Assembly: GCA_006226375.1 (NCBI GenBank)
Contig: SBHC01000009.1
Location: 14,527-78,526, forward strand
Length of the DNA stretch: 64,000 nt
Source: Deltaproteobacteria bacterium
GTDB lineage: Bacteria; Myxococcota_C; UBA6777
Direction: 5' to 3'
Below are positions 1 to 64,000 of the stretch, piece by piece. The position numbers and the translations under genes are program-made. Under the pieces are notes generated by a model. It saw nothing but the letters and a program-made list of their open reading frames with translations. It did no database searches and was not told the origin of the DNA. Positions within the stretch are counted from its first letter, which is position 1. Every line of letters begins with the position of its first letter.

Positions 1-1
1 C

Positions 2-1510
2 ACTCACCTCGTGACAAGCAGTGACCTAACTATCGAAGTGAAGACCGACCGGGATAGCTACTTTGTGGGTGAGCCTGTTATCTATGACATCGAGCTACAC
101 TGCCCCAAGTCCATCTGTAGCCCCCAAGACAAAGGATTCTATGCGAAGTTTTTCAACAAGGACCTGACACTTCCCAAGTTTGACAAGTTCAGCACCTGGA
201 AGAAGCTAGAAAACTTCAAACGCATCCCTTCGTCGCAGCCGGGCTGGGTAGTACTCCGCACCAGGATTAAGTTCCGTGCACCGTCCGGAAACAACATCAA
301 GTTGGACGGGGTACGATTGCGCTTCAGCCGAATCACACAGATTCAACTGTACCGTAACCATCAGATCTGTTTGTTTACCAACGAAAGTTTGGAGAACAAG
401 CTCAAGCAATCCATCACCAAGGACCACTACAACAGCCAGGGTCAAGGAAGTCGTTGCACGGTTGGAACTCGGGAACTTTCGACCCCAGAGCTAACCATTC
501 CCATCCGCACCCTGCCCTCTTCAGCCAAAGGCATCCGCCTGATTGGAACGTTTCGGATTGGCGCACACTTAACCCAATTGACCTATCCCATCAAGCGCAC
601 CACCTCAACCGACAAGCCCTTCTATCTCCTCGTTACGATCGAGGGCGACGGCGATTTGCAGTCGGCGCGAGAAAACATTCGAGACCAGCTCGACAACTTG
701 GCTGCCTCCTTCCGCAAACGTGGCGTGACCACCTATGTGGAGCTACCTGACGACAAGGCCTTGCGCAAACAAGGCAAGACCCAGGTGCAGTGGCAGCTCA
801 TCCCAGAAGAGCCGACAACGCTCACCCTTCCCTCCCTGAAGCTTAAGTACTACCACAGGGAAGAAGGTATTCTTACAGCACAAACGTTGCCTTTCACAGT
901 GAAGGTAACATCGCGCTCCGGTGGAGTGAACCCAACGCCTGTGACGCAGCGCCCAGCGCCTCGCCAAACGCAGGAAAACACCACGACACTGAGCGAAACG
1001 GACCTCCGTCCCAACCAGGTACTCGGCACAGCAGGACTGCACAACCAAAACTTCTCGCTCAACGAGTGGTACAACCTTGTGCTTCTGCTTTCACCGTTTG
1101 GCTTGTTCTTGTTCTTCTTGGGTTGGCACCGCAACCAACAACGTCACGCCGCTGACCCACAACGTCAAGCCCGTCAGAAAGCGCTGCGACAGTTCCAAGC
1201 GTCGCTGCGGGACATCAAGCCAGGACAGCAAGACAAGTGGTTCCGAGCAGCGTTGGACGCTCTACAAAGCTACCTCAAAGAGCGACTGTCGCTTTCGCAA
1301 AAGCAGCTCACAGCGTCGGAGATGGAACGCTTGCTGGAGCCTCACCTCTCAAGCGATTCGCAGCGCGCCATGCTCAAGGACCTCCTTGAACAACACCAGC
1401 AACTTGAAGCGTCTCTCTACGGTGGCGCCGGAATCGATGACGCCAGCGCCTTCTTGAAACGCTTTGAGTCTCATATCCGAGAGTTGGATCGCGCGCTGCC
1501 CCGAAGCTAA
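2..1510 (+). CDS. BatD-like aerotolerance-operon membrane protein (5' end cut by window edge)
   Basis: The frame is open from base 2; the track ORF begins at an internal GTG at 11. It has beta-sandwich-type modules (e.g. TDRDSYFVGEPVIYDIEL), one TM helix (LVLLLSPFGLFLFFLGW) and a charged helical C-tail. A TPR+SH3 BatE-like gene follows about 60 nt later, the usual BatD-BatE order. Confidence 0.55.
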   Translation, partial: THLVTSSDLTIEVKTDRDSYFVGEPVIYDIELHCPKSICSPQDKGFYAKFFNKDLTLPKFDKFSTWKKLENFKRIPSSQPGWVVLRTRIKFRAPSGNNIKLDGVRLRFSRITQIQLYRNHQICLFTNESLENKLKQSITKDHYNSQGQGSRCTVGTRELSTPELTIPIRTLPSSAKGIRLIGTFRIGAHLTQLTYPIKRTTSTDKPFYLLVTIEGDGDLQSARENIRDQLDNLAASFRKRGVTTYVELPDDKALRKQGKTQVQWQLIPEEPTTLTLPSLKLKYYHREEGILTAQTLPFTVKVTSRSGGVNPTPVTQRPAPRQTQENTTTLSETDLRPNQVLGTAGLHNQNFSLNEWYNLVLLLSPFGLFLFFLGWHRNQQRHAADPQRQARQKALRQFQASLRDIKPGQQDKWFRAALDALQSYLKERLSLSQKQLTASEMERLLEPHLSSDSQRAMLKDLLEQHQQLEASLYGGAGIDDASAFLKRFESHIRELDRALPRS

Positions 1511-1570
1511 AGAACACCAAGATTTGAGAAAACTTTTTTGGTATCGCACACCGACACGCGAGACATACTG

Positions 1571-2515
1571 ATGACAGTGAAACGCTCCTTTGCCTTACAA
1601 TACACCTGGAACTGGCTCCTTGTTGGCCTCATGCTTTGCGTTGGCTCCGTTGTTCAAGCGGCTCCAGCACCACGAAGCAAAGCACCCAAACCGGCAGCTT
1701 CCAAGAAAGCCAAAGCCAGACCTGCACCCCAGCCGACTCCAGCGTCTCGCAAGACGGCTGCAAACGTGAGTCAGAACAAGCAAGCCGCCATGTTTCGACA
1801 AGCCAACCAGCTTTACACAAGCGGCCAATACCGCGAAGCCACCGAACTGTTCCTGAAGCTCCTTCCGAATACAAAGTGGGCGAACTTTGGGTTGTTTTAT
1901 AACTTGGGCAATTGTTACTTTCGCTTGCAAAGCTATGGCCTCGCCCTTGTGTATTACCGAAAGGCCCAACGTCTTCAACCCAACCACCTTCACCTCTTGC
2001 ACAACATCCAATTGATCTTCCGTCGCTTGGGCAAAACCGAGCCACGGGATAACGTCCGTGTGAAGTTTCTGTTTTGGTACTACCTGCTCAACTTAAAGCA
2101 GATCTTCTATGTCGTGATTGGCTTCACCTCCCTCTTTTTGCTGTTCTGGGGAGTCTACATTCGACGCTCGGTTCGAGGACTTCGAGGAATGAAGTGGCCT
2201 CTCACTGCATTGGGAACCCTCACGGTGGTGCTGTGGCTAAGTCTCGGCATCAAGCTTTACCAAGAGCGCGTACGAACCCAGGGTGTGATCACCCAAAACG
2301 TTGTAACAGTTCGCTCGGGATACGGTGACCAGTTTGAGCCTTTGTTTAAGCTCACAGTCGCTGACGAGGTAGCAGTCAAAGAGAAGCTGGAAGTGACCAC
2401 TCCCAACGGCAAACAGACTTGGCTTAAGGTGGAAGCAGTCCTCACCAACAAAGACGGCAAAACCAAAACTCGCAAGCAGGGCTGGCTCCCAGCACAGGCT
2501 CTACAAACCATATAG
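1571..2515 (+). CDS. BatE-like TPR / SH3b membrane protein
   Basis: Start taken as ATG 1571; the track ORF starts at TTG 1538. It has an N-terminal anchor (WLLVGLMLCVGSVVQA), a Lys/Ala/Pro-rich linker and TPR repeats (GNCYFRLQSYGLALVYYRKAQRLQPNH). It also has further TM helices and a C-terminal SH3b-like segment (VTVRSGYGDQFEPLFKL...WLKVE...GWLPAQAL). Confidence 0.6.
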   Translation: MTVKRSFALQYTWNWLLVGLMLCVGSVVQAAPAPRSKAPKPAASKKAKARPAPQPTPASRKTAANVSQNKQAAMFRQANQLYTSGQYREATELFLKLLPNTKWANFGLFYNLGNCYFRLQSYGLALVYYRKAQRLQPNHLHLLHNIQLIFRRLGKTEPRDNVRVKFLFWYYLLNLKQIFYVVIGFTSLFLLFWGVYIRRSVRGLRGMKWPLTALGTLTVVLWLSLGIKLYQERVRTQGVITQNVVTVRSGYGDQFEPLFKLTVADEVAVKEKLEVTTPNGKQTWLKVEAVLTNKDGKTKTRKQGWLPAQALQTI

Positions 2516-2577
2516 ATGGTACGGATGTCCCCGGCGTTTGGCGTTCAACGACGGAGCGACCTGGAAAGGAAAGAACC

Positions 2578-3948
2578 ATGACTGTCACCTCGACATTGCA
2601 CCGGCTTTTTCTTGCTGCGCTTCTCTCCCTGGCGCTCTTCTCTCTCACGACCCAAGCGTGGGCGACCAAGCACCCGTATTACTCCAAGCATCCCAAAGCT
2701 GCGAAAGAGTTAGAGCGTTTGCTTCGGCAGGCCCAACTCCAACCGTTGGAGATGCAACCGGCGGGACTCTCCGTTACCCTCAGAGACGTCAACAACAAAG
2801 ACCGCTCGCTCGAAGACTTTCAGGGTAAGGTGCTGGTCTTCACCAAATGGGCCACGTGGTGTGGAGCATGCCGGGCTGAGATGCCCCAAAAGCTCCAGCT
2901 TCAGCAGAACATCAAGAACCCTCGGCTGGTGATGATTGGTGTTAGCAGCGAAAGCCAAGACAAAGTCGCCGCCTACCTCAAAAGCAACACCACCACCTAT
3001 CCGATTAACTTGCTCGATCCCGACAACAAGATGAGCTCCTTCTTCCCTGGTAACGCCATCCCTGTCACCATCCTTGTGGACGGCTGGGGCTGGACTGTCG
3101 CGATGAAACGAGGAGGCGCACCCTGGACCCGAAGCCCCTACGTAGCGCTGATGAATCACCTCCTTCGTACCGCTCCGACCAAGCGTTCGCTGGAGAAGAA
3201 CATCCCCAAGCCGCTCGTAAGCTATCCCCAAGAAGTTAAGGTTCCTGTGGGACAGGCCTTCTCTGTGGTCTTCCATGTGGACTGGATCGGCGCCAACGAC
3301 AAGTTCTCCCAGATCTCCTTTGACCTCGGCACTCACCCTGCCCTTCAATTCTTGGGAATGAGCACCAAAGGCGTGAGCAACGATCAAAGCAGCAACAAAC
3401 GACAGTATGTGATGCGGATGAAGCTATCACGCTCCGCCAAACTCGACGCCATCCCCGTGAAGATTCGCTACCAACTCAAAGACTACGACAAAAGCTACAC
3501 GATGAAGGTCGGTGACCTTTCGATCCAGGTCGCAAGCCAACCAACAACCAAGTCGGCAACCAAGAAGTGGCCTTACATTTTGCTCGGTAGCGCTGGGCTG
3601 TTGGTCCTCGTCATTTTCTTTTTGCTTGGACGTCAGGGTAGCAACGAAAACGGCCCTTCGGAAGAAGATGTGGCCCGCCAAAAACGAGAAGAAGCCCTAC
3701 AAGCGCTGGTCTCAAACCTCAAGGAAGCCCACAACGGCAACGATCCGAAGAAACAAATCGAACCCATCTACGACATCTACCATTCCGTGTTGGACGACGT
3801 CCCTCAGAATGTCCGAACCCTCCGAGATGACATTCGCTATGGAGGTCACGACTTCCCCACAGACAAACGACGTCAGGTTCTGAGCCAACTTGCAGCCGAC
3901 CTCAAATCGGACTTTCCCGACGTCGCCAAACGCATTCAGGCCATGTAA
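2578..3948 (+). CDS. TlpA/ResA-like thioredoxin-fold thiol:disulfide oxidoreductase fused to a BatD-like module, TM helix and cytoplasmic tail
   Basis: A purine-rich RBS (GGAAAGGAA) precedes the ATG. The protein has a signal peptide ending TTQAWA and the redox motif WATWCGACRAEMP (CxxC). Downstream lie a beta module (VSYPQEVKVPVGQAFSVVFHVDW), a TM helix (WPYILLGSAGLLVLVIFFLLG) and a charged tail. Confidence 0.75.
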   Translation: MTVTSTLHRLFLAALLSLALFSLTTQAWATKHPYYSKHPKAAKELERLLRQAQLQPLEMQPAGLSVTLRDVNNKDRSLEDFQGKVLVFTKWATWCGACRAEMPQKLQLQQNIKNPRLVMIGVSSESQDKVAAYLKSNTTTYPINLLDPDNKMSSFFPGNAIPVTILVDGWGWTVAMKRGGAPWTRSPYVALMNHLLRTAPTKRSLEKNIPKPLVSYPQEVKVPVGQAFSVVFHVDWIGANDKFSQISFDLGTHPALQFLGMSTKGVSNDQSSNKRQYVMRMKLSRSAKLDAIPVKIRYQLKDYDKSYTMKVGDLSIQVASQPTTKSATKKWPYILLGSAGLLVLVIFFLLGRQGSNENGPSEEDVARQKREEALQALVSNLKEAHNGNDPKKQIEPIYDIYHSVLDDVPQNVRTLRDDIRYGGHDFPTDKRRQVLSQLAADLKSDFPDVAKRIQAM

Positions 3949-4022
3949 AGAAGTCGGAACCAGAGAAGACTCCTTCTCATCCTCCAACAAAACTTTATCG
4001 AGAACCAGAAAGGAAGCACACG

Positions 4023-4310
4023 ATGGGAAGGGAACTCCTGAAACGTACCGTGGTTGTGATCGCCCTCGACATAGAAGACGACAGCACCCACGACCGCGTA
4101 GTGCGTCTCTTGCTTCAAGAGCTGGATGCCGTCCAGGTGACGGAAACCGTCTTTGAGTTTGATTATACCAAGAGCCCCTACTCCTTAATCCAGCTGCGGC
4201 AGAAGCTAGCCAAGATCATCGACATGGACAACGATATGGTGATCATGTGGGACCTCGATCGACCCAGCCCAGACGCTGACAATGAATTCTTCCGCACCAC
4301 GGTTGGATAG
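4023..4310 (+). CDS. small cytoplasmic protein with a Cas2/VapD-like beta-alpha-beta-beta-alpha-beta sequence pattern (function unproven)
   Basis: RBS AAGGAAG lies upstream of the 95-aa ORF. VVVIALDIEDD...RVVRLLLQEL...VQVTETVFEFDYT...LIQLRQKLAKIIDMDNDMVIMWDL mirrors the Cas2 layout: beta1 ending in Asp, a helix, an RVQxSVFE-like strand, a helix, and a DxxxxIYxL-like strand. No cas1 or CRISPR array is present in the window. Confidence 0.45.
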   Translation: MGRELLKRTVVVIALDIEDDSTHDRVVRLLLQELDAVQVTETVFEFDYTKSPYSLIQLRQKLAKIIDMDNDMVIMWDLDRPSPDADNEFFRTTVG

Positions 4311-4342
4311 CTTCCATCGCTCCTTCGCCTACACACAAAGTC

Positions 4343-5011
4343 ATGCATACACTCCTCTTGCCTGAACATCACAACGCTGGGGTCCGTCTCTGTACAAGCC
4401 GGGACGAGCTGCGCCAAATCCACGAACCTGGTGTGGAAGTAGTGCTCTGGCTGCGAGAGCATCCACCTGAGCTTGTGTCCTATCTGAACGCTCTGGATAT
4501 CGCCTCCCAGAAGCGGAGTCACTTTCGTGTCGAACCTGGCCAGCTTCGGGAACAGCTACATCAACGACTCCAACCTCTCTCCACCCAACCTGAACCCTAC
4601 AAGCAATGGCTGAACGACATCCAAGACCTCGTGAACGAATACCAGCAACTTGTGGAGAATCCAACGCCTCGTGTGCGCCTTGATTTCATTCACAACAACG
4701 CTTGCCAACGTTTCCATCGCGACAACATGACCATCCGGTTGATAACAACCTACATCGGACCTGGCACCGAGTGGCTCCTCGCCGACCACCTGACCGTTGG
4801 CTCTCAACGCACCGACGAATACGCACAGGCGGATATCCAGCATGTCCCGCGATTTGCAGTGGGCTTGTTCAAAGGGATGCAACATCCCAACAACCAACCG
4901 ACTGTCTTTCATCGCTCCCCACCGATTGCTGGGCAAAACACCCACCGCTTCGTGCTGTGTCTCGACGACCTTGCCCCCAACCCAAAAGCACACCGCACCT
5001 CATCGAAATGA
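4343..5011 (+). CDS. DUF1826-family protein (unknown function)
   Basis: 222 aa. The core ACQRFHRDNMTIRLITTYIGPGTEWL ... FHRSPP resembles the conserved blocks I recall for DUF1826. The call is from memory of the family and is not searched. Confidence 0.45.
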   Translation: MHTLLLPEHHNAGVRLCTSRDELRQIHEPGVEVVLWLREHPPELVSYLNALDIASQKRSHFRVEPGQLREQLHQRLQPLSTQPEPYKQWLNDIQDLVNEYQQLVENPTPRVRLDFIHNNACQRFHRDNMTIRLITTYIGPGTEWLLADHLTVGSQRTDEYAQADIQHVPRFAVGLFKGMQHPNNQPTVFHRSPPIAGQNTHRFVLCLDDLAPNPKAHRTSSK

Positions 5012-5083
5012 AACATTTCTCCTACACCCACGACAACATCTCCAAACGAACGTGACCATCACCCCTCATCGAAGGAGGACAAC

Positions 5084-5887
5084 ATGCCCGGACCTATCTT
5101 GTCGATGGTTGGCTTTGCCATCGTGCTATCGGCGATCTCCTGGTACTTCTTAATCATTGATGCAGAGAAAGTCCCCAAGCGTGTGGGTGGATTTGCCAGC
5201 GCTTTGGTCATGGGTTCTGGAATCAGCCTCACTGGACTCGTTCTTTCTCCAAGCGCCTTCACAGGGACAATCACGGGGGTTGCTGCTCTGCTCGGAAGCT
5301 TCATCCTCTGGCTGCTGACACAGCGCCGCCTGCCCGACGGACAGCTTGTTGTGGGTGTAGGAGATCCCATGCCACCGCTTATCGCCCTCGACCCACACAG
5401 AAAGTCGTTCGACCTCAGCAAACTCAAAGGTCAACGCGTAATGGTGAAGTTCTTCCGAGGGAGTTGGTGACCTTACTGTCGCGCCGAGTTACGGCGCTTC
5501 CAAAAGATGAAGCCGATGCTTGACGAGTATGGAGTCCAAGTCATCGCGTTAAGCAAAGACCACCCGAACGCTGCCCGACGCCATCAAAATGAGGACAGGC
5601 TTGACTTCGTCCTTCTCTGTGACCCTGACCTCACGATCATCCGAGAGATGGGTCTCCTGCATGAAGGCGCTCTGGAGTTTCAAACCTTCTTCTTTGGACC
5701 CATCCGATTCCCCATCGGCTGGCCCACAGGTTTCAAACGTATGGCCATACCCACCACCTTGCTCCTCGACGAAGAACACAACGTTCAGTGGATCGACCAG
5801 GCCGAAGACTACCGCATTCGTGGCGACGCCCAACGCACAGAGGCCGCTCTCCAACATGTCTTCGGCCCCTTGGAAAAGATATCCTAA
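5084..5887 (+). CDS. membrane-anchored peroxiredoxin/redoxin (AhpC-TSA-like) protein with in-frame TGA at 5468-5470: candidate selenoprotein (UxxC), alternatively a disrupted gene
   Basis: Strong RBS AAGGAGG before ATG 5084. Track ORFs 5084-5470 and 5507-5887 share one frame. Read-through gives VMVKFFRGSW-[TGA]-PYCRAELRRF, so the stop replaces the first Cys of the family motif W-C-P-Y-C. The N-terminus has three hydrophobic helices. ATG 5507 has no SD-like sequence upstream. Confidence 0.6.
5481..5497 (+). promoter_or_regulatory. candidate bacterial SECIS hairpin
   Basis: GCGCCG (5481-5486) pairs perfectly with CGGCGC (5492-5497). The 5-nt loop AGUUA contains GU. The stem starts 10 nt after the in-frame UGA. 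Confidence 0.45.
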
Positions 5888-5890
5888 GAC

Positions 5891-7384
5891 TCAGGCAAGG
5901 TGCCCCATGTCCTCCCAGCTATCGAACACATGAACCGGATCGCACAACACCTCCAGACCTGACTCATCCACCTCTCCGACCTGCACCCCATGGAACCGAA
6001 ACCCTCTCTCTTTCTTCGCTCTCTCCACCCGCTGCAGCAAGTCATTCGAAGCCAAGAACAAACCATCAGAGATGAGCAACAAGTCCGCGCGCTCCCAACC
6101 GTCCAGAGCCAGACGATCCAGGGCATGTTGGACAGGGGCATGAACCTCTGTACCACCCGAGAAGCTATGCCGTAAGAAATCGAGAAAATGACGAAGGCCA
6201 CTGGCATCAAGGCTCAAGTCATGTTCACGAACCTGTTCAGGTCCGCTGAAGGTGTACACATAGCAACGACGACGGCTGCGATGCGCCATACGCATCACCT
6301 CCAACACCAACGCCTTGGCCACGGATTCGGGCTTTCCTGCCATAGAGCCCGAAGTATCGAGACAAACCACCATCGGCCCCCAACCGGGACGTCCTCTCTC
6401 CTCGCCTTCCTCGCTGGGCACAACCTCAGCTTCGTCAACAACCACTTCCTCCAAGCCTTCCATCTTGTAGGTAAGCAAGGCTTGTTCCGCCCGTCGAGCA
6501 TGCCAGACCCACCGCAACATCGGATGCAGCAGCAAGCTCGCCTCCGAAGGCAACATCCTCGAAAGATCGTTGGAGCGTGTAATCCCGCGAGCTTCTTCGG
6601 GAGCAGTCGAGACCCACAAACTTGTCACTTCAGGGCAGCGTTGCGCCATAGGACCCACCAAACGTTCGGCGATCGTTGGGCCATCCACGCACACATGCAA
6701 GCGCCCTAACATCCGGAGAATCTCCTTAATATCAGGCAACCGCTGAGAGAGTTGGTGCAAGGCCTGAACCTCCTCCCAGGTGCGCTCCTGCAAAAGGCCC
6801 CGGCTCAGATCCCAACCCAACCCAAGAACAGCCCGTAGCTCCTCGAACACAACCGTAAGCTCCGATAGCATACGTATGCGCTCTTCCCATACAGAGAGAA
6901 AATCATCCAGGTCTGGCTCAAACTCCAACCGGGCGAACTCCTCCCTAACTTCACTTGCATCGCTCCCATAACCTATCGAAGCGACGCCTTCTTCCTCTTT
7001 GTTCCCTTTTATCGCTTCCGATTCGGCTGAATGTTCCAAAGCAACTCGCCGAAGAAACTGCTGTTCACGGCGTTGGTGTTCGTTCTTTCGCAAGCTACGA
7101 ACCCAGTCCAGCAGGATGTCATCGGTTAACTCTGGGTTCTCTGCTGTAAACTGGGGAAGACCCATCCACTGGAAAGTCTCACGAAACAACGAAGCCAAGC
7201 CATCATCAGGCCACGCAAGACCCAAGGGAGGAAGCGTGCCGCCTAGCAGAGCTTCACGCCAAGCTAACACACCTTCGACACGTTCTTGCAGGCTTCCTTC
7301 GGTGAGAGTGATCACATCATCCACCAACAACGCTGGAAGCCGCTCCAAGCATGCAAAGCTATCGTCCCAGCCGGAATCAACCAT
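5891..7384 (-). CDS. ViaA-like VWA-domain protein (partner of the RavA-like ATPase)
   Basis: C-terminal VWA domain with a MIDAS-type motif (VVCLDTSGSMAG). ATG 7384 overlaps the upstream stop by 8 nt (ATGGTTGA), suggesting translational coupling. The track ORF extends to 7438, a 62-nt overlap that is less likely. Confidence 0.75.
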   Translation of the reverse strand: MVDSGWDDSFACLERLPALLVDDVITLTEGSLQERVEGVLAWREALLGGTLPPLGLAWPDDGLASLFRETFQWMGLPQFTAENPELTDDILLDWVRSLRKNEHQRREQQFLRRVALEHSAESEAIKGNKEEEGVASIGYGSDASEVREEFARLEFEPDLDDFLSVWEERIRMLSELTVVFEELRAVLGLGWDLSRGLLQERTWEEVQALHQLSQRLPDIKEILRMLGRLHVCVDGPTIAERLVGPMAQRCPEVTSLWVSTAPEEARGITRSNDLSRMLPSEASLLLHPMLRWVWHARRAEQALLTYKMEGLEEVVVDEAEVVPSEEGEERGRPGWGPMVVCLDTSGSMAGKPESVAKALVLEVMRMAHRSRRRCYVYTFSGPEQVREHDLSLDASGLRHFLDFLRHSFSGGTEVHAPVQHALDRLALDGWERADLLLISDGLFLASNDLLQRVERAKKERGFRFHGVQVGEVDESGLEVLCDPVHVFDSWEDMGHLA

Positions 7385-8954
7385 GAGCCTGGTTGCGACC
7401 CATAGGTTTTGTGACGGGTAGCTTGTTGTACCCTTCATGAACGTTTCTCAATCGAAGCAACAACGAATCCACATGGTCACGCACAGAGAGGAGAGCCTGA
7501 CGTGCCGGCTCAAGGAAAGACGAGTCAATCCACAGGTGGTCAGATAGCACAGTCTCCAGGTCATGAACATGTGTTTGGAGTTGTCCTTGCCACCCCTCAA
7601 TTTGACGCTGGTATTGGTGAAGCTGCTCCAAACGACTGTGAATGTAGGAAGGCGAGAACGAACGCGGTTGCAAGGCTGGAGGGTTGGCCTGACGCTCACA
7701 CAAACGGCTGATGTCTTTTTCCAGGTACTCGCGCAGACCTGACCAGTCTCGCAATGGCTGCTCGCGGTAACGCTTTCCAAATTGTAACTTCCCCAGTTCC
7801 TCCAAAGTGTAGCCACGGCCATCGTTGGTTCGGTCGGAGAGAGGCCGCCCTTGGTGACCGATCACAACGCCAGGTGCGACATACAGCGACTGATGTCCCC
7901 TTGTTTGCGGCCACTCCCCTTCCAAATCCGTCGCAAGAGAGCCGTCGGGTTGGTGGAACAAGCGCTTCCCTGCCTCGTTGCGCATAGGTTCGCGCTCTTG
8001 TTGGTCTTGCTCTAACTTTTGCTCCCACACCGACACAAGGTGGGTCAGGCGCGAGGGATTCCACTGCACGGAGTCACCCACCGCTTGCGTGTACCACGCA
8101 GCCACACGAGGCTGCTTCTCCACACGACTCCAAACCACATGCTGCAAGAGCCACGCATCCCACACCGAAACATCCGAGCGACCGTTGGAATAGGCAGACA
8201 CCTGCAGCAGCTTTACGATCTTTCGCCAACGTCGGTCAGAGACAACGATGCCTTCCTCTCGCAGAAACGTACGAAAGCTCTGCAACAACGAGACCACGTC
8301 GGAGCCCAAAGCGACAGACTGTGACTCAACTTGAATCTGGTGCAGCTCCTCTGAGGATAGCTGCAAGGAAGGTGGCAAAGCAAAAGAGGAGCTACCACGA
8401 AGCTGCAGCAAGGACGCAAACGCATCGTCCGACACAGGACCCACATACAAACGTAACAAGAAGCGGTCATACAACGCTTCCAGCTCGCTTCCATCAGGCA
8501 ACTCATTGGATGCGCCCACCACCGATAACAAAGGCGTAGTGATACGCTCACTGCCGTTGTCAAACTCGCGTTCATTCAGCAACGTAAGGAGCGCATTGAG
8601 AATGGCGCTGTTCGCCTTAAAAATTTCATCCAGAAAGGCAACAGACACTGTAGGCAAGTATCGTTCAATTTGCCGACGATACTGGTCTTGCTCCAGCGCT
8701 TTCACAGACAACGGGCCAAACAATTCCTCAGGCACCGTAAACCGCGTCAACAGATGCTCAAAGTAAGAGCCTTCATGCACAACATGATGCAAGCGTCGAG
8801 CCACCATGCTTTTGGCTGTACCCGGAGGACCCACCAACAGCAGATGCTCTCCAGACAGCAAAGCCAAAAGCGCCAGACGAACAGCCTGGTCTCGCTCCAC
8901 AAGGCCTGCCGTCATCCGATCTCGAATCGTTTGTAGCTTCTGGGTCAGTGTCAT
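7377..8954 (-). CDS. RavA/MoxR-like AAA+ ATPase
   Basis: Walker A is LLLVGPPGTAKS. The Walker B/sensor block AFLDEIFKANSAILNALLTLLNEREF is typical of the RavA/MoxR clade. It has a roughly 330-aa C-terminal extension, and the gene order ATPase-then-VWA matches ravA-viaA. Confidence 0.8.
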   Translation of the reverse strand: MTLTQKLQTIRDRMTAGLVERDQAVRLALLALLSGEHLLLVGPPGTAKSMVARRLHHVVHEGSYFEHLLTRFTVPEELFGPLSVKALEQDQYRRQIERYLPTVSVAFLDEIFKANSAILNALLTLLNEREFDNGSERITTPLLSVVGASNELPDGSELEALYDRFLLRLYVGPVSDDAFASLLQLRGSSSFALPPSLQLSSEELHQIQVESQSVALGSDVVSLLQSFRTFLREEGIVVSDRRWRKIVKLLQVSAYSNGRSDVSVWDAWLLQHVVWSRVEKQPRVAAWYTQAVGDSVQWNPSRLTHLVSVWEQKLEQDQQEREPMRNEAGKRLFHQPDGSLATDLEGEWPQTRGHQSLYVAPGVVIGHQGRPLSDRTNDGRGYTLEELGKLQFGKRYREQPLRDWSGLREYLEKDISRLCERQANPPALQPRSFSPSYIHSRLEQLHQYQRQIEGWQGQLQTHVHDLETVLSDHLWIDSSFLEPARQALLSVRDHVDSLLLRLRNVHEGYNKLPVTKPMGRNQAHG

Positions 8955-9000
8955 GGATAGCTCATCGAATGTAGGGCTTTAAGTTATGCACCCTTGTCTC

Positions 9001-9729
9001 TCAATACCCTTCTGCGACCAGCTTGGGGAGAGTCGCCAAAAGATCAGGGTCACGAACCACAGGACCATGACCAGGAACCCATAGATACGGTGGATGCTTC
9101 GCAAGCTGCTCTTGCAACCAGGCCGAAAAAGCAGCCTGGTCTTTCACAAGAACAACCTTCCCGCCCAAAACATTCACAGCAAGCCCTGCCTTAAAGCGTA
9201 ACATCCACAAGAAGAACCGCAAGAAGGGGTTACGGGGCATGCTGGGAAAGTTGGTAATCAGATCGTTTACATACCAAACCGTCCCCTGCGACGTATGGAT
9301 CCACACAATCAAATCGGGTCGCTTGAGATGGGGTGGAACAAAGCACTCTATGTGTGACGGAAGCTGGTCTTGAAGTTCAGACAACGGCCGCCACTGCTCT
9401 GGATTGGGACTCACAGCGCAAACACGCTTTCGTGCCCTCTCGTCCGAATACAACTTGGCTTCGGGGTAGCGCTTCTGCGCGTCGGAAATCCCCGCTCGAT
9501 GAAAACCACACGGAGGCACGATCGCGGTCACGACGCCCAGCTCGCCCAAAGCATCGTAAAGCTGATCGATGTCATCGCATTTGGGAGGACTAATGAGCAT
9601 CAACTCTTGTTCCCGAAAACGCAAGACACAGCTTGTCGCAACTCGGGCAGGATCATCACTGTTTTGGACCAAAGGGTAATCCATGCGCCACAAATCAAGG
9701 GTGTCATCCACACGTTCCCACTGTCTCAT
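9001..9729 (-). CDS. DUF4336-like (metallo-beta-lactamase-fold related) protein
   Basis: 242 aa. The block LGELGVVTAIVPPCGFHRAGISDAQKRYPEAKLY resembles the DUF4336 pattern (V.yIV.P...H......yP.AklY). The gene is divergent from an AraC regulator. Confidence 0.4.
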   Translation of the reverse strand: MRQWERVDDTLDLWRMDYPLVQNSDDPARVATSCVLRFREQELMLISPPKCDDIDQLYDALGELGVVTAIVPPCGFHRAGISDAQKRYPEAKLYSDERARKRVCAVSPNPEQWRPLSELQDQLPSHIECFVPPHLKRPDLIVWIHTSQGTVWYVNDLITNFPSMPRNPFLRFFLWMLRFKAGLAVNVLGGKVVLVKDQAAFSAWLQEQLAKHPPYLWVPGHGPVVRDPDLLATLPKLVAEGY

Positions 9730-9957
9730 TCCATCTCCCTTTCATAACAAACGCTTACGATTTCTGTGTATGCTTCTGTGTGGTGCAAGATCCACTCCAA
9801 CTTCAACGCCTTACTCACTTGACTCGCAAACCCTGGCGGCACAAGAAAATGACGTCATTGGATAGGAAACTGGCGTGATGCGCTAGTGACACTTTGGCAG
9901 CACCTTTGTATACTTTTGAAAGACACAATGACAAACACCGCACGATAGGGTGGGACC

Positions 9958-10959
9958 ATGACAACAACCAAAACATTTCTGCTTGATAATGCATGGCGTC
10001 TTGTGTTGGTCGACCTGGGTATCGATCCCGCGTCGGTGCTCAAGCGAGCAAGCCTACCAGCCGACTTGTTTGTGCGTGGAGACATTCGCTTGCCTCCAGG
10101 AGATTTCTTTCGGCTTTGGGACAGCGTTGCAGCCGAAGTCAATGACCCATTGTTTCCCCTCACTTTGGGTCAACTCATCTCCGTAGAGCACTTCAGTCCG
10201 CCGCTGTTTGCAGCGTTTTGCAGTTCCAACATGAACCAAGCAGTGCAACGTTTGGGGCAATACAAAGCCATCATTGGACCGATGCGACTGAGCCTTGAGA
10301 GACAACAAGACACGTCACATATCTCCATTGAATTCCTCAACGTGATGGAGACACCACCCGATTTGCTCGTGATGTTTGAGCTTATTTTTCAAGTGCATTT
10401 GGCGCGGCTGGCGACACGCGAGAGGATACGACCTGTACGAGTCATCTCCACGGCAGCCTTCCCCACGTCCACAGATGCCTACCGCGAGTATTTTGGCGTC
10501 CAACCGGAGCAAGGCGACACCAACGCCGTTGTGCTCTCCCGGATCGACGCCGAGCGGCCATTCCTCACAGCCAATGAGTCCATGTGGAACTTCTTTGAAC
10601 CCGAACTACGCAGACGACTCTCCGAGTTAAACGAAGAGGCATCCATGTCCGAACGAGTGGGCAGCGTGCTCCTAGAAATGCTTCCCGGAGGACATAGCTC
10701 CATCGGAGAAGTCTCACGGCAGCTTCGCGTGAGCACAAGAACCTTGCAACGACGGCTCAAAAGCGAAGGAACCAACTTCCAAAGCTTGTTGAACGAAAGC
10801 CGCGAACAACTCGCTCGTCACTACCTGAAACACTCGTCACTGTCTGGCGCAGAGATCTCCTTTTTGCTCGGATTTGACGAGCCCAACTCGTTCTTCCGCG
10901 CCTTCCAAAACTGGACAGGGCAAACCCCCGAACGAGTTCGCGCAGCCTACCAACATTAA
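9958..10959 (+). CDS. AraC-family transcriptional regulator with N-terminal AraC-type effector-binding domain
   Basis: The C-terminal double HTH is SIGEVSRQLRVSTRTLQRRLKSEGTNFQSLL...GAEISFLLGFDEPNSFFRAFQNWTGQTP. Confidence 0.85.
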   Translation: MTTTKTFLLDNAWRLVLVDLGIDPASVLKRASLPADLFVRGDIRLPPGDFFRLWDSVAAEVNDPLFPLTLGQLISVEHFSPPLFAAFCSSNMNQAVQRLGQYKAIIGPMRLSLERQQDTSHISIEFLNVMETPPDLLVMFELIFQVHLARLATRERIRPVRVISTAAFPTSTDAYREYFGVQPEQGDTNAVVLSRIDAERPFLTANESMWNFFEPELRRRLSELNEEASMSERVGSVLLEMLPGGHSSIGEVSRQLRVSTRTLQRRLKSEGTNFQSLLNESREQLARHYLKHSSLSGAEISFLLGFDEPNSFFRAFQNWTGQTPERVRAAYQH

Positions 10960-10975
10960 GGGGAGTTGTAGGTTC

Positions 10976-11740
10976 TCAGGTGGACCAAGTGGGGCGATTG
11001 AGGGCTTGCTCGATCGGCGTAACGGCAGGATCCAAAGCATCGGGAGTAAGGAGAGTTCCCTTGTTCACAGCCGTCAAGACGTAGCGTTCTTGCTGAACAC
11101 GAAACACACGGTGGATCACGATTTGGTTGTCGTCGTCACGGAGAACCACGGCCATCGGCGTAGGTTGCCCGCTCTCGGCGATGCGGTCAAACATCGAGAC
11201 CAGCAGGGAAGACACACCAGCGAACATGTCCGTATCTTCGGCGCTGTTGTTGGTCGCCAGCGGCAGACCCACTTCGTCACTCAGCAGCACGGTGGTAAAC
11301 CCACCTTCCGTTGCGATAGCATTCAAAAGCACAGGCAGACCACGGCGGTCGTCCGAGTCATGGGCTGGCAATGCAGAGAGAGCCAACTCACGACGCTCAC
11401 GCTCCACAATGGGAGCCAACACCTCCTGCAAGGTCTCCTTCAAGCTCGCTTCATCAGCTTGACGCTGCGAGAATGACTGCATCGCCTTCCTTAATTCTTC
11501 CTCCAGCACCTGTGAATGTTGGGCCTGCTCTGAGAGAGGCTGCAAGATGTGGTTCAGTTGATGTTGCATCGCTTCCAACACGGGCGTTGCGATACGTTGT
11601 GCCAATTTTTCTTCTTGTTCTTCCAGAGCTTCTCGCAGTTGGTCTCGTTCACTGCGTCCTTGTCGGATGCCCCATAAATATCCAGAGAGCAGCAACAAAG
11701 CGGCTCCTCCCAGAGTAAAGAACAGTGCAGAGGGTGTCAT
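10976..11740 (-). CDS. membrane-anchored coiled-coil protein with C-terminal Roadblock/LC7-like domain
   Basis: N-terminal TM helix (ALFFTLGGAALLLLSGYLWGI), then a Glu/Gln-rich helical region. The C-terminus reads LLNAIATEGGFTTVLLSDEVGLPLATN...VSSLLVSMFDRI...AVVLRDDDNQIVIHRV. Its start overlaps the upstream gene by 4 nt. Confidence 0.55.
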   Translation of the reverse strand: MTPSALFFTLGGAALLLLSGYLWGIRQGRSERDQLREALEEQEEKLAQRIATPVLEAMQHQLNHILQPLSEQAQHSQVLEEELRKAMQSFSQRQADEASLKETLQEVLAPIVERERRELALSALPAHDSDDRRGLPVLLNAIATEGGFTTVLLSDEVGLPLATNNSAEDTDMFAGVSSLLVSMFDRIAESGQPTPMAVVLRDDDNQIVIHRVFRVQQERYVLTAVNKGTLLTPDALDPAVTPIEQALNRPTWST

Positions 11741-12480
11741 AATTGTTCCTCACGACGTTGGCGTTCGCAGGACTCGTAACCGGGAACGTTCAACACAACA
11801 CGACGTTGGTTCCCACGAACGTTGCGCGCTCGTTGGTTGTCCAGGTTCCCTCGAGCTTCCAAACGAATGCGTTGAGAGGGGAAGCCTTCCTTTAATAACA
11901 GGGCCTGGACGGTCTGCGCGCGGTGATAGCTGAGCAATAAGTTATAGGCTTTGGCCCCTTTTCCATCAGCGTAACCTCGCAGCACCAACGTTGTATCGTT
12001 GTGCTTCTTAAACCACGCTTTTAAAGAACGCCATTTGGAGCGCCGGATAGGAAAAGGCTGCTTTTTGTTCTTCCCAAAGAACAGCACAAACAAGGGGGGA
12101 CAATCCTTGGGTTGTGCCTGCTTCGTTGTGTGGGAAGCAAGAACCACAAGCCGCGGATTCGGCGAAACTGGCGCAGGAGAAGTCACATCCGCTCTCACAG
12201 CAGGCGCTGTCTCTTTGTTTTCGGCAGCATGGCTCTCAGGCTTGCCTTGCGCCAAAGTGTTGGGCGCTGATGGTTTTGCCTTGGAGGACGTCGAAGGTGA
12301 AACAACATCACGCACCTTCATGGGAGCTGAAGCTTCGGGTGAAGGAGAAACCTGAGCAAGCCACCCACCTGTGACAAACAAGGCGGCGCCAAGAACGGTT
12401 GTGACCCAGGGAGTCAGAAGTGACAGATCTTCGCCCCAAAGCGACACAGCAACCGGTGGGATCAACGCGTTGCGATTCAT
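11737..12480 (-). CDS. OmpA-family peptidoglycan-binding protein, TM-anchored
   Basis: The C-terminal OmpA-like block is LVLRGYADGKGAKAYNLLLSYHRAQTVQALLLKEGFPSQRIRLEARG...NRRVVLNV. The gene has 4-nt overlaps on both sides. Confidence 0.75.
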   Translation of the reverse strand: MNRNALIPPVAVSLWGEDLSLLTPWVTTVLGAALFVTGGWLAQVSPSPEASAPMKVRDVVSPSTSSKAKPSAPNTLAQGKPESHAAENKETAPAVRADVTSPAPVSPNPRLVVLASHTTKQAQPKDCPPLFVLFFGKNKKQPFPIRRSKWRSLKAWFKKHNDTTLVLRGYADGKGAKAYNLLLSYHRAQTVQALLLKEGFPSQRIRLEARGNLDNQRARNVRGNQRRVVLNVPGYESCERQRREEQL

Positions 12481-13859
12481 GAGTCCTCCTTCTCAATCAA
12501 CACATGAAGACGCTTCAAGTTCGCAGTGACACTGGGATGGTCGGGCTGCAAACGATGAGCCTCTTCAAAGATAGCTTTGGCTTTGATGTAATCCTTGGAA
12601 AGCAACGCCTCCAGGCCGTCATCAAGGAGCCGCTCAAAGGTTGTCGAATAGCTGGATGTATAGCTCGGCTCCGGTGAGGAAGAGAGGCTAGAGATGGTTG
12701 GAGAGTTTGCATAGGAACCCAACCGTACGTCGTCCAGGGAAGACGATGAAGGAGGGTCATCCAAGTTTCTCTCATAGTCGCGCAAACGACGGGCAGCCTT
12801 CTCGTACTCGAACTCCCGAGGAGAGGTGCTGTACGAACGGTCCAACACGCTGGAGCTTGCTGGCTTTGTCTCGTCATCAAGACCCTTCAAAGGGACGTTG
12901 TTTCCAAACGGCTCAACAAAGGCAGCAGCAGGAACAACAGTGCTCTCGGTGGCCTCCACTTTCGGAGGCTGCATCCAGCTGTTCGACGCCGCCTCCAAGT
13001 TATCCAGGGAGCTATCCCAATTTTCGCTCATGGTTGCGATGGCGTCCTGGATTTCATGCTGGGGAAGCAAGTCGGCCGATTGCAGATCGGTCCAACTCTG
13101 CTGTGCAGCGAGAAATTCATCGCTGTACATACCAGTGCTGAATGTTGGATTGTCAGGGTCTTCGTCGAAGGAGCGCGCGGCATCCAAGAGAATGCCTTCC
13201 CAATGGCCTGTTATGTTTTGCGGCCCAGGCTCTTTTCGCAGCGCGGAACATTGCACCGAAAGATCTTCGGCAAACATCATCCGGTAGACCGCTTCTTTGC
13301 CACCACCCTTTGCATCCACCGCCGACCAGAGCTGCCCTGCGTGAATCACGATTCGACCGTAAAATTCGCCCTTGTGGTGCATCAACACTTCCACCGAGTG
13401 TTGTCCCACACAAGCCATTTGAATGTAGTCAGGCAAAGCAAAAGGCAGCGCACCCGAGCTGCTCTCAAGCTCCAGCTTTTTCTCTACGATCTCACGCAAC
13501 TTGTGAAGCGAGAGTGGCTTCTCAAACACTTCAATGTTGCCAGCCCGCGGGATCCTCTCCGAGAAGTGGTCCACGAAGGCAGAGATAAATACAACCGACG
13601 CATGGGTGTGATGGGTGTCGAGCATTTGCAACACTTCGACACCAACGCCATCAGGAAGGTCCAGATCCGAAAGAACCAGGCGAGGTTGAATACGCTCCAA
13701 GATCTGAGACGCCTCAGCCAAGGTTCCGGCGCTGAAGACCTCGATCGACTCCACTTTCGAGAGGCCTCGGACCATAGACGAACGTAAGATCGGCTCGTCT
13801 TCAATGATCAAGACAGCCGGAGCTTCGACCACAGCTTCGGTAGAGTCAGCGAATTGCAT
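12477..13859 (-). CDS. response-regulator receiver + DUF4388-like domain + Ser-rich linker + TPR protein
   Basis: The REC domain reads VLIIEDEPILRS...RLVLSDLDLPDGVG. The DUF4388-like block reads LPDYIQMACVGQHSVEVLMHHKGEFYGRIVIHAGQLWSAVD...GKEAVYRMM. A C-terminal TPR-like helix pair follows. ATG 13859 overlaps the upstream stop (TGATG); the track ORF extends to 13910. Confidence 0.7.
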   Translation of the reverse strand: MQFADSTEAVVEAPAVLIIEDEPILRSSMVRGLSKVESIEVFSAGTLAEASQILERIQPRLVLSDLDLPDGVGVEVLQMLDTHHTHASVVFISAFVDHFSERIPRAGNIEVFEKPLSLHKLREIVEKKLELESSSGALPFALPDYIQMACVGQHSVEVLMHHKGEFYGRIVIHAGQLWSAVDAKGGGKEAVYRMMFAEDLSVQCSALRKEPGPQNITGHWEGILLDAARSFDEDPDNPTFSTGMYSDEFLAAQQSWTDLQSADLLPQHEIQDAIATMSENWDSSLDNLEAASNSWMQPPKVEATESTVVPAAAFVEPFGNNVPLKGLDDETKPASSSVLDRSYSTSPREFEYEKAARRLRDYERNLDDPPSSSSLDDVRLGSYANSPTISSLSSSPEPSYTSSYSTTFERLLDDGLEALLSKDYIKAKAIFEEAHRLQPDHPSVTANLKRLHVLIEKEDS

Positions 13860-14620
13860 CACACACGTCCCGGAATCTGGAAGATATCCTGCATAATGTC
13901 TGCGCCACACTGCAAGTTTTCCATGTAGTCGAGAAACTTCCCAACCATCTCTTTGCCCTGGAACATAGCTCCGTGTTGGGGTGCAATGATCTCAATGTCG
14001 AGCTGACGCACCATCTTCACCCACGGACGCAGCGCAGCGTTGCACGCCATGTAACGACGGTGAAATCCATCCATGTACTGCAAGTGCTGCTCAAAGTCGG
14101 AAACATAGATATAGTCCATGCCCAACGAAGCCCCCAAGTCACCGGTGTACAAGATCTTGGAGACCGGGTCATACACATGAAAGTTTCCACACGAGTGGAG
14201 AAAGTGAGCCGGCAACACCAGCAACTCCAGACCCGCCAGATTCATCACCATGCCTTCATCAGGGATCGGCAACAGACGCTCTTCCACCAAACGATCCAGG
14301 CCGAAGTGAGGGACAAATCGGACCCACAGTTTGGAGATATAAGCCGAGGCATCTGTCGTCATCAGCCAACCGTTGGCCGCCGCGATAATGTCGGGGTCTT
14401 GGTGCGATAGAAACAGGTACTTCAGCTTGCTGCGTCCCAACAAATGGGTCGTTTCGCTCAGCACCTTCGTGTACACCTTGTGTCCACCGGGATCGAGAAT
14501 CATTCCCTCACCGTTGTGGATAATCACGTGTTGGTTGGCCTGAACAGCAAGGCCATGACCAAAGTCTTCCAACAAAACGTTGCGGTGTTCACCTTGTTCA
14601 AATAGCATAGTATTGGGCAT
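13859..14620 (-). CDS. FprA/ODP-like di-iron metallo-beta-lactamase-fold protein without flavodoxin domain
   Basis: RBS GGGGAGAG lies 8 nt before ATG 14620. FLSHQDPDI aligns with the flavodiiron HxExDH site. AHFLHSCGNFHVYDPVSKILYTGDLGAS parallels the flavodiiron block (A)H.LHWP.S...Y....ILFS.DAFG. Confidence 0.55.
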   Translation of the reverse strand: MPNTMLFEQGEHRNVLLEDFGHGLAVQANQHVIIHNGEGMILDPGGHKVYTKVLSETTHLLGRSKLKYLFLSHQDPDIIAAANGWLMTTDASAYISKLWVRFVPHFGLDRLVEERLLPIPDEGMVMNLAGLELLVLPAHFLHSCGNFHVYDPVSKILYTGDLGASLGMDYIYVSDFEQHLQYMDGFHRRYMACNAALRPWVKMVRQLDIEIIAPQHGAMFQGKEMVGKFLDYMENLQCGADIMQDIFQIPGRV

Positions 14621-14771
14621 GATGCACTCTCCCCGGAGACACACAACACAAGGCTCAGGTATCTCCGTTACAAAACCTGGATGTAGAAGTGGGTCAGGAT
14701 AGCTTACCTGGGTCAGGTTGAGCGATCTCTTTCACTTGTCTTTCAGGAACACAAAACGCGCGTTTCGTCGG

Positions 14772-15137
14772 TTACAACACACGCTTAATGTCGGCTGCAG
14801 CTCGACGCATATCCAGAAAGATAAGACCGAGCTTGGCGGCTTTGTTGGTGAGAACAAGCAGCAAGGTACCCTCCCCTGCTGTCAGCATCACAGCATAACC
14901 ATCATCGCCGCGCACCAGAATTTCTTGAACGGTGCCGCGCTCCAGTTCGACGGCAGCTCGTGTTCCAAGACTGATCAACGTCGCACTCATACCAGCCACG
15001 CGGGTTTCGTCCACATGAGCAGGCAAAGCGCTCGCAATCATCAGTCCATCTTCAGAGATCAGCGCGCTAGCTTCAACGTCGGGGGATCCACTTTGCAGCG
15101 CTCGCAGAATTTTATTGAGATGTTCAACTCGTGACAT
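14772..15137 (-). CDS. Roadblock/LC7 (MglB-like) domain protein
   Basis: 121 aa. LNKILRALQSGSPDVEASALISEDGLMIASAL...AGMSATLISLGTRA...VRGDDGYAVMLTAGEGTLLLVL follows the typical Robl_LC7 pattern. Confidence 0.7.
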   Translation of the reverse strand: MSRVEHLNKILRALQSGSPDVEASALISEDGLMIASALPAHVDETRVAGMSATLISLGTRAAVELERGTVQEILVRGDDGYAVMLTAGEGTLLLVLTNKAAKLGLIFLDMRRAAADIKRVL

Positions 15138-15278
15138 TGCTGTCCTCCTACCTCACAACCTGAGTTTGGTTAGCTACACGTGACAAACCAAACGTACCTC
15201 CCTTCCCTGGGGATGTAGAACGGTACGTTGGTCGCAAACTTAAGTACTTCCGTTCGATAGCACGAAAAAAGCTATCAT

Positions 15279-15821
15279 TTACTTACGAGGAAGCTTGATA
15301 ATATTCTCGATCAAGGTCCTTTTCATACCGGTAAACTCGGTAATACGGTCCAGGCGATCTTCCTGGTACGACAGGTTGACAATAGCTAAGTCCAGGTCAA
15401 GGACCTTCAGCAAGCTACCTGTATATCTGGCGACATCATTGGGGTCTTGAAACTCTTCAGCGATGGCTTTGACCCCCAACACTCGGATCAAATTCATCAC
15501 GCCTTCCACCCAATGGGGAGACAGACCGATACGAACATGGGCCAAACCAATGCGCCAACGTTCCTCGATGTAACCCGACCCATAATCCCCATCAAACAAG
15601 CGAGCAAACCACTTGGCGTGTGTTCCTTTGAGGTGGTCAACGCGTCCTTCGATCAGCGCGGCGGTCTCGGGATGTTCGGCCAAGCTTTTGTAGAAGTAGT
15701 CGGTGATCGCCGCTTGGTGCCGAGCCATGATCGGACCAAGGATTTTGAGATTGTCTGCATCTTCTGGACTCAGGCCTGTGAGCGCCTGAAAGTCTTGAAT
15801 TGGCTGCTGGGAGGTTTGCAT
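15279..15821 (-). CDS. stand-alone protoglobin / globin-coupled-sensor type heme domain protein
   Basis: RBS GGAGAG lies 8 nt before ATG 15821; the track ORF starts at GTG 15836. AITDYFYKSLAEHPETAALI...HLKGTHAKWFARLF...RIGLAHVRIGLSPHWV matches sensor-globin/protoglobin blocks, including the proximal His context. No output domain is fused. Confidence 0.7.
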   Translation of the reverse strand: MQTSQQPIQDFQALTGLSPEDADNLKILGPIMARHQAAITDYFYKSLAEHPETAALIEGRVDHLKGTHAKWFARLFDGDYGSGYIEERWRIGLAHVRIGLSPHWVEGVMNLIRVLGVKAIAEEFQDPNDVARYTGSLLKVLDLDLAIVNLSYQEDRLDRITEFTGMKRTLIENIIKLPRK

Positions 15822-15891
15822 CGTTGATCTCTCCACTCAGGGTTTTCCATCCCTCGGGGGGATGTTCCAGTTTCATCGTTCCTATCGGTTC

Positions 15892-16908
15892 TCAAGAGGC
15901 GGCAGAACCTCGGTTTTCACCAGTCAGGGGAAGGGACACTGTGATGGTAGTGCCCACCCCTTCTTCGCTCTCCACCCAAAAGGTGCCTCCTGCGGCTTCT
16001 ACGGTTCGCGAACACAAGGCCAGCCCTACGCCAGTGCCGCGAGGTTTCGTCGAATAAAACAACTCTGTGCAATGCTTCAAAACATGGGGGGACATACCTT
16101 TGCCTGTATCGATCACCTTCAACTGAAAGAGCGTTTTGTCGATCAGGTCGGCCTGCACCACGACCCGGCCTCCTGGAGAACACGCTTGAATGGCGTTGCT
16201 AATCAGGTTGAACGCGATCGCATCCAAGACGGACGGTGAGAGCGGTAGCAGCGGCATAAGCGCAACTTTGCTCACCACAGAGACGCGCGTTTTGGAGGCT
16301 GTCCGGTTCATAATCCGGATCACATCTTCAATGTGGTAGTCAATCGCATGATGCTTCTTGCTCCGTAGATTCTTGCCGACAGACCCGATGCCGTGCAGGG
16401 TCAAGCTCATCCTACGAACTTCCATCAAAATGGCGTGCAGATCCATCGAAATGGACTCGTTGCTCTCCTCGATCAACAGCTGAACCACAGACTCAATCGC
16501 GGCGAGAGGATTGCGCAGTTCGTGCAAGATGGTGGGCAACATGTCGTTGAGGGTGGCCAGCTGAAGAAGCTTTTCGTGCTCGCGACGCAACGCCTCCACT
16601 TCATGGTCATCTCGCAGCCAACACACGCTGTAACCTTGCAACTCAGAGCGGCACTCGTCGGCAAAAGGAACCACCGTCGCATGAACGGTTTGCTCTGTTT
16701 TCACATCCTGAATTTGGAAGACAGACGTGGATTCTTCTTCGCTGTCACTCAAGCTCTCGACATCGCTCCAAGAACACACACGATCCCTCAGCTCACTCCA
16801 ATCTTTTTGGAGCACTTCGAGAGCATGCACATTGGCGTAACAAAGGGCCTTTCGTTCATCCAAGATCAAAACCCCAACAGGGAGCGAACGCAGCGCCTGC
16901 TTCCACAT
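15892..16908 (-). CDS. PAS sensor histidine kinase (soluble)
   Basis: The PAS-like N-terminus reads LPVGVLILDERKALCYAN. The H-box is ILHELRNPLAAI, and the ATPase blocks are NLISNAIQAC, VIDTGKGM and GTGVGLAL. Confidence 0.85.
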   Translation of the reverse strand: MWKQALRSLPVGVLILDERKALCYANVHALEVLQKDWSELRDRVCSWSDVESLSDSEEESTSVFQIQDVKTEQTVHATVVPFADECRSELQGYSVCWLRDDHEVEALRREHEKLLQLATLNDMLPTILHELRNPLAAIESVVQLLIEESNESISMDLHAILMEVRRMSLTLHGIGSVGKNLRSKKHHAIDYHIEDVIRIMNRTASKTRVSVVSKVALMPLLPLSPSVLDAIAFNLISNAIQACSPGGRVVVQADLIDKTLFQLKVIDTGKGMSPHVLKHCTELFYSTKPRGTGVGLALCSRTVEAAGGTFWVESEEGVGTTITVSLPLTGENRGSAAS

Positions 16909-16917
16909 ACTCGCCCC

Positions 16918-18852
16918 CTATTCCTGTGTTGAATGCTTGGTGAAGAAGAGGGGCTTTTCGCCGGACTTTTCGGTCGGCAAAGGGTATCCGATTGCCGCAG
17001 GCAAAGGAGTACTATCAATCCGGATTTCACTGGGGGTTTTGCACGACCCACATCGATTCTTGAGATACAGAGCAAAGTCGGCTGCGTTCATCGGTTTGGC
17101 ATACAAGTAGCCTTGCACCCAATCGCACTCGTGCTCTTGCAAAAACTGAACGTGCGCTGTGTTCTCGACGCCTTCTCCAATCACCCGCATGCCCAGACTA
17201 TGGGCCATGGAGATCATCGTCGACACCAACATTTTGGAGTCTTGGTTGTGCTCAACATCGTACACAAACGAACGATCGATCTTCAGCGTGTCGAAAGGAT
17301 AACGCTTGAGATAGCTCAGCGAAGAGTAACCTGTTCCAAAGTCATCGATGGAGAAGCCGATTCCCATCTGCTGCAGCTGCCCAAACGTCTGAAGCGCTTT
17401 TGCTTCATCGCAATTGGAGATGGTCGCCGACTCGGTAATTTCAATCTCCAGACATGACGCTTCAACATCTGCGTTCAGCAACGCCCGCTGTACCGTGGAA
17501 ACAAAGTCAGGTGACTGGAACTGCTGGGGCGAGACATTGACCGCAAGCTTTGGGATAGTATAGCCCGCTTCCTGCCAAGCCTTCAGATGACGACAAGCCG
17601 TCTCCAACACCCACTCACCCAGGGCTCCAATCAAGCCGATATCTTCGGCCAAACCAATAAACTTTTCAGGAGAGACACGACCCAACGACGGGCTGTTCCA
17701 GCGCAACAACACCTCTGCACTGACTAACTGCTCGGTAGCAACATCAAGAATCGGCTGGAACACAAGAGAGAGTTCCTTGCGTATCAACGCCATCCTCAAG
17801 CCATGTTCCATCACAATCCGTTGCGTGGCCACCAAATTCATCGTCTGGGTAAAAAAGTGGAACGATCCACGACCTGATTCTTTGGCCTTCTCCATCGCTT
17901 GTTCTGCCCGCTGCAGCAGCGTATAAGCATCATCAGCATCGTTGGGAAACAGAGCGGCTCCCACGCTAGCCGACAGAGAAAACTCCTGGCCTCCCATCAC
18001 AAACGTTTCGTCCATCACAGACATCACGTTGCGAACCAACTGCTCCGCGACCAAGGTGCTGGGGATATCTTGCAGAACGAGCACAAACTCATCAGCGTTG
18101 TAACGCGCCACAGTATCCGTGTTTCTGATGCATCCCTTCAACCGCTCGGCGATCAAGAACAACAGAGCATTTCCATCTTCAAAGCCGATAAGGTCATTGA
18201 CCTTCTTGAAGTGGTCAAGGTCAAAGAAGACCAAAAGCACCATCTTCTCATGACGACGCGCTTGAAGCAGGGCTTGGGAGAGACGGTCGATCGCAAGCAG
18301 TCGATTGGGTAGACCGGTCACGCTGTCGTAGTACGTGGTCTGGAAAAGCTGAGCTTCCTTTGCTTTGAGCAGCGAGAGGTCTTCCTTAACAGACGCATAA
18401 CCACTCAATTCATTTCGCTCGTTCTTCACTGGCGAGATCGTGACAAACTCCCACAGCTCCTCTCCCGACTTTTTGCGGTTGAGAAGCTCTCCCTGCCATG
18501 TACAACCTTTTAGAAGAGTGCCCCACATCTCTTGGTACACATCAGGAGATGTCTTTCCAGCGCTCAACACCCGTGGGTTGAGGCCAAAAACTTCGTTCAG
18601 ACGGTATCCATAGGTCTCTTCGAAGAAAGGATTGACATACTCTATCTCTCCAACGGCGTTGGTGAGCATAATCGACATCGGACTTTGCTCTACCACACGA
18701 GACAACATGATATTCTTCACACCATCTTCTTGAGGCTCTTCTTGATGAACACTGAACCATCGCCAGCACAACCATCCAACAACCCCAACCAGAACCAAAC
18801 CTAGCGCAAGCCAAAGAATCCCCGAAAGGGGTCCAGAGATGAACCGTTCCAT
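16918..18852 (-). CDS. TM-PAS-GGDEF(degenerate)-EAL c-di-GMP turnover protein
   Basis: N-terminal TM helix, then a PAS domain (IMLTNAVGEIEYVNPFFEETYGY). The GGDEF site is degenerate (ARYNADEFVLVL). The EAL domain looks intact (EVLLRW, NVSPQQF, EITES, SIDDFGTGYSSLSYL, EGVE). Confidence 0.85.
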   Translation of the reverse strand: MERFISGPLSGILWLALGLVLVGVVGWLCWRWFSVHQEEPQEDGVKNIMLSRVVEQSPMSIMLTNAVGEIEYVNPFFEETYGYRLNEVFGLNPRVLSAGKTSPDVYQEMWGTLLKGCTWQGELLNRKKSGEELWEFVTISPVKNERNELSGYASVKEDLSLLKAKEAQLFQTTYYDSVTGLPNRLLAIDRLSQALLQARRHEKMVLLVFFDLDHFKKVNDLIGFEDGNALLFLIAERLKGCIRNTDTVARYNADEFVLVLQDIPSTLVAEQLVRNVMSVMDETFVMGGQEFSLSASVGAALFPNDADDAYTLLQRAEQAMEKAKESGRGSFHFFTQTMNLVATQRIVMEHGLRMALIRKELSLVFQPILDVATEQLVSAEVLLRWNSPSLGRVSPEKFIGLAEDIGLIGALGEWVLETACRHLKAWQEAGYTIPKLAVNVSPQQFQSPDFVSTVQRALLNADVEASCLEIEITESATISNCDEAKALQTFGQLQQMGIGFSIDDFGTGYSSLSYLKRYPFDTLKIDRSFVYDVEHNQDSKMLVSTMISMAHSLGMRVIGEGVENTAHVQFLQEHECDWVQGYLYAKPMNAADFALYLKNRCGSCKTPSEIRIDSTPLPAAIGYPLPTEKSGEKPLFFTKHSTQE

Positions 18853-19349
18853 CGCGCCAGCACTCCTTGCAGCGAATGATGCTTCATGCTTTGGCTTCCC
18901 CCTCCACCTTCAACCTCACTTCCTCCACTGAAGAAGTCCTCCCTATGGAAAGCCGTTGTATCTCCCACGCCAACCAGAGTAGTTTCCAGACTTTTCCGAT
19001 GTCTTGATCTACATCAACTTCATCCTAGACCTTTGTCTTCAAGACTTTCTTCCGCGAACCGAGCCTTCCCACCTGTAATCTTTGAAAAATATTTATTTCA
19101 GCCACCTAAGGATTTTCAACAGAAAGACAAAGAAACACTCCTCGATCGTATTTTTTTCCAAAACTTTCGGCAGCAAGGAGGATTTGTAGTGGTTCCCCCT
19201 ACACAAAAACGCAGGGGATACTTTTAACCAGGAGTGGACACTTCACAAAAAGATGGCTCAAGAAGAAGCAAGGAAGAGAAACGAGAGTGACAGATTTGCA
19301 TCATTCAGTAGATGTGATCTGTACGTGGAGAGAGAAAAGGAAGGCAGAG

Positions 19350-20267
19350 TTATTCGGTTGGATTTGGGGGGAGAAAGAAGGATGGAGCGACATTGGGTGG
19401 GTTCAGCTTTACGGTTTTGAGTTCGATCGCACCCAGCGAACGATTGTTAATCAGGTTAACAATCTTATAAGGCACCCGGATCTTGAACGAAGCGTTAGGA
19501 AACGCCACCCAACGGAAGTCGCTTTGCCGCGTCATAAACGTAACAGTGCCTCCTCCCAAAGGACTGGGGCCCTGGTAGCTGCGCTCCAGAGGGAACCAGG
19601 TTTTGTGTGAGATCGCGTACGTTGTGCTGCGCTTCTCTTTGTCGGTAAACCGGATAACATAACATGGCTCTTTTCCAACTTTTCGCTCTCCCACCAGCTC
19701 CACCTTGATGCCATCGCGGAAGTAACGTAACTCCAGGTCGCTTCGCACACTCTCCGCTCTCGCAACAGACAACATCGAGAGGGGCATGCGAAGGATCGCG
19801 CTGCCTTGCCGCAACCACCCGCCTCCAGGGTAAAACGACTGGGTGATCTTTTGACCGTTAATGTCCATGTCCACGCGCTGGTAGTTGGGCTTGCGGGAAT
19901 AGGTAACCAAGGTTCCCGAGCGCGCTCCAAGGGGAGTGTTGAGCTTGGTCGCTCCAGAGGCTTGCATGGTATGAACCTTCAGCAGGTTCGCGCGTCCACC
20001 CATCGCCAACACCATCTTTTCGACAATACGTTCCGCCTTGGTTCGCGGCTTGAACGCAGAGGACTTTGCCTTCACCTTGGCCACAGGAGCCTTTGTAGCG
20101 ATGGCGGCGGCCCTCTTCGCGACAGCGGCCTTTCGAGGCTGGGTTCTTCGCGCAGCAGGCTTCTCTGCGTCTTTCTTGTCCTTTCCTGTGGATGCTGCCT
20201 CAACAGAAGCAACGCCAGCGAGCAGGCCTAAGCATGCTCCCATGACAACCATTCGTCTCACGTACAT
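19350..20267 (-). CDS. secreted hypothetical protein (Lys/Ala-rich linker; LolA-like fold is a guess)
   Basis: Signal peptide VVMGACLGLLAGVASVEAAS, then a KKDAEKPAARR...KAKSSAFK basic linker and a roughly 200-aa beta-rich domain. I recognise no clear family motif. Confidence 0.4.
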   Translation of the reverse strand: MYVRRMVVMGACLGLLAGVASVEAASTGKDKKDAEKPAARRTQPRKAAVAKRAAAIATKAPVAKVKAKSSAFKPRTKAERIVEKMVLAMGGRANLLKVHTMQASGATKLNTPLGARSGTLVTYSRKPNYQRVDMDINGQKITQSFYPGGGWLRQGSAILRMPLSMLSVARAESVRSDLELRYFRDGIKVELVGERKVGKEPCYVIRFTDKEKRSTTYAISHKTWFPLERSYQGPSPLGGGTVTFMTRQSDFRWVAFPNASFKIRVPYKIVNLINNRSLGAIELKTVKLNPPNVAPSFFLPPNPTE

Positions 20268-20466
20268 TTAAGCAACCTCATCTGGGATTGTGTAGTTGGC
20301 TCCAACAGCGTTTGTGCAACATTCGACTCCTTGCAGAATCGCTCCTTGTCTCTGAAGTAGACAAGTCTGTGATGCTGTGGTTTCCACTATAGGACGTTCT
20401 GTGCTAAAAATCGACCGAGAGAGCGAGCCTGCTCCCCCATCCACCTCATTCTGTTTCGAGGGAACC

Positions 20467-21114
20467 ATGGCTTCCACCTACCCTATGTTTAATGTCTTTG
20501 CCCTTCCTGAGGTGCAAGGGATCGATATCATGACTGCCTTTGCGAGCCTGGCCGCGCTGTACGATCAGGTGGACGCAGTCCTGGAACAAACAACCTCCGA
20601 CCTTGACCTGCCCTGTCATCGGGGATGTTCTGCTTGTTGCCGGGAGAGCGTGTTTCTCACACCTCTTGAATTTTACTTTGCCTGGCAATGGGCTCAGGGA
20701 GAGTTAAGCGACGAAGAACGTGACCGGATCATTGACAAGGCCCTGGCCCTGTACGATATCCACCGCGAAGTGATTGAGGCCTTCAACGAGCCTCCTCCTG
20801 AAGGTGAAGCCGATCACTTTCTATTGGCCCGAGAGCTTCGATTCGATTGTCCCTTGCTGGATGAAGAAGGGGCCTGCCGGATCTACCCCGTCCGCGAGCT
20901 GCTCTCCCGATTGTTCGGTGGGACCTTCGACGACAAGGGCGGGATTTACGGCTGTCAGTGGGTCAAGGAGCACCTTGAGGGAAGACATGTAACCCTGCTG
21001 ACAGCCCGAACCACAGCCCAACATTTGCACACATTGCCGCTCACAGACCAGCGCCAAGTGTATCCGTATTACTTTCATCGCTTGTACGGCGACAGCCCTC
21101 GTGAACTCACATGA
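20467..21114 (+). CDS. YkgJ-family Cys-cluster (CxxCxxCC) protein
   Basis: RBS GAGGGA before ATG 20467; the track ORF starts at 20377. The motif LPCHRGCSACCRESVFLTPLE plus later Cys residues (FDCPLLDEEGACRIYP, GCQW) is typical of the YkgJ/UPF0153 zinc/iron-chelating family. Confidence 0.65.
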   Translation: MASTYPMFNVFALPEVQGIDIMTAFASLAALYDQVDAVLEQTTSDLDLPCHRGCSACCRESVFLTPLEFYFAWQWAQGELSDEERDRIIDKALALYDIHREVIEAFNEPPPEGEADHFLLARELRFDCPLLDEEGACRIYPVRELLSRLFGGTFDDKGGIYGCQWVKEHLEGRHVTLLTARTTAQHLHTLPLTDQRQVYPYYFHRLYGDSPRELT

Positions 21115-22061
21115 CACCTCCTTGGATTACCACATACCTGTCCCCTGCAGAATGGAAGCAAAAGGCTGCCCACCTCGAAGAACGATTGGGTCCGATGCTC
21201 CGGGATTACGTACAAAAGCGTAGCTGGCACATCAAAAACCCAGTGCTCGACTTTTTGTTTGAGTACTACAACTACCGTCCAGCGACGTTGCTCAAATGGT
21301 CTCCCGGCCTCGGAGTCGCTCTCCAAGGAGAGGAGGCAGAGAGCTTTCTGGAGCAAAAGGAGTTTGTGAAACGAGATGGAGCTGTCATGCTCGATCCGTC
21401 GTTGTTCCCGCAACATCGCCATGCCACGCTCCGGTGGATTCGTGACCTCTTGCAAATTACATTGGACCGCGCCCCCGTCTGGGGCTGCTTTGGCATGCAC
21501 GAGTGGGCCATGGTGTACCGCATCGACCGCCCTCGTCACGCTCATATTCCCCTCCGGCTTCCTCCGGATGAGATAGCAGCCTTTGTGGAGTCACGCCCGT
21601 TGTTGTGCACCCACTTCGACGCGTTCCGCTTCTTCACCCCAGAGGCAAAGCCTATGAACCGGCTTCCCCTCACTCGAATGAATCAGGAAGACTACGAACA
21701 ACCGGGCTGCCTTCACGCCAACATGGACCTCTACAAATGGGCGCACAAGCTGTTTCCCTGGCTAGACAGCGAGCTGCTCACCGACGCCTTCTTGGTGGCT
21801 TGTGAGACGCGCACCGTCGACATGCAAGCCAGCCCTTACGATATGCGCGAGCACGGCTTGGAGCCGATTTGCGTCGAAACCGTAGAAGGACGCCAACTCT
21901 ACCAGGAGAAGCAGCAAGCCATCATGCAACGCGCCACGCCTGTGCGTCAACGACTGCTACACGCGTCCAACCAGCTCTTGAGTTTCATCGAGACTTCCTC
22001 CACTCCAGCCACCTCCGCATCGACTTCGTACACCTCCTCCAACGCGGTTGAAAACTCCTAG
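21111..22061 (+). CDS. conserved hypothetical protein (family that pipelines often label 3-methyladenine DNA glycosylase; function unverified)
   Basis: 4-nt ATGA overlap with the upstream ykgJ-like gene. I recall N-terminal NPVLDFLFEYYNYRPATLLKWSPG from that family. Low certainty. Confidence 0.4.
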   Translation: MTPPWITTYLSPAEWKQKAAHLEERLGPMLRDYVQKRSWHIKNPVLDFLFEYYNYRPATLLKWSPGLGVALQGEEAESFLEQKEFVKRDGAVMLDPSLFPQHRHATLRWIRDLLQITLDRAPVWGCFGMHEWAMVYRIDRPRHAHIPLRLPPDEIAAFVESRPLLCTHFDAFRFFTPEAKPMNRLPLTRMNQEDYEQPGCLHANMDLYKWAHKLFPWLDSELLTDAFLVACETRTVDMQASPYDMREHGLEPICVETVEGRQLYQEKQQAIMQRATPVRQRLLHASNQLLSFIETSSTPATSASTSYTSSNAVENS

Positions 22062-22184
22062 TCTCTGTACAACCCTTTGTTTCCCCAGAACTTCGCCTTG
22101 TTCGTCATTCTCATTGACCCCAGAACCACTTCCTTGCTACTCTCCTCCCAACTTCCCATATACCCACATCGCCAGGGAGCGACC

Positions 22185-23870
22185 ATGTTTTCTTTTTTCG
22201 GAAACAAGGACAAAAAGAAGTCACCCCCCACCTCCAAAGTGGAAGAAAGCCTGGAAGAACTCTCCACAGAGAGCCAGGAGATTCTCCGAGGCTACCTTCA
22301 CAGTGACCGCTACAGCTTCTCTACCTATCTAGGAGAAGGCGGCTTTGGGACGGTGGTTGCGAGCTTTGATGGCTACCTCAATCGGGCCACAGCGCTCAAG
22401 CAACTTCACTCTCATTTTCGCGACGACGTCCAACAACTTCGCGCGATCATGAACGAGGTGAGGCTGATCAGCTACCTTGCGCATCCTGGCGTGGTTTCCG
22501 TGTACGATGCCTTCGTGGATCCCGACGGGAACTTCAACTACACGATGGAGCTGCTCAACGGCGAAAACCTCGAAGACTTACTGTTCCGCCTGGAAGAGGA
22601 TGGCAAACGGTTCCCGCTCCCTCTGGCCATCAAGATCTTTACCAAGCTGATTGAAACCCTGGCGTTTGTCCACGACAAAGGGGTCATTCACCTCGACATC
22701 AAACCCTCCAACATCATGCTTGGAGAATACGGAGAGGTGCAGATCCTCGACTGGGGGAGCGCCCACCTCTACGCACCAGAACGATACGAAGAATACCTCC
22801 ATCACTACGGCAAAGACGCCAAAGCGGAGGATATGTTCCACGACCGCTCGGACCGGATCGAAGGCACCATCCCCTTCATGTCACCCGAACAAACGGAGCG
22901 TCCCCGGACCCAACTGACACCCGCCTCCGACATCTTCACAACCGGCGTTGTGATGTACCAGACGCTGTCGAGCCGATTCCCGTTCTCGTATGAGAACCTG
23001 GAACGTTTCCTTCACGACCTCCATCAAGTGGAGCCACCCCTTCTGCACGAGCTGCGCGGTGACATCCCTATCCGCTTGTCCCAGATCTGCGCCAAGATGA
23101 TGTCCAAGTCCATCGAAGATCGCTACAGCACCTTCCAAGAAGTGCTGCAAGACCTGGAAGACTTCTCCAACTCAGGGCAGATGTTTCGCCAGGCAGTGTA
23201 CCAACCTGGAGAGGTTTTGATCCGTCAAGGAGAGATGGGCGACCATGCGTTCCAGGTCATCGATGGCCGGGTAGAAATCTCCGTTGAAGTCGACGGCAAA
23301 GAAAAAGTCCTCGCAACCCGAGGCTCTGGTGCCATCATTGGCGAATTGGCTGTGTTTACCAAGGAGCCTCGCTCTGCCACAGTCACGGCCCGTGAAACCA
23401 CCACCATCAAAGTCCTCAACGAGGCGATGATTATGGAGGAGTTGGAGAAACTCAACCCTTGGGTCGGCCACATGGTGTACCAACTCTCCCAACGATTCAT
23501 TGAACAGAACAAACGCATCATCGCGATGGAATTGGAACGCACCAAATACTTGGGAGACAACGCCGCTGAGGAGGATGAACTTCTCGACAACGGCTCGACC
23601 TCGCGAGAAGCGATTGAACGAGAGCTGTCCAGCCTCAACTCTCTCCCCTCCGCGTCGTCCTCCCAGACCAACCTGGAGGAGTCAGCATCGTCCCCTTCCA
23701 CATCGTCCGACAATGCTCCCCAAGAACCGATGCATCGCCCGACCCCTGCATCCCGCTCCGATGGCTATACGCCCAGAGGCACAGCGATCAGCGAGAACTC
23801 CCCACTTCATCAAGGCAACGAACCCAAGACATCCAACTGGAACCCCAAACGGGAAGACGAAGACCTCTAA
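22185..23870 (+). CDS. Ser/Thr protein kinase fused to a cyclic-nucleotide-binding domain
   Basis: RBS GGGAGCG before ATG 22185; the track ORF starts at 22077. Kinase motifs are GEGGFGTV, HLDIKPSNIML, DWGSA and GTIPFMSPEQ. The cNMP block is GEVLIRQGEMGDHAFQVIDGRVEI...GAIIGELAVFTKEPRSATVTA. The tail is Ser/Pro-rich. Confidence 0.85.
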   Translation: MFSFFGNKDKKKSPPTSKVEESLEELSTESQEILRGYLHSDRYSFSTYLGEGGFGTVVASFDGYLNRATALKQLHSHFRDDVQQLRAIMNEVRLISYLAHPGVVSVYDAFVDPDGNFNYTMELLNGENLEDLLFRLEEDGKRFPLPLAIKIFTKLIETLAFVHDKGVIHLDIKPSNIMLGEYGEVQILDWGSAHLYAPERYEEYLHHYGKDAKAEDMFHDRSDRIEGTIPFMSPEQTERPRTQLTPASDIFTTGVVMYQTLSSRFPFSYENLERFLHDLHQVEPPLLHELRGDIPIRLSQICAKMMSKSIEDRYSTFQEVLQDLEDFSNSGQMFRQAVYQPGEVLIRQGEMGDHAFQVIDGRVEISVEVDGKEKVLATRGSGAIIGELAVFTKEPRSATVTARETTTIKVLNEAMIMEELEKLNPWVGHMVYQLSQRFIEQNKRIIAMELERTKYLGDNAAEEDELLDNGSTSREAIERELSSLNSLPSASSSQTNLEESASSPSTSSDNAPQEPMHRPTPASRSDGYTPRGTAISENSPLHQGNEPKTSNWNPKREDEDL

Positions 23871-24159
23871 CCAACCCTCCCTCAACCTCACAGACACACC
23901 AACCACGAAAACCGTTTGGACCGCTGAGACTCCAATGTCACAAAGCCAAACCTCCCACAGGGGACACAAGAACCCCCAACTCCCCAAACCAAGGAATACC
24001 GGCGTCTAGCGACATGGCATAGACCTTGCTTTTCTGAGAAAGCGTACACGATGAAACACGCAGCGACGCGTGAAGAATAGCACACCCTTCAGGTTTTCTT
24101 AGACTTGTAGGGGTGTGACAAAGCGACGTGCAAATGCGACAGAACGAAAGGACAAAGCT

Positions 24160-24696
24160 ATGCGATACATCTTGCGATGGACGACTCTGTTGGGCCTGTT
24201 GGTCACTCTTGGAACTCTGGCGACAGGTTGTGGACAACCGCCCCAAATCCTCCAATGTACGGGGCTCGCCGACTGTGTAGGAGAGACAGCCTGCATTCAG
24301 GGAACGTGCAAAGCAGTCTATGGCCGCACGTACAACCTTACGTTTGTCTCTGCGACAATCCCAGAGAAGCAGAAAGACGGCAACCTATGGGACACCATTG
24401 GAGGTCTTCCTGATCCCTACTGCACTCTTCAGGCGTCCCCTGGAACCAATGGACAAACCAACGTGGAAGAAGACACCCTGAAGCCAGAGTGGAAGGACTC
24501 CGTGAGTTTGACGTTGCTGGCAGGACAAATCCTCAACTTCAACTGCTACGATCAAGACCTCAACGGCAACCAGTTGATGTTCAGCAAAGGCTACAAAGTC
24601 ACGCCTGAAGATGTACGCAGCGGCTCCTTCTCCCTGTCGGATTCAGCAGGGTTCTCGCTTCGCCTCCAACTTAAGCCCACTCCCACTACCGACTAA
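24160..24696 (+). CDS. lipoprotein with a single C2-like (Ca/lipid-binding type) domain
   Basis: The lipobox is LVTLGTLATGC after ATG 24160. The C2 signature reads GNLWDTIGGLPDPYCTLQAS...TLKPEWKDSVSL...LNFNCYDQDLNGNQLM. Compare DPYV...NPxW...VxDxD in canonical C2 domains. Confidence 0.6.
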   Translation: MRYILRWTTLLGLLVTLGTLATGCGQPPQILQCTGLADCVGETACIQGTCKAVYGRTYNLTFVSATIPEKQKDGNLWDTIGGLPDPYCTLQASPGTNGQTNVEEDTLKPEWKDSVSLTLLAGQILNFNCYDQDLNGNQLMFSKGYKVTPEDVRSGSFSLSDSAGFSLRLQLKPTPTTD

Positions 24697-24718
24697 GAGC
24701 ATACAGGGACGGCTGGTT

Positions 24719-26257
24719 TCAGCTTCGTCGAGCCTGACGAATCGCAGCCTTCAAGCCGTTGTTGAAAAGGTCTGAGGAAGGGGTTTTTTTCATACGAGTG
24801 GCCAACGATTGCTCCCATCGCTTGGGCTTCTCAAACAGAAAAGAGAAGTCCTCACCATAACAATCCTGCGCCATTTGTAGAAAGAGCTCCTTCTCCTCTT
24901 CCACAGGAACCTCTCCATGCTGGAGCCAGCGGTACAGCATGTCGGATACGACGACCAACGAACGTGAAAACGTAGGCACCAGGTCATGCTCCCGATCGAG
25001 GACATCGTCCACAGTCACAGAGCTTGTGCTTCGAGGGTCATCGCGATAAAAGCCGACCCATCGGCGGGTTCGCCAGTCATCCAAGGCGGCCGCAGGGTAT
25101 CCGTAATGCTCACACAGTTGACGTAACAAAGACGGCACAGCGTTCTCACGATGAGGGTAGGTCCACCAGCGATGGGCGATCAGGTACAACGAGGGGAAGA
25201 TCGTGCACTCCACAGTCTGATCCGTAACCAGCTCGGTCCACATGCAAGCGATGCAACCCAAATGTTGCTTGCCTAGCATCGGATCGGCGTCGTAATAGCG
25301 AAACGGATCCTTCGCATGATCCAGATAATAACCACGCGACAGAATGGTACGGACCTGGCTCAACTTGGGGTCTATCTTCTTGTGTCCTCGCCATTGTTGA
25401 ATGACAAGATTGTCCGGTATGTCATCAATCTCAGACAGCACATCGTCCCAGGCAATCACCTCCAACCCTCGTTCAGCAGCCCACGTGCAAACCTTCTCGA
25501 TCAATTCAGGAAACCGGTCAAAGCTTGGCACTTCATCTCCACCCATGTGGATGAACGAAGCATCAAAACGCTCGACCAACTCTTCGAACATCCCGAAGAT
25601 AACGGGGAGGTCGCGCTCCATATCAATGGTTTCATGGGTAATCACACCCATCTGTCTTTCAGGCTCAATGGAGTCATCGAAGAAGGAAAGAAAGGCCCGA
25701 ACGTGCCCTGGGATATCAATCTCTGGGATCACCTGAATGTTGTGTTCCCGGCATCGGCGAGCGATCCGCTCCTGGTCTTCGATCGTCCACTGAGGGTCGC
25801 TCTGAACCTCAGGATACTTCTTGAACTGAACGGGAAAACCTTGGTCATCCGAGAGGTGCAAATGCAAGGTATTGAGGCGCAACGCCGCCATCTTGTCGAT
25901 GATTCGCAACACCGTATCCACCTGCAAGAAGTGTCGACAGGGGTCGAGATGCAAACCTCGTATCTTGATCGGCGTCTGCTCTCCCCCTTCAAAGAAATTG
26001 TGATGTGTCTGGGTCACTTGTTTCGCCTCCATACCAAAACCTGTATCGCGTTCTCTCGCTTGTATCGATTGCATCCAAAACGTTCGCTTGGGTTCATGAT
26101 ACGTGCAGAGAGCCCCAAGGTTTGCAATGCATTCCCCCCAACCATCAGGGAACAAACGAAAACGACCAACGCTGCCCACCATCGCGTATAAAAAAACATT
26201 CGCGCTCCGCAGCACAAGCCAAGACAACGTAACCAACAAGCTCTTTCTCTCTCTCAA
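24719..26257 (-). CDS. GH20 beta-N-acetylhexosaminidase (start uncertain)
   Basis: Motifs are RGLHLDPCRHF, LNTLHLHLSDDQGFP, IPEIDIPGH and the catalytic HMGGDEV. The maximal ORF starts at TTG 26257, only 12 nt from the divergent gene. Internal ATGs at 26182, 26074 and 26032 are alternative starts. Confidence 0.8.
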   Translation of the reverse strand: MRERKSLLVTLSWLVLRSANVFLYAMVGSVGRFRLFPDGWGECIANLGALCTYHEPKRTFWMQSIQARERDTGFGMEAKQVTQTHHNFFEGGEQTPIKIRGLHLDPCRHFLQVDTVLRIIDKMAALRLNTLHLHLSDDQGFPVQFKKYPEVQSDPQWTIEDQERIARRCREHNIQVIPEIDIPGHVRAFLSFFDDSIEPERQMGVITHETIDMERDLPVIFGMFEELVERFDASFIHMGGDEVPSFDRFPELIEKVCTWAAERGLEVIAWDDVLSEIDDIPDNLVIQQWRGHKKIDPKLSQVRTILSRGYYLDHAKDPFRYYDADPMLGKQHLGCIACMWTELVTDQTVECTIFPSLYLIAHRWWTYPHRENAVPSLLRQLCEHYGYPAAALDDWRTRRWVGFYRDDPRSTSSVTVDDVLDREHDLVPTFSRSLVVVSDMLYRWLQHGEVPVEEEKELFLQMAQDCYGEDFSFLFEKPKRWEQSLATRMKKTPSSDLFNNGLKAAIRQARRS

Positions 26258-26269
26258 AAAGGAACCCTC

Positions 26270-27700
26270 ATGTCGCTCTTAAAATCCAAGATATTTCTTA
26301 AGATTGTTGTATGTTGGGGGCTGCTCTGGATTCCCCTATCTCACGCCCAAGACAAAACCAAAAGTCCTCCCACAACCCAACAAAAAGTTGCTGTCAAGAA
26401 GATCTCAAGCGATGAGGCGATCGCCAAGCGTTTGCGCGGCATCTTCCGAGCGACCGGCTGGTTCAAGTCTTTCAAGGTCAAGGTTGACGACGGGGTGGTG
26501 TTTCTCTCAGGACAAACCCAAACCCAGAAGCACCTCAAGTGGGCATCGCAGCTTGCCCAGAAAACGGAAGACGTTGTCGCGGTCGTTAACAAAATCAAAG
26601 TCCACAAAAAGAAAATAGCTGACCTGTCGCCAGCCTGGACGGAGCTCAAGTCACTTTGGACCGACTTTGTCCACCAAGCCCCGACCCTTGGTATTGCATT
26701 CGTCCTGCTTCTTTGTGTTTTGTTGCTCGCCAAGATGACGACACAATTCACGCTGTATGCATTAAAAAACCAGGTCAAAAGCCAGCTTCTCTTGACAGTT
26801 CTTTCGCGTGTACTCGCCATTCCGGTCTTAATTTTTGGTTTGTACCTTGTGTTACGAGTTTCGGACCTCACACGACTGGCCATGACCGTCATTGGCGGAA
26901 CCAGTTTGTTTGGACTCATCCTTGGATTTGCCTTCCGAGATATCGCAGAGAACTTCCTGTCTAGCATACTGTTGAGTGTGCAGCGTCCCTTCGCAACAGG
27001 CGACCTGATTGAAGTGTCTGGCTACACCGGTTACGTGCAAAGCGTTAACATGCGCTCCACATTGCTGATGACCTTTGACGGGAACCATGTGCAAATTGCC
27101 AACGCAAAGATCTACAAAGAGACCATCACCAACTTCACAGCTAACCCCAAAATGCGGATCCTCATACAGGTAGGAATTGGTTACAACGACTCGATCTCAG
27201 AAGCACAGTCCATTGCGTTGGATGTTCTTCAATCCCACCCAGCGATCCTCGACGATCCCGAACCGTTGGTCCTTGCGGAGAAGTTAGACTCAGCGACAGT
27301 GAACCTCGGAATCTATTGTTGGATCAATGTAGAGAAGCACAGCAAGGTCCGCGTACGCTCTGCCATTTTGCGCTTGGTCAAGCATGCCTTCCAACAAAGC
27401 GGAATTGAGATGCCAGACGACGCACGCGAGGTCGTGTTTCCTGAAGGTGTTCCTGTACGAATGCTGTCGGAGAAAGAGGGAGAGGAGCAGAAACAACAAA
27501 CACAACAGAAGCAAAGCAAATCTCACAAGGACCAGGAAAAACAAGTGCACAAAGCGGAAGGAAACCTGGAGAGTGAAGAGGAAGAGATCAAAAAGCAGGC
27601 CGAGAAAGCAAGAAGCCCAGAAGCTTCTCCAGACCTGCTCAAGAACGAGGAAGACAAAGAACCCAACCCTCCCTCGCAATCTGCTGAACAAGAAGCCTAA
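26270..27700 (+). CDS. BON-domain mechanosensitive channel (MscS family)
   Basis: Signal peptide, then a BON block (FKVKVDDGVVFLSGQTQTQKHLKWASQLAQKTEDVVAVVNKI) and TM helices. The MscS core is FRDIAENFLSSILLSVQRPFATGDLIEVSGYTGYVQSVNMRSTLLMTFDGNHVQIAN. The tail is acidic/basic. Confidence 0.85.
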   Translation: MSLLKSKIFLKIVVCWGLLWIPLSHAQDKTKSPPTTQQKVAVKKISSDEAIAKRLRGIFRATGWFKSFKVKVDDGVVFLSGQTQTQKHLKWASQLAQKTEDVVAVVNKIKVHKKKIADLSPAWTELKSLWTDFVHQAPTLGIAFVLLLCVLLLAKMTTQFTLYALKNQVKSQLLLTVLSRVLAIPVLIFGLYLVLRVSDLTRLAMTVIGGTSLFGLILGFAFRDIAENFLSSILLSVQRPFATGDLIEVSGYTGYVQSVNMRSTLLMTFDGNHVQIANAKIYKETITNFTANPKMRILIQVGIGYNDSISEAQSIALDVLQSHPAILDDPEPLVLAEKLDSATVNLGIYCWINVEKHSKVRVRSAILRLVKHAFQQSGIEMPDDAREVVFPEGVPVRMLSEKEGEEQKQQTQQKQSKSHKDQEKQVHKAEGNLESEEEEIKKQAEKARSPEASPDLLKNEEDKEPNPPSQSAEQEA

Positions 27701-28413
27701 CCTCAAGCCCCAGCATGCGTTTTTCTAACATAGAAAGACTGAGATTCCTGCTGGGAAATACATGGGCTCCGTTTCCAAAAGCAGCACCCATAAGCAAGTG
27801 GCTCAAACCATGCCCTTCTCGCTCAAGCCAGGTGGAGTCTACACTCTGGTCTATTTTGGGCTGGAATCCAACTCGGACACTCCCTTGCAAGCCTTCTTGA
27901 TCAAAGACAACAGCCCCACCACAAGCAGCGCCAGCCTTCACATGGGCAACACTCCCTAATACAATATCTTACCTACCGATAAAGGATGGAGCGAGCAAGA
28001 AGCTTTGATGGAGAGCTTGAAGCTGAGAAGAACGCTTCTCTCCATCAAACCGATGCAACCCTCTCGAGCAATGACAACTTCCTTTGCTTCTTGCAGAGTT
28101 AGAGCTAGCACGGATGTAGGTACTTCTCCCTTGTCTATACGTGGTCATTGATTCGGGCTATGTAGGAGAAGCTCGTAGAGAGATGAGGATGCGTTCGCGA
28201 AAGTTAGGCTTACTCTGGGTTGGGACACTGTAGCCTCTCGCGAAGCGACGTTGTTGTCTCGCATCCCTTGTGGCGTTCATCTCTCTTTCTTTGAAGCTTC
28301 GAATATTTCAGCACTTTGGCGTTTATTGTTTCTCTTGTTGCAAACTGGCATTGGGCTTGCACTTTCAACTGGCCAACAATGTTCCTGTTTCGATTGCAAG
28401 GAGAGAACGAACA

Positions 28414-28704
28414 ATGAGAAGAATACTTAACCTTTGTGTCTTGTGTGTGGTCTTGGTGGGTTCGGTTGGAGTAGGTTGTGGCGTTGTCGATGATTACGTT
28501 GACTGCAACAAGATCTGCAACCGATACCGAGACTGCGTCAACTCACAATATGATTCTGGTAAATGCATCGATCGTTGCTTTGATGAGTCACGGAGCAATC
28601 CTGACTACAACCGAAAAGCCAACGACTGTAGCGCTTGTTTGGAAACGCGAGCGTGCTCTGAGAGTCTGCCATGCACCGTGCAGTGTGCAGGCATTGTTCC
28701 GTAA
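28414..28704 (+). CDS. small Cys-rich lipoprotein (96 aa)
   Basis: RBS AAGGAGAG lies 9 nt before ATG 28414; the track ORF starts at 28270. The lipobox is GSVGVGC, and the roughly 73-aa mature part carries 10 further Cys. No family recognised. Confidence 0.55.
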   Translation: MRRILNLCVLCVVLVGSVGVGCGVVDDYVDCNKICNRYRDCVNSQYDSGKCIDRCFDESRSNPDYNRKANDCSACLETRACSESLPCTVQCAGIVP

Positions 28705-28873
28705 TTTTTATATAGCTATGCCTGCATACGTTTGAAGAATTTCTCGAAGCTATCCTTCCTTGAGATGTTCCCATCGCCGATGGTGTGAAAGTGGAATGTT
28801 TCTGAGGCTTCTGCTTCGTTGTATGCCATAGGGCCTGGCTTTCTTTCCACCTACTACGAGAGAGGAAATTACT

Positions 28874-29053
28874 ATGTTATCCTGGATTTTTGCATTCTTG
28901 ATCATGGCTTTGCTTGCTGCTGTTCTTGGTTTTGGAGGTTTGGCTGGTGCCTTTGCTGGTATCGCAAAGATTCTGTTCCTTGTCTTTGCAGCTGCCTTTG
29001 TGATTATGTTTGTCGTGAATACGATGAAAGGTCGTTCTACGACGTTACCGTAG
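28874..29053 (+). CDS. UPF0391/DUF1328 small membrane protein (59 aa, below the ORF-track cutoff)
   Basis: My own translation is [59 protein letters not shown]. It contains the hallmark LGFGG(I/L)[10 protein letters not shown] block. RBS GAGAGAGGAA lies upstream. The 114-aa minus-strand ORF and the 80-aa plus-strand ORF here are shadows. Confidence 0.75.
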
Positions 29054-29341
29054 CAACCTGAAAGATTTCGAAGGGTGTGATCTATATCCTGCAATACTTG
29101 CGAACCAAGTTACAATCACCGCAGCTGTCCAAAACATGGGTGCCTTTCGATGGGCTCTAGTGACTGATGGAGGAGCAGCGAGGGCAGCCTTAGAGTGTCC
29201 CTCTTGGTTCCTGCCGGTTCCTGCAAGAACCCCACCTCAATCGCGCAGCGAGCGTCACGATGTGGCGTGAACAGTGCTTGTCTTTTTTTGTAACAATTCC
29301 CCCAGCTCAATCCACTATCTCGTTAAGGCGATGCAGTCGAT

Positions 29342-30778
29342 CTACTTCTTGGAAGAAGAGCTCGTCTCCTCCTCCTTAACCTCCTCCTCGACTTCTTCCT
29401 CTGCCTCATGTTCCATCGTTTCCCACCCAACAGCCTTGAGCGCTTTGCAGACCATCTCATAAAATTCTTGGATGGTCTCCTGGTCGGACTCTTCCAGCAC
29501 ACCCTCTCGCTCGCTTCCACGCTGAATCATCAAAGCATGCTGTCGGATGCATTCAAGATGCGTTTGGTTTTGGGTATGGGTGCTAATGATCGCCAATGCT
29601 TCTAACATACGGAGGCGCACGGACACGGAGTTCGCGGCGTTTTGTCGGATCTGATGGAACGAAAGATCCAACAACCTGGTGAAGTTCAATGTGGGATAAA
29701 TGAGTCGGAGCTTGTTTTCTTCATCCAGGCGATAGCGGCTGGGAAAACGAAAGTTCACAAGCTGGACAAGACCGTTGCGCAAAGCATCGATGCATTGGTT
29801 CGCTGTAAATGGGTCATTGGTTCCAGGGGAAAGCGCTCGCACGGCAATCTCAACAATCTGACGAATATCAAACGCCAGATCTTGCTCAGAAGATAGCTTG
29901 GTGGCGACAAGCACACACCCACGAAGCTTCTCAGACAGCTCTTCGTCCAGTTCACCAGAAGCTCCATATACCTTCATTAATGGATGGCCATACGACACAA
30001 ACGTGCTCGTTTTCTGAAACAAATGAAGAAGAAGAGAATGTTGGGTAGCCAAGTGCAACAAGTTGTCATAATCAATAGCTTGAATGTAGCCACTCTTCTC
30101 GGCCCGAATGGATTCGGACGCTTCATCAAAATCTTCTGGAATTTGTTCTTTGCACTTCTCAACGTCTTCTGTACTTAAGCTCTGCTCCTGTTCGTCCCCA
30201 AAGATAGCTATTTTTTGATCCATTTCGTGGCTCAGGTTTGAGATCAATTGCTCTACCTGCAACTGCGTTGCAACATGATGAATAAAGTAGATGAGAACAG
30301 CGATGCAAACCAACGCCAAGAGGACAGCAATCGAGACAGAAAACTGGAGGTGAGATGGCTCCTTCGACGCCGACGGGGCAGGGAGAAACCGGATACACAG
30401 CAAGCAGTATACAAAGGTAGAGACGAACGTACCCAAGGAGATTTGATTGCCCCAATCCTTCATAAAGTTCCGCAGCAGCCGAGGCCCAAACTGGCTAGAC
30501 GCCAGAGTTAAGGCCACCATGGTAATCGAGAATGTAACGCCAGCGACCCCAACCATCGAGGAAGCCAAGACCGATAGAAAAGAGCCCGCAGCCTCTGGAC
30601 TCATACCATACAACCAAGCGTACGGCTTCTCAGCAGAAAAGACTGGCCCCCAACGACGGTCTACATACGAAGCCGAAAGCGCTGCAATCACGGCAGAAAA
30701 CGTCATAATGGAAGGAACAAACCAAAAGGTCGTACGTAAACTGTGCCACTTGCTCTTCAGAAAAATCTTCATCAACAT
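29342..30778 (-). CDS. DUF2254-family membrane protein
   Basis: The N-terminus SLRTTFWFVPSIMTFSAVIAALS plus further TM helices and a soluble C-terminal half fit DUF2254. The tail is acidic (EEEVEEEVKEEE). Confidence 0.6.
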   Translation of the reverse strand: MLMKIFLKSKWHSLRTTFWFVPSIMTFSAVIAALSASYVDRRWGPVFSAEKPYAWLYGMSPEAAGSFLSVLASSMVGVAGVTFSITMVALTLASSQFGPRLLRNFMKDWGNQISLGTFVSTFVYCLLCIRFLPAPSASKEPSHLQFSVSIAVLLALVCIAVLIYFIHHVATQLQVEQLISNLSHEMDQKIAIFGDEQEQSLSTEDVEKCKEQIPEDFDEASESIRAEKSGYIQAIDYDNLLHLATQHSLLLHLFQKTSTFVSYGHPLMKVYGASGELDEELSEKLRGCVLVATKLSSEQDLAFDIRQIVEIAVRALSPGTNDPFTANQCIDALRNGLVQLVNFRFPSRYRLDEENKLRLIYPTLNFTRLLDLSFHQIRQNAANSVSVRLRMLEALAIISTHTQNQTHLECIRQHALMIQRGSEREGVLEESDQETIQEFYEMVCKALKAVGWETMEHEAEEEVEEEVKEEETSSSSKK

Positions 30779-31139
30779 CTATCACCTGGTAAGAGAAAAA
30801 AAGAGCGACACACGAGCAAAGAACAACTTCACTTCTGTTTGTGAAGAAAGACCCCAAGCCTCCGTACGTAGCTCACACACTTGGAGGCTTACCAAGCAAG
30901 GATCACACCACTCTGTTTGTGGAGAACATCAAATCTCGAAACATCGGTCTTTTGTGTCCCAAAGAAACATGGGGATAACTGAAACTGCGTCACCGATGAC
31001 CCAACCCCCCCGCCATGGAGAACACCGTTTCATACCAAGCTCGAACCCCACCGAATCACCCAAAGTTTTACGTTGAGCCTCTTCATGGCTTTCTTCCTGC
31101 TGCCATCTCCAGACACAACTCTCCCACCAAGCCACCAAC

Positions 31140-33680
31140 CTAGGATTCAGAGCCAATGTCAGCGTACGTAGACGCTCCTTCCAAAAAGACGCCTTCAAGC
31201 AACGCGTACAGTTCTTTCCGTTTCACGGGCTTTTCCAACACAGGAATACTTCGCAACGATTCAGGAATGAGTTGAGCATCGCTGTATCCCGTGACGAAAG
31301 CACAAGGAAGCTCTGCCTGACGTAGCTCCTCGGCAAAAGCAAAGCTTGTCTCCTGACCAAGTTGTATGTCGAGCAAAGCCAGTGAAACCGATTGGCTCTC
31401 CAAATGGGTACGAGCCTGCTCCAGAGAAGCCACCGCAGAGGTATGCATGCAGCCCAATTCTTTGAGCGTTTCCACGGTATCAAGAGCGAGAAGGGCGTTA
31501 TCCTCCAACAGCAAAATTCGATGCTGGGACAACCAACCGGCATGGGATGGAGAACTCCATGTATCCAAGGATTCAATGGCAGCGGAGACAATCAGTTCAG
31601 CAGGAAACCACAAGTCGACTTCCAGACCATTCGGATGAAAGCGCATGTCAACGTCTCCTTTCAGCTCATAGGGGATGGTTCGTTCGATCAAGATCGAACC
31701 AAAGCCCTTGCGGTCGGGTAACGAGATGGGAGACACACAGCGCTCTCGCCAATACAGTTGTAGCTTTTCGTTGTGAAGGACCCACGTGATATCCAGTTGA
31801 TTGTCTGGATGGGAGAGCGCGCCGTACTTCACCGCATTTGTCACAAGCTCATGAAACACCAAAGACAACACAACGGAAGCGTCCGCATGAATGAAGATCT
31901 CATCCCCGGAGAGAGCCGCAAGGATTCGTTCCCGGGAAAGATAGGGCGCAAGCTCTCGATGCAACAATCGATTCAAAGAGCAACAGGAGCTCAGATCCGC
32001 GGCGTCGTGTTCATGGGCTCGGGCCAGCGCAGAGATTCGATACTCTAACATTTGAGCGTATTGCTCCAAAGAGGATGCGTTGCGTCGGGTTTGCCGAGTG
32101 ATCGATTGAATCAAAGCCAAAATATTCTTGATGCGATGGTTAAGTTCCCCCACCAACCACTCTTGTTTTTGTGAAGAAGTACCGCCTTGGGCCGAAAGCT
32201 GCGCCAACCAGGTGCTACAAATTTCCTCGGCGGCGAGGGTGTCTTCGGTGCTCCAAGGCATGCAATGACCGGACACTTGCTCCACATAAGCAGCGAACGA
32301 AGAGCGTGGATGAAGTTGCGGGCCGTGCTCCTCCAGAGAGACAGTGACTCCTTTGGGATCTCCCCCCCAACGCACATGCTGAATGAACTCACAACGAAAG
32401 AACAGCAAACGAGCGGGCTCTGGCTCCTTTGTTGAGAGAAGCAACGCCCCAGCAAGGCCAGAAAAGTCCACACCAGGAAACGCCTCAGACAAAGACTCAA
32501 AGGTCATCACAGACGCTTCAGGGCTTTGAGCGGCTTGCTCAAGAAGAAGGGAAAGAGCCTCTCGGGGAGGCACAATCCCGTGCAGATGCCACTTCCCTTC
32601 CAGCCAAAGAGCCAAACCATCCGAGGGAACCAACGTGTTCATGCTTTGCGCAAGGCCAGCTAACGCAAACTCCGAAGCGAGCTGTGGGTTGGCCATGAGT
32701 GTGTGTTGAACAACCTGAATCTGGGCACGCTTCTCTGCTTTCTTTTTGGCCAGGAGAAGCTCCAACTGCATCGAGAGCATCTGACCGAACAACTCAAACT
32801 TCAGACGTTTTTCTGGTCGAATGTAACGCGGTACCAGATCAGCATGACAGGCAATGAGTCCCCACAGTCGCTGGTTTACAATCAACGGCAGCGTCATAGA
32901 CGCCGTCACTTCCATGTTTCTTAAGTACGCAAGATGGACAGGGGAAACAGCGCGAAGGGTAGAGAGAGAAAGATCCAACAAAGGAGCATCTTCGAACTCG
33001 GTGAGCAAAGGAACAGAATCCGCCGAAACATCGGAGATCACTCGGATGGGGTTTCGGAAAAAGAGGTCTCGTGCTTGGGGAGGAATATCGGAAGCAGGAT
33101 ACCGAAGTCCAAGATAGGGTTCTTGCGACCAACAACACTCTTCAGCGACAACCTCTCCATCCCCATTGTGAAGAAAGCGGTAGGCCATCACGCGCTTAAA
33201 ACCGCTCGTCCAACGTAGGGTTTCCACCGCGACGCTCAACAATTGTTCAAGGCTTTCCATCTCATGAATCTTCGCCAACATAAAGCGAAGTTCCATTAAC
33301 GACGATGTGGACTCCTTGTCATGAGCACGCTCCAACTCCAACACCAACGACTCGGAAGACTGATGCAGGCTCAGATCAAACCAACCATCTGAAAGTTCGC
33401 AAATCCCCAAGCGCGTTTTCGCGTTCGCAAGATCGGCAAGCTGCGCGTTCCGGATGTTATGAATGACTTTGGGGGTCAGGTACGATACAGCAGGCTGTCC
33501 CAAAAGATCCTGAACCGGACAAGAAAAGTAGTCACCTGCATTTTGAGAGGCATGCGTTGTTCGTTGCAAGCGGGTGTCCAAAACCACCACTGCACCAAAC
33601 GATTGTATCGCGTTGGGAGTATGAATGGGTTCGTTCGCACAGTTTTCTATCGCCTGTTGTAAAAGAGCGTCCATCACCAT
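31140..33680 (-). CDS. bphP: bacteriophytochrome photoreceptor (PAS-GAF-PHY) with HWE/HisKA_2-type histidine kinase and C-terminal receiver
   Basis: N-terminal IENCANEPIHTPNAIQSFG carries the biliverdin-Cys context. GAF blocks are RVMAYRFLHNGDGEVVAEE, YLGLRYPASDIPPQARDLF and LRAVSPVHLAYLRNMEVTASM. The kinase blocks are GELNHRIKNILALIQSI and HELVTNAVKYG. The REC domain reads ILLLEDN...LALLDIQL. The start is ATG 33680 or 33674; the track ORF extends to 33734. Confidence 0.85.
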   Translation of the reverse strand: MVMDALLQQAIENCANEPIHTPNAIQSFGAVVVLDTRLQRTTHASQNAGDYFSCPVQDLLGQPAVSYLTPKVIHNIRNAQLADLANAKTRLGICELSDGWFDLSLHQSSESLVLELERAHDKESTSSLMELRFMLAKIHEMESLEQLLSVAVETLRWTSGFKRVMAYRFLHNGDGEVVAEECCWSQEPYLGLRYPASDIPPQARDLFFRNPIRVISDVSADSVPLLTEFEDAPLLDLSLSTLRAVSPVHLAYLRNMEVTASMTLPLIVNQRLWGLIACHADLVPRYIRPEKRLKFELFGQMLSMQLELLLAKKKAEKRAQIQVVQHTLMANPQLASEFALAGLAQSMNTLVPSDGLALWLEGKWHLHGIVPPREALSLLLEQAAQSPEASVMTFESLSEAFPGVDFSGLAGALLLSTKEPEPARLLFFRCEFIQHVRWGGDPKGVTVSLEEHGPQLHPRSSFAAYVEQVSGHCMPWSTEDTLAAEEICSTWLAQLSAQGGTSSQKQEWLVGELNHRIKNILALIQSITRQTRRNASSLEQYAQMLEYRISALARAHEHDAADLSSCCSLNRLLHRELAPYLSRERILAALSGDEIFIHADASVVLSLVFHELVTNAVKYGALSHPDNQLDITWVLHNEKLQLYWRERCVSPISLPDRKGFGSILIERTIPYELKGDVDMRFHPNGLEVDLWFPAELIVSAAIESLDTWSSPSHAGWLSQHRILLLEDNALLALDTVETLKELGCMHTSAVASLEQARTHLESQSVSLALLDIQLGQETSFAFAEELRQAELPCAFVTGYSDAQLIPESLRSIPVLEKPVKRKELYALLEGVFLEGASTYADIGSES

Positions 33681-33878
33681 CACCTTAACGTAAACGTAGC
33701 CTTCGCAAAAAACTTCCAATGACAAACATTTCATCCAAAATTGGGAACAGTATAGTCAAAGGAGCACGAGGAGCCTCATAAATTTTTGTTTACATAATTT
33801 TTTCACTATGCAAATCTGGAACCTATACAAAAGCTGAAGGCTCTATCAACGATTGCAGTAAGTTGGAGTGGACGAACG

Positions 33879-34652
33879 ATGGAAGGATCAACGTTGCCTG
33901 AAGTGATTCTCACAACAGATATTGATCTCCCTTTCTTAAAAGAGTTTTTGGTCGATAAATTCTTGGTCAAAGAGAGTCAAAGTAAAGTCTTCTCATACAC
34001 ACTCATCGATTCCGAAACTCCCTCTCTAGTGATCCTGGTCTTTCCCTTCAAAAATGACAAAGATGGAATCGAGTGGATTCGAGAAATGCGTGAGTATACG
34101 CTTTGTCCCATCGTGCTGGTCGGACAAGACATTCCATTCTCTTTCTTCTTGGAAGGCCTTGACGCTGGAGCGGATGACTTCCTTTGCCAGGACCTAGCCG
34201 AATGCTTCCAAGATGAGGAGCTTCAGCAAAGCTGGTTGACGGAGCTATACACTCGAATGATTGCTTTGGTCCGAAGAGCCGGGCGCGTGGGTGGTGTGAT
34301 TGAACCTGGGCAGGAGATTGTTTGCGGACCGCTCGTTCTGCACCTCAACGAAATGAACGTTTCATTCGCAGGTAGCCCTGTAGCCTTAACTCCCACAGAG
34401 TTTCGGTTGTTGCAACGGTTGGCGCGCAACCCCAACACAACCTTGCCACATGAGGATCTGCTCACGGATCTGTGGGGCAAACAGTTTGCAAACGAGAGAC
34501 AGTACTTGCGGGTTTACATCAGCCGACTTCGAGAGAAGCTTTCGCTTGAAGAAGATGGAGATCTTACCATTGAAACGGTACCCAAAGAAGGATACATGCT
34601 TCGTATTGTGCAACCCGAAGAGCTAAAGAAAGCGAACGAATGCCAATTGTAA
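33879..34652 (+). CDS. OmpR/PhoB-type winged-helix regulator with degenerate (pseudo-)receiver domain
   Basis: The C-terminal wHTH reads LTPTEFRLLQRLARNPNTTLPHEDLLTDLWG...YLRVYISRLREKL...GYML. In the receiver-like N-terminus the phospho-acceptor position reads LVILVFPF (no Asp). The conserved Lys position reads GADDFLCQD. Confidence 0.7.
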   Translation: MEGSTLPEVILTTDIDLPFLKEFLVDKFLVKESQSKVFSYTLIDSETPSLVILVFPFKNDKDGIEWIREMREYTLCPIVLVGQDIPFSFFLEGLDAGADDFLCQDLAECFQDEELQQSWLTELYTRMIALVRRAGRVGGVIEPGQEIVCGPLVLHLNEMNVSFAGSPVALTPTEFRLLQRLARNPNTTLPHEDLLTDLWGKQFANERQYLRVYISRLREKLSLEEDGDLTIETVPKEGYMLRIVQPEELKKANECQL

Positions 34653-34780
34653 AGGGAGGCAAAGCTCAAAACGGTTTACTTTCAAAGAGAATGAAGGCTT
34701 CCAATCCATCGCTAGGATGAAAGTCTTTCTTCCCTTCTGAGCATCCACCCCTCACACATTGCCAAAGGGGCTTGCTCAGG

Positions 34781-35740
34781 TTAGGCCGCCAGCTTTTGAC
34801 GACACAAGAACTCTCCCAAACGATGGGAGGCGTACTCAAAGATGCTGAATTCTCCAGGAACAAACGGTTCTTCGTTGTAGCCCCGGTACAACAAGATGGT
34901 ACCGACAAGCTGATGTTTGTACTGCACAGGAGCGATCATAATCGGCCCAACTCGGGGTAGAACGTCCCGAAGGTTCTCGTTTTCAAATTCTTCTCTGTGA
35001 AACGACGAAACATTAACGCCAACCCCTCGACGAGCACAAAAACCAAGGATCCCTTGGTGAATGGGGAAGCTCACATCAAGGAGAAGGTCAACGTCGGCTC
35101 CTAAAGCTTCCACACAGCGCAGGCGCAACGGTTTTTGCGACTCCATCAAGAAGACACCAATGCCCCGCAGCGAGAGCCGATCCCACAAGAACTCGGCGAG
35201 ATAGCGAATCGCATTCTCTTCATTGGTTCCAAACTGCTCGTGCAGGTCTCCCAGGTTCATAAAGATATCGGTAAGAAATAACTCCGTCTCTCCTGGATTG
35301 TAGCTACGAGACGTCGGTTGGAGAAGCTTTAATTCTTGGGCGTTAATGCGGTTAAGCGTATCCAGCGATGTTCCTTCGGCGGTTGGTGGAGCTTCTTCTG
35401 TGGTGGGAGGTACACGCTCGTATTTCTCTTTTTCTTCGGGCTCCATTTGCACATGGCTCATCGTTTTGGTCTCGTCAGACCAAACCAGCCATCCGGTCGA
35501 AGGCAGAAACAAGGGTTCATCCAAGCTCGTCACATAAAGCACCGAGCGAAGCTCTGGGTCATGAACTTCAATCTGGTCGGTTTGCTGGGTGTTTCGAAGG
35601 TAAATCATCGTCGTGTGGGGACGAGAACCCAACCCAAGGCGCCATCGATGAAAGACATCCAGCCAGTCCTCTGCTTCAACCTCGCCCAGCTCTCGTAGCG
35701 TTTGTGTGTGTTGGTTAAAATCTTGTGTTCGAAATCTCAT
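34781..35740 (-). CDS. GAF-domain protein
   Basis: A perfect RBS AGGAGG precedes ATG 35740; the track ORF extends to 35953. The C-terminal GAF-like block is GIGVFLMESQKPLRLRCVEALG...FPIHQGILGFCARRG...IMIAPVQYKHQLVGTILLY. Confidence 0.6.
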   Translation of the reverse strand: MRFRTQDFNQHTQTLRELGEVEAEDWLDVFHRWRLGLGSRPHTTMIYLRNTQQTDQIEVHDPELRSVLYVTSLDEPLFLPSTGWLVWSDETKTMSHVQMEPEEKEKYERVPPTTEEAPPTAEGTSLDTLNRINAQELKLLQPTSRSYNPGETELFLTDIFMNLGDLHEQFGTNEENAIRYLAEFLWDRLSLRGIGVFLMESQKPLRLRCVEALGADVDLLLDVSFPIHQGILGFCARRGVGVNVSSFHREEFENENLRDVLPRVGPIMIAPVQYKHQLVGTILLYRGYNEEPFVPGEFSIFEYASHRLGEFLCRQKLAA

Positions 35741-36341
35741 AGGTTCCTCCTGGTTTGGATTGGCCTTCGCCTGTTTGCAGAGATCTTGAAAGCAAACCCT
35801 ATACCGCTGCACAAAGACATGGAGCAACACACCAACTTTCCAGAAGAAACCGTCACGAGCAACCCACAAGACGGATGCACAAAGAGCCACGCCGCTCGAA
35901 AAGAGACATGCATGTCGGACAAAACCACGAGCCTGGGGCAACCTCACTTGCACATTTTTTAAGGCATGAGAAAACGACCGACAAAAGAACGGGGCATAGC
36001 TAGGTCAATCGCAAAAAAGGAAGGGGACAGCTATGCGCCAAACAAGCAATCCAGCAGGACTCCGCTGTCCCAACCGGTAGAGCGACGAACGAGACCAAAA
36101 GGAACAAACACCGGATAACAAAGAAAAACACAACCAGCAAACCGTTACCAAGCAAACGGTCAAAAAGAGTTGGATCAACTTTTGCTTAGGAGGAGATCAT
36201 CCTCAATGGGGAACTACAAAACGTTCTACCGATTTAACATGTGGACTGCACCTAGCAGAAAGAAACCAGAACACTCAGTTCGAACAGACTCCCTCTGTTT
36301 GTTTCCATGGTTCAGTCTCACACAGAAAGTAAGGAGAAATT

Positions 36342-39300
36342 ATGTCAACAAGCAGAGGATTAAGATGGACCTTCCATCTGTTCACAGCCATGATCGTAGC
36401 AGGCACATTTGTGAACTGCACCACGAAGAAAAACCCAGCAACATGCCCAGTGGGACAAACTCGCTGCGACAACCGTTGCATTGATACCATGGTGGATTCC
36501 ACAAACTGTGGAGCCTGTGGCAAAGCGTGTGCAGCCGGACAAGTCTGCAACCGAGGACAATGCAACACGTCGTGCCAGACCAACCTCACCAACTGCAGCA
36601 GCAACTGTGTTGATACCATGACCAACGCAAAGAATTGCGGAGCTTGCGGTAAAAGCTGTGCTGATGGAGAACAATGCCTTGCCGGTACATGTTCTTCAGG
36701 ATGCCCCACTGGACAAATCCGGTGTGGTGACACGTGCGTTAACCCCAAAGCCAATCGCAACCACTGCGGAGGCTGTGGCACAACCTGCAAGCAAGGTGAA
36801 GTCTGTGCTGAAGGCTCTTGCTCGGTGTCTTGTCCCACAGGACAGACCAATTGCAACGGTAGCTGCATCAACTTGGAGACAAGCCGTCTTCACTGTGGAG
36901 CCTGTGGCAAAGCTTGCAAGGCGGGAGAAGTCTGCAGCCAAGGAAAGTGTGCTGTAAGCTGTCAAAATGCGCTGACGCAATGCAATGGAACATGTGTAGA
37001 CCTCCGCAACAACCGCGAAAGCTGTGGTGCCTGTGGCCAAGCTTGCAAAGCCAATGAAACTTGCACCCAAGGACAATGCCGCAGGGTGAACTGTCCAACG
37101 GGCTCAATTCGATGCAACGATCAATGCACCAACCCCTCTACCGACCGTAACAACTGTGGAACTTGTGGCATTAAGTGCGGAACTGGAGAAGTCTGTAGCT
37201 TGGGCAAATGCCAAGCCAATTGCCCCTCTTCAACAACGTCTTGCAGCGGAAGCTGTGTCAACCTCTTGACCAACCGAAATCACTGCGGCGCCTGTGGTAA
37301 CACTTGTGTTCCTGGAGAAGTTTGCAACCGAGGTGTATGCAAGCTGTCCTGTCAGTTGAGCCTTTCAACCTGTGCTGGTAGCTGTACAGACACTCGCAAC
37401 GACCGTAACAACTGTGGTGCTTGTGGCGTGCGCTGTAAGCAAGGTGAAGTATGTAGCCAAGGTATCTGCCGGGTGTCCTGTCAAAAGACCCTCACCCAGT
37501 GTGGCGGTAGCTGCATCGACACCAAGATCAACCCCAATCACTGTGGAGGTTGTGGAAAAGCATGCCGCAGCGGCGAACAATGCAACCAGGGCCGTTGTGA
37601 GCTGGTTTGCCCACAAGGAACAGCCGCATGCAATGGCACTTGTGTCGATAACAACACCAACCGAAATCACTGTGGAGCCTGTGGAAAGCTTTGCAAATCC
37701 GGAGAGATTTGTGAGAAAGGTGCATGCAAGCTGTCGTGTCCTATCGGCGCAACCGCATGCAACGGTAGCTGCGTAAACTTGAAGAGTGATGCCAAAAACT
37801 GTGGCGTTTGTGGAAAAGCTTGCCCCACGGGTCAAGTCTGTCAAAGTGGTGCCTGTGCAACGGTCTGCCTTAGCAACTACACCAAGTGTGGTAGCAGCTG
37901 TGTGAATCCCAAGATCGATGCGGCCCACTGTGGAACCTGTGGAAACGCTTGTGGAACGGGACAGAACTGCTTCGACGGCATCTGCTCCAAAGCTTGTAGC
38001 TTGAGCGAAATTGTGTGCAACGGTGACTGCATCGACACACGCAGAGACAGCCGAAACTGTGGAACATGTGGAAACGCTTGTGCAGTTGGAAATGTATGCT
38101 TGAACGGCGCATGCACCCCTTGTCGCGATTGTCCTTTGTGGGGCCAAAACTCCGCGACTTACGAACGAGACGTTGCGAACGCTGTCACAACAGATACGAA
38201 AGGTAACGTGTACTACACAGGTTACTTCCAAAAAGTCGGTGTATTCGGGACCAAAACCGTCCGTGCTGTCGGAGGAGACGACATCCTCGTCGCCAAGTTG
38301 GGCCCCAACGGTACTTACATGTGGGTGACCTCTGCAGGTGGTGTAAACAGCGACCGCGCTCATAGCATCGCAGTTGATGCAAATGGAAACGTTTATGTTG
38401 CGGGTTACTTTAGAGATGTCGCAACCTTTGGTTCAACAAGTCTGGCCTCACAAGGAAATCACGATGGATTTGTTGCCAAGCTGGACCCCACAGGCAAGTG
38501 GCTGTGGGCGAAACGATTCGGCGGCAAAAGCAACGACAAAGCTTATGGTGTTGAAGTCGACGGCAATGGAAACGTTTATGTCGCTGGTTTCTTCGTACAA
38601 AGCATGACCATTGAAGGAAAAACCTACCAGGCAACCGGCACCGACTTCTACGTTGTCAAGATCGACGACAAAGGAGCTATCACCCGAGTGACAACGGGTG
38701 GTGGAAGTGGCTTTGATGCAGCGTATGGCATGGACGTGGATCAGAACGGTAACGTATACCTGACCGGTCGATTCGATTCTCCCACGATGACTCTCGGAAA
38801 CACCACCTTGAAGCTCGTTGGTGACTACGACGCCTTCGTCGCAAAGCTGGACAACAAAGGTCAATTCGTTCTCGCGACCAGCCTCTCAGGACTGGAATCC
38901 GTGGTCGGTATGGGCATTGATGTCAACGCCAAAGGAGACATTGCAGTCGCAGGTTACTTCACCGACAAAATTGTGAAGAACGGTACAGAATACGTATCCA
39001 AAGGTAGTGGAGACTTCTTTGTCGCCAAATGGAACGCCAGCGGCCAGATGCTCTGGCTCACCACCGAAGGTGGCGGAGGTTCCGATGTCGCCAACGACGT
39101 CGCTATCGATAGCACAGGTCGCGTGTTTGTAACGGGACGCTTCCAAGCCAAGACAGACATTGGCGCAGCAGCCTTCTTCTCTCGTGGTTCCAACGATGCC
39201 TTTGTCGGTCAACTGAGTCCTACAGGTGACTGGATTGGTGCAACTCACCTGCGCAGTTCCACCAGCGCAGAAGGAAAGAGCATCTCTGTGGATGCACAAG

Positions 39301-41006
39301 ACCTCCTCTACGTTGCCGGTCACTTTAACTCTGTCTTGGTCGCTGGAAAGCTGAACATGGTCACCAGCGGTGACGCCGACGCTTTCGTACTCAAATATCG
39401 CAAACCCAGCACCTTCTGCCCCGACACCAAACACTCCATCTGTAGTGGTCGATGCACCAACACCTCGCTCAGCGACCAAAACTGTGGCGCATGTGGCAAA
39501 GCCTGTCTCGGCGGTAATGTATGCAACAACAGCCAGTGTGGTCCATGTACCGATTGTCTGAAGTGGACGGCGCAGCCCGACTCCAACAACGTACAAAAAG
39601 GGAACGGTAACCTGGAAGCTATTGCAACCGATAGTCAAGGGAACACCTACATGACTGGTCGATTCAACGACACACTTCAGTTTGGTAGCACCATTCTGAA
39701 AGCAGAAGGTAGCTCCGATATTTTCGTCGCCAAGACCAGCCCTCAAGGAAAGTTCTTGTGGGCCAAGTCCTTTGGTTCCGATGAGTTTGAAACAAGCTAC
39801 GATATCAAGCTCGACAGCAACAACAACATCTACCTGGCTGGTTACTACATCACAGACATCAACTTCGGTTCCACAACCTTGACCTCACAGGGTGGACCTG
39901 ACGTTTTCGTCGTCAAGATGGACAAAGATGGAAACGTCGAATGGGCAGCCACCGGTGGTGGAGACAACAGTGACCAGGCTCGAAGCATCAGCCTTGACGC
40001 GAACGGAAACGTTTACGTTACTGGAGACTTTGCATCCCGTACAGCAAGCTTCTCCAACGAAACGGTATCAGGCTCCGGTAGCAAAGACGTGTTCGTAGGA
40101 AAGCTCAACAGTTCTGGAAAGTGGGAATGGGTCAAGAGCCTGGGAAGTACCACCAGCAACGACTTTGGCGAGAGCATTGTACACTCCAACGGCAGCCTCT
40201 ATGTTGTCGGACACTTCGCAGGAAAGATCATCCAAGGAACGACCACGCTGGACGCAGGTAGCACCTTGTACACCGACATCCTGGTCGCCAAGTTCGACAC
40301 CAACGGAAAGATCGATTGGCTTCGACAAGCTGGAAACCCACAAGGTTATGACTATGGTTATGGCGTTGTTGCAGACAAACAAGGTGGAATCTACCTGACA
40401 GGTCGCTTCCAAGGTTCTGCAGAGTTTGGTGTCACCAAGCTCCGCGCACGCGGCGACAGCAACGTCTTCATTGGTAAGATCAACAGCTCCGGACAGTGGG
40501 ACTGGGTGAAGCAGTTTGGTAGCAACCGCGCTGACCAAGGTCGTCGAATCACAGTCAACAGCAAAGGCGAGATCCTGGTCGTGGGACACTTCCAAAACCT
40601 CTTGTACGTCAACATCAATGAGTTCATCCTCCCCTCCAAAGGACGCGATGACTGCTTTGTTGTCAAGTACAACAACCAAGGTTCTTTGATGGGAATCTCA
40701 ACCGGTGGTGGTACCTTTGAAGATTACTGCCAGGCCATTGCAGTCGGACCCCAAGATCAAATCATTATCGGTGGTTACACCCAAAGCAGTACGCTCTTCT
40801 TTGGACGTCGCGAATTTAAACGAGCGACCAACCAAACGCCCGGTATCTTCGTGGGTTCGTACCAAGATAACGTTTGTCCCCTGCTTGGCGCTTACAACAT
40901 CTGTGGTGCCTCCTGTACCAACGTTCTTCAGGATGAATCCAACTGCGGAAAATGCGCCAACACCTGTACCAACAACGCAGTGTGTCAAGCTGGCTTCTGC
41001 CGATAA
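36342..41006 (+). CDS. 1554-aa secreted/lipoprotein-like giant protein: 13 tandem Cys-rich repeats, SBBP beta-propeller, Cys repeat, second SBBP beta-propeller, terminal Cys repeat
   Basis: RBS TAAGGAGA before the ATG, with a signal/lipobox-like N-terminus (IVAGTFVNC). The 43-aa repeats have 8 Cys each (C-x7-C-x3-C-x9-C-G-x-C-G-x2-C-x5-C-x4-C, with an NCGACG core). The SBBP-type repeats read GNVYVAGYF ... D(A/V)FVAKLDxxGxxxW. Confidence 0.85.
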   Translation: MSTSRGLRWTFHLFTAMIVAGTFVNCTTKKNPATCPVGQTRCDNRCIDTMVDSTNCGACGKACAAGQVCNRGQCNTSCQTNLTNCSSNCVDTMTNAKNCGACGKSCADGEQCLAGTCSSGCPTGQIRCGDTCVNPKANRNHCGGCGTTCKQGEVCAEGSCSVSCPTGQTNCNGSCINLETSRLHCGACGKACKAGEVCSQGKCAVSCQNALTQCNGTCVDLRNNRESCGACGQACKANETCTQGQCRRVNCPTGSIRCNDQCTNPSTDRNNCGTCGIKCGTGEVCSLGKCQANCPSSTTSCSGSCVNLLTNRNHCGACGNTCVPGEVCNRGVCKLSCQLSLSTCAGSCTDTRNDRNNCGACGVRCKQGEVCSQGICRVSCQKTLTQCGGSCIDTKINPNHCGGCGKACRSGEQCNQGRCELVCPQGTAACNGTCVDNNTNRNHCGACGKLCKSGEICEKGACKLSCPIGATACNGSCVNLKSDAKNCGVCGKACPTGQVCQSGACATVCLSNYTKCGSSCVNPKIDAAHCGTCGNACGTGQNCFDGICSKACSLSEIVCNGDCIDTRRDSRNCGTCGNACAVGNVCLNGACTPCRDCPLWGQNSATYERDVANAVTTDTKGNVYYTGYFQKVGVFGTKTVRAVGGDDILVAKLGPNGTYMWVTSAGGVNSDRAHSIAVDANGNVYVAGYFRDVATFGSTSLASQGNHDGFVAKLDPTGKWLWAKRFGGKSNDKAYGVEVDGNGNVYVAGFFVQSMTIEGKTYQATGTDFYVVKIDDKGAITRVTTGGGSGFDAAYGMDVDQNGNVYLTGRFDSPTMTLGNTTLKLVGDYDAFVAKLDNKGQFVLATSLSGLESVVGMGIDVNAKGDIAVAGYFTDKIVKNGTEYVSKGSGDFFVAKWNASGQMLWLTTEGGGGSDVANDVAIDSTGRVFVTGRFQAKTDIGAAAFFSRGSNDAFVGQLSPTGDWIGATHLRSSTSAEGKSISVDAQDLLYVAGHFNSVLVAGKLNMVTSGDADAFVLKYRKPSTFCPDTKHSICSGRCTNTSLSDQNCGACGKACLGGNVCNNSQCGPCTDCLKWTAQPDSNNVQKGNGNLEAIATDSQGNTYMTGRFNDTLQFGSTILKAEGSSDIFVAKTSPQGKFLWAKSFGSDEFETSYDIKLDSNNNIYLAGYYITDINFGSTTLTSQGGPDVFVVKMDKDGNVEWAATGGGDNSDQARSISLDANGNVYVTGDFASRTASFSNETVSGSGSKDVFVGKLNSSGKWEWVKSLGSTTSNDFGESIVHSNGSLYVVGHFAGKIIQGTTTLDAGSTLYTDILVAKFDTNGKIDWLRQAGNPQGYDYGYGVVADKQGGIYLTGRFQGSAEFGVTKLRARGDSNVFIGKINSSGQWDWVKQFGSNRADQGRRITVNSKGEILVVGHFQNLLYVNINEFILPSKGRDDCFVVKYNNQGSLMGISTGGGTFEDYCQAIAVGPQDQIIIGGYTQSSTLFFGRREFKRATNQTPGIFVGSYQDNVCPLLGAYNICGASCTNVLQDESNCGKCANTCTNNAVCQAGFCR
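36444..38132 (+). repeat. 13 tandem 129-bp (43-codon) coding repeats inside the giant gene
   Basis: The first Cys of successive repeats falls at residues 35, 78, 121, 164, 207, 251, 294, 337, 380, 423, 466, 509 and 552, a period of 43 aa. Single extra copies lie at about 39416-39557 and 40875-41003. Confidence 0.85.
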
Positions 41007-41284
41007 TCCACGATAGTCCCCCCACCCTTCCCTCCCCCTCTCCTTCCTCATCTCTCTTTCCCCTAGCTTCTTCCTCCTAGCTTCTTTTACTTAGCTATCC
41101 CTCTCCTTACTTCTTGCTCCTATACCCCACCTGAATTCTTGCTCCCAGCCCTCACTTTCATCCTCGCAGAGAGTTGACGAGTCCAAGCGCAGAGCAACAG
41201 GTCAAAGTCACACTATACTTTCAAACAGTTAATCACCCCCACCTCATAGATCGGTCGTAGGCAGTTGGTAAGTCGCCATCATGA

Positions 41285-41371
41285 ACCTCACCCTTATTCG
41301 CTACGCTCATTTTCCCTCTCCAACTTGGAGAGGGAACCCTCAGAATGTGTCAGAATATTGAGGGGTGAGGT
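41285..41371. other. nested inverted-repeat element in a convergent intergenic spacer
   Basis: The outer 9-bp stem is ACCTCACCC (41285-41293) with GGGTGAGGT (41363-41371). It encloses a 12-bp palindrome, TTCCCTCTCCAA (41312-41323) and TTGGAGAGGGAA (41325-41336). No flanking T-run on either strand. Confidence 0.6.
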
Positions 41372-41546
41372 CCAAAAAGGCATGACTTTTTCCACAAGGT
41401 GAACTTGTTACCAACAGGATTGAATCGCACCCATATCAAAGCGAAGACGTGTTGAAGGAGATGTTGTATCTAGGGTAGGAAATGAAGGAACTGCACGGGA
41501 AGAGGGCTATGGAGTTAGCGCTGGAAGAAAGATTGTAAGAGAGCAG

Positions 41547-41642
41547 AAGGATTGCTGAAGAGAAGGATTGTAGGAGAGAAGGATTGCTGAAAAGAAGGAT
41601 TGCTGAAAAGAAGGATTGCTGAAAAGAAGGATTGCTGGAAAA
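41547..41642. repeat. six tandem copies of a 16-bp unit (AAGGATTGCTGAAAAG consensus)
   Basis: Units start at 41547, 41563, 41579, 41595, 41611 and 41627. The three central copies are identical, and a degenerate copy lies at about 41528. The array ends 11 nt from the stop codon of the minus-strand PBP gene. Confidence 0.9.
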
Positions 41643-41652
41643 AAGAACAAGC

Positions 41653-44600
41653 TTAGTCGTGCAAAGCTCCGAGCATACGGAACAAAAGATAACATGCTTG
41701 ACGCGAACGGATGGTTCTTCGGCGGAATGCTTTGCGCCAAGGCAACGATTTGGGGAAAGGCTTTCCTTTTTTCCAGTAGGCGTCGAATTTGCTATCCAGC
41801 GCTTTCCATTTTGCAAGTTTTTCCTTGTATCGTTTCACCTTACGTTCACAATAACGTACATTGTTTTGGCGCTTTCGTTTGGACACCTTGGTTCTGTTTT
41901 GCCACCGTTCGCGCCAGTGATTCCACTTTTTTATCCGCTTCTCCCAACGCTCTTTTTGACGCGTCCAAGACTTACGTTTTCGGTACAGGTACAGAGGTTC
42001 ATTGTTGGGATGAGAAAGAGTGAAAGCTCCAGCGTAACGTCCGACAAATCCGATGCAACTGACCCCTCGGTTGTCGGTCGTGGTCCCGGTTTTTGCGCCA
42101 GCGTGACGAAGAGATTTGGAGCCAAGGTGCTTTCGCAGCCATCGCCCAGAGGAAGCGGCTGTACCTTTCAGCAACACCAATCGCATAGCGCGGCGAACCT
42201 GTTCAATGGAGCGCCGAGAGAAGAGAGAGATCGAACGCTTCATCGGAACATTCTTGAACAACAAGCGACCTTGTTGTTCGACTTTGTGGACAAGATGAGG
42301 ACGAATCGATCGTCCGGTCGCAAAGAACGATGCGAGCGCCGCTTGTTGTTTTGTGGAGGAGTTATGGACCCCGAGAGCCAACGTCCCCACAGGCTTGAGG
42401 TGGCTCTCTTTCCGTTTGTATCCCATCCATGTTTCAAGGAGATGAATCATGTAGCGCAGTCCTATTTCCATACGAAGCTCGCGAGACCACGCAAGAGTTT
42501 GAATCCGGATGCGGCCCGAAAATCGACGCCTGGCTTGTTTGAGGTTCGACTCGAAGACATCGCGCAAGGCAGGATGAATGTTGTCTGTCTCCCATGATTC
42601 CAAGTCGATCAAGTTCGCCAAGTCACGAGGTTCCAGGCGGTTGGATGACTCCAAAGAGCCAAGAGGCTCAGACGGTTGTGGCCTGTTCCCAGAGCCGCTT
42701 GGAAGAGGGGACAGAGTCCTTGCAGGCATTCGTCGTTGCCCCGCAAAAACTTGCACTGTTCCCGCAGAGTTTCCGGCCTGAGCAACCACAACCATAGGTT
42801 GTTTGTTTTTGTTGTCTCGCAAAAGCTGAAGCCCGTATTTCACCGTCGCAACCTTCGCGACCTCAAAGCTTGCCTGCCGTCGAAGATTCTTAAGGTAGGC
42901 CTCGTAGCCATGTTGGGAGCGAAGATAGTTTGCCAGTCGTCGAGGTTGACGCATCAGCTTCCGAGCTTTCTGCCCTGCTGCTTTGGGAGACACTCCTTTG
43001 TCCACTAACATTTGCTGCAAGCCGATTTGAAAGATCGGCAGCCATTGCTGTTCGGGAACAAACCACGACCAGCGCAGAGAGAGAAACACAAAGGCAATGT
43101 TGGCCGACTGCACAAGCGCTTCTTGGGGAGAAAGGTAAGGTTTCATCTTGTGAGCATTTCCCACATAGAAGAACTTCTCTCCCGATTTTGGATGGTACAG
43201 GAATCGACGTTTCCTCTGGGTGTTGGCTCGACTACCGTTCACCAAAGGTAACTCTTTGGGCCAATACGAAGAAAGTAACATGGGCACAACTTTGATGGTG
43301 GAACCCACCACAGGTTTCTGCGCCATCGAAAAGTCGAAGAACTGTTCTCCCCCATATTGCGAGACAATCCCTTGCTTCTTTGTGTCCACGAGAACAAAAG
43401 AAGCCTGTATCTTGGAGCCCTTGTGGAATCCAAGTTTTTTCTTCATGAGCCCTCGAAGCAAAGGAATCAGACCTTGTTTCTCTTGGGTCCCTGTGGTCAG
43501 GGCGCGGTCGTAATGGAGGTGAATTTGACTGCCTTTTCGCCAGTTGGGCTGAAGGGAAGATAGCTCTTTTTCGATCCAATGATGCAGATGAATGTCATGT
43601 TTCTTCCAGCGAGGAGTCACAGTCCGGATTCGCTTGAGACCGTTCCGAAAAGAAGGAAGACCATCGGGGATCGTAACGCCCTGCCCTCTCAAAGCCTTCT
43701 TAATCTGTCGGATCCGCTTCTTCCACACACCAAAGACTCGGGCTTGTTTTGCATTCTCACAGGAACCTTTTCGACAAGAGCGTAGAAACCAGGGATTAAG
43801 ATAGCCAGGGCTCGGCAGAGAAGCTGCCATCACAGCGACTTGATTCCAGCTGAGTTTGTCCACGCGATGTTGTCCAAACCAAGCCAGACTCATACGGTGA
43901 GCGCCGTAGTTTTCGCCATGTCCGGACCACAGGGTGTTCATGTAGGTTGCCATCATATCTCGGGGAGTCAAATGCTGGCACATCACATACGCCCGTGGCA
44001 TCTCTTGGTATAGCTTGTGACGGATCAATTGAACGATGCCACCCAGGGAAGCTTTTCGACCCCACTGAGGAAGATTCTTAGCAGCCTGCAAAGCTGGTGT
44101 ACTGGCTCCAACCTTACGGTCTTGTAAGTAGTAATAGGGAACCCGAAGGAAGCTCTTCAAGGAGAAAGGTTCACACTGCAGCCGCCCGCCACCAGGTAAC
44201 AGACGCCACCACCAACCAGGTCTTTTCACCGGACCCTCGGCCGCTTGTATGGCTCGGCTTAAGCGCCATTGCAGCAAGTCAGGCGATTCGTATTGCAAAG
44301 ACCAGTCGCCCTTGAGCTTTCGAAAGACACCCACCCGCTTTCCTTTTTGGTCGTGGATGGATGTCAGACGAAGAGATTGCAGAAAATCAATCCGCTGTTG
44401 CACCGCGATCTGCTGCTCCGTGGTCACCGAGGAGGAGACCCACCAGGTCATGCAAGCCAAAAACCAAACCATAGCTCCAAGAGTAAAGCTTGTAAGAAAA
44501 GCGACCGCAGCACTTAGACGAGAAAGCCCATCACGCCAACGAGCGCCTTCCAAATACGCCTGGATTGCATGTCGAACGATGCGCCCCAAGAACCACGCAC

Positions 44601-44733
44601 CGTAGCCCAAGGCAAAGAAGGAAAGACTTGCAAGTACAGCTACCAACCAAGGGAGCACACCCACCACTGCAAGGCTTAAGATGGAAAGCGAGAACAAACT
44701 CAAGCCGACGAGATACAAAGGATAGATCCACAT
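41653..44733 (-). CDS. class A penicillin-binding protein (divergent GT51 glycosyltransferase + transpeptidase) with long basic C-terminal tail
   Basis: N-terminal TM helices. The GT51-like blocks are AIQAAEG, GASTPALQAAKNL, RHKLYQEMPRAYVM, MATYMNTLW and AASLPSPGYLNPW. The transpeptidase motifs are GSTIKV (SxxK), SAN (SxN) and KTGTT. The last roughly 110 aa are extremely Lys/Arg/Trp-rich. Confidence 0.75.
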   Translation of the reverse strand: MWIYPLYLVGLSLFSLSILSLAVVGVLPWLVAVLASLSFFALGYGAWFLGRIVRHAIQAYLEGARWRDGLSRLSAAVAFLTSFTLGAMVWFLACMTWWVSSSVTTEQQIAVQQRIDFLQSLRLTSIHDQKGKRVGVFRKLKGDWSLQYESPDLLQWRLSRAIQAAEGPVKRPGWWWRLLPGGGRLQCEPFSLKSFLRVPYYYLQDRKVGASTPALQAAKNLPQWGRKASLGGIVQLIRHKLYQEMPRAYVMCQHLTPRDMMATYMNTLWSGHGENYGAHRMSLAWFGQHRVDKLSWNQVAVMAASLPSPGYLNPWFLRSCRKGSCENAKQARVFGVWKKRIRQIKKALRGQGVTIPDGLPSFRNGLKRIRTVTPRWKKHDIHLHHWIEKELSSLQPNWRKGSQIHLHYDRALTTGTQEKQGLIPLLRGLMKKKLGFHKGSKIQASFVLVDTKKQGIVSQYGGEQFFDFSMAQKPVVGSTIKVVPMLLSSYWPKELPLVNGSRANTQRKRRFLYHPKSGEKFFYVGNAHKMKPYLSPQEALVQSANIAFVFLSLRWSWFVPEQQWLPIFQIGLQQMLVDKGVSPKAAGQKARKLMRQPRRLANYLRSQHGYEAYLKNLRRQASFEVAKVATVKYGLQLLRDNKNKQPMVVVAQAGNSAGTVQVFAGQRRMPARTLSPLPSGSGNRPQPSEPLGSLESSNRLEPRDLANLIDLESWETDNIHPALRDVFESNLKQARRRFSGRIRIQTLAWSRELRMEIGLRYMIHLLETWMGYKRKESHLKPVGTLALGVHNSSTKQQAALASFFATGRSIRPHLVHKVEQQGRLLFKNVPMKRSISLFSRRSIEQVRRAMRLVLLKGTAASSGRWLRKHLGSKSLRHAGAKTGTTTDNRGVSCIGFVGRYAGAFTLSHPNNEPLYLYRKRKSWTRQKERWEKRIKKWNHWRERWQNRTKVSKRKRQNNVRYCERKVKRYKEKLAKWKALDSKFDAYWKKGKPFPKSLPWRKAFRRRTIRSRQACYLLFRMLGALHD

Positions 44734-45174
44734 GTCTGGTATTCCTCTTGGTTGGACAGCTCCTTCTCTGCAAAGAAGCCTGTGGAATTAAGCAACTCCT
44801 AACTCCAAGCAAAAATTGAACCAGACCGCTCACATATCCCAATGCGTCTATCGGTTCATAAAACCCACACATAGCCAATCGGATTGAGACAGAGGAACCT
44901 CACAACCTCGAAAAAGGGGCTTGGGTGTCCATTTTTTCTTCGTTGCTCCCCACAAGCAGGTCATACGCGGCCCAAAGCCAACCAGGCCAACGGCCAAATC
45001 CTTCCACAACTAACTGTTTTGTAAAAGACAAACCCACCCCCTCACGATCCAACGGAACACGCTTTGCAGTGGATACGGCCAGCGAAACGGTCGGATACAG
45101 ATTAGGTATCCAAGCAAAGGCTTGGTCGGCCGGCTGCTTCGCTTTCACGAACCTTTGTTAGAGGAGAAAAAACT

Positions 45175-45954
45175 ATGTGGAAACGCATTGCTGCAGTTAC
45201 GTTGCTAAGTATGAGTATGTCGATGGTGGGTTGCGTATCCAAAAGCTACCACACCAAGAAAGTCAACGCTCTCAAAGATAGAAATGCAACCTTGGCGGCT
45301 TCTTTGGAAGAGAAGAAGATGAAGCTACGCCAGATGAGGATTCGATACGAGGCTGAGCTGGCTGCTCTGAAACAAAAAAACAGCCAGCAAGGTCAGAAGC
45401 TACGAGACGCTCTCGCGTACATTACCAAATTGGAAAACCATCTGAAGGTCACCCAAAACTTGTTTGGAACTCTCCGTCGCGAGTTCCGAGCCGACCTTGA
45501 CTCTGGTGACTTGACCCTGAAGGTACGAAATGGCTCGCTTGTGTTGGTGCTTCCCGAGAAAGTACTCTTTCCTTACAACAGCGCCAAGCTCAAAACGGAG
45601 AGCAAAGGAGCCATACGACGAGTTGCTCGTGTCCTGAGCCGGTATAGCTATCGATGGCAGGTAGCGGGCCACGCAGACTCCACCGGTTCCGCGAAAGGTA
45701 ACATGCAGCTCTCGTATCGACGCGCCGCCCGCGTGAAGAAGTTGATGACCCGACAAGGCATGACGCCCAAAAACATTGCCGTGGTTGCCTACGGTGAAAG
45801 TCAGCCCATCCGTAGCAATGACACGAAAAAAGGTCGCGCGCAGAACCGACGAGTGGAGCTGATCTTGCAGCCCCGATTTATGGTGTCCAAAGACAAAGAC
45901 AACATCGAGTTGTCCCGCATCGACGCGATGCTTTTTGATCGAGCGTCTTCCTAA
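45175..45954 (+). CDS. OmpA/MotB-family lipoprotein with N-terminal coiled coil
   Basis: The lipobox is LSMSMSMVGC. A heptad-like region follows (LAASLEEKKMKLRQMRIRYEAELAALKQK). The OmpA block is WQVAGHADSTGSAKGNMQLSYRRAARVKKLM...GRAQNRRVELIL. Confidence 0.8.
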   Translation: MWKRIAAVTLLSMSMSMVGCVSKSYHTKKVNALKDRNATLAASLEEKKMKLRQMRIRYEAELAALKQKNSQQGQKLRDALAYITKLENHLKVTQNLFGTLRREFRADLDSGDLTLKVRNGSLVLVLPEKVLFPYNSAKLKTESKGAIRRVARVLSRYSYRWQVAGHADSTGSAKGNMQLSYRRAARVKKLMTRQGMTPKNIAVVAYGESQPIRSNDTKKGRAQNRRVELILQPRFMVSKDKDNIELSRIDAMLFDRASS

Positions 45955-45975
45955 AAAAGACCCGAAACCTTTCGG
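45953..45975 (-). terminator. weak intrinsic-terminator-like hairpin for the minus-strand TolC operon
   Basis: The minus strand reads CCGAAAGGTTTCGG followed by GTCTTTTTT, a 5-6 bp stem only. It lies 29 nt downstream of the stop at 46004 and overlaps the stop codon of the plus-strand OmpA-like gene. Confidence 0.3.
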
Positions 45976-46003
45976 CACAGTTGCCTTGAAAACACGGACA
46001 CAT

Positions 46004-46615
46004 TCAGGGTCCAGCTTTCCAAAGCACCTGAGCCGACGAAGGACTGGGCGGTGGCAAAGGTTGGTCATTGAGCAGAAGAGGCGGTCCAGGTTGATGGGCC
46101 AGCATCCAAATGCCTCCAGCCACAAGCCCCGTCAGTCCAACCCCTAAGGTAATCCACCCCGCCGTGAGAAGAGCATTCCCAGATTCCTCCAGGCTCTTAA
46201 TTTCCTCAGGATCCCCCTTCTTGCAACCTCCTGTAAGTACACTGGCGCTTTCATCAACCCCCACGCAATCCAAGTTGTTTCTGATACCAATGTTGGTCGC
46301 GCCAAAGCCGATCAAAAACACCCCAACTCCCACCACTGCAGCGCTTACACCCTCCAGCACAATCGCTCCCTTCGGGAGAGCTGGAGGAGCCTTCTTCTTC
46401 TTTGCAATGGAGTTATCGTTGCGAGAGACTGCTTTCGTTTGAGCGACCTGAACCTGCGCCTTTTTCGCAGACAAGGCAATTGAGTTTGTGGGTTGAAGGT
46501 GCGTTTTGGATAGCTTGCCTGGGCTAGCATAAACAGAGGTAGTTATCAAAAGAGCTACAGCAGCAGCAAAGCCAGGCATCGATCGGGACCACCTTGAGAT
46601 TTGTTTGGTTTTCAT
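46004..46615 (-). CDS. hypothetical secreted/membrane protein
   Basis: RBS AAGGAG lies 7 nt before ATG 46615; the track ORF extends to 46639. It has a signal peptide (AAAVALLITTSVYA), two hydrophobic segments and a Pro-rich C-terminus. It sits directly downstream of the TolC-like gene. Confidence 0.45.
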   Translation of the reverse strand: MKTKQISRWSRSMPGFAAAVALLITTSVYASPGKLSKTHLQPTNSIALSAKKAQVQVAQTKAVSRNDNSIAKKKKAPPALPKGAIVLEGVSAAVVGVGVFLIGFGATNIGIRNNLDCVGVDESASVLTGGCKKGDPEEIKSLEESGNALLTAGWITLGVGLTGLVAGGIWMLAHQPGPPLLLNDQPLPPPSPSSAQVLWKAGP

Positions 46616-46647
46616 TGTCTTCTCCTTTCGCCGTTCCAAAGATGAAT

Positions 46648-48123
46648 TTACGGTTGGAACGTACCCATCGCGCGTTGAAGTTCCAGCAGAGACATATCGT
46701 AATTCAGTGCTTCTTGTAGCTCTGCAAGCTGCCCGTTCCGAAGCGTAGTAAGAGCATCAGAAACTTCCACGGGAGCCGCTGCACCGGTCTGAAAACGACG
46801 TTGTGCGATCGCGTAGTTTTCCTGAGCGAGCTTTCGTTGTTGTTGTGCCACGCGCAAGGAAGCTTTGCTGTTCTGGATAGAAATGGCAGCCTGTGCAACC
46901 TCATTGCCCACTTTTTGACTGCTCTTGGCGAACTCCAAACGGGCCTGAAAGAGCTTGTTGCGAGCTTCTTTGACCTGCACAATTCGAGTCCCACCGTTGT
47001 ACAATTTGAGCTGCGCCACCAACATGACGCTCCAGGTATAGTTTCGCCCCCCGAAGCCTGTAGCATTAATACCTTGAAGGTTGCCTTGGGCAGCGACTGT
47101 GGGCAAAAACTCCAGCCACTTCGCCGTAAGTTGTTTGTTCGCCACATCAACGGCAGTTTTGGCCACTTTCACTTCCGCTCGACGAAGCAGAGCGCTACGT
47201 CGCCAGGACACCACGTTTCCAGAAGGTAGAGCAGCCGCTTGGGGGCGCTTGGCCCGAAACTTCAGGTTGGGACGATTCAACAACAAGGCGAGCGCCAACC
47301 GCGCGTTTCGGAGGCCGTTTCGAGCCTGGATCCACTGACGCTCCGCTTGCACCCTATCAAGCCGGGCGCGTGTCACAGCCATACGAGGCACAACGCCGCC
47401 GCGAAAACGTGCTTTCGCCAGGTTGACGTGGGCCTTGGAGTTCTGCCAGCTCGCTCGTGCGATATCGACCATACCGTCGGCAAGAAGGACGCTGTAGTAC
47501 GCTCGCGCGACCCCATACATGATCTCTCGGCGAGCCTGTCGAATCGAATGTTTGGTCTGGGTCACCGACAACGCAGCCGTTTGCAAAATGGGAATGGCTG
47601 ACAGGTTGAAAAACGCCCACTGTGCCTGGAACTGTACGGCAAGCTGGTCACGTGGAGTGAGGACGCTGTTGCCAAACTTAACCTCGTTGTCGTTCCGGGT
47701 GTAGCTCGCTTGCAACGAAAGCTGAGGCTTAAGGATCGACCATGCTTTGGTGCTGGCAAGCTGTGCCAGCTGAAGTTGCTTTCGCAACACCTTCAGATCC
47801 AAGTTTCGGACTTTGGCTAGCTTGTACATCTGAGCCAGGGAGTACACAGGATCTTTGGCGTCAAACCGCGGAGGCAGCCGCACAGAGGTCACGCTCCACC
47901 GCGCCTGAGGCTTCAATGAGATCTTGCGCAGCCATCGGGTCCGCTTTCGCACCTTAGGGAGCCTGGCTTTGTGTTTCCGTCGTCCAACACGTGCGACGCG
48001 GCGGGAGACTTTTTTCTTTCCATGGGCGCGACGAACGAGCCCTCGCTGAAGCGGAATACCGGCCCTCGCTATCGTGGGAATCAACATTCCCAACAGGGCA
48101 AACCATACCGTAGAAACTTTCAT
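46648..48123 (-). CDS. TolC-family outer-membrane efflux protein
   Basis: RBS GAGGAGA before ATG 48123; the track ORF extends to 48225. It has a signal peptide (ALLGMLIPTIARAG), a basic linker and two repeated OEP-type halves (LSLQASYTRNDN..., AQGNLQGINATGFGG...). Confidence 0.8.
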   Translation of the reverse strand: MKVSTVWFALLGMLIPTIARAGIPLQRGLVRRAHGKKKVSRRVARVGRRKHKARLPKVRKRTRWLRKISLKPQARWSVTSVRLPPRFDAKDPVYSLAQMYKLAKVRNLDLKVLRKQLQLAQLASTKAWSILKPQLSLQASYTRNDNEVKFGNSVLTPRDQLAVQFQAQWAFFNLSAIPILQTAALSVTQTKHSIRQARREIMYGVARAYYSVLLADGMVDIARASWQNSKAHVNLAKARFRGGVVPRMAVTRARLDRVQAERQWIQARNGLRNARLALALLLNRPNLKFRAKRPQAAALPSGNVVSWRRSALLRRAEVKVAKTAVDVANKQLTAKWLEFLPTVAAQGNLQGINATGFGGRNYTWSVMLVAQLKLYNGGTRIVQVKEARNKLFQARLEFAKSSQKVGNEVAQAAISIQNSKASLRVAQQQRKLAQENYAIAQRRFQTGAAAPVEVSDALTTLRNGQLAELQEALNYDMSLLELQRAMGTFQP

Positions 48124-48310
48124 GATGGATTCTCCTCTATCCGACATGGGAACGTTGTCCAAAGGCCAGCCATGTGGACAAGCCAGACTTCGTTCTGTTC
48201 GGATGCACCTCACCCTCCTCCCCAAGAGGCGGAGTCAACGTGAAGGTGGCAGAAAACGAACAACCAAGGTTCCAAGCGCTCAAGCCGGAGCTTGTGTGTA
48301 CCTGGTTACG

Positions 48311-49051
48311 TTAGTCGTCGAGATTGGCGATATGAAAGATGCGCTGCAAAAGCATCTCGTAGATTTCTTCAAAAATCCCACTGTACCGACCGATCAAGCC
48401 CATTCGAAGCTGCAAAGACAGCCCGTCTCGAAGAGCCAAGATAATGTGGGAAAAGGTCGAGCGAGAGATTCCTGGAGGCAACTCGACATTCAGCTCGTCC
48501 AAGAGCTGCATCAACTGGTCCAGGATGCTCCGCTGAAAACGTGTGATCTTTTGGTAAAACTTGTCCTGGCTGTTGGTTCGCTCTGCGTGCAGCCAAAACT
48601 CTGTAAACACATGGGTGAAGCCATGAAATCGACCAGAGATGTCGTTCAGGTCATGCTCACCTTGTGATTGATGAAGCTCAGGAAACTGAAGCAACAAATG
48701 CTGGAGGAGAACTCGTAGTCGCTCCTTGGGTTCCAGCTCCGGGGTCAACTTGGCTTCCAACGACTGACTGACCGAGGCCATCATCTCATCGTATACGCCC
48801 CAGAAGATGTCATCTTTGGTCTTGTAGTAGTAGTACAGCGTGCCCTGCCTCATCCCAGCCGCTTTGGCGATCTCCGACAGCGTCGCTTTGTGATAGCCCT
48901 TCTCCGCAAACACGGCAAACGCAGCACCCAAGATCTCTTGGATCCGTTCTTCACGTTCTCGATCTTTTGCAGTTTGTTTGTCGTCGGCCATCTGAACTAT
49001 CTCTCTCAACACCAAGGGAGGACACGTTGTTTTCTGAATGAGTTCCATCAC
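48311..49051 (-). CDS. TetR/AcrR-family transcriptional repressor
   Basis: RBS GAGGAG before the ATG. The HTH block is ILGAAFAVFAEKGYHKATLSEIAKAAGMRQGTLYYYYKTKDDIF. The gene is divergent from the MFP/RND genes. Confidence 0.85.
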   Translation of the reverse strand: MMELIQKTTCPPLVLREIVQMADDKQTAKDREREERIQEILGAAFAVFAEKGYHKATLSEIAKAAGMRQGTLYYYYKTKDDIFWGVYDEMMASVSQSLEAKLTPELEPKERLRVLLQHLLLQFPELHQSQGEHDLNDISGRFHGFTHVFTEFWLHAERTNSQDKFYQKITRFQRSILDQLMQLLDELNVELPPGISRSTFSHIILALRDGLSLQLRMGLIGRYSGIFEEIYEMLLQRIFHIANLDD

Positions 49052-49211
49052 TCACTCCTCTCTTGACTCTAGGAGGTTTGTCTCGGTCAGTCAACCGAAT
49101 GTTCAAGGATAATGATGTAGGTCGGTTCACCGATTGAATTCGACGAAGGCAACCCTCTCTCCCCCTGACACTCTGTATTCATACGAATCTCCCTCCGCAC
49201 CGTCAATCTAT

Positions 49212-49257
49212 TTTACAAAATATTTATGGACATTTACAAAATTGTAAAATTTGTAAA
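49212..49257. promoter_or_regulatory. candidate TetR operator: four TTTACAAA/TTTGTAAA half-sites
   Basis: Forward half-sites lie at 49212-49219 and 49233-49240, reverse half-sites at 49242-49248 and 49250-49257. The central pair forms the 7-2-7 palindrome TTTACAA-AA-TTGTAAA (49233-49248). The sites lie just upstream of the putative -35. Confidence 0.45.
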
Positions 49258-49262
49258 TTTGA

Positions 49263-49291
49263 TTGACGATGGCGATTTGCATTTGTATCTT
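49263..49291 (+). promoter_or_regulatory. sigma70-like promoter for the MFP-RND operon
   Basis: TTGACG (49263-49268), a 17-nt spacer, then TATCTT (49286-49291). It lies about 90 nt upstream of ATG 49383. Confidence 0.4.
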
Positions 49292-49382
49292 CACTCCAAA
49301 GAACGATGTCGGTCAGTCAACCGAAAGACAACTCGTACCTTGAACCGAATCAACAAAAAGATCCTGAGTAGGGAGAAGGACA

Positions 49383-50747
49383 ATGAAGAGCATCATGAGA
49401 TACACAGGAACATTGGCGCTGTTGTGTACAATCGGATTGGGGCTGGTGGGCTGTAAGAAGCCCGTGGCGAAACAAGAGGCTGAGGTCCTTTCGGTGAACG
49501 TTGCCACGGTGCAGCGGGGAGACATGAAGGAGTCCTTGTCGTTCACAGGGGACGTCAATGGAACCGCTGAAGTGAAGGTGTACAGCACGGTCTCGGATCG
49601 GGTGAAGAAGCTGTACGTAGACGCAGGAGCCACAGTGAAGCAAGGGCAACGCCTTGCCATTGTCGAGCACACACGTCTGCGACAGGCGGTGTCCCAAGCG
49701 CAAGCACAGATCGCCTCGACCCGCTCACAGATCAACGGCGCCAACGTAGGCTTGTCGTCGGCGAAGATCGCGGCGCGCTCTGCTCGCCGTGAGTATCTGC
49801 GCCTTCAGCGGTTGTACAAGGGCGGCGCGGTAGGTTCACAGCAAGTGGACAACGCCCAAACCCAGTACCAAAGCGCTCAGGCCAACGTGAAGTCGGCCAA
49901 GTCTCAGATTCGTACACTGCGAGCCAACCTTCGCTCCCTCAAAGCATCGGCCGGTCAGGCTTACACCATGAGCCGCAGCGCGATCATTCGCTCCCCGATG
50001 GACGGTGTTGTCGCTCGTCGCTATGCCTCCCAAGGCGATCTCGCGACGATGCAGATGCCTTTGTTTACGATCGTTCAGATGGACAGCGTACGAATTGAGA
50101 TCCAGGTCGCAGAGAAAGATCTGCCCAAGGTCAAGCTGGGCAAACAAGCGACCGTGACCGTTGTGGGCCAGCCGGGTCGGACCTTTGTGGGTCGCGTGGT
50201 CAAAGTGGCGCCGACTCTGGATCGCGACACACGCACCGCTCCCATTGAGATTGAAGTTCCCAACGTATACTTCCAGCCGACTCGTCCGTCCTGCCGAAAA
50301 GACAGCGACTGCTCCAGCGACACCTACTCACGCTGTTTCAAGGTCAGCCGTCGACGACGCGCCTGCGCCGAAGTTCACCCGCTGAAGCCGGGGATGATCG
50401 CTACAGTCAAGCTGTTGGTGAAAGAGCACAAAGACACCTTGATGCTTCCCGCTCACGCCTTGCTGAACAACTCGTTTGCAGCCCAACAAAAAGGTGCCAC
50501 CCAGACTCTCTCGGTTCTGGTGGTCCACGACGGCAAGAAGGTGGAAGAGCGCACGATCGAAGTGGGCCTGGAACAAAGCGGCACGGTGCAAGTGCTCTCA
50601 GGTCTCAAGGTTGGTGAAAAGGTGATGGTCAAAGGCCAGAACCTGTACCAGGCGGGAAGCAAGATCCAGGTCATTAAGGACGAAACCCAAACCCTCGTTC
50701 AGCGACCCAAGCCGGTCAAGACCTCTGCAGTCAACAAAATCAACTAG
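49383..50747 (+). CDS. RND efflux periplasmic adaptor (membrane fusion protein), lipoprotein
   Basis: The lipobox is GLGLVGC. It has a coiled-coil hairpin region and the blocks IRSPMDGVVARRYASQGDLA and VQVLSGLKVGEKVMV. It carries an unusual Cys-containing insertion (PSCRKDSDCSSDTYSRCFKVSRRRRAC). Confidence 0.85.
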   Translation: MKSIMRYTGTLALLCTIGLGLVGCKKPVAKQEAEVLSVNVATVQRGDMKESLSFTGDVNGTAEVKVYSTVSDRVKKLYVDAGATVKQGQRLAIVEHTRLRQAVSQAQAQIASTRSQINGANVGLSSAKIAARSARREYLRLQRLYKGGAVGSQQVDNAQTQYQSAQANVKSAKSQIRTLRANLRSLKASAGQAYTMSRSAIIRSPMDGVVARRYASQGDLATMQMPLFTIVQMDSVRIEIQVAEKDLPKVKLGKQATVTVVGQPGRTFVGRVVKVAPTLDRDTRTAPIEIEVPNVYFQPTRPSCRKDSDCSSDTYSRCFKVSRRRRACAEVHPLKPGMIATVKLLVKEHKDTLMLPAHALLNNSFAAQQKGATQTLSVLVVHDGKKVEERTIEVGLEQSGTVQVLSGLKVGEKVMVKGQNLYQAGSKIQVIKDETQTLVQRPKPVKTSAVNKIN

Positions 50748-50932
50748 GGCAACGCCCCGAACCCATCGGTGCTTTGTGTAGAAACGAGCGTTGTGTTGGA
50801 AGCCATTAGGCATCGCTCACTGACAGTGTACATCGCTGCGCAGAACGCCACACTTGCGTGCTCGTACACGTCTCTCCCTGCCTCTACACAAAGCCCCCCT
50901 ATCTAGGTTTTCTACCTTCACGGAGCAAGACC

Positions 50933-53900
50933 ATGGGAATCTCAAAACTTTCTGTCAAACGCGGCGTCGCCTTTACGATGCTTTACACGGTCATCGTTGG
51001 CTTTGGCTTGTTTTCACTGGTGCAACTTAAGCTGGATTTGTTTCCGGAGTTGAAGTTTCCCATTGTTGCCATTGTTGCTTCGTACGAAGGCGTAAACCCC
51101 GAAGAGATTGAAACCTTGGTAACACGGCCCATTGAAATGTCATTGGCAGCCGTGAAGAACATCAAGAAGATCCGCAGCACCTCCAAACACGGAAACGCCA
51201 TGGTCATGGTGGACCTGGAGTGGGGGACGGATATCGACAAAGCAGTCAACGACATGCGGGAAAAGCTCGACATGGCCGAAGACTCGATGCCCAACGGGAT
51301 GCGCAAGCCCTACCTGTTTGCCTTTGACCCGTCGCTTCAACCGATCTTAATGCTGGCGGTTCGAAGCCCCAAAAACACCAACACCATCCACCTGCGAGAG
51401 TATTTGGAGAAGCGCATTACGCCGCTGCTCGAACGCATCCCAGGTGTCGCCTCGGTCCAGGTTCAAGGGGGCAAGAAGCGTCAGATCCAAGTCCTGGTCA
51501 ACCCCAACAAGGTTAAGGCGTTGGGGATCTCCATGAGCCAGGTGGTGCAAGCGTTACGCGCCGCCAACCTGCAGATCGCTTCGGGCTCGGTCAAAGTCGG
51601 CCGTCGCGAGCTATCTCTAAGCACTGACGGGACATTCCAGACCATCAAACAGATCGGTCGGGTGGTGGTTGGGATGAAGGGCCAACCTGCGCCCAAGCCT
51701 GTGTACCTGGAGCAGATCGCCACCATCAAAGATACCCACGAAGAGCAGACGCGGATCTTACGTTCCCAGGGCAATCCAACGATGATGTTGATGGTCCAGA
51801 AACGCTCGGACGCCAACACTGTACAAACCGCACAAGCGGTGTTGAAGGAGCTGCCCAAAATTCAGAAGCGCTTGCCCAAAGGGGTGCTGTTCAAAACGGT
51901 GTTCAACCAGAGTGACTTTGTCGTTCGCTCGATCTCCAACTTGAGCAGCTCAGCGGGCCAGGCGTTCTTTCTCGCGATCTTGGTGCTTTTGGTTTTCCTC
52001 CGTTCGTTCCGCAGCTCCTTGATTGTAGGCTTGTCCATTCCGGTGTCGGTAATCGCAACCTTCTCCGTGATGTACCTCGCCAACATCACCTTGAACATCA
52101 TCTCGATGGCCGGTCTGGCCTTGGCGGTGGGGATGTTGGTTGATAACTCCATCGTCGTGTTGGAGAACGTCTTCCGCCACCTGGAGCAAGGAAAAAGCTC
52201 GTGGGAAGCTGCCATCCAAGGTAGCCAGGAAGTTATCACAGCGATCACCGCGTCCACTCTGACCACACTCGCGGTGTTTGTACCCATCCTCTTTGTTCCC
52301 GGACTGGCGGGAATGCTGTTCCGCGACATGGTCATTACCATTTGCTTCTCGCTCACCGCTTCGTTGTTGGTGGCTATCACCCTGATCCCCTTGCTGGCTT
52401 CTCGGGTTCTCAAGGTCAAGCCTGCTGCGGAGGTTACAGACGAAGCAAGCTCTGGAGGCTTCCTGGGTTGGCTCGATCGCACGTATAGCAGCGCGCTGTC
52501 CTGGTCGTTGCGCTTCCGCAAAACCACCATTTTCATTGGCTTCGGAAGTCTCGTCGTCGCTCTGGGTTTGGGACAGTTCATCCAAACGGAGTTCATTCCC
52601 AAGTCGGACGACGGCATGATCATGCTCAACTACGAAGGTAGCCCTGGCGCGACCCTCGAAGAGACCGTCAAAACCGGCGCTGACATGGAGACTTTGATTC
52701 GCAAACGTTATGGCTCTTCCATCGAAACGATCGTGGTCGAATCCGGTGTGGGCGAAGGACTGTCAGCTTTGTTTGGCAAAGGTGCCCACGCTGGGATGCT
52801 GCGAATCAGGCTGAAGCCCCGGTCACAGCGTTCTTTAAGCAAGCATCAGATCATGGAAGGTCTGCGCAAGACGCTCAAGCCTGTGGCTGGAATCAAGCTC
52901 TCGTTCCAACAAAATGGACTGAGCGGAGGCAGTGACATTGAGATCCAATTGTTTGGTCATGACCTAAAAACAGGGAAAGCCCTGGCACAAAAGGTCAAAG
53001 CCATGGTTCAAACGGTTCCAGGTACGCGCGACGTCAAGACGTCGCTGGAGGAAGGCCAGCCCGGCTTGAACATCACCTTGCATCGACAACGTATGCAGAC
53101 CCTTGGGTTGAACATTTCAACGGTCGGAAACACCATCTCCACCGCGTTCAAAGGGACAGTGGCCACGTTGTTGCGCCAGGCTGACAGTGAGTACCAGATC
53201 CTGGTTCGTCTGCAGCAAAAGTACCGACGTAGCATCAAGCAAATTCGCGACCTTGCGATCTCGACCCCAGCCGGAAAAACCATCCCGCTGTCCAGCATCG
53301 CTGACGTTCGTTACACCCTCCGTCCGGTCAAGATCGAACGCCTCGACCAACAGCGCGTTGCGACGGTGCATGTCAGCGTAAACGGCGGGAATTTGGGCAA
53401 AGTCACGACCGCTATCCGTGCAAGAATGGCCAAGTTCCAAATGCCCAGCAACTTCTCCTACAAAGTGGGAGGTCAGGCCGAAGACTTCGCAGCTTCCTTC
53501 CTCTGGTTGGCCGTTGCGTTCTTCGTCGCGATTGCTCTGGTGTACATGGTGATGGCGGGTCAGTTTGAGTCGTACTTTGAGCCGTTCATCATCCTTTTCT
53601 CTATTCCGCTCTCTTTGATTGGTGTGATTCTGGCGCTGCTTCTAACGCAAACCCCTCTCAGCATCATGGGCTTTGTGGGCATCATTATGCTGGTTGGTAT
53701 CGTTGTAAACAACGCCATTGTCTTGCTCGACTTCATCAAGCAAAACCGGGCGGATCACAACACGCCGGTGTTGGAAGCCTGTTTGGAGGCTGGCCGGGTT
53801 CGTCTTCGACCCATTCTGATGACAGCAGCAACCACCATCTTCGGGATGTTGCCGCTGGCTCTGGGCTTGGGCGACGGCGCAGAGAACTGGATCGCCTTGG

Positions 53901-54016
53901 GTCGCGTGGTGATTGGTGGACTTCTCACCTCCACCTTCTTGACTCTCTTTGTTGTCCCCACACTCTACGCTTCCATGACTCTCTTCTTTGAAAAGCATCG
54001 CCAGAACAAAGCGTAA
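50933..54016 (+). CDS. RND efflux permease (AcrB/HAE family)
   Basis: ATG 50933 with an upstream GGAG; the track ORF starts at 50858. It has typical 12-TM AcrB architecture and blocks: LPELKFPIVAIVASYEG, GLALAVGMLVDNSIVVLEN, GIIMLVGIVVNNAIVLLD and RPILMTAATTIFGMLPLALG. Confidence 0.9.
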   Translation: MGISKLSVKRGVAFTMLYTVIVGFGLFSLVQLKLDLFPELKFPIVAIVASYEGVNPEEIETLVTRPIEMSLAAVKNIKKIRSTSKHGNAMVMVDLEWGTDIDKAVNDMREKLDMAEDSMPNGMRKPYLFAFDPSLQPILMLAVRSPKNTNTIHLREYLEKRITPLLERIPGVASVQVQGGKKRQIQVLVNPNKVKALGISMSQVVQALRAANLQIASGSVKVGRRELSLSTDGTFQTIKQIGRVVVGMKGQPAPKPVYLEQIATIKDTHEEQTRILRSQGNPTMMLMVQKRSDANTVQTAQAVLKELPKIQKRLPKGVLFKTVFNQSDFVVRSISNLSSSAGQAFFLAILVLLVFLRSFRSSLIVGLSIPVSVIATFSVMYLANITLNIISMAGLALAVGMLVDNSIVVLENVFRHLEQGKSSWEAAIQGSQEVITAITASTLTTLAVFVPILFVPGLAGMLFRDMVITICFSLTASLLVAITLIPLLASRVLKVKPAAEVTDEASSGGFLGWLDRTYSSALSWSLRFRKTTIFIGFGSLVVALGLGQFIQTEFIPKSDDGMIMLNYEGSPGATLEETVKTGADMETLIRKRYGSSIETIVVESGVGEGLSALFGKGAHAGMLRIRLKPRSQRSLSKHQIMEGLRKTLKPVAGIKLSFQQNGLSGGSDIEIQLFGHDLKTGKALAQKVKAMVQTVPGTRDVKTSLEEGQPGLNITLHRQRMQTLGLNISTVGNTISTAFKGTVATLLRQADSEYQILVRLQQKYRRSIKQIRDLAISTPAGKTIPLSSIADVRYTLRPVKIERLDQQRVATVHVSVNGGNLGKVTTAIRARMAKFQMPSNFSYKVGGQAEDFAASFLWLAVAFFVAIALVYMVMAGQFESYFEPFIILFSIPLSLIGVILALLLTQTPLSIMGFVGIIMLVGIVVNNAIVLLDFIKQNRADHNTPVLEACLEAGRVRLRPILMTAATTIFGMLPLALGLGDGAENWIALGRVVIGGLLTSTFLTLFVVPTLYASMTLFFEKHRQNKA

Positions 54017-54064
54017 CCTCACCCTGCCCTCTCCCTCAAGCAACACCCCTCAACTTCGGCCCAT

Positions 54065-56683
54065 CTACTTTTTCTCTTGCCTTTGCATCTTGTCGAGCCT
54101 CTTAAGCTCTTTCTCGTCGTTCATGATTTCATCGACATAGTGATAGAGAAACGAGTAGGACGAGCGAAAGCCGATGCGAGCAGCCAGCCTGGAAGGCTTG
54201 ATGTTTAAGGCATTGGCGAGAGCGTAGAGGATGTCACATGGCTCTCCATCCAGCCCCATGGTCCCAACAAAGGGAGCCATGGCAGCCTCCATCGCAACAA
54301 GCTCCCCAACATTGGGACCATCGGCGTTCTCAAACGAGGCCCAATGTCCCCCCCACTCTTCGATGTTGTCGTGGTGGGCGATCATAATGCCGCCGTAATC
54401 AGGGTCAATCCACACTTCATGACCAAACGGTTCACCACCCCAACGCCACAGCCGCTCCACCACCAGCCACTTCTCAAGCCCGGTTCCACCACACTCCAGG
54501 GAGAACAAGCCGGGAAGCCTGGGTAGACCTCGTGTAGCCTTCAAAAAGGCCCACAACGTATCGTCAAGATCCTCTGGACTCTCCAGTTGGAGGGCTTTTG
54601 CAACGCTGGCCTTGTCAGGCAACTCTCCCGAGGGAAGAGGAGGCAGCTTCCAAAACCCCTCACGCAGGTTTTGCAGCTGTGAGGCGTCGTAATCGTCGAT
54701 TTGCATCTTTCCAGAAGGAAGCCACTGACGCAAAGGCTCCAACGAGTGATTCTTCAGGGCCTTGTTGAAGGCTTTGAGGTCTCGGCCCTTCGCAGCCTTT
54801 ACGTGGTCTTTGGGCTTCTTTGTCACTCCCAGAGCAAGCCAATCGGAAAGTTCAAGGGGAGCGACATCCGCCACAACGCCAGACAGTCCTTTTTTGCTGC
54901 GCTTCAGAATGTCTTGCAGCTCTGACGGGAAGGCAAAGAACACGGGCGCGCTGCGGCTTTCGACAGCCTCCGTGACCACCCATAACCACCGCCCAAGCCC
55001 GTCATCTCCGATCGCAAGCAAAGGAAGGTCGGGACAATCCGCTTCGGCAGCCACCACACGTGACGCCCCCCAAAGCCGGAAGTTACGGGCCTTACTCTCA
55101 AGAACATCAGCACCTTGGATCGCGTCCCACCACGGCTCCAGGCCAGGATGTATTGCAAGTTTGTGCTCGACGGCCTCCCCAGGAACACAAGTCCATTCGC
55201 TCAAAACGTCGGACAAATCGGGGGCAGGGGCAGCCTTGGCGCGAGCCTTTTCAGCGGCTTTCTTTCGAAGACGTAGGAACTTGCGTGCTTCTTTCTTCGA
55301 GACTTCAAACGGTGTTTTTCCAGCGTTGTCTTGGATGTTGAGATCGGCTCCAGCCTCAAGCAGATCCTCGGTGACCCAACGTTGCCCTGAGCGTCCTGCG
55401 TAGTGGAGAGGTGTTTGTCCTTCGTTGTCCAAAGCGTTGGGATCTGCGCCACGTTTGAGGAGCGCTGGAACACGATAGTGTCCGGCGTCCAAGGTTCCCA
55501 GGTGGTGAAGTGGGGTGCTGCCATCGTGAGCCACAACATCGATATCAAGGCCGGCCTCGTCCAGCGCGTCCAACAATTCATCGCCAGCGACGAAGAAGGC
55601 AGCCGTTCGGCCCAACGGATCTCGTGCGTTGATGTCAACACCGGCTGGAAGCAGATGCCGCTGGATCCATCGGTCGCTGACTTTCGAGTACGGTTGGTCC
55701 AACATTGCGATCAGAAGGGGAGTTCCATCTTTCTTGGAGACATGCACATCCGCACCCGCTGCAAGCGCGATATGAACGGTTGGGATATCGTTAGCCTCTA
55801 TCGCCTTCCGCAAGAGGTCTGTGGCAGCCTCCGGTGTTAACTCACCATCCAACGGGCCTATCGCGGTGCTTCCGACGCGGCAACGGACCAGAGAAAGCTC
55901 TGCACGATTCCAACACCAAACGTCGTAAGGAGGCCCAGGGTCGCGTTCTGTGTCGTTGTTCTCAAAGACACAATCCATGGCAGTGGCTTTGCCTCCCATG
56001 TAGACACCGAGACCGCTCCCTTTCCCATCGCGCAGCTCGCAGCGGACAAGGGTTAACTCGCCTTCTTCCTCCACATAGCATCCTGGCTGTGTACCAAACC
56101 CCCCAAAGATGGAGCAGTCCTCGGCGTTCACACGAGAACCTTCGCGCACAAGAAGCGCGGCGCTGTTTCCGCCACGTAACGTACATGACTTCAAGTCCAG
56201 CCTGGAGTTGTCTTTGACAAAGACTGTGGGAGAACCCAACGACAACGACGAATTGACAATGGTTCCTTTGGAGCCTTCCATCATCTCCAAGACGTTAATG
56301 CCGCCTTCCAACGTAGAGTCGGTGATTTCCAGCGAAGCTCCCCAAAGCTGCAGAAGCTCACCACGTGGTGGGCGCTCCTCTTCTTTTACGGCGGGGATGT
56401 AATCGCCGTGGAGATAGCAGTGTTCGATACAAACCTCACCTTGACGCAAAGCGAGACCCACGTTGGGGCCGGCAGCAAGGGTCAAATGAGAGAGCTTGAG
56501 GGTAATACCATCAACAGCTTGCAATCCGCCCTGAAGCACGACATGCTCAGCGCTCTCCCCTTGCAACGCCACCGATCGTGAAATCGCCAGAGGACCCGTG
56601 TAGGTGCCTGCCAGCAGTTCAATCTGCTCGACGTTCTTGTCCTTCAGGGCTGCTTGAAGCTCTTGGGTGTTGGCCACCTTCAT
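54065..56683 (-). CDS. cytoplasmic multidomain protein: N-terminal parallel beta-helix repeats, ankyrin repeats, about 400-aa unassigned C-terminal region
   Basis: No signal peptide. The beta-helix-like repeats read ...ITDSTLEGGINVLEM..., ...LKSCTLRGGNSAALLV.... The ANK repeats read DGTPLLIAM..., LGRTAAFFVAG..., DGSTPLHHLG...LLKRGADPNALDNEGQTPLHYAG...LLEAGADLNIQDNAGKTPFE. Confidence 0.65.
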   Translation of the reverse strand: MKVANTQELQAALKDKNVEQIELLAGTYTGPLAISRSVALQGESAEHVVLQGGLQAVDGITLKLSHLTLAAGPNVGLALRQGEVCIEHCYLHGDYIPAVKEEERPPRGELLQLWGASLEITDSTLEGGINVLEMMEGSKGTIVNSSLSLGSPTVFVKDNSRLDLKSCTLRGGNSAALLVREGSRVNAEDCSIFGGFGTQPGCYVEEEGELTLVRCELRDGKGSGLGVYMGGKATAMDCVFENNDTERDPGPPYDVWCWNRAELSLVRCRVGSTAIGPLDGELTPEAATDLLRKAIEANDIPTVHIALAAGADVHVSKKDGTPLLIAMLDQPYSKVSDRWIQRHLLPAGVDINARDPLGRTAAFFVAGDELLDALDEAGLDIDVVAHDGSTPLHHLGTLDAGHYRVPALLKRGADPNALDNEGQTPLHYAGRSGQRWVTEDLLEAGADLNIQDNAGKTPFEVSKKEARKFLRLRKKAAEKARAKAAPAPDLSDVLSEWTCVPGEAVEHKLAIHPGLEPWWDAIQGADVLESKARNFRLWGASRVVAAEADCPDLPLLAIGDDGLGRWLWVVTEAVESRSAPVFFAFPSELQDILKRSKKGLSGVVADVAPLELSDWLALGVTKKPKDHVKAAKGRDLKAFNKALKNHSLEPLRQWLPSGKMQIDDYDASQLQNLREGFWKLPPLPSGELPDKASVAKALQLESPEDLDDTLWAFLKATRGLPRLPGLFSLECGGTGLEKWLVVERLWRWGGEPFGHEVWIDPDYGGIMIAHHDNIEEWGGHWASFENADGPNVGELVAMEAAMAPFVGTMGLDGEPCDILYALANALNIKPSRLAARIGFRSSYSFLYHYVDEIMNDEKELKRLDKMQRQEKK

Positions 56684-56709
56684 CTTGAAGGCACGATCAC
56701 GCTATTCAT

Positions 56710-59250
56710 TTAGCGTTCCGGCATAATCACACGTGCACCAATGAAAGGGGCACGTGTCGCTGATTTGTAGCGGAAGGAGCATCGAACACCACCGGCCCTG
56801 TAGAGGTAACAGCCACCTCGAATGGAGTACTGGACGCGCTTGGAGCGTCGGCGGGCCTGGTGCGAGGAGTTTCCGTCGGCGACAGGGTTGCGGGGAGACT
56901 CTCCCATTTGAACAAGCCAGTCTTGGGTCCACTCATCGACACACCATTCCCACACGTTGCCGCTGCAATCGAACAAGCCGTAGGGGCTGACGCCTTGGGT
57001 GTATGCTCCCACAGGTGTAGTGGTGTCTAGCTCAGAGTCGAAGAAGTTGCAAAGTTCGGGTGTGGGTGGGTTGTTGCCCCAAGGCCAGGAGAAACCATGG
57101 TCGCCACGTGCGGAACGCTCCCACTGCGCTTCACTCGGCAACAAAAGACCGTAGAATGCGCAGAATCGCTTGACATCATTGAGAGAGACGTAGACGACGG
57201 GATGTTCCAGATAGTCTTGAGGTGGCTCTCCGCCGCTCCAATGCTGCAGGTAATCTTCCTCATCGCTGGTGTAGCCGCTTTCCTCAACAAAGGTCTTCCA
57301 CACACGGTTGGTGATGGTGGTTCGAGCGATCCAGAAGGTGTCGAGGTGGACATGTCGCTGGGGAAGCTCGTTCTCGCAGTGCAGCGGATCATCGGGAGAG
57401 CTTCCCATCAAGAAGCGGCCTTCTGGAATTTTGATGAACTCCAGCAACGGCTCGTCTTGGCGGGAGTAAAGAAACTTGGACTCCAACAACGGAGGAGGCT
57501 CTGGGAGCGACACAGCCGTGTAGGAAGAGACGGGCATCTGTGGAGGCTTCTCGACAGTCTCCAGGCCTTCCTCGCGATGAGCTGGCTGGTCCACGAACGA
57601 GGAGGGAGATGGAGCAGGCTCCGAGAAAAAGGACGAATGCAGCACCGGAGAAGAGTCAGACTTCTCCAACGCAATCAGCTCCTCTTCCATGTTGGCAAAC
57701 AAGGAAGGGTCCAACGTGTGATGAAGCGGTCGCGCTTTGCTCGACGCAAGGGGGCTTCCTTGGGTAACTGGAGACCCTGTCTTGGAAGAGCGTGTGGGGT
57801 GCATCGGGCCTGTGTTCCGGTACGTTTGCACCGTAGCCATCTCCACAGCCGTCTCGTCCTCACCTCTGCGCTTTACGGTTGGATGTTGAGCGGTTTGCTT
57901 GCTCTGCGCGTCAGGGATGGCTTCCAGCTTGTCCAGGGAGGGAAAGGCAAAGCCCAGCTCTGCGGTTTGTGGTAGCTCCACATCGGTTCGCGATACACTT
58001 CGGGTCTGAGGGACTTCCACGTTGGTCACGTCGTCGCTGGAGTCGATCCGGGCACGGCGTGACTCGTTCCGAAGCTGCGAACTCATCCGACCGATGACGG
58101 GATACTCGTCAAGTTGCTCAGGCAGGTTGTCTGCGGAGTCGTGGTGCCGAGAGAACGAGGTTTGCGCGGTGGAAGGAATCTCCGTGTGCGTTGGCTCCGA
58201 GTTGATTGGAATCTCATGGAAGTGGGCGTCGTTGGTTGTGGGCATCTCAACGTCAGTGACGTTGGCGTTGCGCTCCAACGCAGAGATGGTCATCGCGCTC
58301 TCAAGTGTGGGATGAGGCGGCATGGCATCAAGAGGCTCCATCAAGTCATCTCCGCTCTCACCCAATCGAGGAGGATGGGGAAGATGCGATGAATTGTTGG
58401 AGTACAAATCGTTGGAGGAAGCCTCCAGCATAGGCTGCAATGAGTCCGCGAGCGCTGTCCAAAAGCTGTGCGGTGTGGGGTAACGATGCTGAGGTTCTTG
58501 CGCGATCGACTGCAAGATAACGGCATCCACCGTTTGGTTCAGCATCGCGTTGTAGAAGCTCGGGGGAGCGACTGCGCCTATCGGCATTTCACCGGTCAGA
58601 AGCTGGTATGCGAGAATTCCAAGGGAAAAAACATCGGCCGCAGGTGTAACAGGAACGCCGCCTTTGAGCTGCTCCGGCGCCATGTAGTATACGGTGCCCT
58701 GGAAGCCTGTGTGCTTGACCTGGGGTGCGTCCAACAGCTTGGCAATACCAAAGTCCATCAACTTCACGTGACGATCGTTGGTCAGCATGATGTTGGGAGG
58801 CTTGATGTCGCGATGTATCACGCCCTGCGCATGAGCGTAGGTGAGGATGCCGCACAACTCTTTAAGCAAACGTGCAGCTTGCAACAAGCTGATGGGGGGC
58901 TTGCGGCGTTCTTCTGCAGCCTGTTGTAAAACTTCTTCGAGAGTTTCTCCCTCCACGTACTCCATGATGAAGAACAGGAGAGGATGGTGTTCGAGGTTGT
59001 AGGTCCGAACAATCCCGGCGTGGGTGAGTCGTTCGGTCACCTTCAGCTCTTGGAAGAACCGACGACGCACTTCTTCGAGGGGAGCGAGGTGGGGGTGAAT
59101 CACTTTAAGAGCATAGCGTCCTTGGCGAACAGTGTCATGACACAGGAAGACCTGTCCCATACCACCTTCACCCAACAATTTCTCGATGTAGTACCGCCCA
59201 AGAAGACACTGTCCAGGACGGACAACAGAACGCTGCGGCTTCACAACCAT
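56710..59250 (-). CDS. Ser/Thr protein kinase fused to a C-terminal FGE-sulfatase (SUMF1-like, C-type-lectin-fold) domain
   Basis: Kinase motifs are GEGGMGQVF, YALKVI, HRDIKPPNIML, DFGIAK and GTVYYMAPEQ. A long disordered linker follows. The FGE block is IKIPEGRFLMGSS...ELPQRHVHLDTFWIARTTITN...GNVWEWC...RGGCY. Start taken as ATG 59250; the track ORF extension to 59655 overlaps the divergent gene. Confidence 0.8.
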   Translation of the reverse strand: MVVKPQRSVVRPGQCLLGRYYIEKLLGEGGMGQVFLCHDTVRQGRYALKVIHPHLAPLEEVRRRFFQELKVTERLTHAGIVRTYNLEHHPLLFFIMEYVEGETLEEVLQQAAEERRKPPISLLQAARLLKELCGILTYAHAQGVIHRDIKPPNIMLTNDRHVKLMDFGIAKLLDAPQVKHTGFQGTVYYMAPEQLKGGVPVTPAADVFSLGILAYQLLTGEMPIGAVAPPSFYNAMLNQTVDAVILQSIAQEPQHRYPTPHSFWTALADSLQPMLEASSNDLYSNNSSHLPHPPRLGESGDDLMEPLDAMPPHPTLESAMTISALERNANVTDVEMPTTNDAHFHEIPINSEPTHTEIPSTAQTSFSRHHDSADNLPEQLDEYPVIGRMSSQLRNESRRARIDSSDDVTNVEVPQTRSVSRTDVELPQTAELGFAFPSLDKLEAIPDAQSKQTAQHPTVKRRGEDETAVEMATVQTYRNTGPMHPTRSSKTGSPVTQGSPLASSKARPLHHTLDPSLFANMEEELIALEKSDSSPVLHSSFFSEPAPSPSSFVDQPAHREEGLETVEKPPQMPVSSYTAVSLPEPPPLLESKFLYSRQDEPLLEFIKIPEGRFLMGSSPDDPLHCENELPQRHVHLDTFWIARTTITNRVWKTFVEESGYTSDEEDYLQHWSGGEPPQDYLEHPVVYVSLNDVKRFCAFYGLLLPSEAQWERSARGDHGFSWPWGNNPPTPELCNFFDSELDTTTPVGAYTQGVSPYGLFDCSGNVWEWCVDEWTQDWLVQMGESPRNPVADGNSSHQARRRSKRVQYSIRGGCYLYRAGGVRCSFRYKSATRAPFIGARVIMPER

Positions 59251-59473
59251 ATCACCACTTATACCAACGATGTCACTTCTACCCTTTCGCAAACAGAACA
59301 CAACATAAAACTGAGAGATTCCCGTTGTCAAGCATTCCTGAGTCGTCTTACCGGGAAGATCGGACGATACCGCAGGGTACTCTTGACCCACTTCACAGGC
59401 TATGGTTTGATGGGTGCCCCAAAAACCACAGGGAAGGACTTCACTTCCTCTCATGGCATTATACGGTAGGATC

Positions 59474-60661
59474 ATGACAAACCTAAGACAATTCTCGTGG
59501 CTCTCGTTTGGACTGTTGTTGTTGTCGGGAATGCTCCTCCTTACAGGGTGCCGTTCTCCTGACCAAGGTGCAGGTAAAATTGGCCCTGTAAAAAAATGGG
59601 GAGTCTCTGTCGGCGATCGCGTGCACTCCACCCCCACCGTTGATTCACAAGGCAATGTGTATGTGGGTTCCGCCGACCACCACCTCTACGTGTTCTCTCC
59701 CGAAGGCAAGTTCCGCTGGAAGTACAAAGTGGACGGTTTGGTCAAAGTCCAGAGCCCCACATTGGCCAAGGACGGCTCTGTCGCCTTTACCACATCCGAT
59801 GGCCACATCATCGCTCTGGACAGCGACGGTCGCGAGCGATGGAAGTACAACCCTCGCCGCAACTTGGTAGCTTGCGCTCCCCTGATTACCCAAGGGATCG
59901 TCATGACCACAGGCGACCTTGTGCTGGTTGCCTTCCGGCTGAAGAATGGCAAGGCCGTAAAGTTGGGGAAGAAGTTCCCCCCTATCAAAGGTTGCTTGGC
60001 CCAGGCCCCCAACGGCACCATCTACTTCTCCGACACCAAGACCTTGTACGCCTGGAAGTTGGAAAACGACACGCTGACCAAGCTTTGGAGCAAGACGTTC
60101 AAGAAAGCTCGCAGTTTGCCGGGATTTGACAAGGACAGCAACGTTTACATTGGGACCGAAGACGGACGCGTTGTGGCGCTGTCACCCCAAGGCAAAGAGC
60201 TCTGGACCTTCCAGGCTCGCAAGCTCAACAACCCCAAGATGGGCTTGTTCAACCGTCCGGTGGTGAGTCCCAAAGGCAACATCCTCGCCGTCCGCTTTGG
60301 CGATGGCTTGTACTCCCTCACTCCCAAGGGCAAAAAAGAGTGGATCTTCGCTGAATTGGAGCGCCCCTTTAATGGTTACATCACCGTAGCCCCAGACGGA
60401 ATGATCTTCGCCGGTTCTTGGGACTACCATGTGTACGCGATCACCCCCCAAGGCAAGCAGCACTACCGGTTCTTTACCAACGATCGGGTTTACTTTGGCG
60501 GTGCTGTCTCTCCCGACGGCTCCACCCTCTACATCGGCTCGGAAGACAAGCACCTTTACGCGCTTCACACCCACAAAAAAGGGACCACTTCTACCAAGTC
60601 CCAGGCCAAGCCGCAAACAACACCCAAGTCTCAGACCAAGCCAAAAACCACCAAAAAATAA
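59474..60661 (+). CDS. PQQ-like (BamB-type) beta-propeller repeat lipoprotein with Lys/Thr/Pro-rich tail
   Basis: The lipobox is LLLLTGC after ATG 59474. The repeats have the form GNVYVGSADHHLYVFSPEGKFRWKY, DGHIIALDSDGRERWKY, DGRVVALSPQGKELW, YHVYAITPQGKQ and KHLYAL. Confidence 0.7.
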   Translation: MTNLRQFSWLSFGLLLLSGMLLLTGCRSPDQGAGKIGPVKKWGVSVGDRVHSTPTVDSQGNVYVGSADHHLYVFSPEGKFRWKYKVDGLVKVQSPTLAKDGSVAFTTSDGHIIALDSDGRERWKYNPRRNLVACAPLITQGIVMTTGDLVLVAFRLKNGKAVKLGKKFPPIKGCLAQAPNGTIYFSDTKTLYAWKLENDTLTKLWSKTFKKARSLPGFDKDSNVYIGTEDGRVVALSPQGKELWTFQARKLNNPKMGLFNRPVVSPKGNILAVRFGDGLYSLTPKGKKEWIFAELERPFNGYITVAPDGMIFAGSWDYHVYAITPQGKQHYRFFTNDRVYFGGAVSPDGSTLYIGSEDKHLYALHTHKKGTTSTKSQAKPQTTPKSQTKPKTTKK

Positions 60662-60741
60662 AGCCTCTCAGAGCGCTCCCCTGCCCCAGCGGTCCTTCAC
60701 CGAACGAACCCTCGACACACTTTCAAACAGCCTTTCAGCGC

Positions 60742-61626
60742 TCAGAAGTACCAGGAGATGTGCGCGGAAGGGATGGGGATGAACGACATCGCGTTGGTCT
60801 CACCCAAGTGATACGAGAGCGACAACCCTGTGGAGAAAGCAAATCCAATGGGAGAGTGGTATTGCACCCCCATGGCAAAATGAAAGAAGGGATCGGGGAA
60901 CGCAGGGAAGGGAGAATGAGGTGTGTTGCTGGTTGGCAACGTGACACCCACAGACAAATAAGGCGACCAATCGAAACGTCGCAACGGTATGATCCTGAGG
61001 GAAAAATCAAACGACTGTTGGACTGGTGAAAAGGTAACCAACGGGTTGACCATTCCACCGATGAGTAAGCCCGTCTGAATCCCCAGAAGGCCTTCCACTC
61101 CAAATGTTAAGCCTACACCCAGACTGAGCAGCTTGGACTTGGGCGACTTCCTTAACTTTTGCTTCTGAACCAACGCAACCTGCTGACCTTTTCCATCCAC
61201 CTGCAACCGCTTGTATTGCTGAACAAAGCTGTTGTCTTCCAGCAACCGCGGATCCACCTCCAAAGCACGCTTCAACAGCGACCGACGCTTCTCTGTGTTG
61301 TGTTCATGCTGCGTTTGCTGCGCCAAACGAATGTACGTGCGAGCCAGATAGTAACGGATTCCCTCATGTGTGGGTTGAGCTGTCATCGCTTGGGCAAGCA
61401 GGGATTGGGCTCGCTTAAAATGACCGGACTCAAATTCACGAAGGCCTTCCTGAAAGAAGTCTTTGGATTTTTCTGCAGACAATGCTGTGGGAGCCGAACC
61501 TTGATGTGCCTTGTCGCTCGTTTTTCCAGCAGGGTGAGTCGCAGAAGCAGGTGCATTGCCCCAACTTGGGCTTGCCCCCACAACAAGGACAAGGGCCACA
61601 ACACCAACCTTCCACAACAAAGACAT
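60742..61626 (-). CDS. secreted TPR-like + small beta-barrel outer-membrane protein (hypothetical)
   Basis: Signal peptide VVALVLVVGASPSWG after ATG 61626. It has a TPR-like helix pair (FKRAQSLLAQAM...YYLARTYIRLAQ). The C-terminal half has alternating hydrophobic residues and ends in an aromatic residue (ISWYF), typical of OMP barrels. Confidence 0.45.
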   Translation of the reverse strand: MSLLWKVGVVALVLVVGASPSWGNAPASATHPAGKTSDKAHQGSAPTALSAEKSKDFFQEGLREFESGHFKRAQSLLAQAMTAQPTHEGIRYYLARTYIRLAQQTQHEHNTEKRRSLLKRALEVDPRLLEDNSFVQQYKRLQVDGKGQQVALVQKQKLRKSPKSKLLSLGVGLTFGVEGLLGIQTGLLIGGMVNPLVTFSPVQQSFDFSLRIIPLRRFDWSPYLSVGVTLPTSNTPHSPFPAFPDPFFHFAMGVQYHSPIGFAFSTGLSLSYHLGETNAMSFIPIPSAHISWYF

Positions 61627-61942
61627 TTGCTTCTTTACGAAGCCTGCATACACCCACATACGAACCGGCTTTCCTTTGCACATCCAACGCTCTCTACCAC
61701 ATGAGAGAACAGGGACTCTTCAACGTTCAGGACGAAAAGAGTCCAATGCAACCCTTGCACAAATGAGGCCAGATCCATTCGTTGTTCGATCGATAGCAAC
61801 AGAATGCTCCCGATCGTCCAGCGTTTTTCGGAACGATCGCAAGCTCCCCCAAAATTAATTCACCCAACCTACAACCCCACCCCGCAGCGAAAACACAACA
61901 CAGGTGTGGTAAAAATCATACAGATCCGAACGGAGGTTGGGG

Positions 61943-62500
61943 TTAGGAGGGGAAGGTGATGAATTCAGCGGGGATGGCTTCACAGAGGAAGTGATTGTTG
62001 TCGGGTTGGAAGAAGACATGGCCTGCAGCTTGGGCTTCTTGTGCGCGGACCTCAAGCATGATGGGGTCACGGGTGTAGCGTCGAGCCACAGTAAACGCTC
62101 GCTCCTGGTCCACAGACAAATGGACGTATTGGCGTTCCATGGGCAGCAAACCTGACTCTTGAATTTTCTCAATCACATGAGCGTGAGTGCCATGGTACAG
62201 GATCGCGGGAGGCTCAGCAGGCTCATAGGCCACTTGCTTCACCCGCCGATTGTGTCCGTAGATCGCCCGAATCTGACCGTCGACAAGTTCCAGGCGCTTC
62301 TTACCGTCCAGCTCACCGGCGAGAATGGGCTCCAGATCTTCCTTGGAGAACTTGCCCCTGTAACGACGTTGGACAATCGCCCACACCTTGTCAAAATCAG
62401 CAAAGCCCTGCTCGTCGAGGGCCAGATGGAACTCGTCTGCACCATGTCTCAGGAGGAAAGATAAGAACTTGGAGAGTCGCTTCAATTCATGTGAAGACAT
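61943..62500 (-). CDS. kptA: RNA 2'-phosphotransferase (Tpt1/KptA family)
   Basis: LSKFLSFLLRHGADEFHLALDEQGFADFDKV, IRAIYGHN, ILYHGTHAHVIEKIQESGLLPMERQYVHLS and MLEVRAQEA line up closely with E. coli KptA blocks. ATG 62500 is preferred over the track start at 62554. Confidence 0.8.
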   Translation of the reverse strand: MSSHELKRLSKFLSFLLRHGADEFHLALDEQGFADFDKVWAIVQRRYRGKFSKEDLEPILAGELDGKKRLELVDGQIRAIYGHNRRVKQVAYEPAEPPAILYHGTHAHVIEKIQESGLLPMERQYVHLSVDQERAFTVARRYTRDPIMLEVRAQEAQAAGHVFFQPDNNHFLCEAIPAEFITFPS

Positions 62501-62632
62501 AGAGAAATCCTTTTGTTCTAGGAAGGATGAAAGATGATGTAGGTTGTTTTTCATTGAGGCGTAAGACGAACAAAGGAGGGAAAAGTTCTTGGGAAAGGAA
62601 AGAGGAAGGACAAAGGCCAGAAAGAAACAGGC

Positions 62633-63622
62633 TTATTTGGGCTGGATGAGTTCAAACGAGATACGGATTTCCTTAATGTTTTGACAACGATGACGGTAGT
62701 GTTTGTTGTACTGCAGCACCAACTGAGACACTTGTTGGTAAGCACACGTTCCAATGAGGTCATCTTTGTTGAAGCTGTCTTTGTCGTAGACAGAGTAGAT
62801 GAATCTCTCTGTACCGTTGAGATAGATTTCGCGAAAGAACGACCATTGTGGGCGGATTTTGTTCCGTAAGGTTGGTGTCGTGATTTTATGACGACCCACC
62901 ACCAACACCACATAAGGGTCGGGCAGGCCACCAAAGGCATCCCAATTTCGACCGTTCGACTTCTTGGCAGCCAGAACCGCTCCATGGATCAAAACCCGGT
63001 AGAAACCTGGCTTAAACTTGACCATTTGCTTGGGTTTGAGCGGAACAATCATCACGCTCAGCTCGTACACTTGGCCAAACCGAAGCCGCCAAGTTCCACC
63101 TTTTTTTAAGAACCTTGCTGGAACCACGCTCTCGGCACGCTTCCCAATCAAGTCGTCACGAAACTTGTCCTTGTCCCAGACTTCAATGGCAACCCGGTCC
63201 GTGGCGGTCAAGGAGACTTGCTCGGACGTTCCCCAGACGGGGTTCATCGTGTTGGAGACAGTCCGGCTTTGAATCACCTGACCGTTGCTGAAGGTAAGCT
63301 TAACATAGGGATCCGGCATCTTGCCGCCCTGGATGAACGAACTCAAGCCACGAGTGGCAGCAGCGTAGGCTGCTTTGACAGCGTCTGGTTTAAACGAACC
63401 AACATGCTGAAGACGTTTCGCCATCTTCCTCAACTTGCGCGCAGTTCCACGACTGCAAATGTCCCAACAGTTTCCGTTGGCCTTTACAGGCAACAACATC
63501 GCGCCGGACACCACGATCCGATAGCTTCGTTTGACGGGGGCTTTCTCTTTGCTTGCCGCGAGCGAGGACGTCAACGGCCACAACAACGCCAGCGTTAGTG
63601 CCAAAAGGATTCGTTTCATCAT
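62633..63622 (-). CDS. secreted protein with two tandem C2 domains
   Basis: RBS GGTGGA before ATG 63622, then a signal peptide (ILLALTLALLWPLTSSLAAS). C2 domain 1 reads MPDPYVKLTFSNGQVIQSRTVSNTMNPVWG...IEVWDKDKFRDDLIG. C2 domain 2 reads LPDPYVVLVVGRHKITTPTLRNKIRPQW...YSVYDKDSFNKDDLIG. Confidence 0.65.
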   Translation of the reverse strand: MMKRILLALTLALLWPLTSSLAASKEKAPVKRSYRIVVSGAMLLPVKANGNCWDICSRGTARKLRKMAKRLQHVGSFKPDAVKAAYAAATRGLSSFIQGGKMPDPYVKLTFSNGQVIQSRTVSNTMNPVWGTSEQVSLTATDRVAIEVWDKDKFRDDLIGKRAESVVPARFLKKGGTWRLRFGQVYELSVMIVPLKPKQMVKFKPGFYRVLIHGAVLAAKKSNGRNWDAFGGLPDPYVVLVVGRHKITTPTLRNKIRPQWSFFREIYLNGTERFIYSVYDKDSFNKDDLIGTCAYQQVSQLVLQYNKHYRHRCQNIKEIRISFELIQPK

Positions 63623-63857
63623 TCCACCATCTATTGTAGGAGAAGATGGCTCCAAAGCAGGAGCTTTCTTCTCTTTGGGTTCTTCGTAACTCCTCATTGT
63701 ACCTTTGCGGGACAAACGTTATGCCTTTCTATAGTGCTCTTCGGCTTGCAAATCAATGGCATCCCCAAAGATCCACAAAGAATGAGAAGCACTGCGAAGG
63801 ATGCAAGACCTTGCTCACCGAGAGCCTTCGCGATAGCAAAGAAAGGAGACAGAGACT

Positions 63858-64000
63858 CTACGACTGGCCGATACGAAACGGTCCCAGGGTGCTCCATGGC
63901 GTGGGTTGTTCTTCAGCGGCTCCACCTCCCACACCGACAGCTTGCGACGGCATCAAACTATCCAAGGCCGCCGCAATCGCTGCGATATCAGCCTCGGGTG
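63858..64000 (-). CDS. 3' end of an unidentified gene entering from the right window edge
   Basis: My own translation of the minus strand gives one open frame, ...PEADIAAIAAALDSLMPSQAVGVGGGAAEEQPTPWSTLGPFRIGQS*, with its stop at 63858-63860. The other two frames are closed. It is too short to assign. Confidence 0.3.
   Translation of the reverse strand, partial: PEADIAAIAAALDSLMPSQAVGVGGGAAEEQPTPWSTLGPFRIGQS

What the first reader, a model, noticed from the sequence alone, without database searches (positions are those of the whole stretch)
5084..5887. In-frame UGA at the redox cysteine of a membrane-anchored peroxiredoxin-like gene, with a SECIS-like hairpin: candidate selenoprotein
The two track ORFs (5084-5470, 5507-5887) are in one frame. 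They are separated only by TGA 5468-5470 plus 12 sense codons. Read-through gives ...KGQRVMVKFFRGSW-[UGA]-PYCRAELRRFQKMKPMLDEYGVQVIALS.... AhpC/TSA-redoxin family proteins carry W-C-P-Y-C at this position, so the stop replaces the first redox Cys. The second Cys is retained, giving U-x-x-C. Ten nt after the UGA a perfect 6-bp GC stem (GCGCCG/CGGCGC, 5481-5497) closes a 5-nt loop, AGUUA, that contains GU. That position and loop type fit bacterial SECIS elements. The downstream half has no SD-like sequence before its ATG, whereas the upstream start has a strong AAGGAGG. The N-terminal third forms three hydrophobic helices, so the product would be a membrane-tethered Sec-redoxin. It sits in a redox neighbourhood (Bat genes, TlpA-like thioredoxin). 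Prx-like UxxC selenoproteins are known in bacteria. A TM-anchored one in this lineage would still be worth confirming, and automatic annotation would split or pseudogenise it.
Basis: partly seen in the sequence, partly recalled or inferred. Interest (0 to 1): 0.8.

Follow-up and report, generated by a model that had tools for sequence, protein, structure and literature searches.

The report
Membrane-anchored peroxiredoxin-like selenoprotein gene
The apparent stop codon inside this gene almost certainly encodes selenocysteine in a membrane-anchored redox enzyme, but the enzyme family was already catalogued as a selenoprotein family in 2008, so this is a genuine, routinely mis-annotated example rather than a new kind of system.

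Summary
ORFs 5084-5470 and 5507-5887 share one frame, interrupted only by TGA 5468-5470. Ten nt downstream lies the hairpin GCGCCG-AGUUA-CGGCGC (5481-5497).

The Sec interpretation is strongly supported:
- The read-through protein is an AhpC/TSA-redoxin (Pfam 4e-24) behind three N-terminal transmembrane helices.
- Cys homologues have W-C-P-Y-C at the UGA column.
- Of 49 related species-level genome loci, 45 carry TGA at exactly this codon. These were retrieved through a motif about 110 codons downstream of the UGA. Only gammaproteobacteria carry TGT/TGC.
- All TGA forms keep the hairpin: 99.6% of cells paired, 3 of 6 pairs with compensatory changes, loop A-G-U-U invariant. Cys forms lack it.
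- The hairpin meets all four published bacterial SECIS criteria.
- Sequence after the UGA is under purifying selection (dN/dS 0.09-0.25).

It is not new in kind. By the field's definition (pfam00578 plus UxxC) it belongs to the "Prx-like thiol:disulfide oxidoreductase / Prx-like 1" selenoproteins. Clear relatives are in the 2008 GOS selenoprotein dataset.

Not shown: selA/B/C/D in this genome (none in the window) and any conserved "redox neighbourhood". The membrane anchor and likely cytoplasmic orientation appear undescribed. Interest is modest.

The parts
5072..5078 (+). Shine-Dalgarno sequence AAGGAGG, 5 nt upstream of the start codon
   Evidence: Read directly from the sequence.
5084..5887 (+). 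Complete selenoprotein gene: 267 codons (266 sense codons plus Sec-UGA at codon 129), followed by stop codon TAA 5885-5887
   Evidence: Single open frame apart from the TGA. Pfam AhpC-TSA 4e-24 and Redoxin 2.7e-18. tblastn alignments to 49 loci run across the TGA in one frame.
5093..5320 (+). N-terminal membrane anchor: three predicted transmembrane helices (about residues 4-25, 36-55, 58-79)
   Evidence: Kyte-Doolittle windows above 1.6. Helices 4-23, 36-58 and 63-85 in the AlphaFold model of Cys homologue P0001, pLDDT 92.4. K+R is enriched in loop 1 (2.67) and after TM3 (2.94), against 0.09 and 0.15 in the other loops, which predicts N-terminus out and catalytic domain in the cytoplasm.
5357..5791 (+). 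AhpC/TSA (thioredoxin/peroxiredoxin-fold) catalytic domain, residues 92-236
   Evidence: Pfam PF00578 covers residues 92-236. The closest solved sequences are ResA and BCP. The fold of the homologue model matches BCP/AhpE/ResA at a target-normalised TM-score of about 0.8-0.9.
5468..5470 (+). In-frame UGA read as selenocysteine (Sec129)
   Evidence: TGA at the aligned codon in 45 of 49 related genome loci and TGT/TGC in 4. Cys in all full-length database homologues. 13 of 41 window ORFs end in TGA, so UGA is otherwise a stop here.
5468..5479 (+). Redox motif U-P-Y-C (Sec129 ... Cys132), preceded by invariant Trp128
   Evidence: W, C/U, P, Y and C are invariant or nearly invariant in 85 homologues. 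The motif aligns to the WCxxC of ResA.
5481..5497 (+). SECIS element: 6-bp stem GCGCCG/CGGCGC with 5-nt apical loop AGUUA (5487-5491). It lies within codons R-A-E-L-R-R
   Evidence: -10.3 kcal/mol. Conserved in 47 of 47 TGA forms, 99.6% paired, compensatory changes at 3 pairs. Absent from Cys forms. Loop Leu codon is UUR in 46 of 46, against 14.9% of Leu codons elsewhere in the same genes. Meets the bSECIS criteria quoted in PMC13188914.
5549..5857 (-). Spurious antisense ORF (102 aa) that an automatic gene caller reported instead of the downstream half of the selenoprotein gene. It is not a real part of the gene
   Evidence: Gene calls on Logan contig SRR8389941_6163 list only the 128-aa N-terminal half, plus a 102-aa minus-strand gene at L051 10466-10774, which is window 5549-5857.

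Best explanation
Window 5084-5887 is one gene for a 266-residue selenoprotein, a membrane-anchored Prx-like thiol:disulfide oxidoreductase with a W-U-P-Y-C active site.

Recoding (shown by comparative sequence evidence):
- UGA 5468-5470 is recoded to selenocysteine.
- The signal is a minimal bacterial SECIS: a 17-nt hairpin at 5481-5497 with a 6-bp G+C stem and apical loop AGUUA.
- The loop begins 16 nt after the UGA, inside the coding sequence for A-E-L-R-R.

Recoding mechanism (inferred from the established bacterial pathway): SelB-GTP-Sec-tRNA(Sec) binds the loop G-U and delivers Sec to the ribosome paused at the UGA.

Architecture (predicted):
- Three N-terminal transmembrane helices tether a thioredoxin/peroxiredoxin-fold domain to the membrane.
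- The positive-inside rule places that domain on the cytoplasmic face.

Chemistry (inferred):
- Sec129, at the position of the nucleophilic first Cys of a Trx/ResA-type CxxC motif, attacks an oxidised substrate.
- Cys132 resolves the intermediate as a selenenylsulfide.
- A cytoplasmic thioredoxin- or glutaredoxin-type reductant then reduces the selenenylsulfide.

Substrate: unknown. Candidates are a membrane-proximal disulfide or a (lipid) hydroperoxide.
For: Gene and family:
- One frame, with AhpC/TSA and Redoxin domains spanning the UGA.
- Cys homologues carry WCP(Y/F)C at the column.

Conservation of the UGA:
- 45 of 49 loci have TGA at exactly this codon. They come from Myxococcota, Binatia, Chloroflexota, Actinomycetota, Acidobacteria and Alphaproteobacteria.
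- Only gammaproteobacteria have TGT/TGC.
- The loci were retrieved by the peptide WIDQA[ESD]D[YFV], far from the UGA, so retrieval was not biased toward TGA.

The hairpin:
- 99.6% of cells paired. Pair 14-30 is GC 19 / CG 16 / UA 8 and pair 18-26 is CG 35 / UA 10. 0 of 500 shuffles reach the observed covariation score or percentage paired, and slid controls collapse.
- The covariation couples amino-acid-changing bases (second base of the variable codon after the resolving Cys, hereafter codon x; R/Q codon) to synonymous third positions. This cannot be selection on the protein.
- Loop Leu is UUR in 46 of 46, against 14.9% elsewhere. Synonymous resampling gives the full stem in 3.2% of cases, against 46 of 46 observed.
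- Cys forms have no hairpin.
- All four bSECIS criteria are met: 5-nt loop, 6-bp stem, G at loop position 2 followed by U, 16-nt spacing, -10.3 kcal/mol.

Translation past the UGA:
- dN/dS after the UGA is 0.09-0.25.
- TGA is a normal stop for 13 of 41 ORFs in the window.

Sec use in carriers:
- Plesiocystis pacifica SIR-1, a TGA-form carrier (L010), is listed with 6 selenoproteins in the supplementary organism table of Peng et al. 2016. Alteromonas and Marinomonas (Cys forms) are not in it.

Breadth and prior knowledge:
- More than 120 metagenome contigs carry the W-UGA-PYC-x-AEL-plus-stem signature.
- GOS 'Prx-like 1' selenoprotein reads are homologous: 37% identity, 1e-31.

Anchor and topology.
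Against: - No selA, selB, selD or tRNA-Sec lies in the 64-kb window. The rest of the genome could not be searched, so the decoding capacity of this organism is inferred, not shown.
- No second selenoprotein gene was recognised in the window.
- The single-sequence fold of the region is not better than shuffles.
- Sequences in the covariation set are phylogenetically related, so the counts are not independent events.
- There is no experimental evidence for Se incorporation, topology or activity.
- The gene neighbourhood gives no functional clue for Sec forms.
Confidence: 0.88

Rival explanations
1. Pseudogene: a peroxiredoxin-like gene inactivated by a nonsense mutation at the catalytic Cys codon (TGC/TGT to TGA).
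For: A single base change from a Cys codon gives TGA. No Sec machinery is visible in the window. A real pseudogene of this family exists for comparison: L036 in Alteromonas sp. 4B03.
Against: The same TGA is found in 45 genomes of several phyla. dN/dS downstream of the UGA is 0.09-0.25, lower than upstream. There are no other stops or frameshifts. The hairpin is co-conserved. The true pseudogene L036 looks different: its N-terminus is lost, its stop is at the Trp codon, and it has no hairpin.
Confidence: 0.02
2. Two separately translated genes: a small membrane protein ending at TGA 5470, and a 126-aa redoxin fragment starting at ATG 5507.
For: Gene callers report such halves. Databases hold many 127-139-aa N-terminal pieces and roughly 126-aa C-terminal pieces named 'peroxiredoxin'.
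Against: The 12 codons between the TGA and ATG 5507 encode PYC-x-AEL-R, conserved in all 47 sequences and including the resolving Cys. No SD precedes ATG 5507. The C-terminal piece alone would lack the active site and the first beta strands of the fold. The internal Met position varies among relatives, giving ORF starts 21 or 39 nt after the TGA.
Confidence: 0.02
3. Stop-codon reassignment or SECIS-independent read-through: UGA read as Trp, Gly or Cys by a near-cognate or suppressor tRNA, with no selenium involved.
For: UGA followed by C is a leaky context. Organisms with reassigned UGA exist, and one database homologue (P0019) appears to come from one.
Against: 13 of 41 ORFs in the window terminate with TGA. 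The UGA sits exactly at a redox Cys column. A covarying hairpin with a G-U loop at canonical spacing accompanies every UGA form and no Cys form. At least one carrier (P. pacifica) is listed as a selenoprotein-containing organism.
Confidence: 0.04
4. Intact-looking relic: the gene and its SECIS are inherited, but this particular organism has lost the Sec-decoding genes, so only the truncated 128-aa membrane peptide is made.
For: Sec machinery could not be checked for this genome, and the Sec trait is known to be lost sporadically (PMC1794560, title and abstract).
Against: Window versus nearest relatives shows dN/dS of 0.12-0.25 after the UGA and a perfect 6-bp stem. A recently orphaned gene would be expected to start decaying or to revert to Cys.
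Confidence: 0.04

Closest known systems
Prx-like thiol:disulfide oxidoreductase selenoproteins ('Prx-like 1' of the GOS study; pfam00578, UxxC/UxxU; Kryukov & Gladyshev 2004; PMC2398784; PMC9312934; PMC13188914)
   Same: Same Pfam domain. Same UxxC motif, with Sec replacing the first Cys of CxxC. Cys homologues are abundant, and a bSECIS follows the UGA. GOS reads JCVI_READ_1092403976278 (37% identity, 1e-31) and JCVI_READ_1095515488827 (hydrophobic N-terminus followed by LLKFFRGHWUPYCVAELKRW) are clear relatives filed under 'Prx-like 1'.
   Different: The papers read here do not mention a membrane anchor for this family. 'Transmembrane' occurs 0 times in PMC2398784 and PMC13188914, and 'membrane' 0 times in PMC1794560. 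The three-helix anchor, the conserved C-terminal WIDQAxDYRxR motif and the invariant AGUUR SECIS loop define a sub-clade that has not been described separately. No NCBIfam model reaches its cut-off.
ResA / TlpA / CcmG extracytoplasmic thiol-disulfide oxidoreductases
   Same: Best sequence match among solved structures: 4nmu ResA at 4.3e-09, with WCxxC aligned. Thioredoxin-like fold with the cis-Pro 'IPTT' loop. The N-terminal Cys/Sec of the motif is the likely nucleophile.
   Different: Those proteins have one anchor helix or a lipoprotein signal and act outside the cytoplasm. This protein has three helices, and charge bias predicts a cytoplasmic domain. NCBIfam scores are far below the cut-offs: ResA 40 versus 170, TlpA 23 versus 230. 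It also has a roughly 25-residue hydrophobic beta-hairpin insertion before the cis-Pro loop.
BCP/PrxQ and AhpE peroxiredoxins
   Same: Best fold matches, at target-normalised TM-scores of about 0.8-0.9. Same Pfam family.
   Different: The Prx signature PxxxT/SxxC is not present. In the alignment to BCP 2cx3, the Prx Cys aligns to Cys132, the Thr/Ser position is occupied by Sec129, and the Pro position by Arg125. A classical Prx peroxidatic mechanism is therefore not expected.
E. coli fdhF-type bacterial SECIS and the bSECISearch consensus
   Same: A stem-loop immediately downstream of the UGA within the ORF, with G-U in a small apical loop, 16-nt spacing and an MFE below -7.5 kcal/mol. From my own knowledge, the minimal functional fdhF element is likewise a 17-nt upper stem-loop about 11 nt from the UGA.
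   Different: No bulged U and no long lower stem. The loop sequence AGUUR is family-specific. The element is at the short extreme of the allowed spacing.
Iodothyronine deiodinases (eukaryotic membrane-anchored, Prx-fold selenoenzymes)
   Same: They work alike in outline: an N-terminal membrane anchor plus a Prx-like fold carrying a catalytic Sec. The abstract of PMC11592359 calls them 'selenocysteine-containing membrane enzymes'.
   Different: They have a single anchor helix, a different active-site motif and Sec position, a eukaryotic 3'-UTR SECIS and a dehalogenase chemistry. There is no evidence of direct relationship.

Membership tests
Prx-like thiol:disulfide oxidoreductase selenoproteins (Prx-like 1; pfam00578 + UxxC) | AhpC/TSA (pfam00578) domain above the curated threshold | tested here: met
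   PF00578 scores 85.4 bits against a cut-off of 26, E = 4e-24, residues 92-236.
Prx-like thiol:disulfide oxidoreductase selenoproteins (Prx-like 1; pfam00578 + UxxC) | In-frame UGA in a UxxC motif, aligned to the first Cys of CxxC in Cys-containing homologues | tested here: met
   W-[UGA]-P-Y-C. WCP(Y/F)C in full-length homologues. 45 TGA and 4 TGY at the aligned codon.
Prx-like thiol:disulfide oxidoreductase selenoproteins (Prx-like 1; pfam00578 + UxxC) | Sequence homology to members already catalogued as selenoproteins | tested here: met
   BLASTP to GOS 'Prx-like 1' reads from Dataset S1 of PMC2398784 gives 37% identity at 1e-31 and 33% identity at 4e-18. The type example WP_010940744.1 (Geobacter) could not be retrieved for comparison.
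Prx-like thiol:disulfide oxidoreductase selenoproteins (Prx-like 1; pfam00578 + UxxC) | Bacterial SECIS downstream of the UGA: loop 3-9 nt, stem 4-16 bp, G in the first two loop positions, 16-37 nt from the UGA, MFE <= -7.5 kcal/mol | tested here: met
   Loop of 5 nt (AGUUA), stem of 6 bp, G at loop position 2 followed by U, 16 nt spacing, -10.3 kcal/mol. Conserved with covariation.
Prx-like thiol:disulfide oxidoreductase selenoproteins (Prx-like 1; pfam00578 + UxxC) | Host genome has the Sec-decoding trait (selA, selB, selC/tRNA-Sec, selD) | not testable with these tools
   None of these is in the 64-kb window or in the flanks of related loci. Indirect support: P. pacifica SIR-1, a carrier of the TGA form, is listed with 6 selenoproteins.
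Prx-like thiol:disulfide oxidoreductase selenoproteins (Prx-like 1; pfam00578 + UxxC) | Selenium actually incorporated at the UGA | not testable with these tools
   Needs 75Se labelling or mass spectrometry.
Typical peroxiredoxins (BCP/PrxQ, AhpC, AhpE) | Active-site signature PxxxT/SxxC, with the peroxidatic Cys preceded by Thr/Ser at -3 and Pro at -7 | tested here: not met
   Relative to Cys132, position -3 is Sec129 and position -7 is Arg125. In the alignment to BCP 2cx3, F-F-P-A-A-F-S-P-V-C pairs with F-F-R-G-S-W-U-P-Y-C.
Typical peroxiredoxins (BCP/PrxQ, AhpC, AhpE) | Peroxiredoxin-type thioredoxin fold | tested here: met
   Foldseek of the Cys-homologue model hits BCP, AhpE, BcpB and AhpC at E of 1e-11 to 1e-9, with target-normalised TM-scores of about 0.8-0.9 for the BCP, AhpE and BcpB hits.
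ResA/TlpA/CcmG membrane-anchored thiol-disulfide oxidoreductases | Curated family model score (NCBIfam ResA NF002854, TlpA NF047696) | tested here: not met
   40.3 bits against a cut-off of 170, and 22.9 bits against a cut-off of 230.
ResA/TlpA/CcmG membrane-anchored thiol-disulfide oxidoreductases | Single N-terminal anchor or signal, with the redox domain outside the cytoplasm | tested here: not met
   Three helices. K+R is 2.67 in loop 1 and 2.94 after TM3, against 0.09 and 0.15 in the other loops, which predicts a cytoplasmic domain. This is a prediction, not an experiment.
SelL-related redox proteins (NF040769) and ResA-like WAxxUGC selenoproteins (NF041054) | Curated model cut-off | tested here: not met
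   32.7 bits against a cut-off of 120, and 27.8 bits against a cut-off of 300.

The most novel reading that the evidence does not exclude
This gene represents a distinct sub-clade of integral-membrane bacterial selenoproteins that is widespread across phyla and so far undescribed. Its features would be:
- three TM helices, with the N-terminus out and the catalytic domain on the cytoplasmic face;
- a Sec-Cys redox centre held at the inner membrane surface;
- a hydrophobic beta-hairpin insertion next to the active site;
- action on membrane-embedded substrates, for example reduction of lipid hydroperoxides (a bacterial functional analogue of GPx4) or re-reduction of a membrane protein or quinone-linked thiol.

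Its minimal 17-nt SECIS would also be a clean case of an RNA element dictating the protein sequence, through the A-E-L-R/Q-R motif and the R/Q switch coupled to a synonymous Ala codon.
Probability: 0.25. Interest if true: 0.5.

Novelty: new member of a known kind. Interest (0 to 1): 0.3.

Why it matters
Annotation:
- This selenoprotein clade is systematically mis-annotated.
- In 45 of 49 species-level genomes, and in more than 120 metagenome contigs, the gene carries the UGA.
- Public protein sets hold it as truncated N-terminal halves, and as C-terminal halves named 'peroxiredoxin'. No curated NCBIfam model covers it.
- A family-specific model would repair these calls. It needs only the UGA, the PYC-x-AEL context and the AGUUR hairpin.

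Biology:
- It adds a membrane-tethered architecture to the bacterial selenoproteome.
- It gives an unusually clear, minimal and phylum-spanning SECIS, with covariation between amino-acid-changing and synonymous positions. That is useful for SECIS modelling and for engineering Sec insertion.

It does not change what is known in principle about Prx-like UxxC selenoproteins.

Tried and rejected
- **Sec machinery in the window.** ARAGORN found no tRNA. Rfam found no family at gathering score. Pfam scans of 40 large ORFs found no SelA/SelB/SelD. ARAGORN on 50 related loci found no tRNA-Sec. This is uninformative about the whole genome.
- **A second selenoprotein in the window.** A scan for in-frame TGAs with 50 or more open codons on both sides gave 109 candidates, essentially all spurious long ORFs of a 53% G+C sequence. 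Only 5468 has a redox context inside a real gene. The annotation gap 27.7-29.3 kb held nothing relevant.
- **Conserved neighbourhood.** tblastn of 12 window neighbours against 50 loci gave no hits. All-versus-all clustering of flanking ORFs found no neighbour shared by Sec forms. The 'Bat/TlpA redox neighbourhood' argument was therefore dropped.
- **Single-sequence folding significance.** Not significant, z = -0.57. It was replaced by comparative tests.
- **Promoter and terminator scan of 4800-6200.** Nothing meaningful, and the SECIS hairpin is not terminator-like.
- **NCBIfam.** No family passes its cut-off.
- The read-through protein could not be submitted to the search of protein representatives because of the stop codon or non-window sequence. 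An alignment of homologues plus the two window halves was used instead. The downstream half (5507-5884) is not on record as a called gene.
- **Literature.** No paper on the P. pacifica selenoproteome as such. No paper on transmembrane Prx-like bacterial selenoproteins.
Full report
**1. The observation**

The sequence is as described.
- ATG 5084 is preceded by AAGGAGG (5072-5078). It opens a frame that runs to TAA 5885-5887, interrupted only by TGA 5468-5470.
- The 12 codons after the TGA read PYCRAELRRFQK and are followed by ATG 5507, which has no SD-like sequence.
- Ten nt after the TGA lies GCGCCG-AGUUA-CGGCGC (5481-5497).
- With Cys in place of the stop, the read-through product matches Pfam AhpC-TSA (4e-24) and Redoxin (2.7e-18) across the stop.
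- On its own the region does not fold better than shuffled sequence (z = -0.57). The case therefore rests on comparison with other genomes.

**2. A Cys aligns to the UGA**

- The first protein search found only six relatives. All full-length ones have F-F-R-G-x-W-C-P-Y-C at this place.
- A profile search of 1.84 billion cluster representatives found 56 proteins at E <= 1e-30. These were full-length proteins of about 250-290 aa with WCP(Y/F)C, many 127-139-aa proteins ending exactly in ...FFRGxW, and many proteins of about 120-130 aa starting shortly after the motif.
- The last two classes are what gene callers make of UGA-containing members. Sources name them 'peroxiredoxin' or 'peroxiredoxin family protein'. 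None is labelled a selenoprotein.

**3. The UGA is conserved across phyla**

- A scan of one genome per species used the peptide WIDQA[ESD]D[YFV], about 110 codons downstream of the UGA and so blind to it. It returned 50 loci.
- tblastn alignments cross the position in one frame in 49 of them. 45 loci have TGA at exactly the aligned codon, and a tandem second copy in L047 has it too.
- The TGA-form loci are from Myxococcota, Binatia, Chloroflexota/Anaerolineae, Actinomycetota, Acidobacteria and Alphaproteobacteria MAGs, and from the isolate Plesiocystis pacifica SIR-1.
- Only Alteromonas, Motilimonas and Marinomonas have TGT/TGC.
- The residues after the stop (P-Y-C-x-A-E-L-R/Q-R) are conserved in all of them. 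Neither a pseudogene nor two separate genes can explain that.
- Nei-Gojobori estimates give dN/dS of 0.09-0.25 for the part after the UGA, lower than for the part before it.
- TGA terminates 13 of 41 ORFs in the window, so the organism uses the standard code.
- An independent assembly (Logan SRR8389941) encodes the identical 128-aa N-terminal product. This argues against an assembly error.

**4. The hairpin is a SECIS**

- In the alignment of 47 TGA-form sequences (A3), columns 14-19 pair with 30-25 in 99.6% of cells.
- Three of the six pairs show changes on both sides. Pair 14-30 is GC 19 / CG 16 / UA 8, pair 18-26 is CG 35 / UA 10, and pair 16-28 includes one UA.
- No shuffle out of 500 reaches the observed covariation score or percentage paired. 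Sliding the partner by 1-3 columns collapses pairing to 23-70%.
- The covariation is informative because it links different kinds of sites. Here 'codon x' is the variable codon after the resolving Cys.
  - The second base of codon x (Ser, Cys, Thr, Val, Ala or Arg) covaries with the synonymous third base of the second Arg codon.
  - The synonymous third base of the Ala codon (GCC/GCU) covaries with the second base of the next-but-two codon. This switches the amino acid between Arg (CGG) and Gln (CAG).
- Loop positions A-G-U-U are invariant.
  - The loop Leu is encoded by UUR in 46 of 46 genes, although only 14.9% of the other Leu codons in the same genes are UUR.
  - The loop Glu is GAG in 46 of 46, against 64% elsewhere.
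  - Resampling synonymous codons reproduces the full stem in 3.2% of trials, against 46 of 46 observed.
- The four Cys-form loci cannot form the stem, with energies from +6 to +11 kcal/mol for the imposed structure.
- The element meets every criterion of the published bacterial SECIS consensus (legend of Fig. 2 of PMC13188914).

| Criterion | Published range | This element |
|---|---|---|
| Apical loop | 3-9 nt | 5 nt |
| Upper stem | 4-16 bp | 6 bp |
| G in first two loop positions | required | position 2, followed by U |
| Spacing from UGA to loop | 16-37 nt | 16 nt |
| MFE | <= -7.5 kcal/mol | -10.3 kcal/mol |

- The caveat is that the sequences are related, so cell counts are not independent events. 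Several pair types still recur in different clades.

**5. Sec-decoding capacity**

- The window has no tRNA and no Rfam family at gathering score. None of 40 large ORFs matches SelA, SelB or SelD.
- Indirectly, P. pacifica SIR-1 carries the TGA form (L010). It is listed with six selenoproteins in the supplementary organism table of Peng et al. 2016, while Alteromonas and Marinomonas do not appear there.

**6. Architecture and likely mechanism**

- Hydropathy shows three hydrophobic segments at about residues 4-25, 36-55 and 58-79.
- An AlphaFold model of the Cys homologue P0001 (85-sequence alignment, pLDDT 92.4, pTM 0.88) has three long N-terminal helices followed by a thioredoxin/peroxiredoxin fold. 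A lower-confidence beta-hairpin insertion precedes the cis-Pro 'AIPTT' loop.
- Across 85 homologues, K+R averages 2.67 in the loop after helix 1 and 2.94 after helix 3, against 0.09 at the N-terminus and 0.15 in loop 2. By the positive-inside rule the N-terminus is outside and the catalytic domain faces the cytoplasm. This is a prediction.
- The closest solved sequences are ResA (4nmu, 4.3e-09, WCxxC aligned) and BCP. The closest folds are BCP, AhpE, BcpB and ResA, at target-normalised TM-scores of about 0.8-0.9.
- The Prx signature PxxxT/SxxC is not kept. Cys132 aligns with the Prx peroxidatic Cys, and Sec129 occupies the Thr/Ser position. This is the CxxC arrangement of thioredoxin-like oxidoreductases.
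- I therefore favour a selenol/thiol oxidoreductase cycle. Sec129 attacks, a Sec129-Cys132 selenenylsulfide forms, and a cytoplasmic thioredoxin- or glutaredoxin-type reductant re-reduces it at the membrane surface.
- A GPx-like peroxidase cycle through a selenenic acid is chemically possible and not excluded. The substrate is unknown.

**7. Genomic context**

- The neighbours in the window are a TlpA-like redoxin, DUF1826, VWA, bpMoxR and an AraC regulator. None is found beside the homologues elsewhere.
- Clustering of flanking ORFs shows no neighbour shared among Sec-form loci.
- In the Cys-form gammaproteobacteria the gene sits between a DSBA-like thioredoxin-domain gene and a divergent LysR regulator. 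This fits a thiol-redox or stress role but says nothing specific.

**8. Comparison with what is known**

- Selenoprotein families are defined in the field by conserved domain plus Sec motif. [quoted passage not shown]
- In the GOS study 'Prx-like 1 (pfam00578, UxxC)' had 225 sequences. Its sequence dataset contains reads that are plainly of this clade:
  - JCVI_READ_1095515488827 has a hydrophobic N-terminus followed by LLKFFRGHWUPYCVAELKRW.
  - JCVI_READ_1092403976278 has 37% identity to the window protein at 1e-31 and ends in WMDQSENY.
- The gene is therefore a new member of a known kind.
- Three things appear not to have been described:
  - the membrane anchor ('transmembrane' is absent from PMC2398784 and PMC13188914, and 'membrane' from PMC1794560; one search found nothing relevant);
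  - the sub-clade's invariant minimal SECIS;
  - the scale of mis-annotation. There is no NCBIfam model, more than 120 metagenome contigs carry the signature, and a gene caller reported the N-terminal half plus a spurious antisense ORF.

**9. Verdict**

- Confidence is about 0.88 that the UGA encodes Sec through the SECIS at 5481-5497.
- Novelty: new member of a known kind.
- Interest is modest (0.3). A specialist would not be surprised by a UxxC Prx-like selenoprotein. The membrane-anchored architecture, the clean SECIS covariation and the annotation problem are still worth a note.

Noticed in passing
L036:9740-10560 (Alteromonas sp. 4B03 chromosome, about 2.25 Mb): A second, decayed copy of the Cys-form gene. 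The N-terminal helices are lost behind several stops, the conserved Trp codon is TGA (GS*CPYC), and there is no hairpin. It is a useful picture of what a real pseudogene of this family looks like.
   Followed up: partly
L047:10370 and L047:10981: Two tandem copies of the gene, both with TGA at the Sec column and both with the hairpin. The second copy has a U-A/C-G compensated 5-bp stem. Its tblastn match starts at query residue 90, so it may lack the membrane anchor.
   Followed up: no
protein P0019: This low-G+C homologue has Trp at several positions where the family has conserved Gly (FRWSW for FRGSW, VSRWNK for VxVGD). The source organism probably reads UGA as Gly (candidate-division SR1/Gracilibacteria code) and was translated with UGA = Trp. 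It carries Cys, not UGA, at the Sec column.
   Followed up: no
protein P0004: A 195-aa database protein on a 955-bp contig. Its C-terminal 120 residues are 64% identical to the window protein, but its N-terminus resembles a polysaccharide deacetylase/PuuE-type sequence. It is probably a chimeric contig or gene-call artefact.
   Followed up: no
window 5549-5857 (-): A 102-aa antisense ORF inside the selenoprotein gene was called as a gene on the Logan contig, in place of the true downstream half.
   Followed up: yes
window 24115-24696 (+) and 62633-63715 (-): Two bacterial proteins with C2 domains (Pfam PF00168, 8.7e-07 and 7.7e-25). This domain is mostly eukaryotic.
   Followed up: no
window 36342-41006 (+): A 1554-aa protein with 11 Stig1-like Cys-rich repeats (PF04885, 1.3e-83) and SBBP beta-propeller repeats.
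   Followed up: no
window 56710-59655 (-) and 22077-23870 (+): Two Ser/Thr protein kinases with unusual fusions: one to an FGE-sulfatase (SUMF1-like) domain, the other to a cyclic-nucleotide-binding domain. With the kinase-rich content, this fits a myxobacterium-like genome.
   Followed up: no
window 13859-18852 (-): A signalling cluster: ODP-family metallo-beta-lactamase-fold protein, protoglobin, histidine kinase and a PAS-GGDEF-EAL protein. It may be an O2/NO-sensing c-di-GMP module. A bacteriophytochrome with HWE kinase and receiver domains lies at 31140-33734 (-).
   Followed up: no
L026, L034, L035 (Cys-form gammaproteobacteria), within 2 kb either side of the gene: These loci share a conserved neighbourhood absent from Sec-form loci. 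A DSBA-like thioredoxin-domain gene lies immediately upstream and a divergent LysR regulator immediately downstream (Pfam).
   Followed up: partly
window 5891-8954 (-): A VWA protein and a bpMoxR-type AAA+ ATPase (PF20030, 'MoxR-vWA-beta-propeller ternary systems') lie convergent with the selenoprotein gene. The upstream ORF 11-1510 has no Pfam hit at E <= 1e-3.
   Followed up: partly
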